Virus record (IMG/VR): IMGVR_UViG_3300029705_000088
Direction: 5' to 3' (one strand)
DNA from: a virus
Length of the DNA stretch: 23,327 bases
Shown here: positions 1 to 23,327 of the stretch, piece by piece
How positions within the stretch are numbered: position 1 is the first letter of the stretch
How the letters are laid out: every line of letters begins with the position of its first letter
Made by a program: the position numbers and the translations under genes
The notes under the pieces: model-generated
The model's input: the letters and a program-made list of their open reading frames with translations, nothing else
Databases searched by the model: none
Told to the model about the DNA's origin: nothing

Positions 1-120
1 ATTTGAGGATAAGAGGGGGGGGAAGTGGGGTGGTTTTTATAAAAAAAAAAAAAAAAAGAAAAAAAACCCTTTTTTTTAAAAAAAAAAAAAAAAAAAAAAA
101 TAAAAAACTTTTCAAAAACC
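1..120. repeat. Low-complexity homopolymer tract (G-run, A20-30 runs, T-runs) at the window edge
   Basis: Runs such as gggggggg, a(18), t(9) and a(24) are visible directly. There is no coding signal. Confidence 0.6.
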
Positions 121-122
121 TA

Positions 123-151
123 TTGACAAAAAACCAAAAGTGTGGTATAAT
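123..151 (+). promoter_or_regulatory. Sigma70-type promoter (TTGACA, 17 bp spacer, extended TGTGGTATAAT)
   Basis: -35 ttgaca at 123-128 and tgtggtataat at 141-151. Upstream motif cttttcaaaaacc. Confidence 0.8.
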
Positions 152-197
152 ATATACAGAGAGAGGGAGAAACCCTCACAGAAAGGAAGTAAATAAA

Positions 198-404
198 ATG
201 ACTACTAACAACAGACCGCATGCCGCTTACAATCTTACTACTGGTGAAGTGCTTATGGCAAACAATGTCAGATGGCTTGAGAGCGCAATCAGAAGCACTA
301 ATATTTATAATGAAACAAATCACAAAATCAAAAGCAAGTGGGTGTTTGCGCATGGTAGAGATTACCAAAAAAAATTAATCGCAAAGATTGGTAAATGCTG
401 GTAA
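198..404 (+). CDS. Hypothetical small protein (68 aa)
   Basis: ATG at 198 sits after the promoter and a leader hairpin (gaggg agaaa ccctc, 163-177), with RBS aaggaag. The upstream part of the 3..404 ORF is translated homopolymer. Confidence 0.7.
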   Translation: MTTNNRPHAAYNLTTGEVLMANNVRWLESAIRSTNIYNETNHKIKSKWVFAHGRDYQKKLIAKIGKCW

Positions 405-428
405 TTCCAGCATTTACCATTTTTAATT
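390..428 (+). terminator. Intrinsic terminator hairpin (ggtaaatgctgg/ccagcatttacc) followed by a T-run
   Basis: A 12-bp inverted repeat overlaps the stop codon and is followed by atttttaattt. Confidence 0.65.
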
Positions 429-559
429 TATGAACAAATTGTAAAATTTCTATGAATAAAAAATTCATAAATTGTTTACAAAAAATTCATTTTTAATTTA
501 CAAATTATTTACAAAATATGCTTGATTTTGAGCCGGCCGCTCGCGTTCCAAGCGGCCGG

Positions 560-860
560 AGTTCACAAATTGTGAACAATTTGTGAATTTTTTGTAAACA
601 AATTGTGAACAAATTGTAAACTTTTTATTTCCCGAATGTGAACAAATTGTGAACAAATTGTAAATTTTTTGTTAACAATTTATGAATTGTTAACAAAAAA
701 TTTACAATTTGTTCACAATTATCTCTGTTCTCGGGCCCCAGGGCCCGAATTTGTGAACAAACTGTGAATTTCAATATTTTTTTTTAAATAAATTGTAAAT
801 AAATTGTGAACAAATTCTCCCGAATGTAAACAAATTGTAAATTTTTAAATTGTAAATTTT
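560..860. repeat. Array of more than 12 iteron-like copies of TGTGAACAAATTGT(A/G)AAC, in both orientations, with GC hairpins
   Basis: Direct and inverted copies are visible. GC hairpins lie at 531-560, 735-750 and 870-895. Confidence 0.8.
645..720. repeat. Large perfect palindrome with 26-bp arms (aattgtgaacaaattgtaaatttttt), capable of forming a cruciform
   Basis: Left arm 645-670 and right arm 695-720 are exact reverse complements. The 24-bp centre, gttaacaatttatgaattgttaac, itself contains GTTAAC palindromes. Confidence 0.85.
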
Positions 861-889
861 TTGTTAACAAACCCTCTCCCCTGCGGCCC

Positions 890-1142
890 GCCGATTGTTA
901 AAAATTTCACACACTTTAGTATGGTAAAGCGTGAAAGTGAAAAACAGTTTTTTGACGATTTTCGTGTTTGTGAAAAATTTCACAATGCCAGCCTTCCGTT
1001 TTGTACGACAAGTGTCGCGGGGCCCCGAAGTCGCGCTTTAGTATGGTAAAGTGATAAAGTGTTAAAATAAGGGGCGGCCGCGCGATTGTTAAAATTTTCA
1101 CGAAATTCCAGTTTTTGGAAAAAACAGTTTTCGCGTTTTCCC
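890..1142. repeat. Pair of about 60-bp direct repeats (gattgttaaaaatttcac ... ctttagtatggtaaagYg ... aaaaacagtttt), each preceded by a GC hairpin, plus a TGTGA-N6-TCACA site at 969-984
   Basis: Element copies lie at 893-911 and 1083-1100, at 914-944 and 1036-1062, and at 940-952 and 1121-1133. The palindrome tgtgaaaaatttcaca is at 969-984. Confidence 0.7.
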
Positions 1143-1440
1143 TACCCGGTAAATTTTGGAAATTCATCCACCATTTGGTAATGGAAGAAACTGGATGCGC
1201 TTGTTAAGAATTTAACGGTCTTTTTACCATTTTCTGGTAAATGGGAAAATTTGTAAGTGCTGGAAGAAAATGGTAAAAGCAGAAAATCGCAAAACTATAC
1301 GCGAACAAATGTTCGTTCGTCAAATTGCACAAAAATGTATAATATACATTTTTAGTCAAATTATACAAAAATGAATATTTATACATTTTTGTGCAAAACG
1401 TACAAAATACATTTTTTTTAAAGAAATTTCAAAAACCCCC

Positions 1441-1469
1441 TTGACAGAATCGCAATTGTGTGGTATAAT
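1441..1469 (+). promoter_or_regulatory. Sigma70-type promoter
   Basis: ttgaca at 1441-1446 and tgtggtataat at 1459-1469, 17 bp apart. Upstream tttcaaaaaccccc. Confidence 0.8.
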
Positions 1470-1527
1470 AGATACAGTAAAGGAAATCCGGAAGCCACAA
1501 AGAACGGAAGAAAGAGAGATTAAAAAA

Positions 1528-1689
1528 ATGACTATTGAAAGCATCACTTTTGAAAAGTATGTAGAAATTGCAAACCTGCTTGATGAATGCGTCGGCGATG
1601 TTTACTTGTACGGCATTGAAGAAATCGCAATTATGTGTGACGTACCCGTTGAAGTTGTTAAGTACGTTGACAGAGCTGAACACGAATAA
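1528..1689 (+). CDS. Hypothetical small protein (53 aa)
   Basis: ATG at 1528 after a conserved leader (ggaaatccggaagcc..aagaacggaagaaagagag). It is in frame within the 1441..1689 ORF. Confidence 0.65.
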   Translation: MTIESITFEKYVEIANLLDECVGDVYLYGIEEIAIMCDVPVEVVKYVDRAEHE

Positions 1690-1708
1690 TAAAAGGGGGA
1701 TAAAAAAG

Positions 1709-1828
1709 ATGTTTTGGTGGTTTATTTTCGCAGACGGCTACAGAACAGCAGTGAAGGGATTCAGCAAGCGCGAGCTTAAGGTGGAAGAAATGAAGCACGG
1801 CAAGCTGGTCAGAAAAATCCCCGCGTAA
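1709..1828 (+). CDS. Hypothetical small protein (39 aa, MFWWFIFADGY...)
   Basis: RBS aaaggggga, 8 nt, then ATG at 1709. A hairpin (atccccgcg taaa gcggggat) overlaps the stop. Confidence 0.5.
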   Translation: MFWWFIFADGYRTAVKGFSKRELKVEEMKHGKLVRKIPA

Positions 1829-1874
1829 AGCGGGGATTGACTCCAACAAAAAATAAAGAAAGAGGTAAAATAAA

Positions 1875-2240
1875 ATGAGCTGTGTTTACTATGCGATGAA
1901 CGAAAAAACGGTGCTTGCTTTACAAGAAAAAAAGCGCGGCACCTACGTCATTAAAATCGGCGAAACAAATAACGTTATCCGAAGAGCAAGAGAGGTATTT
2001 TACAGAGACAAAGACCTAATCATGAAAAATTGGGAGTGCGACGATAATATCGCATATCGCAGAGTAATTGAGGCTAACGCGCATTTGATTCTTGAAAACA
2101 ACTTTGATGTTGAACGTAAAGGGAATGACCATTATATAGTCAAGAACAAAGCAGAGCTTGCGAGAATTGAAAAAGCGCTTGATACACTGATTGAAAAAGC
2201 AATCGCGCAGGCGGATGCGGTTGATAGAATCCCTATGTGA
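1875..2240 (+). CDS. T5orf172/GIY-YIG-superfamily domain protein (121 aa)
   Basis: RBS aagaggtaaaataaaATG. The motif VYYAMNEK...YVIKIGETNNVIRRAREVF resembles the GIY...KIGxT..RR signature of T5orf172 (PF10544-like). It is a paralogue of 10750..11097. Confidence 0.7.
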   Translation: MSCVYYAMNEKTVLALQEKKRGTYVIKIGETNNVIRRAREVFYRDKDLIMKNWECDDNIAYRRVIEANAHLILENNFDVERKGNDHYIVKNKAELARIEKALDTLIEKAIAQADAVDRIPM

Positions 2241-2252
2241 CAGATGTAAAAT

Positions 2253-2290
2253 AAAGCGGCTGGGTGGAAAAAATATCCAGCCGCTTTGGT
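2253..2290 (+). terminator. Intrinsic terminator (aaagcggctgg ... ccagccgcttt)
   Basis: An 11-bp stem is followed by a T-rich tract. Confidence 0.7.
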
Positions 2291-2440
2291 AACAATTTGT
2301 TCATATTCTGTTCACAATTTGTTCATACATTTTTGTTCATATTTTGTTCACAATTTGTTCATAAAATTTTTTTAAAAAATTTACAATTGTGGGCGCCCGC
2401 TCGTTTCCGGGCGTTTACCACCCGAAACGAGCGGTATTTC
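2284..2440. repeat. Inverted-orientation iteron copies (ttgttcacaatttgttcata, at least 4 copies) plus a GC-rich hairpin island (2391-2440)
   Basis: The reverse complement of the 560-860 motif is repeated here. The stem ccgctcgtttc/gaaacgagcgg is visible. Confidence 0.75.
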
Positions 2441-2564
2441 TAATGGCCACCTAATTCCGCATTTTTTATGGCAAAAACTGGATAATTCGCATATGTTTCC
2501 CATTTCCTGAAACTACCAATAGGCCAGTTCACAGAAACTTCACAATCTATTTACAGAATATTCA

Positions 2565-2593
2565 TTGACATTTTTATTAAAATATGATATAAT
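2565..2593 (+). promoter_or_regulatory. Sigma70-type promoter (attgacatttttattaaaatatgatataat variant)
   Basis: ttgaca at 2565-2570 and tataat at 2588-2593, 17 bp apart. Confidence 0.8.
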
Positions 2594-2639
2594 ATATATA
2601 CAGTAAAGGAAAGCCAATAGGCGACCAAAGAAAGGACAC

Positions 2640-2816
2640 ATGGAGATGAAAACTTATGCTTGCTCTGTTTATCACAAGAAATTTGGATGGGATGAATACT
2701 TCGTTAAAGCGAGTAATAAAGGTGAAGCGAAGAAAGAATGTATGTATCGCCTTGATAACGAGACCGATTATCCTGCCAAAGAATGGGAAATCGTGGATGT
2801 GGTAGAGGTCAAGTGA
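2640..2816 (+). CDS. Hypothetical small protein (58 aa, MEMKTYACSVYHKKFGWDEY...), absent from the ORF track because it is under 60 aa
   Basis: ATG at 2640 after the promoter and RBS aaaggacacATG. The ORF runs to TGA at 2814-2816. A perfect hairpin (gtagaggtca/tgacctctac) overlaps the stop. Confidence 0.55.
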   Translation: MEMKTYACSVYHKKFGWDEYFVKASNKGEAKKECMYRLDNETDYPAKEWEIVDVVEVK

Positions 2817-2860
2817 CCTCTACCTTGCGAAAAAAAATTTAAAAAATTTCGCAAAACCTC

Positions 2861-2889
2861 TTGACAAACGACCGGAAATGTGATATAAT
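2861..2889 (+). promoter_or_regulatory. Sigma70-type promoter with upstream TTTCGCAAAACC element
   Basis: ttgaca at 2861-2866 and tgatataat at 2881-2889. Confidence 0.8.
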
Positions 2890-2938
2890 ATATATACAGA
2901 GGAACCCAAGAGGTTCCAAGAGAAAGGAAGTAAAAACT

Positions 2939-3405
2939 ATGTTACCTAAGATGATTTGCTTTGACATGGACGGCACCCTCGCAGACCTTTACAACGTGCC
3001 CAACTGGCTTGAACAGCTTCGTGCGTTTGACCCTGCCCCGTATCGGGAAGCAGAATGTATGTGGGATGAAGAGGAGCTTGCTTGCATCCTGAATACGCTG
3101 ATTGATAACGGCGTTGAAATTCGCATTATCACTTGGCTGTCAAAGGAAAGCACTCCCGAGTATGATGAAGCGGTACGCGAAGCGAAGCGAGAATGGCTTG
3201 AAGCCCTCGGCATTCCTTACACTCACTTCCACGGTGTAAAGTATGGCGCGACTAAGGCTGACAGCATCCGCAGATACCTTGAAGAGGACGAAACCGCTTG
3301 CTCTTTGATGACAATGAAAAGGTTCGCAAGGGCTGGCACATGGGCGAAGCGTTTGACCCGACCGCGATTGATATTCTTGAATTACTGTATGCGCTCTTGG
3401 ATTGA
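2939..3405 (+). CDS. HAD-superfamily 5'(3')-deoxyribonucleotidase-like phosphatase (NT5C family); the reading frame is interrupted by a -1 shift near 3283-3294
   Basis: The product begins MLPKMICFDMDGTLADL, which is HAD motif I (DxDGT). GATKAD supplies the motif III lysine. The motif IV stretch LLFDDNEKVRKGW lies in the -1 frame and ends at TGA 3403-3405. The listed frame instead runs on to 3436 as non-homologous sequence. Confidence 0.7.
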
Positions 3406-3453
3406 GCGCATACAGGTAAATTCAAAAAAGTTTTAATACAGGAAAGAAATAGC

Positions 3454-3645
3454 ATGGAAGAAAATATTCAGTTTAAACGTTTTCAAGCAATTATTGACCC
3501 AAAATCTATTGATATCCCAATTTTTAAATGTGAAGAATGTCCATTAAATGATAAATGCCATGATGAAAAACGCATAGATGATTTTGAGCATACTTGCATA
3601 GAAGCTATCTGGCATTATATTCAAACTGGTGAATTCTTGGCATAA
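3454..3645 (+). CDS. Hypothetical small Cys/His-containing protein (63 aa)
   Basis: RBS aggaaagaaatagcATG. No promoter of its own, so it is probably co-transcribed with the upstream gene. Confidence 0.6.
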   Translation: MEENIQFKRFQAIIDPKSIDIPIFKCEECPLNDKCHDEKRIDDFEHTCIEAIWHYIQTGEFLA

Positions 3646-3677
3646 AAAATTTTTTTCAAAAAATTTCGCAAAACCTC

Positions 3678-3706
3678 TTGACAAACACCGCAAAGTATGA
3701 TATAAT
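3678..3706 (+). promoter_or_regulatory. Sigma70-type promoter with TTTCGCAAAACC element
   Basis: ttgaca at 3678-3683 and tataat at 3701-3706. Confidence 0.8.
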
Positions 3707-3762
3707 ATATATACAGAGGAAATCCGGAAGCCCAAAAGAACGGAAGAAAGAGAGAAAACAAA

Positions 3763-4035
3763 ATGCCTACTGGTAGATTTAATGAAGTTGAAGAGAATGT
3801 TGTTCTGATGGAAGTCACCGCCGAAGAGCTTAAACTTATCATTGAAAGAAGAAAAAAAGAAATTACACGCGATAATTATATGGAAGAATTTAATGATTTA
3901 ATTTCTCGGGCAAGAAAAGATGGTATTTTCTTCTGCGTTCAACGTGGAAGAGTTGCTAACGGAACAAGACTGTTTGAAGAAGATGGTCCAGAATCATATA
4001 CAGATAGATTGAATAATATTCGTATCACCTATTAA
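3763..4035 (+). CDS. Hypothetical protein (90 aa)
   Basis: Conserved leader, the same as the 1528 gene, followed by ATG at 3763. Confidence 0.7.
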   Translation: MPTGRFNEVEENVVLMEVTAEELKLIIERRKKEITRDNYMEEFNDLISRARKDGIFFCVQRGRVANGTRLFEEDGPESYTDRLNNIRITY

Positions 4036-4065
4036 ATAAAAGCCGCCTTTGGGCGGTTTTTTATT
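4036..4065 (+). terminator. Intrinsic terminator (aagccgcc ttt gggcggtttttt)
   Basis: GC stem followed by a T-run. Confidence 0.75.
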
Positions 4066-4160
4066 TCAATTTCAATTTTTGTTTCCATTTTTTGGATTCA
4101 TTTTTTCATTTCAATTCATATTTTGTTTTCATTTTATTTACAAATTTTGACTTGACTTTT

Positions 4161-4196
4161 GGGCCGGCCGCCCGCGCTCCAAGCGGCCGGTTTTTG
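4161..4196. terminator. GC-rich hairpin (gggccggccgcccgcgctccaagcggccgg) plus a T-run. It is a homologue of the 531-560 hairpin and is followed by iteron copies.
   Basis: ccggccgc/gcggccgg stem. gaacaaattgtgaa copies lie at 4195-4252. Confidence 0.6.
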
Positions 4197-4308
4197 AACA
4201 AATTGTGAATTTCAATACTTTTTTGTAAGCATTTTGTAAACAAATTGTGAAGGGAAATTTTCCCAAAATGTTTGTGCAATTTGACGAAAGATTTTTTTCA
4301 AAAACCTA

Positions 4309-4337
4309 TTGACTTTTGGCTTGATATGTGGTATAAT
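4309..4337 (+). promoter_or_regulatory. Sigma70-type promoter
   Basis: ttgact at 4309-4314 and tgtggtataat ending at 4337, 17 bp apart. Confidence 0.8.
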
Positions 4338-4371
4338 ATATATACAGAAAAGAAAGAGAGGTACATCACAA

Positions 4372-4575
4372 ATGACTAACACTAAAATTTATTTTGAGGT
4401 AGAAATTGAGGGCGTAGTAACCCAATTCAATAATTTCAATGATGCCCGTGATGAGTATAACGCGCTCATGGAATGCGGTTTCTACGAAGCCACCCTTCAC
4501 AGAGTAGAAGAAGTCAATGGCGACAAATACATAGTAGTATGGAATGACAGAAGTGCTTGCTTTTTCCCCCGCTAA
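4372..4575 (+). CDS. Hypothetical small protein (67 aa)
   Basis: ATG at 4372 with RBS aaagagagg. Confidence 0.65.
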   Translation: MTNTKIYFEVEIEGVVTQFNNFNDARDEYNALMECGFYEATLHRVEEVNGDKYIVVWNDRSACFFPR

Positions 4576-4604
4576 AAATCTTTAAAAAACTTTCGCAAAA
4601 CCCC

Positions 4605-4633
4605 TTGACAAATCGCTCAAAGTATGATATAAT
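4605..4633 (+). promoter_or_regulatory. Sigma70-type promoter (canonical class-A copy aaaaccccttgacaaatcgctcaaagtatgatataat)
   Basis: ttgaca at 4605-4610 and tataat at 4628-4633. Confidence 0.85.
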
Positions 4634-4675
4634 ATATATACCCCCGATACAGGGGGTAGAAAGAGAGATAGACCA

Positions 4676-5380
4676 ATGAACACAGAAAAGATTGACCGCC
4701 GCAGACATTACATTATCGTGCTTGACACGGAAACCGCAAACACCTTCCGCGATGAAAGAGGACAGCTTGACACAAGTAGTACACTTGTGTATGACCTTGG
4801 GTGGGCGGTAACTGATAAGCATGGAAACATCTACCGCAAAAAGAGTTTTGTAAATTCTGATATTTTCTTCCATGAAGCTGAACTGATGAAGTCGGCATAC
4901 TACGCAAATAAAATCCCGCAGTATCTCGCAGACATTGAAGCGGGTAGGCGCATTGTGGCTAATACCTATCAAATGCGCTCGGCTCTGCTGAATGATATCG
5001 CAGATTTCGCAGTTGATACAATTTGCGCGCATAACGCCCGTTTTGACTACAACAGCCTAAACAGCACAGAGCGCTGGACTACAAAAAGCAAGTACCGCTA
5101 TTTTCTCCCTTATGGAATTACAATTTGGGACAGTATGAAGATGGCGCAAAGTGTAATCGGAAAGATGCCCACCTACCGCGCATTTTGTGAAGAACATGGT
5201 TATCTGACAAAAACTGGCAGACTTTCCATGACAGCGGAAAATCTTTACAGATTCATTTCCCGCAATAATGATTTTGTTGAAAATCATACAGGGCTTGAAG
5301 ATGTGGAAATTGAAGCGCAGATAATGGCGTACTGTTTCAGACAACACAAGGCAATGCAGAAAGAGTTATGGGGGAATTAA
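4676..5380 (+). CDS. DnaQ-like DEDDh 3'-5' exonuclease (234 aa)
   Basis: Exo I is IIVLDTETAN, Exo II is AHNARFDYNSL, and Exo III is HTGLEDVEIEAQ. The leader hairpin ccccc gataca ggggg lies at 4641-4656. Confidence 0.75.
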   Translation: MNTEKIDRRRHYIIVLDTETANTFRDERGQLDTSSTLVYDLGWAVTDKHGNIYRKKSFVNSDIFFHEAELMKSAYYANKIPQYLADIEAGRRIVANTYQMRSALLNDIADFAVDTICAHNARFDYNSLNSTERWTTKSKYRYFLPYGITIWDSMKMAQSVIGKMPTYRAFCEEHGYLTKTGRLSMTAENLYRFISRNNDFVENHTGLEDVEIEAQIMAYCFRQHKAMQKELWGN

Positions 5381-5429
5381 TCCCCCATGACTACCGCAAA
5401 AAAAACTTTAAGAAATTTCGCAAAACCCC

Positions 5430-5458
5430 TTGACAAAACCGCAAAAGTATGATATAAT
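5430..5458 (+). promoter_or_regulatory. Sigma70-type promoter driving the tRNA-like gene
   Basis: ttgaca at 5430-5435 and tataat at 5453-5458. Confidence 0.8.
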
Positions 5459-5498
5459 ATATATACAGAAGAGAGGAACAAATCCTCCCCGATAATAT

Positions 5499-5605
5499 GG
5501 CAGTGAGATAGAAGCGGCTCTATTTCCATAAAGATGGCTTGAGATACAACAAATGGAAACGTTCGCCATTGGAAAACGTAGGTTCAACTCCTACCACTGC
5601 CTCCA
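5499..5605 (+). tRNA. tRNA-like gene, non-canonical length (107 nt). It has a 7-bp acceptor stem, a canonical T-arm and 3' CCA, but the middle part does not fold into a standard anticodon arm.
   Basis: ggcagtg at 5499-5505 pairs with cactgcc at 5595-5601. The T-arm gtagg-ttcaact-cctac is at 5578-5594, the discriminator t is at 5602, and CCA is at 5603-5605. A D-arm-like atag aagcggct ctat is present. I could not place a 7-nt anticodon loop with U33, nor find a CUA anticodon. Confidence 0.45.
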
Positions 5606-5636
5606 AAAAATTTTTCAAAAACTTTTGCAAAACCCC

Positions 5637-5665
5637 TTGACAAATCGCTCAAAGTATGATATAAT
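5637..5665 (+). promoter_or_regulatory. Sigma70-type promoter (class-A copy)
   Basis: ttgaca at 5637-5642 and tataat at 5660-5665. Confidence 0.85.
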
Positions 5666-5749
5666 ATATATACCGAAGCAAGAGGGCACGACCTCCAATC
5701 GGTAAAATAAAAATAATGGGTAGCGACCTACGCTGAAAGGATTGATACC

Positions 5750-6139
5750 ATGGCTACTACTAACTCTACTTCCAAGAAGCTCACTAAGCGCGACCACTTC
5801 AACACCCTGCTCCAGCTCCCCGAAGTTGCCGCAAATCCCGCACTCGTTGATTTCATCAACAACGAACTTGACCTGCTGGCTCGCAAGAACAACAGCGACA
5901 ACAAGAAGCTCACTGAAAAGGACATCGCAAATCAGGGGCTTAAGGCGGCGATTCTTGAATTCGCAACCGCGAGCGGCGAACAGCACACTGTTACCGACTT
6001 CATCAAGAACGTGCCTGCGTGCGCTGGACTTTCTCCGCAGAAGATTACCGCACTGGTTCGCCAGATGGTAGAAGATGGCAAGCTTGAAAAGGTAATCGTA
6101 AAGCGCGTATCTTACTTCCGCATTCCGGAGGGGGTTTAA
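5750..6139 (+). CDS. Hypothetical protein (129 aa), cassette A gene 1, with a possible C-terminal winged helix
   Basis: An 80-nt structured leader ends ...gctgaaaggattgataccATG. Codon usage is rich in C-ending codons. It is a paralogue of 9851..10249. Confidence 0.8.
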   Translation: MATTNSTSKKLTKRDHFNTLLQLPEVAANPALVDFINNELDLLARKNNSDNKKLTEKDIANQGLKAAILEFATASGEQHTVTDFIKNVPACAGLSPQKITALVRQMVEDGKLEKVIVKRVSYFRIPEGV

Positions 6140-6170
6140 TCCCCCTCCCCCAAGAGGGGGGACGTAATCC

Positions 6171-6527
6171 ATGAGCGAACAGGAAAAAGCAATGCGGCGG
6201 CTCGGCTTTACAGATGAAGAAATCGCCGACGTAATGGACGCAGATAAGCGCATTGACAAGGGCGAAAAACTATTTGAGCAGACCGCCGAAGAAAAGAACG
6301 CAAGTAAAGAATTGCGGCGAGCACCGCGCAAAGTCGTTGACGCATACGGCAAAGCAAGCACCAAGGAACGCAAAAGCGACAACGACAAGCAAGCACTAAT
6401 CAAAGGCATTGAAATGGCAATTTTTGACAAAGTGGAAAATCTTACCATTATCAATCCCGAACGTGAAATGGAGTTTCTTTACAATGGTAGAAAATTCAAG
6501 TTGACTCTATCTGCTCCCCGAAAGTAA
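6171..6527 (+). CDS. Hypothetical protein (118 aa), cassette A gene 2
   Basis: ATG at 6171 after the stacked hairpins gaggggg/ccccctc and ccccc aagag ggggg. It is a paralogue of 10285..10692. Confidence 0.75.
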   Translation: MSEQEKAMRRLGFTDEEIADVMDADKRIDKGEKLFEQTAEEKNASKELRRAPRKVVDAYGKASTKERKSDNDKQALIKGIEMAIFDKVENLTIINPEREMEFLYNGRKFKLTLSAPRK

Positions 6528-6537
6528 ATATTTTCCA

Positions 6538-6570
6538 AAATGCATATTACAAATGTAATATGCATTTTTG
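6538..6570. promoter_or_regulatory. Perfect AT-rich palindrome (aaaatgcatattaca aa tgtaatatgcatttt), a candidate operator or terminator
   Basis: The 15-bp arms are exact reverse complements. Confidence 0.5.
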
Positions 6571-6589
6571 TTTATTTTGACGAAAATTT

Positions 6590-6790
6590 CCAGTTCACAA
6601 ATTGTTTACAAAATATACTTGATTTGTTCAAACGCGCGTCGCCGATGGTGGCGCGCGTTTTTTTTGTCAATAGGTAATGTATACAAATTTTCAGAAAATT
6701 TTTGGGCGTTTTTAGTCAATTCATACAAATCCCGCAATTATGAACATTTTGTAAACAATAAAGAAAACCTATTGACTTTTTTATTATAAT
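6590..6790. repeat. About 190-bp intergenic repeat element, copy 1 (tttacaaaatatacttgatttgttcaaac, a GC hairpin with T-run terminator at 6631-6668, then ...caaatcccgcaattatgaacattttgtaaa...)
   Basis: Close similarity to 11150..11340. The GC hairpin aaacgcgcg...cgcgcgttttttttt is visible. Confidence 0.8.
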
Positions 6791-6800
6791 ATGATATAAT
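6772..6800 (+). promoter_or_regulatory. Sigma70-type promoter
   Basis: ttgact at 6772-6777 and tgatataat ending at 6800, 17 bp apart. Confidence 0.8.
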
Positions 6801-6845
6801 ATATATACAGAAAACAAAGAGCCAACAGGCAAAGGAGATAAAACA

Positions 6846-7277
6846 ATGAAAAATATTTACGCTGTTAAGAATTACGTCCGCTTTGATGATGAATGGGAAG
6901 AAATTTTTGTGTGGGATTACAATTATGAGTATCTCACCCCCGAAGAAGCAAAAACCTTTGAAGATACTTTCCGCACGACCTGCCGCACGTTTGAGGAACT
7001 GCGCGAAGAGGTAGACAGATTCCCCGGTATCAAAGAAAATTATACCTTTTTCCGGCGCAGTCCTTACATCCGTGTGCAGGGTTCTGATTGGGATAGCTAT
7101 GGCAAATATTATGATGAAAAGCATTTCAAGAAGCCTATTAGCTTCAAGAAGGTCTGTAAAAGAGTTAATAACCTTTCCATTAATGATTTGATGAAAGTAT
7201 TAACTGCAGAAGATTTTGCAGACTGGTGGAAAGACCACGCAGGCGAAACGCAGTGCCCGTTCAAAAAGAATTCATAA
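6846..7277 (+). CDS. Hypothetical protein (143 aa)
   Basis: RBS aaaggagataaaacaATG. Confidence 0.8.
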   Translation: MKNIYAVKNYVRFDDEWEEIFVWDYNYEYLTPEEAKTFEDTFRTTCRTFEELREEVDRFPGIKENYTFFRRSPYIRVQGSDWDSYGKYYDEKHFKKPISFKKVCKRVNNLSINDLMKVLTAEDFADWWKDHAGETQCPFKKNS

Positions 7278-7296
7278 AATAAATACAAATTATACA

Positions 7297-7325
7297 TTGA
7301 CTTTCTCTCTTGGATGTGGTATAAT
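7297..7325 (+). promoter_or_regulatory. Sigma70-type promoter
   Basis: ttgact at 7297-7302 and tgtggtataat ending at 7325. Confidence 0.8.
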
Positions 7326-7367
7326 ATATATACCCTCCAAGAGAGAGGGTAGAAAGAGGTAAAACAA

Positions 7368-7604
7368 ATGAGAGTTGAGGACATGAGAAATAAGGACAAA
7401 GAGGTAACAATTAAAGACATTAAAGTCGGTGAATGCTTCATTGACTGTGATGGCGATTTAAATATGAAAATAAAAAATATTGAATCTTTTGATTATGAAT
7501 CTATTAATGCTGTAGTGCTTTTAACTGGTCAACTGTGGGCTTGTGATGAAGATAGCCCTATAACTCCAGTAAAAACGCACATTGTAATTGAATCGGAGGG
7601 ATAA
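7368..7604 (+). CDS. Hypothetical protein (78 aa)
   Basis: Leader hairpin ccctc caagaga gaggg at 7333-7349. RBS agaaagaggtaaaacaaATG. Confidence 0.7.
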   Translation: MRVEDMRNKDKEVTIKDIKVGECFIDCDGDLNMKIKNIESFDYESINAVVLLTGQLWACDEDSPITPVKTHIVIESEG

Positions 7605-7610
7605 AAAAAA

Positions 7611-8084
7611 ATGAATATTTTAATTTTTGCAATCGCTACTGTAATTAACGTATCACTTTCCACTATCCGCGCCATTACCACCATTAAAAGCGGTAAATGG
7701 CTGTCCGCTGTGATGAATGCGGTTTGTTATGGTTTCTATCCTCTGATTGTCATGCTGACCGCGCAAGGCACCGTAGGCATTTTGGTGAATATGGCAATTA
7801 CTGCCATCGCAAATTTCATCTGCGTATGGATTATTAAGTTTGTAGAGGAAAAGGCGCGTAAAGATAAACTCTGGAAGATTGAAGCATCTGTGTGTGAGCC
7901 TTACACCGAAAGCCTTTATAATGACTTAAGAGAAAATGGAATTTCTTGTAATTATATTCCCAACATTGGTAAATATACCATTTTCAACATTTACGCAGAA
8001 ACGCAAGCGCAAAGCCTTATTGTAAAAGGACTGCTTGAAGCCAACAAAGCAAAGTATTTTGTGAGCGAAACAAAAATTCTTTAA
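7611..8084 (+). CDS. Membrane protein, UPF0316/DUF2179-like (157 aa). It has N-terminal TM helices and a soluble C-terminal domain.
   Basis: RBS ggagggataaaaaaaaATG. The hydrophobic N-terminus carries a TIR motif, and the layout resembles the UPF0316 (YebE-type) family. This family assignment is recalled from memory and is not a verified similarity. Confidence 0.6.
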   Translation: MNILIFAIATVINVSLSTIRAITTIKSGKWLSAVMNAVCYGFYPLIVMLTAQGTVGILVNMAITAIANFICVWIIKFVEEKARKDKLWKIEASVCEPYTESLYNDLRENGISCNYIPNIGKYTIFNIYAETQAQSLIVKGLLEANKAKYFVSETKIL

Positions 8085-8103
8085 AAAACTTTCGCAAAAC
8101 CTA

Positions 8104-8132
8104 TTGACAAATTCAAAAAAGTGTGGTATAAT
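8104..8132 (+). promoter_or_regulatory. Sigma70-type promoter with TTTCGCAAAACC element
   Basis: ttgaca at 8104-8109 and tgtggtataat at 8122-8132. Confidence 0.8.
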
Positions 8133-8174
8133 ATATACATCCCCGATACAGGGGATAGAAAGGAATAAAACAAA

Positions 8175-8498
8175 ATGAAACTTGGTATTATTTTAGCAAA
8201 ACGTAAAATGGATGAAGAAGATACTGGACATCGCATCATTAAAATTGAAACAAACAATAATGATTTCAAACAGATTATTGATAAATCAATATATATAAAT
8301 AAACATTATAAAGAAACAGATGTTGTGACACGTAGAAAAACTTTTGATAAATTGTGTGATTTACTGGATGAAATTGTTAAACCATATTGTAAAGCAGATG
8401 AAGCAGTTATTTTTGCTTGTACAGCAGATGGTTATGCATTTATTTATGATGATGAAGATTTGGTAAATGAAACAATGAAATATATTTTTAATGAATAA
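8175..8498 (+). CDS. Hypothetical protein (107 aa)
   Basis: Leader hairpin atcccc gataca ggggat at 8139-8156. RBS aaaggaataaaacaaaATG. Confidence 0.7.
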   Translation: MKLGIILAKRKMDEEDTGHRIIKIETNNNDFKQIIDKSIYINKHYKETDVVTRRKTFDKLCDLLDEIVKPYCKADEAVIFACTADGYAFIYDDEDLVNETMKYIFNE

Positions 8499-8515
8499 AA
8501 ATTTTACTAAATCCC

Positions 8516-8544
8516 TTGACAAATAAGCAAAAGTGTGGTATAAT
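8516..8544 (+). promoter_or_regulatory. Sigma70-type promoter
   Basis: ttgaca at 8516-8521 and tgtggtataat ending at 8544. Confidence 0.8.
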
Positions 8545-8591
8545 AATAGTACCCCAATACAGGGGGCACTAAAAGAGAGAGGTAAAATAAA

Positions 8592-8849
8592 ATGACAAGA
8601 ATTGTAAAGCAAATGAAAATGGCAAAAATTTATGTTCCCGCTTGTTATGTTGATGGTGGACAAGGCTCTCGTGGCAACTGGACAAAAGAGACAATTTTTT
8701 ATACGGGTGCTTACACCAGCGAAACAGATATGCAGGAAAAATTTATTAAAGCAAAAGAAGAATGGGATAAAAAGAAAAAAGAATCGTGGGATACTTATTA
8801 TACAGAAGTAAAACTTATAGATTGGTGGGAAAATGTAGAAATTTTGTAA
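8592..8849 (+). CDS. Hypothetical protein (85 aa)
   Basis: Leader hairpin cccc aatacag ggggg. RBS agagaggtaaaataaaATG. Confidence 0.7.
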   Translation: MTRIVKQMKMAKIYVPACYVDGGQGSRGNWTKETIFYTGAYTSETDMQEKFIKAKEEWDKKKKESWDTYYTEVKLIDWWENVEIL

Positions 8850-8855
8850 AACCCC

Positions 8856-8884
8856 TTGACAAATCCGAAGAAATGTGATATAAT
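8856..8884 (+). promoter_or_regulatory. Sigma70-type promoter overlapping the end of the upstream CDS
   Basis: ttgaca at 8856-8861 and tgtgatataat ending at 8884. Confidence 0.8.
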
Positions 8885-8926
8885 AATAGTACCCCCAATA
8901 AAGGGGGGAGAAAGAGGTAAAATAAA

Positions 8927-9160
8927 ATGAAAGTTGCTGTTACACTTTATCGCACGATTGAAATGGATGTAAATGAAGAAGTTTTTGAAAGACTTCATGA
9001 AATCCATAAAGACCCTACCACTTTTGGAGAAGATGAAGATTATTCCGAAGCAAAAGAAATTATCACAAACAGACTGCTGGCACGCTGTGAACTTCATAAT
9101 GGTGAAGAAATTATCGGCGTGTATGCGGCGGAAGATGATATTCCGATTCTTGAATTTTAA
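8927..9160 (+). CDS. Hypothetical acidic small protein (77 aa)
   Basis: Leader hairpin ccccc aataaa gggggg. RBS agaaagaggtaaaataaaATG. Confidence 0.7.
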   Translation: MKVAVTLYRTIEMDVNEEVFERLHEIHKDPTTFGEDEDYSEAKEIITNRLLARCELHNGEEIIGVYAAEDDIPILEF

Positions 9161-9163
9161 TAA

Positions 9164-9200
9164 GGAGAGGGCGCAAGCCCCTCTCTTTCTTTTACTTTTG
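9164..9200 (+). terminator. Intrinsic terminator (ggagaggg cgcaag cccctctc followed by tttcttttactttt)
   Basis: GC stem followed by a T-run. Confidence 0.75.
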
Positions 9201-9472
9201 GCATTCATAATTTATTTACAAATTATTTATAAAAAACACTTGACTTTTGAGTCGCCCGCGGCCGGAGGTCACGGGCGAAATTTTGTCAAGAGATATCGTA
9301 TAAAAAAATTGTAAACATTTTATTAACAATCAAGTGAATTAGCCGTTTTCCCGTAATAAAAAATTAACAAATGAACATAGACTCGTTCACATATTATACC
9401 ATTACCAAAAATTGACAATCTGACTTGTTCTTGGATATTGAAAAAATTTTTTGAGAAATTTTGAAAAACCTC

Positions 9473-9501
9473 TTGACAAAAACGTGATTGTGTGGTATAA
9501 T
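9473..9501 (+). promoter_or_regulatory. Sigma70-type promoter with no ORF downstream (first of three tandem promoters)
   Basis: ttgaca at 9473-9478 and tgtggtataat at 9491-9501. Confidence 0.75.
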
Positions 9502-9579
9502 ATATATGTACCAAACAAAAGGATGCGCGGGGACGCCGAAAGCCACTCAAAAAAATTTGAAAAACTTTTCAAAAACCCC

Positions 9580-9608
9580 TTGACAAATCGCTCAAAGTAT
9601 GGTATAAT
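9580..9608 (+). promoter_or_regulatory. Sigma70-type promoter (class-A copy) driving an ORF-less structured transcript
   Basis: ttgaca at 9580-9585 and tataat at 9603-9608. Confidence 0.8.
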
Positions 9609-9614
9609 ATATAT

Positions 9615-9720
9615 GTCAGGGGCGAGGGTGAGTAAAACCTCGTAAAAAATCTCCTCATCAAGTGAAGTCCAAAATGCGATAAATTGACTTCAAATCTTGA
9701 TAGTATCGCAAAAAATTTTT
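9615..9720 (+). ncRNA. Candidate small non-coding RNA (about 105 nt): a 5' hairpin plus an H-type pseudoknot, ending in AAAAAATTTTT
   Basis: There is no ORF beyond a 10-codon one. The 5' hairpin is cgagg...cctcg (9623-9642). The pseudoknot has S1 at 9657-9669 paired with 9686-9701, and S2 tgcgata (9675-9681) paired with tatcgca (9704-9710), interleaved. Confidence 0.4.
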
Positions 9721-9741
9721 GAAAAACTTTTCAAAAACCCC

Positions 9742-9770
9742 TTGACAAATACCATAAAGTATGGTATAAT
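9742..9770 (+). promoter_or_regulatory. Sigma70-type promoter for cassette B
   Basis: ttgaca at 9742-9747 and tataat at 9765-9770. Confidence 0.8.
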
Positions 9771-9850
9771 ATATATACCGGGTGAGGGAAACCTACCACG
9801 GCAAACAAATTAAAAGGTTGGCAACCTAAACAGCTGAAAGGATTGATACC

Positions 9851-10249
9851 ATGGCTAACACTAATTCTACTCTCAACGCTACCGCAAAGAAGCTCACCAA
9901 GCGTGACCACTTCAACGCCCTCCTCGCTATCCCCTCTGTAGCATCTAACCCCACGCTCGTTGAATTCATTGAAAATGAGCTTGACCTACTGGCTCGTAAG
10001 AACGCTAAGCCGTCTGGCAAGCAGATGGAAAAGAAGGAAGCAAACGATGCGCTGAAGCAGGCAATGCTTGACTACCTCGCAAATGATGGCGGTCAGCACA
10101 CCGTTACTGACTTCATCAAGAATGTTCCCGAATGCGCTGGACTGTCCCAGCAGAGAATCACTGCGCTTGTCCGTCAGCTGGTAGAAGATGGCAAGATGGA
10201 AAAGGTGATTGAAAAGCGCGTTTCCTACTTCAAGCTGGCAGAGGTTTAA
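9851..10249 (+). CDS. Hypothetical protein (132 aa), cassette B gene 1, paralogue of 5750..6139
   Basis: The same structured leader ending gctgaaaggattgataccATG. About 60% identity to the cassette A protein by eye. C-ending codon bias. Confidence 0.8.
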   Translation: MANTNSTLNATAKKLTKRDHFNALLAIPSVASNPTLVEFIENELDLLARKNAKPSGKQMEKKEANDALKQAMLDYLANDGGQHTVTDFIKNVPECAGLSQQRITALVRQLVEDGKMEKVIEKRVSYFKLAEV

Positions 10250-10284
10250 TCCTCTGCCACGCCTAACCAAAAGAGGTGATGAAG

Positions 10285-10692
10285 ATGGAACTGACCCGAG
10301 CCGACAAAGCGCAAGTCAAGCGAATTCAAGAGGGCTTGCGCTGTACCGAAGAAGAAGCTCTTGAGGTTTTGTCCTATGACAAGGAAGTTGAGAAGGCTTC
10401 CGCTAATGACAGGCTGGCGTACGACCTTGACAAGGAGACAGAGAAGGAAGCGATGCGTATGGCTAACTGCCGCGACCGCAAGCCTACTGTTTACAATTTC
10501 TCCCAGCGTGAGCGCAAGGCAAATCCCACAAAGGGCGGAATAATCGCAGAATTGGCGGAGTTTTTGACAAAAAACAGTCAGTTTGCGACCGAAGATGTGG
10601 AAATTACCAACAAAGAACGGCAAATTGCGTTCAAAATTGGTGAAGATGCCTTTGAATTGACGCTTGTTCAGAAGCGAAAGCCCAAAAAGTAA
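10285..10692 (+). CDS. Hypothetical protein (about 136 aa), cassette B gene 2, paralogue of 6171..6527
   Basis: RBS aagagg. Candidate ATGs lie at 10279 and 10285; the track uses GTG at 10276. Confidence 0.7.
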   Translation: MELTRADKAQVKRIQEGLRCTEEEALEVLSYDKEVEKASANDRLAYDLDKETEKEAMRMANCRDRKPTVYNFSQRERKANPTKGGIIAELAEFLTKNSQFATEDVEITNKERQIAFKIGEDAFELTLVQKRKPKK

Positions 10693-10694
10693 AG

Positions 10695-10724
10695 AAAAGT
10701 GGGAATTTTTCCCACTTTTCACTT
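10695..10724 (+). terminator. Intrinsic terminator (aaaagtggga atttt tcccactttt)
   Basis: 10-bp stem followed by a T-run. Confidence 0.7.
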
Positions 10725-10749
10725 AAATTTTAGTCAAAAAGATGCAAAA

Positions 10750-11097
10750 ATGGCAGAAAAAGAGTTTCTTTATGTGGGTTTTTACCACGATACCGACAAA
10801 AATTTTGTTCTAAAGATTGGAACAACTAACGACCTAAAGCGCAGACAGGCAGAGCACACGCGCAATTATAGGAAAAGCCCTGAACACACAATGCCGCCAG
10901 ATGGCAAATTTACCTATTTATGGAAGCTGCCCCTTTCAAAATATAATACTCTGCGTTTTGAGGACAGAAACCGCCAAAAGTGGCAGGAAATGGGAATTGG
11001 TGAATATGTGCGGAACGACCGCTTTGTTCTCCATGAAATTCCACCACAGGTAGAAATTACCATCCGCAAAACTTATACAATCCCTCTACTGATGTAG
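10750..11097 (+). CDS. T5orf172/GIY-YIG-superfamily protein (115 aa), with no promoter of its own, inserted into copy B of the duplicated cassette
   Basis: FLYVGFYHDTDKNFVLKIGTTNDLKRRQAEH matches the GIY..YIG..R..H pattern and is paralogous to 1875..2240. The gene ends with TAG inside a terminator hairpin. Confidence 0.7.
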   Translation: MAEKEFLYVGFYHDTDKNFVLKIGTTNDLKRRQAEHTRNYRKSPEHTMPPDGKFTYLWKLPLSKYNTLRFEDRNRQKWQEMGIGEYVRNDRFVLHEIPPQVEITIRKTYTIPLLM

Positions 11098-11112
11098 AGG
11101 GATTTTCTTTTG
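11082..11112 (+). terminator. Intrinsic terminator (ccctctac tgat gtagaggg plus a T-rich tract) that contains the TAG stop
   Basis: Perfect 8-bp stem followed by attttcttttg. Confidence 0.65.
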
Positions 11113-11149
11113 TGCATAATGACGAAAATGCTGTGTTCATAATTTATTT

Positions 11150-11340
11150 ACAAAATATACTTGATTTGTTCAAACGCCCGCGACCGGAGGCCACGGGCGT
11201 TATTTTGTCAAGTGGTAATCTATACAAATTTTCAGAAATTTTTTTAACATTTTTGTACAAACCGCACAAATCCCGCAATTATGAACATTTTGTAAATAAA
11301 CAAGAATATCTATTGACATTTTTATAAAAATATGATATAA
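11150..11340. repeat. About 190-bp intergenic repeat element, copy 2 (homologue of 6590..6790)
   Basis: The same tttacaaaatatacttgatttgttcaaacgc, a GC hairpin (gcccgcgaccggaggccacgggcg), and ...caaatcccgcaattatgaacattttgtaaa. Confidence 0.8.
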
Positions 11341-11341
11341 T
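11313..11341 (+). promoter_or_regulatory. Sigma70-type promoter
   Basis: ttgaca at 11313-11318 and tgatataat ending at 11341. Confidence 0.8.
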
Positions 11342-11381
11342 ATATATACAGTAAAGAACCAACAGAAAGAGAGCAAATAAA

Positions 11382-11579
11382 ATGGATATGTGGATGAGCG
11401 ACCTTTTAGAAGCTACCGCAAGAGTAAAAGTACATAAAGGAAAAAATTTCTGTATCAAGTCTGCCCTTCCTGCGGTTGATGGCATTGTATTTGAAACTAC
11501 TTACTTCACTTACATTAAATGGTATCGCGCAGATGGACGCATTGAAGAACATTCTAAAGACGCATGGAGGAATAAATAA
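11382..11579 (+). CDS. Hypothetical protein (65 aa)
   Basis: RBS agagagcaaataaaATG. Confidence 0.65.
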   Translation: MDMWMSDLLEATARVKVHKGKNFCIKSALPAVDGIVFETTYFTYIKWYRADGRIEEHSKDAWRNK

Positions 11580-11580
11580 A

Positions 11581-11808
11581 ATGAATACACTTGTAATCAG
11601 CGAAAAGTTGATTGAATACTTTGAGCAGGAAGTAAAAGACGCAGAAAGAGCGCTTGAACGCAATCTTTACACGCCCCTTGAAATCGTAGATAACGCAAAA
11701 CAGCGAATGCTTGGAGCGACTACTCTGTGCCAGTATCTTGGTATTGAATATTTGTTCCTTGAAGCAAACTATGAAGCATACACAAAAAAACTTGAAAAAC
11801 TTTTATAA
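11581..11808 (+). CDS. Hypothetical protein (75 aa)
   Basis: ATG at 11581, in frame within the 11476..11808 ORF. RBS aggaataaataaaATG, with the stop and start adjacent. Confidence 0.65.
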   Translation: MNTLVISEKLIEYFEQEVKDAERALERNLYTPLEIVDNAKQRMLGATTLCQYLGIEYLFLEANYEAYTKKLEKLL

Positions 11809-11814
11809 AACCCC

Positions 11815-11843
11815 TTGACAAATCGCGCAAAGTATGGTATAAT
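11815..11843 (+). promoter_or_regulatory. Sigma70-type promoter (class-A copy)
   Basis: ttgaca at 11815-11820 and tataat at 11838-11843. Confidence 0.85.
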
Positions 11844-11887
11844 AATAGTACCCCCCAGAGAGGGGGGGAGAAAGAGAGTAAAATAAA

Positions 11888-12295
11888 ATGGAAAAAGTAA
11901 TGTATTTTATCGCAGAAGATGGCACGCAGTTTGAAGATGAATTTGACTGCGTACAGTATGAAGAAGAACTCCACATTAAGCAGGTGTTTGAACCTTTCTC
12001 CTGTTATGATATCAATGGACATCTTCTTGACACTAATGACGAGCATTTTGAATCCGATGATGTATATTATATTCTTGTAAAAGAAGATAATTACGAAGAT
12101 GGAAGTTATATGGAGCTGGATGATTTTATTTTTGATGGTGAATTACCTGCTCTTAGCCATGTTTTCAAAGATACTGATACCACGTTGATTTATTTCAATC
12201 GTAATTCTGACACTTGGGAAAACTGGCACGAAGAATTCAACAGGCTTACTGAAATGATGAAAATGTTTCAACTGTTTGCGGGGAAGGGCGAGTAA
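11888..12295 (+). CDS. Very acidic hypothetical protein (135 aa), a candidate DNA-mimic or anti-restriction type
   Basis: Leader hairpin cccccc agaga ggggggg. D and E residues heavily outnumber K and R residues. Confidence 0.75.
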   Translation: MEKVMYFIAEDGTQFEDEFDCVQYEEELHIKQVFEPFSCYDINGHLLDTNDEHFESDDVYYILVKEDNYEDGSYMELDDFIFDGELPALSHVFKDTDTTLIYFNRNSDTWENWHEEFNRLTEMMKMFQLFAGKGE

Positions 12296-12319
12296 TCGCC
12301 CTTCATGGAGGTAAAGAAA

Positions 12320-12475
12320 ATGACTTGTAAAGAATGCGGCTACTGTTGGAAAGAAGAGTGCGAGAAATACGCCCATTGCCACTTTGAAGGCCCGGAAGGT
12401 TGGGCACCTTGTGAGCAGGAAGAAGAGTACGAAGAAGAAGAAGATGAGGAGGATGATGAAGATGAAGCCGAATGA
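12320..12475 (+). CDS. Cys-rich small protein with a poly-acidic tail (51 aa), absent from the ORF track because it is under 60 aa
   Basis: Strong RBS ggaggtaaagaaaATG. Product is MTCKECGYCWKEECEKYAHCHFEGPEGWAPCEQEEEYEEEEDEEDDEDEAE. TGA at 12473-12475. Confidence 0.55.
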   Translation: MTCKECGYCWKEECEKYAHCHFEGPEGWAPCEQEEEYEEEEDEEDDEDEAE

Positions 12476-12731
12476 AGAAACTTTACTTGATTTAATGAAC
12501 GAATACAATGCTTTGAAACAGAAGCTTGCTAACGTTGAAAGTGCTATTAAATCACATCAAAAACAGGGCGCTAAAGAGCAGTTACGAACAGCTTTTGCTA
12601 TTTTGGAAAAAATTAACAATGACAACATTTTTGGTGATGACGATTATTATTCTGATGATTTGAATGAATATATCAATTTAACAACCATTGTTAATTGCCT
12701 TGGTTCATTTATTGAAGAAGTGGTCAAATGA
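12456..12731 (+). CDS. Hypothetical coiled-coil protein (about 91 aa); the start is uncertain (12444 to 12462) and it overlaps the previous gene in another frame
   Basis: RBS gaggagga lies upstream of a cluster of ATGs. The ORF runs 12384..12731. Confidence 0.6.
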   Translation: MKMKPNEETLLDLMNEYNALKQKLANVESAIKSHQKQGAKEQLRTAFAILEKINNDNIFGDDDYYSDDLNEYINLTTIVNCLGSFIEEVVK

Positions 12732-13210
12732 CCACTTCTTTTTCGTTATTTTATACAAAAATAATTTGTTTACAAATTATGATAGATTTGTTCACATTTG
12801 CGCCGCCCGATTGCGCTCGCGCAGGGCGGGATTTCCATTTTTTACCATATTTACAAAATTTTGCGGCGATTTCCAGGATTTTCCAGTCCAGCCAGATTTT
12901 CCCATATTCTACACCTGTCAAGCGGTCCGGGCGCGGGCGCTGCGGACCGAGTTCCCGTTCGGACCCCCATATGCGAATTTTTTGCTACTTCTAGCGACCC
13001 TCAGCCTATATGCGCATTTTCCTATAATTCTAGTACCCCAGCCAGCCGACCGGAATTGTAAAATTTTTGTAAAAATTTTTGTAAAATTTTTATGAACGCG
13101 CGATTTCTCCAGAGATACGCCAGTGCTTATCTATTGAGAGCTACGGCTTAAATAAAGACCCTCTCCCTCACATTTACTCAAAAATTTTTTTGCGTGGCTT
13201 AAAATGCCGA
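12732..13210. repeat. About 480-bp non-coding island with a GC-rich core (12800-13060), several repeat families, and the boundary between the two promoter classes
   Basis: Tandem repeats of about 42 bp lie at 12965-13006 and 13007-13048. A triple tgtaaaattttt repeat lies at 13056-13095. Hairpins include cggtccg..cggaccg, and atttcc(a)g direct repeats are present. Confidence 0.7.
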
Positions 13211-13213
13211 AAT

Positions 13214-13242
13214 TTGACTTTTTTAAAAATTTATGATATAAT
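13214..13242 (+). promoter_or_regulatory. Sigma70-type promoter, class B (ttgactttttt aaaaatt tatgatataat)
   Basis: ttgact at 13214-13219 and tataat at 13237-13242. The promoter plus leader is about 60 bp and nearly identical to 16085-16145. Confidence 0.8.
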
Positions 13243-13274
13243 ATATATACAAAATAAAAAAAGGAGATAAAATT

Positions 13275-13721
13275 ATGAATTACAATTCTAATGACATTCT
13301 TAAGATGATTCAGGAGGGCAAATCTGTAGATGATATTGCCAAGGAATTCACCGCCGCACTGAACGAGGCAAAAAAGATTGACGAAGCCAAGAGAGCAGAG
13401 GCTAAGGAAGAAGAGGCTAGAAAGAAGGTCCAGGAGAGGGCAGATAAGATTGCGGACATGGGCAAGATGAAGGATGCTATCGCAGCCTACATTAAGCGCT
13501 GGTACCCCAACCTTGCCGCCCAGTATAAGGATATTGATATCACCGCAGAAGACCTTGTTGATTTGGTTGATGAAACTGTTGCGGAAATGCGCGAAGCATT
13601 CTCTATGTTTGGTAATTTTGCTCATATGCTGAAGCCTGGCAATGCTACCCTCTCAATTAAGACTGATAAGTCTAATTTGGATAATGTTTTTGATACTTTC
13701 TTTAAGAACAATGGTATTTAA
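13275..13721 (+). CDS. Hypothetical protein (148 aa) with high-expression-like codon usage
   Basis: Strong RBS aaaggagataaaattATG. C/G-ending codons are enriched relative to the neighbouring genes. Confidence 0.85.
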   Translation: MNYNSNDILKMIQEGKSVDDIAKEFTAALNEAKKIDEAKRAEAKEEEARKKVQERADKIADMGKMKDAIAAYIKRWYPNLAAQYKDIDITAEDLVDLVDETVAEMREAFSMFGNFAHMLKPGNATLSIKTDKSNLDNVFDTFFKNNGI

Positions 13722-13727
13722 TATTTT

Positions 13728-13754
13728 AAGCCACGATTTTCGTGGCTTTTTTAT
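13728..13754 (+). terminator. Intrinsic terminator (aagccacg atttt cgtggctttttt)
   Basis: 8-bp stem followed by a T-run. Confidence 0.8.
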
Positions 13755-13832
13755 TTGATGTGAAAAGATGTTCGTAAAAATGTTTTGAGAGGGCTACAGA
13801 TTGCGAAAATTGGCAAATTGAACTATAAAATG

Positions 13833-13876
13833 AGAAAAAGAGAGACACAAGAAAATGTCTCTCTTTATTTTTTATT
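13833..13876. terminator. Bidirectional intrinsic terminator (agagagaca caagaaaa tgtctctct), flanked by an A-run and a T-run, between convergent transcription units
   Basis: 9-bp stem with aaaaag on the 5' side and ttatttttt on the 3' side. Confidence 0.7.
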
Positions 13877-14098
13877 AAGAAAGGATGAGGGATGACGATG
13901 ACGAGGGAAAAGTGATGAGTGTCTAGTGGAGCCGAACGGCACGACACCTCTCCAATTTTCGCAATTTTTATTACTTATTACTTTATTTACTTATTATTAT
14001 CTATATAATTATTATCTATTATCTATACAGTTGTTATCCATTATCAACCTATTACTTACTACCTACTACCTATTATCTATATTGTTACCTACCTACTA

Positions 14099-14299
14099 TC
14101 ACAACACCCAAATAACTCCCTGCCGCAACAACTTCCTTCTCTCCTTGCCAATCTCCTTAAACCTCTTCCTCTCCTCCGCCTCAAACCCTCTCAACAACCA
14201 ACATCCAAGAGCAGAAGAAAAAGAAACTCTTTTCAACACATACCTAACAACTGCGCCTAGCACCAAGCCAACTACTACACCTGCCGCGACCCCTATCAT
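14099..14299 (-). CDS. Small membrane protein (66 aa), the last gene of the minus-strand operon
   Basis: Its start overlaps the upstream stop as ATGA. It has an N-terminal hydrophobic helix and a basic C-terminus. Confidence 0.6.
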   Translation of the reverse strand: MIGVAAGVVVGLVLGAVVRYVLKRVSFSSALGCWLLRGFEAEERKRFKEIGKERRKLLRQGVIWVL

Positions 14300-14607
14300 A
14301 ACTTAACCTCTTTCAATTCCGCAAAAAACTTATCAACTACCGTACTATATTGACTAAAATAATTATCTTTTTCCTTTTCTTTCTCTTTCTTTAACTTTTC
14401 ATATACCCAACATTTATTGCTCCCAAACTCTTTAACTTTCATATCTAATCCTACTCTACCAACAACTTTACCTTTAAAAACTAACCACCTATCATCATCT
14501 TCAATAATAAAATAATTCTCTTTATCCTTATTCTTCTCATTCAAAAAATAATTATCTCTATCAATTAAATAAACATTTTTATAACCATACGTACCACAAT
14601 GCCTCAT
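14296..14607 (-). CDS. Hypothetical protein (103 aa)
   Basis: RBS aaaggtg precedes the ATG. The stop is TGA. Confidence 0.65.
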   Translation of the reverse strand: MRHCGTYGYKNVYLIDRDNYFLNEKNKDKENYFIIEDDDRWLVFKGKVVGRVGLDMKVKEFGSNKCWVYEKLKKEKEKEKDNYFSQYSTVVDKFFAELKEVKL

Positions 14608-14648
14608 GAGTTTTCAATTCACCTTTCTGAAAGGGTCCCTTTTTCATT

Positions 14649-14930
14649 TCATTTTTCAAATACATTCTATAAAATAGAATCCGCATCATCAAAATTAAAA
14701 TTCATACCCTATAAAAAAGGATTATCCTCTCTTTCATTTTTATTTTCAAATATATTATAGCATATTTTTTTATCTTTATCAACTCTTCTTTTATTTTCTA
14801 AAACAAAGAAAATTTTTCCAGTTGTTTCATCTATATACAATTCTTTTACTTTTCTATGAGGCTGCTTCGCAACCTCTGATAAACCTGAATGATAATCATT
14901 TTCACTTAATTTTACAAAACCGACTTCCAT
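14649..14930 (-). CDS. Hypothetical protein (93 aa) containing two in-frame TAG codons, consistent with amber being read as sense
   Basis: Strong RBS aaaaaggagaattcaaaATG. The frame is open from 14930 to TGA at 14649-14651, apart from TAG at 14709-14711 and 14667-14669. The track truncates this ORF at the first TAG. Confidence 0.55.
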
Positions 14931-14995
14931 TTTGAATTCTCCTTTTTCACTTCAGTTTTCCGCCCCTATCAACAGAAAAAAATTTTCTATAAGAA

Positions 14996-15033
14996 ATTTA
15001 TGTTCCAAGCGATAGCTGGAACATAAATTTCGC
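14996..15033. promoter_or_regulatory. Perfect palindrome (aaatttatgttcca agcgatagct tggaacataaattt) upstream of the minus-strand gene, a candidate operator
   Basis: 14-bp exact inverted arms. Confidence 0.5.
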
Positions 15034-15059
15034 TTTGTTAATTATTTAGTTTTTAGTAT

Positions 15060-15145
15060 TATTTAGATATAATATGAAAAATTACCCTTTTTTCCTTTTT
15101 ACTAACTATTAAAAATTGCCCTCACTAACTATTAAAAATTACCCT
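15060..15145. repeat. Three copies of the 24-bp motif (plus form ACTAACTATtAAAAATTrCCCTtt; minus form AAAGGGTAATTTTTAATAGTTAGT)
   Basis: Copies lie at about 15064-15084, 15091-15113 and 15124-15145. Confidence 0.75.
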
Positions 15146-15146
15146 T

Positions 15147-15830
15147 TTATTTCTTTTTACTATTATATACTAAAGATACATTTAATAATTTTTTCTTTGG
15201 TACTTTATTAATATAAATGGTTTCATAGTCAATTAATTTTGAATTATATAATAATTCTAAAGCGTGATTAATTATATCATAAGCTCTCTAATTATTTTTT
15301 ATATATATACCTATATGTTCTGCTATTTCATTCAAAGTAAAAATATAATTTTCCTACTATTTTAATCTTTTATTCTAATCTTCTTTATATTTATATTTCT
15401 AAACTAAATAAATATAAATTTTAATAATATGTTCCCGACAGTTATCCTATAAATATTCTAAAGTTGCTAAAGGAATATCTAAATAAATATTTTCTTTTAC
15501 TGGCAAATAATAATCTCCATTCTCTTTTTCCACTAAATACCCCTAATCTTTTAATGACTTCAAATGCGCTCTTAATGTTTTTGGACTTTTAATTTTTAAT
15601 TTTTCACACATATCTATTTGTTTTGGAATAATTGATTTCTTTACTACTGTTTCATATACTTCATAAGCCACACCCTTATCATCTTTTTTACAAACTTTTT
15701 CTGCTATTGAAATAGACTATAACAATCCATACAATTCACCATCTAATGTATTTGTATTTAAAAAAGTTTCATAATCTAATGTAGTATCCGCAGGAAACCT
15801 TTTTTCAATCTAATCTTTTGATTTTACCAC
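15147..15830 (-). CDS. Double winged-helix DNA-binding protein, RepA/replication-initiator-like (about 227 aa); the frame contains 8 in-frame TAG codons and no TAA or TGA
   Basis: RBS GGAGG, 7 nt, then GTG at 15830. The frame stays open to TAA at 15147-15149 apart from 8 TAGs. The translation carries two clean winged-helix motifs, MCEKLKIKSPKTLRAHLKSLKD*GYLVEKENGDYYLPV and FTLNEIAEHIGIYIKNN*RAYDIINHALELLYNSKLI. No ORF of at least 60 aa is called here in any frame. Confidence 0.6.
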
Positions 15831-15849
15831 AAGGAAACCTCCAATCTAA

Positions 15850-16065
15850 ATTTTACTAACTATGAAAAATTACCTTTCTAGTCGCACAATTATTTCAATT
15901 TCATTTATTTATATTTTACCTTTTTTGTCCAATATTTTTAGGTAATTTTACCTTTTTTAAAAGTAATATTCTAATAATATTTCTATTAAAAAATTAATAA
16001 AAATATTACTTACTAACTATGAAAAATTACCTAAAATTTTACTAACTATTAAATTTTACCCTTTT
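15850..16065. repeat. At least four further copies of the 24-bp motif family, between the divergent minus-strand operon and the plus-strand promoter
   Basis: ttttactaactatgaaaaattacctttc at 15851-15878, weaker copies at 15905-15960, then copies at 16007-16030 and 16035-16062. Confidence 0.75.
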
Positions 16066-16084
16066 CTAATTAACAATAACTCTA

Positions 16085-16113
16085 TTGACATTTATAAAAA
16101 AATATGATATAAT
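16085..16113 (+). promoter_or_regulatory. Sigma70-type promoter, class B
   Basis: ttgaca at 16085-16090 and tataat at 16108-16113. Near-identical to the 13214 promoter and leader. Confidence 0.8.
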
Positions 16114-16145
16114 ATATATACAAAATAAAAAAAGGAGATAAAATA

Positions 16146-16358
16146 ATGAAAATTACTTATAGTCAAAAATATTTCGTCATGTCTTTTAATGAACTTAACC
16201 CCGGAGATGCTTTCCTCTATCATGGTAATCTTTATCTAAAATTATATAAGTTAGGCTCAAATTCGGGCGACGCAGTTTCTCTTGAGAGTGGCCATACATT
16301 ATGGATTAATACTTATGAAGCAGTAGAAAAAGTAGATGTGGAGGTAGTAGTTAAATAA
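16146..16358 (+). CDS. Hypothetical small protein (70 aa)
   Basis: RBS aaaggagataaaataATG. It is a paralogue of the next gene. Confidence 0.75.
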   Translation: MKITYSQKYFVMSFNELNPGDAFLYHGNLYLKLYKLGSNSGDAVSLESGHTLWINTYEAVEKVDVEVVVK

Positions 16359-16561
16359 TGAATATTGTTTATAATAATACAAAACCTATGACGACTGTAT
16401 ATAGAGTTCGTTGCGGAAGTGTTTTTAGATGCGGCGATGAATGTTTTATGAAAATTAATTGTGAAGAACCCAATGCTGTAAATATTAAAACCGGCGAATT
16501 AAGACATTTTCAAACTGGAGAAATTGTAGAATCTGTAATAGCTAAAGTTGTAATTGAATAA
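16358..16561 (+). CDS. Hypothetical small protein (67 aa), a paralogue of 16146..16358
   Basis: TAATG start/stop overlap. The shared pattern is G.aF..g..y.K......NaV.l.sG....I.t.E.Ve.V. Confidence 0.7.
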   Translation: MNIVYNNTKPMTTVYRVRCGSVFRCGDECFMKINCEEPNAVNIKTGELRHFQTGEIVESVIAKVVIE

Positions 16562-16573
16562 AAGTATCGTAAT

Positions 16574-17041
16574 ATGAAAGAAATTAAATATTGTAAAACT
16601 TGCGGTTTCCGAGACCCCTAGCAACCTGTATGTCAGTTGCTCGGGCATTAGATAAACCCAGAAATTGATTATTGTTCTCGGCATAATGCCGAACCTTTCA
16701 CCTGCGCGCAATGTCACCGCATTTTAACTTTACCAATTTTCCTAACTCCTGGAGGCGCAATCTGTGATGAATGCCGACTAGCCTTATCTACTTGCGCTGG
16801 TTGCCGCAATTCTTCAACTTGTCTTTTTGAAAGCGACCCATCTCCAGTGCTGAAAGTAATTCAACAACAAATCCGTCAGGGAAACATGGTAATTCAACAA
16901 CAAGTAAAAAACCCGTTGCGCATCCAAATTACCTGTGAAAAAGGTTGTCCTTGTTACGATAAAGAAAATGGTTGCCGTAGACAATTAAATTCATGTGAGA
17001 ACCACAAATCTATTATCCAGGAGGAAGAAACTAATGATTGA
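16574..17041 (+). CDS. Cys-rich protein (155 aa) with two in-frame TAG codons, missing from the ORF track as a full-length ORF
   Basis: The frame is open from ATG 16574 to TGA 17039-17041 apart from TAG at 16619-16621 and 16649-16651. It contains CxxC-type pairs throughout, and the track ORF 16847..17041 is its 3' end. Confidence 0.55.
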
Positions 17042-17375
17042 CCCCAATCGTGTCTTAGACTTCATTGACCATTTCACATAGGCTGGCGACCGCAAACAAG
17101 TAATTGAATGCTTCACTTGCGGCAATTGCTTCTGGTTCGCTTATATTCTCCATGGACGTTTCTCTGCCGAACCAAATGTCCAATGTGAAATTATGTATGA
17201 CGAAGTAGAAAATCATTTCGCCACAAAAATTGATAATGAAATTTATGATATTACCGGCATCGTAACCAATCAATACGATTGGATTGCGTGGTCTGACTTA
17301 TGGAAGAAAGACCCTTCTTTAAGCAAACGTATTATTCGTGATTGTGTAAAACAGGAGATAATAGAAAATGAATAA
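17034..17375 (+). CDS. Hypothetical protein (113 aa) with one in-frame TAG (17079-17081)
   Basis: Strong RBS caggaggaagaaactaATG at 17034. The ATG overlaps the upstream stop. The frame is otherwise open to TAA at 17375, and the track shows only the distal 60 aa. Confidence 0.65.
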
Positions 17376-17613
17376 TTTTTTTAAACTTGTAATTTCTGAC
17401 CGCGTAGATTATATTAATCTTAATTTTGTAGAACAAGTTAATATCAGTAATGCTTGTGATAGTAAGAAAAGACCTACAGTAACATTCTATTATAGGAGTG
17501 GAAAAACTTCAGAATATAATATGGGCAAAGAAGATTTACAAAAATTAATTCAAATCTTAGAGGAAAAAGATATTTATATTGAACCAATAGTAGCGAGGAA
17601 ATTAAATGAGTAA
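17368..17613 (+). CDS. Hypothetical protein (81 aa)
   Basis: Its ATG overlaps the upstream stop. The stop is TAA. Confidence 0.7.
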   Translation: MNNFFKLVISDRVDYINLNFVEQVNISNACDSKKRPTVTFYYRSGKTSEYNMGKEDLQKLIQILEEKDIYIEPIVARKLNE

Positions 17614-17881
17614 ATTTAACATCTATTATGCGGGAACTCATTAGGCAGAATTCCAAGAGGAATTGGAATTTGAGACACCGGCCGCCGCACTTGATTACGC
17701 GGAGAAACGAGCCATTGAGGATTATGAAAGTAATTGCGGCGGCAACGGTTATCTATCTTGGGAAGAGTGTCGTGAGGAATTAATTCATTCAGGCGAAGAA
17801 GAAATAACTGATGAGGATGTGGATAATTATTACAGAGAAGTAATATACTCCACAATACAATACCATGTAGAAAAAATATAA
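17606..17881 (+). CDS. Hypothetical acidic protein (91 aa) with one in-frame TAG (17642-17644)
   Basis: RBS gaggaaattaaATG at 17606 overlaps the upstream TAA (ATGAGTAA). The frame is open to TAA at 17881, and the track begins the ORF at TTG 17663. Confidence 0.6.
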
Positions 17882-17961
17882 TCATAAAAATTCCTTTCTA
17901 ATTTAAGTAATATAATTATAACATAAAATTTATTTAAAATCAATTAAAGGAGATAATATAA

Positions 17962-18345
17962 ATGACTTTTTGGTTTCTTTTTGGTTTTATTGGACTTATA
18001 ATTGGCATTTTTTTACTTGTAATCAGCTTTAAAAATGATTTTAAAGGGGAATATATTGTCATGATAGTTGGTCTTATTTTAACTGCGGCAGGTGTAATTG
18101 CGCTTGTTAGTGTGGCAGATACCAGTATTGATTATAATCTATTTGAAACCAGTTTTGAATTACAGCAAGAAGTATATCATAATATTCAGGAAAATGATAA
18201 CTGGTACCCCGACATTTACAATGTCGCAGATGTAATATCCGCAAATAAAAAACTGTGTGATTATCAGGCTAGACGCAAAATGTATGGTTTCTTTTCTATT
18301 ATCCCCGAACGTGTTCTTGATATTAAGCCTATTGGACTTGATTAA
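17962..18345 (+). CDS. Membrane protein (127 aa, two TM helices)
   Basis: RBS aaaggagataatataaATG. The N-terminus is hydrophobic. Confidence 0.8.
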   Translation: MTFWFLFGFIGLIIGIFLLVISFKNDFKGEYIVMIVGLILTAAGVIALVSVADTSIDYNLFETSFELQQEVYHNIQENDNWYPDIYNVADVISANKKLCDYQARRKMYGFFSIIPERVLDIKPIGLD

Positions 18346-18362
18346 TTTGCGGAGGCATAACT

Positions 18363-18425
18363 ATGTCTGTTGTGGCGGCTATCCTTATAGCATTCATGTT
18401 CTTTGACGTATGGACCGATATCTAA
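18363..18425 (+). CDS. Possible 20-aa hydrophobic micropeptide (MSVVAAILIAFMFFDVWTDI)
   Basis: Strong RBS ggaggcataactATG. A terminator follows. Confidence 0.35.
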   Translation: MSVVAAILIAFMFFDVWTDI

Positions 18426-18430
18426 ATATT

Positions 18431-18466
18431 AATCCCTCATACAAGAAAGTATGAGGGATTTTTGAT
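18431..18466 (+). terminator. Intrinsic terminator (aatccctcatac aagaaa gtatgagggatt plus a T-run)
   Basis: 12-bp stem. Confidence 0.8.
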
Positions 18467-18490
18467 TTTTATAAAAAAATATGATATAAT
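18462..18490 (+). promoter_or_regulatory. Sigma70-type promoter, class B (ttgatt ... tatgatataat)
   Basis: ttgatt at 18462-18467 and tataat at 18485-18490. Confidence 0.75.
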
Positions 18491-18515
18491 ATTTATAGAA
18501 AAATAAAGAAAGGAA

Positions 18516-18788
18516 ATGATAAAAATGCGTAAATGGCATATTTATACAAGTAATTTCCACCTTTTACGATGGGGTGATTCCATTCTTGAATTTGATGACT
18601 ATGAGTCTGCTGTAGCGTTCGTAAAATCAATTATCCATTCGTCATTTATGGGCGAAGAAGAGTGCGCGCATATGTCTATTGCTAAAGATATTGTATATCT
18701 CAAAGCTGGTGATAACTGTATCAATGCTACTGGACTTGTAATTGCTTACGATGTAGAATATGATATTGTGCGGCTTGTGCGCGCCTAA
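18516..18788 (+). CDS. Hypothetical protein (90 aa); the start may be 18525
   Basis: RBS aaagaaaggaa. Confidence 0.75.
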   Translation: MIKMRKWHIYTSNFHLLRWGDSILEFDDYESAVAFVKSIIHSSFMGEEECAHMSIAKDIVYLKAGDNCINATGLVIAYDVEYDIVRLVRA

Positions 18789-18799
18789 AGGAAAATAAT

Positions 18800-19114
18800 A
18801 TGAATACTTATGATGTAGACGCAAGAATCGGATATGGATATATTTTTACTGCTGAAGATATAGAATCATTAAGCCTTGAAACACAACGAGAAATGCGTGC
18901 GTGTAAAAGATTTTGTTATGAAATGTATGATGGTACTGTATTCTTCGGCATTTTACTTGAATGTAGCTATAAATATGATATAATTTCTTGGAGCAATTAT
19001 ACCAATTTATCTACAGAAGATGAAAAAGATTTAAAAGAAGATTTTTATAGAATTTTTAAAGGAAATGTTGAATTTAATTTCTATTTAATGAGATTTAAAT
19101 TTACTGATTATTAA
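18800..19114 (+). CDS. Hypothetical protein (104 aa)
   Basis: RBS aaaggaaaataatATG. Confidence 0.8.
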   Translation: MNTYDVDARIGYGYIFTAEDIESLSLETQREMRACKRFCYEMYDGTVFFGILLECSYKYDIISWSNYTNLSTEDEKDLKEDFYRIFKGNVEFNFYLMRFKFTDY

Positions 19115-19127
19115 AAAGGAGAATAAT

Positions 19128-19421
19128 ATGAATACTATTAACCTTAATAATATCGCTGAATATAAGTCTGAAGACTTAAAGGTTATGATTGATGCTCTTC
19201 AGAATGAATTAGAATCTCGTGAAGATGCACGCAAAGAACAGCTTTATTATGAAATTCATTGCGCAGTATCTACACTTTTTAATGAATTTCCTGATACTAA
19301 ATTCTATGTTAATGGATACAATCATGATTATGGCGTTCATTTAACTGTTTGTCTGAATAATCTTAATTTCACCAGCATTACCGATAAAGTAGAAGAAGCA
19401 AAGGGAGATGATATCTTTTAA
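19128..19421 (+). CDS. Hypothetical protein (97 aa)
   Basis: RBS aaaaaggagaataatATG. Confidence 0.8.
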   Translation: MNTINLNNIAEYKSEDLKVMIDALQNELESREDARKEQLYYEIHCAVSTLFNEFPDTKFYVNGYNHDYGVHLTVCLNNLNFTSITDKVEEAKGDDIF

Positions 19422-20161
19422 TGGTGGCTAAAAGTTTTAAAGATTTTGAAATTTTATGCGAACCTTATGAAATCAGTAAAAAGATGTATGTGCGCGTGCG
19501 CAATCCTAAAACAAAGACCGAACGACAAGTGCGCTGGTATTCAGAAGATGAATATTATAAACTTTATCCAGAAGAGAAAGAAACTGTAAAAGTTCATGAT
19601 ATTTATTACAAACCGCAAAAAGATGTTCTTGGATTTGCGAATGGATTTATCTATATCTTTGATAAAGATATTAATGAGGAAGATGAGCTTTTTGATTGGT
19701 TTCGTATGTATTGCCGCAGATGTACCCGTTTTTGGGGGTGGTATTTTCCGGGCACTGAAACTCTCCCCGATAATCTTCCAACAGAAGTTAATGTCATTAA
19801 ATTAAAATGGGAAGAAGTTGGTAATGATGATGGAAAATTAAAGCCAGAAGACAAAGTAATTGCGGCAGTAGATGCGGCACGCTACCCCGCAGACAATTCA
19901 TCCTCACATGTTGGTTCTATTGGAGAAAGATTAGACCTTACTCTTACTGTAATTAGTGCTATTAAACTTGAAAACAGTTATGGTGTGGGTACATTACATA
20001 CTTTTGAAGATGCTTGCGGCAATCAATATACTTGGATGACTAATGCGAAGAGCTGGGAACCGGGTACAATTAGAAAAATCCGCGGAACAGTAAAAGCGCA
20101 TTCTACCTATAAAGGAAAGCCGCAGACAATTCTTACAAGATGTTCTGAAATAAAATCTTAA
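19421..20161 (+). CDS. Hypothetical protein (246 aa)
   Basis: TAATG overlap with the upstream gene. A long ORF with typical codon usage. Confidence 0.8.
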   Translation: MVAKSFKDFEILCEPYEISKKMYVRVRNPKTKTERQVRWYSEDEYYKLYPEEKETVKVHDIYYKPQKDVLGFANGFIYIFDKDINEEDELFDWFRMYCRRCTRFWGWYFPGTETLPDNLPTEVNVIKLKWEEVGNDDGKLKPEDKVIAAVDAARYPADNSSSHVGSIGERLDLTLTVISAIKLENSYGVGTLHTFEDACGNQYTWMTNAKSWEPGTIRKIRGTVKAHSTYKGKPQTILTRCSEIKS

Positions 20162-20162
20162 T

Positions 20163-20191
20163 TTGATTTTTTATAAAAAATATGATATAAT
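20163..20191 (+). promoter_or_regulatory. Sigma70-type promoter, class B
   Basis: ttgatt at 20163-20168 and tataat at 20186-20191. Confidence 0.75.
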
Positions 20192-20225
20192 ATATATAGA
20201 AAATCAAAAGAGGAGAAAATAAAAT

Positions 20226-20495
20226 ATGGAATATCATACTGAATTTGTAGTCAATTTGAGTACGCTTGAAAAAGAATTAAAAATTCAGTGTAATCTTGAA
20301 GTAGATATTTGTAAATTGTTTGATTTCCATCTTGATGACCCAAGAGCACCTTATAAACAGTTATGGTTTGATGAAAACACAATTACAAGTCTTTATACGG
20401 AAAATTATGATAATGAACAAAGACGTATAATTTATAATTTTCTTGAAGATACATTTTATGATAGAGATTTTATTCTCGTTGATATAACTAAATAA
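20226..20495 (+). CDS. Hypothetical protein (89 aa)
   Basis: RBS aaaagaggagaaaataaaatATG. Confidence 0.8.
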   Translation: MEYHTEFVVNLSTLEKELKIQCNLEVDICKLFDFHLDDPRAPYKQLWFDENTITSLYTENYDNEQRRIIYNFLEDTFYDRDFILVDITK

Positions 20496-20497
20496 TA

Positions 20498-20671
20498 TGT
20501 TTGATAATTTATATTTGCCTCTTTTTTTGATGGATAGAAAAGAAAAATTAGATATGGTCGTTCAGCAGATAATTGAAAATGGTACTTATAGTATTATAGA
20601 AGATTTTTCTCCTGCTGAATTGGACTATATTAGAGAGGAAGTAAGTAAGCGATGTCAAATGAAACTATTGT
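20498..20671 (+). CDS. Possible small protein (57 aa) ending with TAG; it overlaps the start of the next gene
   Basis: ATG lies 2 nt after the upstream TAA. The translation is protein-like (DRKEKLDMVVQQIIENGTYSIIEDFSPAELDYIREEV). There is no RBS. Confidence 0.35.
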
Positions 20672-21836
20672 AGCACAAAAGAATAAGATAGAATGTTTTT
20701 CAAATAATGAGTGGGTTAATGTTGTATTAACTCTTTTTAACAAAGAAGTAAAAGATAAAAAGTATGATAAATTGGGTTATAATAAATGGCGTAATTTATC
20801 AGAATTTGAAGGTTTAATTTATATTGAATTACTTGGTCCTGAAATTTGTGTCCATGAAGAAAATTTTCTTGACGAATATTATTTTAGGATTGATGATAAT
20901 TCATTTGGTGAATTTTTATTTGACCAATATTTTAAAACTATAAAATTAGATATGCCTGAACCTGAAAAAGTTAATATAACTGGTGGAGCTGTTAATGCTC
21001 TTGGGGAATTAACTGATTATTGCATGAAAATGACTACTGATGAAATGCTAAATTATAGAACTTCCGCACAATCTTTAAGTGAATCAATTGATTGTTTGAG
21101 TAAACGTATTGATGTAGTTAAAGATGACATTGATAATCTTTATGCGACAAAACTTGATGTAGATAATTATAATCTTGATAAAGAAAATGATAAGGAGAAT
21201 AAAACAATGATGAAGGGTTTTAATTTTGATTTTGGTTCTTGCGAAAATGATAATGTCCGTATGTCTCTCTATGGTCTTGCCGTAAAGAATGCTGCTGGTA
21301 ATTGGGTTTCTTATAACCAGCAGACTGGTGATATTGTGGATGTGGATATTCTGAATTTTGATGGCGGCAAGTGGATGTGGAAGATGCCGGTTGCGATTAA
21401 GGATGTAATTCCTGGCGCAGTAATTATTCATCAGCGGAAGCCCATGTTTGTTAAGGAAGCTGTTGAAAATAACAAGAAGCTGCTTGTTATTGATGTAATC
21501 AACGGTGAGGAAAAGATGATTCTGCCTGTGCGCTCGCCGTTCGGTTTTGATTTCGTAACGCAGGTAGTCTCGCTGTTTAATCTTAATAACACCGCAACCG
21601 CAGACAATCCGTTTGGTAATATGCTTCCTTTCCTTCTGATGGATGATGACGCAAGCGTAGAAAAGGTATTCCCTCTGATGATGATGAATAGTAATTTCAA
21701 TCTTACGAATAATCCCATGTTTATGTATGCGTTTATGAGTGGTAAGAATGATATGAAGGATATGCTTCCTTTGTTCGCAATGATGAATCGGACTCCTATT
21801 CCTGTTAATGTAATGACTCCTCCTTCCAATAACTAA
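20652..21836 (+). CDS. Hypothetical protein (394 aa) with a low-complexity Met/Pro/Asn-rich C-terminus
   Basis: RBS gaggaagtaagtaagcgATG. Confidence 0.85.
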   Translation: MSNETIVAQKNKIECFSNNEWVNVVLTLFNKEVKDKKYDKLGYNKWRNLSEFEGLIYIELLGPEICVHEENFLDEYYFRIDDNSFGEFLFDQYFKTIKLDMPEPEKVNITGGAVNALGELTDYCMKMTTDEMLNYRTSAQSLSESIDCLSKRIDVVKDDIDNLYATKLDVDNYNLDKENDKENKTMMKGFNFDFGSCENDNVRMSLYGLAVKNAAGNWVSYNQQTGDIVDVDILNFDGGKWMWKMPVAIKDVIPGAVIIHQRKPMFVKEAVENNKKLLVIDVINGEEKMILPVRSPFGFDFVTQVVSLFNLNNTATADNPFGNMLPFLLMDDDASVEKVFPLMMMNSNFNLTNNPMFMYAFMSGKNDMKDMLPLFAMMNRTPIPVNVMTPPSNN

Positions 21837-21840
21837 AAAA

Positions 21841-21871
21841 TAAGCCCTTATGAGTAATTCATAAGGGCTTA
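21841..21871 (+). terminator. Hairpin or terminator (taagcccttatga gtaat tcataagggctta)
   Basis: 13-bp stem with a weak T tract. Confidence 0.6.
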
Positions 21872-21872
21872 C

Positions 21873-21901
21873 TTGATTTTTATAAAAAAATATGATATAA
21901 T
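21873..21901 (+). promoter_or_regulatory. Sigma70-type promoter, class B
   Basis: ttgatt at 21873-21878 and tataat at 21896-21901. Confidence 0.75.
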
Positions 21902-21919
21902 ATTTATAGAAAATAAAAA

Positions 21920-23327
21920 ATGAGAAAAGAAAGTGTGAGATATATGAATTCTTATCCTTACGAATCACTTACAACTAATGAAATTGATATGATGTATTTC
22001 CGCATTCAGGAAAATGCTTTTGATGATGAAGTAAAAGAAATTTGTGATATGGTTCATCTTCTTCGTTATTGGAACCATAATAAACAATGGCTATTTGAAA
22101 AATTTGGTAACAAATTAATTCTTGAAAAAGAAATTAAATTTGAGAAATCTTATGATATGCTTATTGAAGAAGTTGAAAATGTAATGTTTGAGAATCCTAC
22201 TGTAGAAATAAAAAACTTTACTCAAGCATTTAATGAATTATTTTATAAATGGCGTTATTCTGATTTTGAAACAACTTGTCCTCTTAAGGAGTATGATGTT
22301 GTGCGTGAATTGATGTGGTCTGATAATCTTGCTGTTAATACTTGGAATGGTGATAAAAACTTTAATATTCCTACTCCTGATGGAAGATTTATTCAGATGA
22401 ATCCTGGCTGTAAAGTTAGTAAAATGCTTGGTAAGATTGCGACAGCTTATAATCTTCCTAATTATGAAGAATTCCGTATTGCGCACTCTATGATTCTTAA
22501 CCAGAAAGAAGTTAAAGGAAAGCTTTGTCTTTCTATTCATCCTCTTGATTATATGACCATGAGTGATAATGATAGTAATTGGGAAAGTTGTATGAGCTGG
22601 GATAATAAGGGAGATTATAGATGCGGCACCATTGAAATGATGAATTCTCCGATGGTAGTTGTAGCATATCTTGCCGCAAGTACTCCTATGACATTTACCT
22701 ATTCTTCTGATGAATATCTCTGGTCTAATAAAAAGTGGAGAGAACTTTTCATTGTTAATGAAAATATGATTTGTAGTGTAAAACCATATCCTTATGCGAA
22801 TGAATCATTAACTTTTACTTGTCTTGATTGGCTTAAAGAAATTGCTGGGGCAGACGCATATTCTTCTAAAAAATGTCAATTTAGTTCATGGAAAGATGAT
22901 AATATTATTGCGGAAACTGGTCATAGAGTAAATCTTCATTTTTATACTAATAATATGTATAATGATTTTTACACTTGTCTGCATTATGTTTATTTAAATA
23001 AAAATATTCACGATACAGATATTACTACTTCCTATTCTGGTGAATTAATCTGTATGTGTTGCGGCAAGGATGTAGCACATTTTTCTGAAAATTACAATTT
23101 ACTTTGTGATGACTGTAATAATGTTAGAATTTGTAGTCATTGTGGAGAAACAATTTACTCAAATGATGAATGGTATGAAGTAGATGGAGAAATTGTTTGT
23201 AGTTGCTGCTATGATAACACTTGTAGTTGTGATGAATGCGGCGATTGTCATTTCTCTGACAATATGGTAGTTGTAAAAATCGCAATTGACCATGATAAAC
23301 TTACTGCACAGTATGTTACTCTTTGTT
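21920..23327 (+). CDS. Large hypothetical protein, 3'-truncated by the window edge (more than 460 aa), with Cys-rich CxxC repeats towards the C-terminus
   Basis: The frame is open from ATG 21920 (or 21944) to the window end and has no stop. It is probably absent from the track for that reason. Confidence 0.7.
   Translation, partial: MRKESVRYMNSYPYESLTTNEIDMMYFRIQENAFDDEVKEICDMVHLLRYWNHNKQWLFEKFGNKLILEKEIKFEKSYDMLIEEVENVMFENPTVEIKNFTQAFNELFYKWRYSDFETTCPLKEYDVVRELMWSDNLAVNTWNGDKNFNIPTPDGRFIQMNPGCKVSKMLGKIATAYNLPNYEEFRIAHSMILNQKEVKGKLCLSIHPLDYMTMSDNDSNWESCMSWDNKGDYRCGTIEMMNSPMVVVAYLAASTPMTFTYSSDEYLWSNKKWRELFIVNENMICSVKPYPYANESLTFTCLDWLKEIAGADAYSSKKCQFSSWKDDNIIAETGHRVNLHFYTNNMYNDFYTCLHYVYLNKNIHDTDITTSYSGELICMCCGKDVAHFSENYNLLCDDCNNVRICSHCGETIYSNDEWYEVDGEIVCSCCYDNTCSCDECGDCHFSDNMVVVKIAIDHDKLTAQYVTLC

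Follow-up and report, generated by a model that had tools for sequence, protein, structure and literature searches.

The window analyzed here, a 23,327-nt stretch of the IMG/VR virus record IMGVR_UViG_3300029705_000088, contains five open reading frames (ORFs) that are interrupted in frame by the amber codon TAG (Table 1). Two of these lie on the minus strand, and the other three are contained in an operon spanning 16146-18345, which is preceded by a consensus promoter and ends at an intrinsic terminator. The gene for the 227-aa winged-helix-like protein is flanked by five 20-nt direct repeats, a motif for which zero matches are expected; they lie shortly upstream of the operon promoter and are candidate operator or iteron sites. 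The left part of the window is occupied by a promoter-dense region of small genes.

Table 1. Features of the window that bear on the reading of TAG.
Feature	Position	Strand	Remarks
Promoter-dense region of small genes	97..13249	+	17 of the 19 consensus promoters of the window, all on the + strand
Gene with standard-code stop TAG 11095-11097	10750..11142	+	TAG within terminator hairpin 11078-11113
93-aa ORF	14649..14930	-	TAG at residues 74, 88
Five 20-nt direct repeats, ACTAACTAT(G/T)AAA(A/T)(A/T)TT(A/G)CC	15101, 15124, 15855, 16012, 16041 (15101..16060)	+	From motif count
227-aa winged-helix-like protein gene	15147..15830	-	9 in-frame TAG, 1 CAA/CAG codon, GC ~0.20
Consensus promoter, TTGACA-17-TATAAT with TATG extended -10, "class B" AT-rich spacer	16085..16120	+	Precedes operon 16146-18345
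155-aa cysteine-rich protein gene	16574..17041	+	TAG at residues 16 (16619-16621), 26 (16649-16651)
113-aa YunG-like phage protein gene	17034..17375	+	TAG at residue 16 (17079-17081)
91-aa ORF	17606..17881	+	TAG at residue 13
Intrinsic terminator at end of operon 16146-18345	18431..18460	+	

A codon recount of the five ORFs yielded 15 in-frame TAG and not a single TAA or TGA over 679 codons, with each frame terminating at TAA or TGA. In the shifted +1 and +2 frames of the same genes, we counted 62 TAA, 52 TGA, and 24 TAG. Against this off-frame background, the probability that 15 of 15 in-frame stops are TAG is ~4e-12, and that of 679 codons free of TAA and TGA is ~1e-26. The original prediction had given these genes 8, 2, 2, 1, and 1 TAG codons, frames without TAA or TGA, a strong ribosome-binding site at every start, and start/stop overlaps. 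Upon rechecking coordinates and codons, the absence of TAA and TGA stood, as did the counts of 2, 2, 1, and 1, but the 227-aa gene has nine TAG codons, not eight. Likewise, a Shine-Dalgarno sequence (GGAGG, AGGAG, AGGAGG, or GAGG) precedes all starts except ATG 16574; overlaps of 8 nt each are present at 17034/17041, 17368/17375, and 17606/17613. The window sequence is not an assembly artefact, because identical or near-identical DNA recurs in all six contigs compared (JGI and ENA assemblies; identical or with at most one mismatch over overlaps of 5-12.7 kb), and one of the window's proteins has been recorded from no fewer than 24 contigs.

Upon retranslation with TAG as sense, homology that spans the TAG codons was found in two window genes, 16574-17041 and 17034-17375. 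The 155-aa cysteine-rich protein has 407 homologues, mostly of 145-165 aa, whose match to query residue 27 onward begins at their own residue 25-30, and each of its invariant C7, C10, and C20 either precedes the first TAG codon or falls between the two; no start codon occurs in this frame from 16652 to 16847. Read-through in this gene is demonstrated by this conservation, as no alternative start exists. The protein is otherwise poorly conserved, and the homologue residues opposite its TAG sites are mostly variable, and glutamine is not clear among them. The 113-aa protein, whose ATG at 17034 has AGGAGG 9 nt upstream, matches PF24591 (YunG-like; residues 18-78, E = 3.6e-11) and phrog_4814 (residues 6-79, E = 1.2e-10, crossing the TAG), while the first in-frame start past the TAG is at 17193 (residue 54). 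Read-through is demonstrated here as well, because the family matches either cross the TAG or begin before the first start that follows it.

For the other three ORFs, the evidence is of a different kind. The 227-aa gene starts with GTG, with GGAGG 7 nt upstream, and has TAG at residues 7, 38, 96, 128, 144, 152, 158, 159, and 181. The case for its read-through rests mainly on statistics, the chance of 227 codons without TAA or TGA being ~2e-9 (calculated from the off-frame TAA/TGA rate). A winged helix split by a TAG had been described in it, and the segment LKSLKD-TAG-GYLVEKENGDYY is indeed present, and that codon, TAG96, falls within a weak match to Pfam HTH_11 (residues 74-108, E = 2.5e-5). 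Family searches with the 227-aa protein returned no family stronger than HTH_11, and the label "Rep-like" is unsupported, this weak winged-helix match being the sole one obtained. The ENA version of the gene is a 154-aa product that starts at ATG 15611 and contains seven TAG. Homology support for read-through was found neither for the 91-aa nor for the 93-aa ORF. The former has a standard-code alternative of 72 aa starting at TTG 17663, its ATG start is favored by a GAGG ribosome-binding site and the 8-nt overlap with the upstream gene, and the choice between the code-15 and standard-code readings is ambiguous. The latter has a standard-code alternative of 73 aa that stops at TAG 14709-14711; the 19-codon extension past its first TAG is statistically non-significant, and its read-through is unproven.

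The phage genome that contains the window is assembled to at least 97 kb, and its relatives, of which IMG/VR contains 145, reach 160-200 kb. TAG codons also occur outside the window, in the genes for the terminase (580 aa, nine TAG), the portal (537 aa, nine TAG; phrog_2739, E = 5.5e-88), the tail fibre, and glycosyltransferases. Tail-fibre and endolysin-like matches were found in the same genome. By its gene content, the element is evidently a phage, and the source is a large gut or rumen-type bacteriophage. The terminase, which shares 56% identity with its counterpart in Enterococcus phage H1, resembles the terminases of Bacillota-infecting phages, and the host phylum is probably Bacillota. 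The GT2 glycosyltransferase gene has seven TAG, and its alignments to full-length homologues continue across every one; most TAG sites in the poorly conserved GT2 and g352 proteins face residues that vary among homologues and are not clearly glutamine. Public ENA-derived gene calls of the contig already read through the TAGs, and in the homologous genes checked in the same collection, TAG is translated as Q. Tabulated per gene, the stops of 69 code-15 calls (~49 kb) are TAA in 57, TGA in 12, and TAG in none, and 15 of the 69 genes carry in-frame TAG, at densities of up to 4% of codons. Outside fragmented genes, at most three standard-code genes end in TAG, one of them in a terminator hairpin, and TAG has no general terminator role. 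The TGA-recoded codes 4 and 25 were rejected, with zero in-frame TGA in the 69 genes and TGA terminating 12 of them. Recoding confined to a subset of genes is retained, TAG being read as an amino acid in some genes of the phage, as in known stop-codon-recoded phages. The notion of a single block of recoded genes fails, as genes with TAG occur in modules spread across 60 kb or more, with the structural genes outside the window.

We consider it very probable that the window derives from the interior of the genome of a large tailed phage and that this phage uses genetic code 15, in which a phage-encoded amber-suppressor tRNA (anticodon CUA) would insert glutamine at TAG while TAA and TGA stay stops. 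The promoter-dense left 14 kb would be translatable by an unmodified host, because TAG is almost absent there. TAG is common in packaging and structural genes, in the AT-rich glycosyltransferase module, and in the mid-window small genes and the DNA-binding protein gene, and full-length products of such genes would require the suppressor tRNA first. From this we infer that the left region is "early" and that the uneven distribution of TAG has a role in timing. The "late" class originally regarded as probable for the five window genes is unproven, including for the operon behind its sigma-70/sigma-A-type consensus promoter.

The left 14 kb clearly avoids TAG: among the 26 gene calls of the promoter-dense region, we found one in-frame TAG versus 65 CAA+CAG codons, compared to 53 and 169, respectively, outside it (Fisher P = 4e-6). 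This depletion speaks against an alternative in which there is no switch, the host or infected cell reads TAG as glutamine throughout, and the uneven distribution of TAG reflects base composition. Such a reading would fit the lower TAG density of GC-richer genes (Spearman rho = -0.31, P = 0.01), as well as the sharing of one promoter class between TAG-free and TAG-bearing units, with the promoter of the TAG-bearing window operon being of the same host-type kind as those at TAG-free genes; moreover, the suppressor of the relatives stands behind a strong host-type promoter that is expected to fire immediately. However, the AT-rich genes of the promoter-dense region (GC 0.25-0.34) are likewise without TAG. 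In addition, one gene of this region stops, as had been noted, at a TAG inside its own terminator hairpin (AATCCCTCTA-ctgatg-TAGAGGGATT, then TTTCTTTTG), an arrangement that is sensible only if TAG stops there; the code-15 call of this gene runs 15 codons further, to TAA 11142, past the T-tract of the terminator. Hosts of such phages are, furthermore, reportedly standard-code (bioRxiv 10.1101/2021.08.26.457843). Overall, we judge the absence of a switch improbable.

Returning to the code-15 reading with its suppressor, the scan for a CUA tRNA gave a divided answer: none was found in the window, which contains no tRNA gene, or in the ~67 kb of genome examined, including a 17-tRNA array located 8-18 kb right of the window, but CUA tRNAs are present in four relatives. 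The same ~67 kb showed neither a release-factor gene (RF2 included) nor one for an aminoacyl-tRNA synthetase. In relative L023, which is 91.5-93% identical to the phage genome, the order beyond the syntenic end is tRNA-Thr, a 117-aa gene, tRNA-Ser, and then a CUA-anticodon tRNA (Rfam tRNA, 53.7 bits) preceded by the same consensus promoter. With L022, L110, and L111, CUA tRNAs occur in four of the four relatives whose arrays were read, and exact copies of the 16085..16120 motif precede the one in L022 and that in L023. The phage's own genome thus presumably carries a CUA tRNA, ~19 kb beyond the right end of the window, because the tRNA is syntenic in L023. The CUA tRNAs of L023 and of the distant relative L110 (90-95 nt) have a long hairpin-forming variable arm, an unpaired 1:72, G73, and no encoded CCA. 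Class B promoters precede the suppressor tRNA in relatives as well as TAG-rich genes, including that of the DNA-binding protein flanked by the candidate iterons, in which nine of ten Gln codons are TAG, and a second promoter class stands ahead of TAG-free genes only. A tentative extension, which we find possible yet doubtful, is that the suppressor of this lineage is an undescribed kind of tRNA and that the genes form a promoter-coupled, tRNA-gated cascade instead of a simple early/late split.

It had been stated that the inserted amino acid cannot be read from the sequence, but the terminase points to glutamine. Its TAG67 lies opposite the invariant Q of the motif FYQRxFLR in six of six phages (five cultured), and across 80 IMG/VR relatives this site is CAA in 49, TAG in 27, CAG in 4, and nothing else; at site 225, the same relatives have TAG (36), CAA (30), or CAG (14). 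As far as comparison can show it, TAG is decoded as glutamine, because conserved terminase sites alternate between TAG, CAA, and CAG alone and the cultured phages have an invariant glutamine. We regard it as very unlikely that TAG is sense but specifies another residue (e.g., Tyr, Ser, or Leu) via a long-variable-arm, class II-type suppressor whose anticodon is ignored by the synthetase. The 95-nt CUA tRNA of L023 and the 90-nt one of L110, each with a variable region of 20 nt or more that contains a hairpin, would suit such a decoding, as would the Y, F, S, or N found in homologues at some GT2 TAG sites. Against it stand the two terminase sites, and a non-Gln TAG would leave a single glutamine in the 227-aa protein. 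Both tRNAs also display an unpaired 1:72, G73, G2:C71, G10, C34, U35, and A37, which we take to be features that favor GlnRS and that argue against a residue other than glutamine.

Still less credible is that the TAGs are true stops and that the five ORFs are pseudogenes, fragments, or chance frames from which short standard-code ORFs are expressed. The JGI standard-code calls do give short ORFs at these loci, and the 93-aa and 91-aa ORFs have acceptable standard-code models. However, interruption by TAG only is at odds with this reading (P ~4e-12), as are domain matches and conserved residues encoded where translation from any start would first have to pass a TAG. True stops would also destroy the essential terminase and portal of the same phage, and the same TAGs recur across many independent assemblies as well as in relatives. 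Pyrrolysine can be dismissed almost entirely: ARAGORN names the CUA tRNAs "tRNA-Pyl", a label that follows from the anticodon alone, but none of the four has the compact tRNA-Pyl shape in ARAGORN diagrams (6-bp anticodon stem, 3-nt variable loop), Pyl-pathway families are absent from the precomputed Pfam matches of the called genes, and both the equivalence of TAG sites to Gln codons and a TAG density of up to 4% of codons speak against it.

The decoding of TAG as glutamine has a counterpart in Escherichia coli, where the supE tRNA-Gln reads UAG with a CUA anticodon and GlnRS mischarges amber suppressors that have a weakened 1:72 pair and G73. As in E. coli amber suppression, a CUA tRNA would compete with RF1 at UAG and insert glutamine, and the tRNAs of L023 and L110 share the unpaired 1:72 and G73. 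In contrast, the phage would employ a natural, genome-wide viral coding strategy with dozens of essential sites, and the long variable arm of the relatives' suppressor is not found in canonical tRNA-Gln. Among gut phages, TAG-to-Gln recoding is described for Lak megaphages, crAss-like phages, and the Jade, Sapphire, Agate, Garnet, and Amethyst clades (Borges et al., bioRxiv 10.1101/2021.08.26.457843), and experimental confirmation is reported for crAss-like phages (PMC9523058). Like the phages of Borges et al., the present one has TAG in structural, packaging, and other modules across a large genome, TAA and TGA stops, and some TAG-free gene blocks, and in its relatives a CUA tRNA lies within a tRNA array; TAG-rich and TAG-free versions of one gene coexist, with 0-10 TAG per terminase gene among 80 relatives. 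Unlike in those phages, the TAG genes of the window are small accessory and DNA-binding genes with a host-type promoter, not a late lysis or structural cassette, and the ~67 kb examined contains no visible RF2 or synthetase gene. The Jade, Sapphire, and Agate clades are compatible by the 160-200 kb size of the relatives and the scattered TAG modules only.

A second comparison is offered by phAss-1 (proposed Phassvirus; NCBI "Caudoviricetes code 15 clade"), a 136-kb phage with 36 tRNAs, three tRNA-SUP-CTA, and TAG in 41 of 147 ORFs (PMC10607447). Both have a large siphovirus-type genome, a big tRNA array, about a quarter of genes with TAG (here 15/69), and glutamine by the same terminase argument; the relatives of the window phage are, however, larger (160-200 kb). 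The terminases are detectably related (41% identity), but that of the window phage is nearer (52-56%) to those of Enterococcus, Geobacillus, and Alicyclobacillus phages that use the standard code and have genomes of 120-142 kb. A megablast search against INPHARED gave no nucleotide match to any phage, and with the 41% terminase identity, this places the phage in a different genus than Phassvirus.

Code-15 recoding itself is already well documented in phages, and the established picture is unchanged. The standard code would shred about one-fifth of this phage's genes, among them those for the terminase and portal, the glycosyltransferase module, and the five ORFs of the window, and contigs of such phages must be gene-called with table 15. 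The finding adds a large phage lineage that is abundant in IMG/VR to the amber-recoded phages, and the range of 0-10 TAGs in one gene among close relatives provides good material on the gain and loss of recoding. The timing hypothesis, in turn, could be tested in this lineage through its TAG-free consensus-promoter array, the TAG stop embedded in a terminator, and the unusual long-arm CUA tRNA of its relatives.

A recount of the codons in the five open reading frames (ORFs) gave 15 in-frame TAG codons and, in keeping with the original prediction, not a single TAA or TGA over 679 codons; its TAG counts stood for four of the ORFs, but the fifth, 15147-15830, contains nine TAGs, not eight. On the same strands, the two remaining frames contain 62 TAA, 52 TGA, and 24 TAG codons, and from these off-frame proportions the probability that all 15 in-frame stops would be TAG is ~4e-12, while that for the absence of TAA and TGA across 679 codons is ~1e-26. 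A strong ribosome-binding site had been claimed for every start, and a Shine-Dalgarno match was indeed present at four of the five, but not at ATG 16574; the reported start/stop overlaps were recovered as 8-nt overlaps in the operon 16574-17881. An artefact of assembly can be excluded, as all six contigs compared (JGI and ENA) agree with the window over 5-12.7 kb apart from a single mismatch at most, and one window protein is recorded in at least 24 contigs. The read-through lengths (155, 113, 91, 383, and 291 aa) already appear in public ENA-derived gene calls for this contig, and TAG is rendered as Q in that collection's calls where homologous genes were checked.

Coordinates of the features discussed (window positions unless a locus is named) and in-frame TAG counts
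Feature	Position	Strand	In-frame TAG
227-aa ORF	15147-15830	-	9
93-aa ORF	14649-14930	-	2 (residues 74, 88)
155-aa ORF	16574-17041	+	2
113-aa ORF	17034-17375	+	1 (residue 16)
91-aa ORF	17606-17881	+	1 (residue 13)
Direct 20-nt repeats (five)	15101-15143, 15855-15874, 16012-16060		
Promoter examples	123-158, 2565-2600, 4605-4640, 9742-9777, 13214-13249, 16085-16120, 20163-20198	+	
Class A promoters (15 copies)	97-11848	+	
Class B promoters	2565, 6772, 11313, 13214, 16085, 18462, 20163, 21873	+	
Gene ending in TAG	10699/10750-11097 (stop 11095-11097)		
Its intrinsic terminator	11078-11113		
11-nt repeats	423-810 (main stretch), 2281-2325, 4191-4251		
Paralogous ~130-aa genes	5732-6139 / 9833-10249		
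Duplicated intergenic segments	6566-6817 / 11108-11358 (~250 nt); 4574-4680 / 5606-5712 (107 nt)		
524-aa gene	21920-23327 (runs to 23494)		
391-aa gene	25978-27153		
AT-rich module, three genes	27480-30098 (L002 16829-19447)		
AT-rich module: 176/196-aa protein			8-10, depending on start
AT-rich module: family-2 glycosyltransferase			7
AT-rich module: 291-aa protein			7
17-tRNA array	~31.2-41.5 kb (L015 9853-18130 / L017 3074-13371)		
Degenerate tRNA-like sequence	L015 11479-11543		
49-aa ArfA-like ORF	~33.5 kb (L015 12120-12269)		
Terminase			9
Portal			9
Other head genes			2-9
YonG-like protein			4
Tail-fibre-like protein			6
CUA tRNA of one relative (95 nt)	L023 3563-3657		
CUA tRNA of another relative (90 nt)	L110 16626-16715		

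Homology extends across the TAG positions in two of the window genes, those for the 155-aa and 113-aa proteins, as well as in the glycosyltransferase. The TAG-free residues 27-155 of the 155-aa protein retrieved 407 homologues from a library of 1.84 billion proteins, mostly 145-165 aa long, in which the match to residue 27 begins at their own residue 25-30. The full-ORF alignment also contains invariant Cys7, Cys10, and Cys20, located before or between the two TAGs, and no in-frame start occurs from the second TAG to codon 92. At the level of sequence comparison, read-through of this gene is demonstrated, and likewise that of the 113-aa gene, where a Pfam YunG-like match covers residues 18-78 (E = 3.6e-11), a phrog_4814 match runs across TAG16 (residues 6-79, E = 1.2e-10), and the first start codon after that TAG is residue 54. 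For the 227-aa ORF, which has no stop codon other than TAG, the case is strong and mainly statistical: A weak HTH_11 match spans TAG96, and CAA/CAG occurs only once, so that the protein would be nearly glutamine-free unless TAG encodes glutamine. Its description as "Rep-like" found no support in Pfam, PHROGs, or PDB sequence searches. The five direct repeats, ACTAACTAT(G/T)AAA(A/T)(A/T)TT(A/G)CC, flank this TAG-rich winged-helix gene and adjoin the promoter at 16085, and are possible candidates for operators or iterons of the 227-aa protein. For the two remaining ORFs read-through is unproven: A 73-aa standard-code gene describes the 93-aa ORF equally well, and the 91-aa ORF could possibly start in the standard code at a TTG at residue 20.

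Which amino acid is inserted had been considered unreadable from the sequence, but it could be derived from terminase alignments and from the codons of relatives. At the position of terminase TAG67, all six reference phages (of which five are cultured) have the invariant Q of FYQRxFLR, and four of the six have Q at TAG225; a TAG in one YonG-like protein also corresponds to Q in four of six. We then counted the codons at the terminase TAG sites in the best 80 of 145 IMG/VR relatives, and found TAG 27, CAA 49, and CAG 4 at site 67, and TAG 36, CAA 30, and CAG 14 at site 225, with no other codon at either site, and TAG 35, CAA 23, CAG 6, and AAA/AAG 15 at site 321. Since TAG interchanges with CAA and CAG at these sites, it behaves as a synonym of the glutamine codons, and the inserted amino acid is, on these alignments, glutamine. 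Counting TAG as glutamine raises the glutamine content of the TAG-bearing genes from 2.3% to 4.1%, and translation with code 15 (TAG as glutamine, TAA and TGA as stops) reads FYFYQR over a TAG site of the terminase and LKSLKDQGYLVEK in the 227-aa protein.

Recoding does affect a subset of genes, as proposed, but these do not form one block, as TAG use is genome-wide and scattered. In-frame TAG occurred in 15 of 69 code-15 gene calls (~49 kb), and tabulating the stops gene by gene yielded 57 TAA, 12 TGA, and no TAG. In the AT-rich module (GC 0.17-0.19), the glycosyltransferase could be aligned with full-length homologues of 38-47% identity across every one of its seven TAGs and up to the C-terminus; these homologues reside on contigs which are themselves TAG-recoded, one of 199 kb. 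A syntenic pair of a GT2 gene and a 284-aa gene was seen on the 199-kb TAG-recoded contig L012. The level of recoding differs widely among close relatives, given that the first 352 terminase codons contain anywhere from 0 to 10 TAGs among the best 80 of the 145 IMG/VR relatives (L030-L109). A recoding of TGA or TAA in the left part of the window, suspected from its short ORFs, was rejected, as these genes are simply small and end in TAA or TGA. The core interpretation of TAG as a sense codon is upheld, with corrections: glutamine as the amino acid, scattered use, nine TAGs in the 227-aa ORF, unproven timing of the window genes, ambiguity in two of the five ORFs, and no support for "Rep-like".

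The source of the window is a large tailed phage. Window proteins were placed on 40-41 kb contigs and a 91-kb ENA contig, and a neighbouring protein on a 186.5-kb contig; joining the fetched loci gave continuous sequence from ~8 kb left to 18 kb right of the window, to which L031, an IMG/VR contig from this phage, added another 10 kb on the left. On its left side the window is flanked by a packaging/structural module encoded on the minus strand, with the portal (phrog_2739, E = 5.5e-88), more head genes after it, and a large terminase of 580 aa. The identity of this terminase is 56% with its counterparts in Enterococcus phages H1 and VRE9_4, 52-53% with those in Geobacillus E3 and Alicyclobacillus KKP_3916, and 41% with that in the code-15 phage Phass-1; with the last value and no nucleotide match, the phage is not a Phassvirus. 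Of the 145 IMG/VR contigs with related terminases (the best 80 being 70-99% identical), many are 125-201 kb long and one 239 kb. The entire window had no megablast match among INPHARED phages, and scans of metagenome and viral contigs with the 94-aa, 155-aa, 394-aa, and 286-aa proteins and an AAA-ATPase alignment returned nothing usable. To the right follow a peptidase, the 391-aa and 524-aa proteins, the AT-rich module, and the tRNA array. The two proteins are paralogues (28% identity, E = 6e-22) that share the motif LS(I/V)HPLDY...NW.SC and C-terminal CxxC pairs, with phrog_18912 as sole family match. The terminase relatives infect Bacillota, MAG bins with distant relatives are labelled Erysipelotrichaceae and Mollicutes, and the TRTG extended -10 motif found in the window is typical of Gram-positive promoters; from these observations we infer a low-GC Bacillota host. 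The window further contains internal duplications, namely two paralogous genes with 81-89% nucleotide identity in parts and two pairs of intergenic segments with terminator and promoter. Dense tandem and interspersed 11-nt repeats (ACAAATTGTGA/AAC type, with 11- and 22-nt spacing), of which the main stretch is noncoding and close to the left end, are possibly a protein-binding array or an origin.

The window itself contains no tRNA (ARAGORN) and no RNA family (Rfam), which also disposes of rRNA or other noncoding RNA as an explanation for its GC-richer stretches. In the array to the right, where the tRNAs are interspersed with genes for an AAA ATPase, an endolysin-like protein, and the tail-fibre-like protein, a CUA anticodon was found in none of the 17 tRNAs, nor in a degenerate tRNA-like sequence or the terminal tRNA-Thr at which the readable genome ends. 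The tRNA nearest to the window (77 nt, class I shape) has the loop CUUAGGA and thus the anticodon UAG, which reads CUA/Leu, and is not a suppressor; it is conserved in relatives. Two further candidates were an extra Rfam match, which is the degenerate sequence (its loop is GCA and its acceptor stem is poor), and the terminal partial tRNA at the end of L017, which is Thr(UGU). One tRNA-Ser-like gene of the array has ACU, a rare anticodon.

In the locus of one relative, L023, which is 91.5-93% identical to the last readable 2.8 kb of this genome, the order continues with tRNA-Thr, a 117-aa gene, tRNA-Ser(UGA), an exact copy of the consensus promoter, and a CUA tRNA (Rfam tRNA, 53.7 bits), a candidate amber suppressor. 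The collinear locus L022 (71-89% identity) carries at the same place, behind TTGACA-17-TATAAT, a 74-nt CUA tRNA that shows the U1-A72 pair by which tRNA-Gln is characterized, and CUA tRNAs also occur in the arrays of two more distant relatives. By this synteny, the suppressor of our phage should lie ~19 kb right of the window end. The CUA tRNAs of L023 and L110 are homologues and share several unusual features: The variable arm is long and forms a hairpin, position 1:72 is unpaired, the discriminator is G73, and CCA is not encoded. L022 contains, in addition, an 88-nt tRNA of the long-arm type whose anticodon is UUG, and together these may represent a class-II-shaped Gln-type tRNA family of such phages. 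Exact patterns of both relatives' CUA tRNAs gave nothing usable in the scans of metagenome and viral contigs, and that of L023 had no exact match in GTDB genomes. Within the tRNA array, a 49-aa ORF weakly matches the C-terminal half of Pfam ArfA (24.6 bits, below the cut-off of 25.5; E = 1.8e-5). ArfA is an alternative ribosome-rescue factor that recruits RF2, and such an ORF, if true, would be consistent with a requirement for rescuing ribosomes after read-through of a TAG stop.

At least 19 near-perfect sigma-70/sigma-A-type promoters occur in the window between 97 and 21938, all on the + strand, where 0.01 would be expected by chance. Their consensus is TTGACA, 17 nt, and TATAAT followed by ATATATA, usually with the TRTG extended -10, and the motif is also present in front of tRNA genes right of the window. 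Seventeen of the 19 lie in the left 13.3 kb with one to three small genes behind each, a layout resembling a region transcribed by the host polymerase and presumably early. In class A promoters the spacer contains GC and an AAAACCCC / AAAACC(C/T)C element lies upstream; the spacer of class B promoters consists of A and T only. Promoters of class B are found ahead of the TAG-bearing operon (16085) and, in relatives, of the CUA tRNA, and also ahead of TAG-free units. In the promoter-dense left region we counted one in-frame TAG versus 65 CAA+CAG, compared to 53 versus 169 elsewhere (Fisher P = 4e-6). In the standard code, that single TAG is where its gene stops; as had been noticed originally, it lies within a terminator hairpin, namely in the 3' arm of the gene's own intrinsic terminator. 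Read-through at this TAG would carry the ribosome to the end of the terminated transcript, and for this transcript TAG apparently still means stop. The suggestion that the recoded genes are late is correct for the structural module, which lies outside the window, and is unproven for the five window genes.

The phage fits the pattern described for code-15 phages, which have scattered alternatively coded modules, large genomes, and suppressor tRNAs in arrays, and whose clades mix recoded and non-recoded members (bioRxiv 10.1101/2021.08.26.457843). In phAss-1, 28% of the ORFs contain TAG and three tRNA-SUP-CTA are present (PMC10607447), and proteomic proof of recoding is available for crAss-like phages (PMC9523058). 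A "Caudoviricetes code 15 clade" is listed in the NCBI taxonomy. The phenomenon is an established one, and public gene calls already accommodate it for this contig; the sole elements that may be novel, with partial support, are the relatives' long-arm CUA tRNA and the promoter-class arrangement, both largely outside the coordinates of the five ORFs. For the phage itself, the data support a split between TAG-free genes, translatable by an unmodified host, and TAG-bearing genes, which depend on the phage tRNA.

Follow-up and report, generated by a model that had tools for sequence, protein, structure and literature searches.

A gene with in-frame TAG codons encodes a tandem winged-helix protein between candidate iteron arrays in large uncultivated phages

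The window analyzed here is a 23,327-nt stretch of viral DNA (IMG/VR record IMGVR_UViG_3300029705_000088). Between positions 14931 and 16145 its ORF list holds no table-11 reading frame of at least 60 aa, as the initial annotation had pointed out. The same annotation had placed in this gap a minus-strand frame of 227 codons, preceded by a ribosome-binding site and interrupted only by TAG, and our analysis bore this frame out (Table 1). From the GTG at 15830 to the TAA at 15147–15149 there are 227 sense codons with no TAA or TGA among them, and TAG is present at codons 7, 38, 96, 128, 144, 152, 158, 159, and 181. A GGAGG sequence is found at the same place in the homologs. The locus is the AT-richest part of the window (22% GC). 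Within this region of ~22% GC, the run without TAA or TGA in the frame of the gene extends over 240 codons, compared with a mean of 71 and a maximum of 154 for the longest such run in 2000 dinucleotide-preserving shuffles of 14931–16145. The other two frames of the gene contain 14 and 26 TAA or TGA codons.

Table 1. Positions of the gene, its predicted domains, and the flanking DNA elements in the window; iterons are candidate sites.
Feature	Position	Strand	Evidence or remark
TAG-recoded gene, 227-aa tandem winged-helix protein	15147..15830	-	GTG start, TAA stop, 9 in-frame TAG
Ribosome-binding site GGAGG	15838..15842	-	7 nt 5' of the GTG at 15830
Winged-helix domain 1 (residues ~31-108), recognition helix IKSPKTLRAHLKSL	15507..15740	-	P0001 model, alignments, Pfam HTH_11 and LexA_DNA_bind
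Winged-helix domain 2 (residues ~121-218), recognition helix NNQRAYDIINHALELL	15177..15470	-	P0001 model, alignment
Two upstream iterons, GGTAAAATTTAATAGTTAGTAA and GGTAATTTTTCATAGTTAGTAA	16010..16060	-	direct repeats
Inverted repeat of the conserved half-site (GGTAAAATTACC), candidate operator	15941..15952		~110-120 bp 5' of the start
Isolated half-site GGTAAAATAT	15911..15920	-	repeat comparison
Third upstream iteron, candidate autoregulatory site	15853..15874	-	ends 10 nt 5' of the ribosome-binding site
Three downstream iterons, 23 and 34 bp spacing	15065..15143	-	start 3 nt 3' of the stop codon
AT-rich stretch with CTAAATAA-type short repeats (TATCTAAATAATACTAAAAACTAAATAATTAAC), candidate DNA-unwinding element	15037..15069
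Perfect 15-bp hairpin with 9-nt loop	14993..15031	-	-21.4 kcal/mol RNA free energy, z -6.9
Divergent sigma-70 promoter TTGACA-17-TATAAT with TG	16085..16113	+	bounds the upstream iteron region

Searches with a translation in which TAG was replaced by Gln returned 98 homologs of ~200–215 aa with 43–84% identity, all of them metagenomic. A profile search that covered 1.84 billion representatives then gave 832 cluster representatives, 432 of them at E ≤ 1e-10. Many members from the profile search are short fragments, probably the result of gene callers stopping at TAG. The genes of the family carry 0–11 in-frame TAG codons, and the fetched relatives, which have 1–11 each, cannot be translated under table 11. 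Members are found on viral contigs of 100–200 kb, all of which read TAG as sense. Which amino acid it encodes is seen in an alignment of 30 loci: column 81 contains 15 TAG and 14 Gln and nothing else, and column 197 contains 12 TAG and 17 Gln. These columns correspond to TAG codons 38 and 144 of the window gene. The codon is also exchanged for CAA or CAG between close relatives. Loci L005, L006, and L007 encode the same protein with the two kinds of codon swapped at individual sites, and the window gene has CAA at a position where its 84%-identical relative in L001 has TAG. The window gene has only one CAA or CAG codon; with its nine TAG codons read as Gln, its Gln content is a normal 10 of 227 residues. 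The proposal that the in-frame TAG codons encode Gln is borne out by the columns holding only TAG and Gln and by the TAG/CAR exchange, and we regard it as nearly certain that the gene is real and is read in this way. A decayed pseudogene within a non-coding AT-rich spacer would also present nine stops under the standard code and no table-11 ORF of at least 60 aa. However, its interruptions would hardly all be TAG, with TAA and TGA absent over 240 codons at 22% GC, and the homologs have the same length, are under purifying selection, and carry TAG at invariant Gln columns. On the strength of these alignment columns and the shuffle test we rejected this reading, which has next to no probability.

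Once TAG is read through, 40 of the 40 complete frames in the window terminate in TAA or TGA (the 41st leaves the window). Three genes (10693–11142, 14649–14951, and 20488–20730) have TAG only near the C-terminus, where the codons could be true stops. They could also act as stops early in infection and be read through later, giving two protein lengths. A tRNA search detected no suppressor tRNA in the window or in the 37 fetched loci. Nucleotide and protein searches of GenBank phages gave no match to the gene, and a search of PLSDB gave a single distant match. A hint to the host comes from two matches in Clostridia metagenome bins (Eubacteriales and Lachnospiraceae).

The TAG codons are distributed very unevenly. 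The winged-helix gene has nine TAG codons to one CAR codon, versus 7 TAG to 125 CAR in the other 40 genes of the window (Fisher p = 2e-9), and thus holds 9 of the 16 in-frame TAG codons of the window. A similar distribution was seen in three divergent relatives. In L006, all TAG codons are in this gene and its co-directional neighbors, and none of the 41 flanking genes on the opposite strand contains one. In L008 and L010, TAG is mostly confined to the gene and its co-directional neighbors, with 1–2 of the ~27–30 opposite-strand genes containing it. These three loci have one to three such co-directional neighbors each. The plus strand of the window bears 24 near-identical consensus sigma-70 promoters with an extended −10 element (TTGACA-N14-TGnTATAATATATATAC), roughly one per small gene, at 123–13214, 16085, 18462, 20163, and 21873; similar promoters are found on the minus strand at 14782 and 17943. 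The genes behind these consensus promoters are almost all free of TAG. The promoter scan of the window found no consensus promoter ahead of the winged-helix gene. Past the divergent promoter, three plus-strand genes (16562–17041, 16989–17375, and 17606–17881), one encoding a Cys-rich and one a YunG-like protein, have 1–2 TAG codons each, at codons 13–26; these early codons could be translational gates in an early-transcribed operon.

The window resembles the early part of a large phage genome. Its annotated matches include T5orf172, YunG-like, DnaQ-like exonuclease, and HAD-type proteins. The same protein is encoded on contigs of 183,900 and 183,814 bp whose break points differ, which suggests a circular or circularly permuted genome of ~184 kb. 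At the far end of the minus-strand island lies a non-coding, low-complexity segment (13970–14100) that is purine-rich when read on the minus strand, has a local GC skew of −0.66, and contains TAGGTAG, TAGATAATA, and GTAATAAGTAA repeats; these resemble the CTAAGTAA-type repeats that adjoin the iterons. An apparent duplication of two genes was observed on the plus strand at 5750–6527 and 9851–10692, where the first genes start with MATTNSTSKKLTKRDHFN... and MANTNSTLNATAKKLTKRDHFN..., with a related second gene behind each of them. The two copies occupy the GC-richest parts of the window (45–47% GC).

Gut phages that use genetic code 15 read in-frame TAG as Gln and have recoded a subset of their genes (10.1101/2021.08.26.457843; PMC9523058). 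Recoding in these phages centers on structural and lysis genes, and replication genes are described as 'variably' recoded (10.1101/2021.08.26.457843; PMC9523058). According to the published model, genes that are translated first avoid the recoded stop codon (Borges et al., 10.1101/2021.08.26.457843). The phage investigated here is similar in that TAG is read as Gln, recoding is partial, and the genes that are likely to be expressed first are free of TAG. Unlike in the code-15 studies, its densest use of TAG (90% of Gln codons) is in a module made up of a DNA-binding protein and repeats that sits within a TAG-free block. Such a TAG-dense island, which differs from the published code-15 focus, recurs in the relatives.

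The initial annotation had recognized two winged-helix motifs in the translation. An AlphaFold2 model of P0001, a protein that is 84% identical to the window protein, was built with a 79-sequence alignment (pLDDT 89.2). The model has two winged-helix units, and both motifs correspond to helix-turn-helix-plus-wing elements in it. A conserved linker, LPxxEDIYxxIPLxT, joins the units. The recognition helix of domain 1 (IKSPKTLRxHL) is nearly invariant in the family, and that of domain 2 (xxRxYxxIxNAL...) differs between lineages. Judged by this model, we are confident that the product is a tandem winged-helix protein. Pfam searches gave only generic winged helix-turn-helix signals on residues ~64–108, namely HTH_11, LexA_DNA_bind, and HTH_36. 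In BFVD, the proteins that match best over the full length come from gut phages and are unannotated.

The repeats on both sides of the gene were analyzed with the motif GGTAAWWWTTMATA. Allowing at most one mismatch, it occurs six times in the 23-kb window versus 0.77 times expected by chance, and all six matches are on the minus strand, at 15073–15143 and 15861–16060. The direct repeats that had been proposed to flank the gene are therefore real; their unit is ~22 bp (GGTAATTTTTMATAGTTAGTAA) with a spacing of 23–34 bp, not exactly 24 bp as first described. The last downstream iteron is fused to TATCTAA. The divergent promoter upstream drives in the direction of the plus-strand gene block. A scan for intrinsic terminators did not find a canonical one, the hairpin at 14993–15031 having no adjacent T-run, and Rfam gave no match in the whole window, hairpin included. 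The rest of the window and the 10-kb flanks analyzed in the relatives contained no further copy of the repeat motif. A role as global regulator was rejected, as the motif is confined to the locus within 20–23 kb. The idea that the repeats constitute a phage promoter was also rejected because they form tandem arrays past a stop codon and other genes lack them. Across the locus, the GC skew keeps its sign, save for a local inversion that tracks gene orientation.

The layout was then compared in ~30 loci with 40–84% protein identity, drawn from ENA/Logan contigs and from viral contigs in IMG/VR (up to 201 kb), and the order of the elements was found to be shared. Upstream of the gene, the relatives have 1–6 direct repeats of 22 bp. 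Most relatives also have an inverted repeat built from two copies of the conserved half-site, GGTAAAA-N-TTTTACC, at −61 to −124. Downstream, 2–3 repeats with a spacing of 21–24 bp begin at the stop codon or within a few bases of it in the ~30 loci. Up to 11 phased direct repeats are present in L005–L007. In most of the loci, the last iteron is fused to TATCTAA(A/G)TAA and is followed by 2–4 AT-rich copies of CTAARTAA. The relatives have a hairpin ~95–135 nt past the stop codon, with a lineage-specific stem and recurring loops of TCGCTTCGCTC or CCTTCGG (L015, L024, L026, L037, L038, and others). Each repeat consists of a conserved half, GGTAA followed by an A/T run, and a lineage-specific half, of which ATAGTTAGT, GGATAGTT, TCTACCATACTT, CCTTGGTTCGAT, and GTGCTAGTAT are examples. 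The recognition helix of domain 2 changes in parallel with the repeat type, and the helix of domain 1 is almost constant. The initial suggestion that the flanking repeats are candidate cognate iterons thus gains from the ~30 loci, in which the repeats keep their position and co-vary with the protein. Judging from this co-conservation and co-variation, the protein very probably recognizes the flanking repeats.

Genes downstream of the module vary by lineage, and no conserved downstream partner was found in the loci compared. We also found no conserved helicase, helicase loader, or primase beside the gene, and neither the window nor the relatives' 10-kb flanks contain a partition NTPase (TubZ, ParM, or ParA). 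Some ten contigs, among them those of L009, L011, L014, L017, L032, L034–L036, and L040, end 0.3–2 kb from the locus, and in L007 a run of N (10800–10920) interrupts the repeat array. The contig ends near the locus probably reflect breakage of the assembly at the repeats.

A rep gene between two iteron arrays is familiar from P1 (incC-repA-incA), F (incB-repE-incC), and pPS10 (RepA). In P1 repA, F repE, and pPS10, an inverted partial iteron is present upstream as well. Iteron origins feature a protein with two winged-helix domains along with phased iterons, next to which lies an AT-rich block made up of short repeats (PMC10797057). The module in the window resembles the P1, F, and pPS10 replicons in its two winged-helix domains, in the phased direct repeats of ~20–22 bp on both sides of the gene, in the inverted partial iteron at the upstream operator position, and in the AT-rich repeats that adjoin one array. 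Unlike these replicons, it has no detectable sequence or whole-chain structural tie to Rep_3, its protein is smaller (~205–227 aa), it belongs to a large, lytic-looking phage genome, and it uses TAG for Gln.

The protein had initially been likened to initiators of the Rep_3/RepA type, and membership in this family was not supported. The window protein gave no significant match to Rep3_N (PF01051) or Rep3_C (PF21205). Sub-threshold Rep3_N matches were obtained for 1 of 79 close relatives (E 0.0077) and 5 of 60 distant relatives (best 1.3e-4). As a positive control, the Rep_3 protein of plasmid pRGI00117 was included in the same scan and matched Rep3_N at 1.6e-33 and Rep3_C at 1.8e-17. Whole-chain structural likeness to RepE, pi, or RepA was not found. 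With the positive control in place, membership in Rep_3 was therefore rejected on both the profile and the fold tests. What stands of the two-winged-helix initiator layout first proposed are the two domains and the flanking repeats; the Rep_3/RepA family membership does not.

The circular plasmid pRGI00117 (L041, HG796263.1; 7.2 kb) encodes a distant relative of the winged-helix protein (27% identity). The segments of note on this element are 5906–6700 and 1186–2099. The gene for the relative has TAG at codon 3, and its annotated start was placed too far downstream. Its layout is the same with unrelated repeat sequences, comprising its own three 23-bp repeats and AT-rich repeats. The element also bears a Rep_3 replicon that is complete and has three separate 22-bp iterons. 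Since the module coexists with this replicon, the protein need not be a replication initiator. Several further frames of pRGI00117 contain in-frame TAG, and the element may be a TAG-dependent plasmid or satellite.

Phage initiators and helicase loaders such as lambda O, SPP1 G38P, and DnaD-like proteins also share features with the module, in that origin repeats are coupled to the gene and the DNA-binding domain is a winged helix. Weak PHROG and BFVD matches to these groups were obtained. In BFVD, the matches (E 0.01–0.04) are labeled replication initiator, replisome organizer, and O protein. Among the PHROGs, the DnaD-like loader phrog_186 gave weak and partial matches to 14 of 79 close and 8 of 60 distant members, and several PHROGs labeled 'replication initiation protein' gave weak matches to a few members each. 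Phage_rep_org_N weakly matched 1 of 60 distant members. Unlike in these groups, a C-terminal helicase-recruiting domain is absent and the repeats are outside the coding sequence. For the characterized initiator families searched (Rep_3, RepA_N, lambda O, and DnaD), sequence and fold comparisons gave no significant match beyond the weak signals described.

As the best single reading of these data, we lean somewhat toward an iteron-type protein that would bind an origin and regulate its own gene. Evidence for a function comes foremost from the DNA architecture. In a phage of probably ~150–200 kb, uncultivated and reading TAG as Gln in some of its genes, the 227-aa protein would most likely bind the ~22-bp direct repeats that flank its own gene. 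The GGTAA(W)n half of the repeat, which is conserved, would be read by the nearly invariant domain 1, and the lineage-specific half by the variable domain 2. The downstream phased repeats, AT-rich short repeats, and hairpin together have the layout expected of an iteron-type replication origin, and the upstream repeats and the inverted half-site repeat are placed such that they could autoregulate the gene. Several observations count against a role at an origin, namely the lack of homology to characterized initiators, the lack of a conserved replication partner nearby, the constant sign of the GC skew, and the fact that pRGI00117 has a Rep_3 replicon in addition to the module. The data show the gene, its use of TAG for Gln, the fold, the conserved and co-varying repeat architecture, and the distribution of TAG; from these we infer that the protein binds the repeats, that the locus functions as an origin, and the timing discussed below.

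All significant sequence matches of the family are to winged-helix domains of the transcription-factor type: LexA_DNA_bind matches 56 of 79 close relatives and HTH_36 matches 53 of 79, and MarR, TrmB, Crp, MecI, and DeoR are also represented. These matches raise the question whether the protein is a locus-specific transcription factor without a role in replication, whose targets would be the divergent promoter and the small gene island to which it belongs, with the repeats as operators and the hairpin as terminator. An iteron abuts the ribosome-binding site, the inverted repeat lies ~100 bp upstream where a promoter would be expected, and a perfect divergent promoter bounds the upstream array, all of which would suit such a regulator, as would the coexistence with the Rep_3 replicon on pRGI00117. 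However, the most conserved array is past the stop codon and not at a promoter, and it is always followed directly by AT-rich short repeats, which operators do not need. Neither the up to 11 phased direct repeats in L005–L007 nor the lack of conservation of the downstream genes that would be regulated fits well with this explanation, and we consider it unlikely.

The best PHROG match of the family is phrog_3396, which is labeled ScpB and matches 30 of 79 close and 41 of 60 distant members; the window protein itself gave no match to it. ScpB, MukE, and JetB (KITE proteins) and phrog_3396 resemble the family in their tandem winged-helix architecture and similar size as well as in these many PHROG matches. 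The protein could accordingly act in segregation or compaction, as a ScpB/KITE-like or centromere-binding protein on a centromere-like repeat array that serves partition or recruits an SMC-type complex. Weak TubR and AspA matches in the profile search and the independent Rep_3 replicon beside the module on pRGI00117 are compatible with such a role. In contrast, Pfam SMC_ScpB (PF04079) matched none of the 139 members scanned, and no kleisin, SMC, ParA, ParM, or TubZ partner is conserved nearby. Unlike ScpB and KITE proteins, the family co-evolves with adjacent DNA repeats, and ScpB and KITE proteins are not known to bind repeats in a sequence-specific manner. AT-rich repeats of the unwinding type beside the array are not a centromere feature either. 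A function in segregation or compaction is therefore quite improbable.

That contigs of ~10 relatives end close to the locus would also be expected if the repeats formed the site where packaging starts and the protein bound them in the manner of a small terminase or a pac-binding protein; for one distant member, a weak match to a small-terminase PHROG was obtained. However, the contig ends are scattered on both sides of the locus, and repeats and repeated promoters suffice to explain such assembly breaks, as illustrated by the N-run in the array of L007. The contigs of 183,900 and 183,814 bp represent the same genome but break at other points. The large terminase gene is adjacent in none of the loci, and the fold of the P0001 model has no oligomerization domain. 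Packaging is thus a very remote prospect.

If the protein is an iteron-type origin-binding protein, its use of TAG bears on when it could be made. Because TAG accounts for nine of its ten Gln codons, codon 7 among them, and no sigma-70-type promoter precedes the gene, its synthesis would be expected only after TAG suppression has been set up in the infected cell. A bolder proposal, which we put forward tentatively and consider doubtful, is that the initiator is written in the alternative code and that firing of the origin is licensed only after the TAG switch.

TAG recoding in gut phages and modules that combine iterons with a winged-helix protein were each already known separately. What is new is a large unannotated family of tandem winged-helix proteins with co-evolving repeats in phages of 100–200 kb, and a TAG-dense module that recurs within a block rich in promoters and free of TAG. 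With standard annotation, a gap of 1.2 kb appears in place of this conserved gene, which belongs to a family with hundreds of cluster representatives. The recurrence of the TAG-rich island in relatives suggests that the code switch times or restricts more than structural and lysis genes. The module offers candidates for both the origin and the initiator of a large group of uncultivated 100–200 kb phages without a known origin, and a defined candidate pair of protein and DNA site with natural specificity variants. If the tentative proposal made above is true, the genetic-code switch would be coupled directly to the onset of genome replication, and the family would represent tandem winged-helix initiators that were not described before and that are widespread in phages of 100–200 kb.
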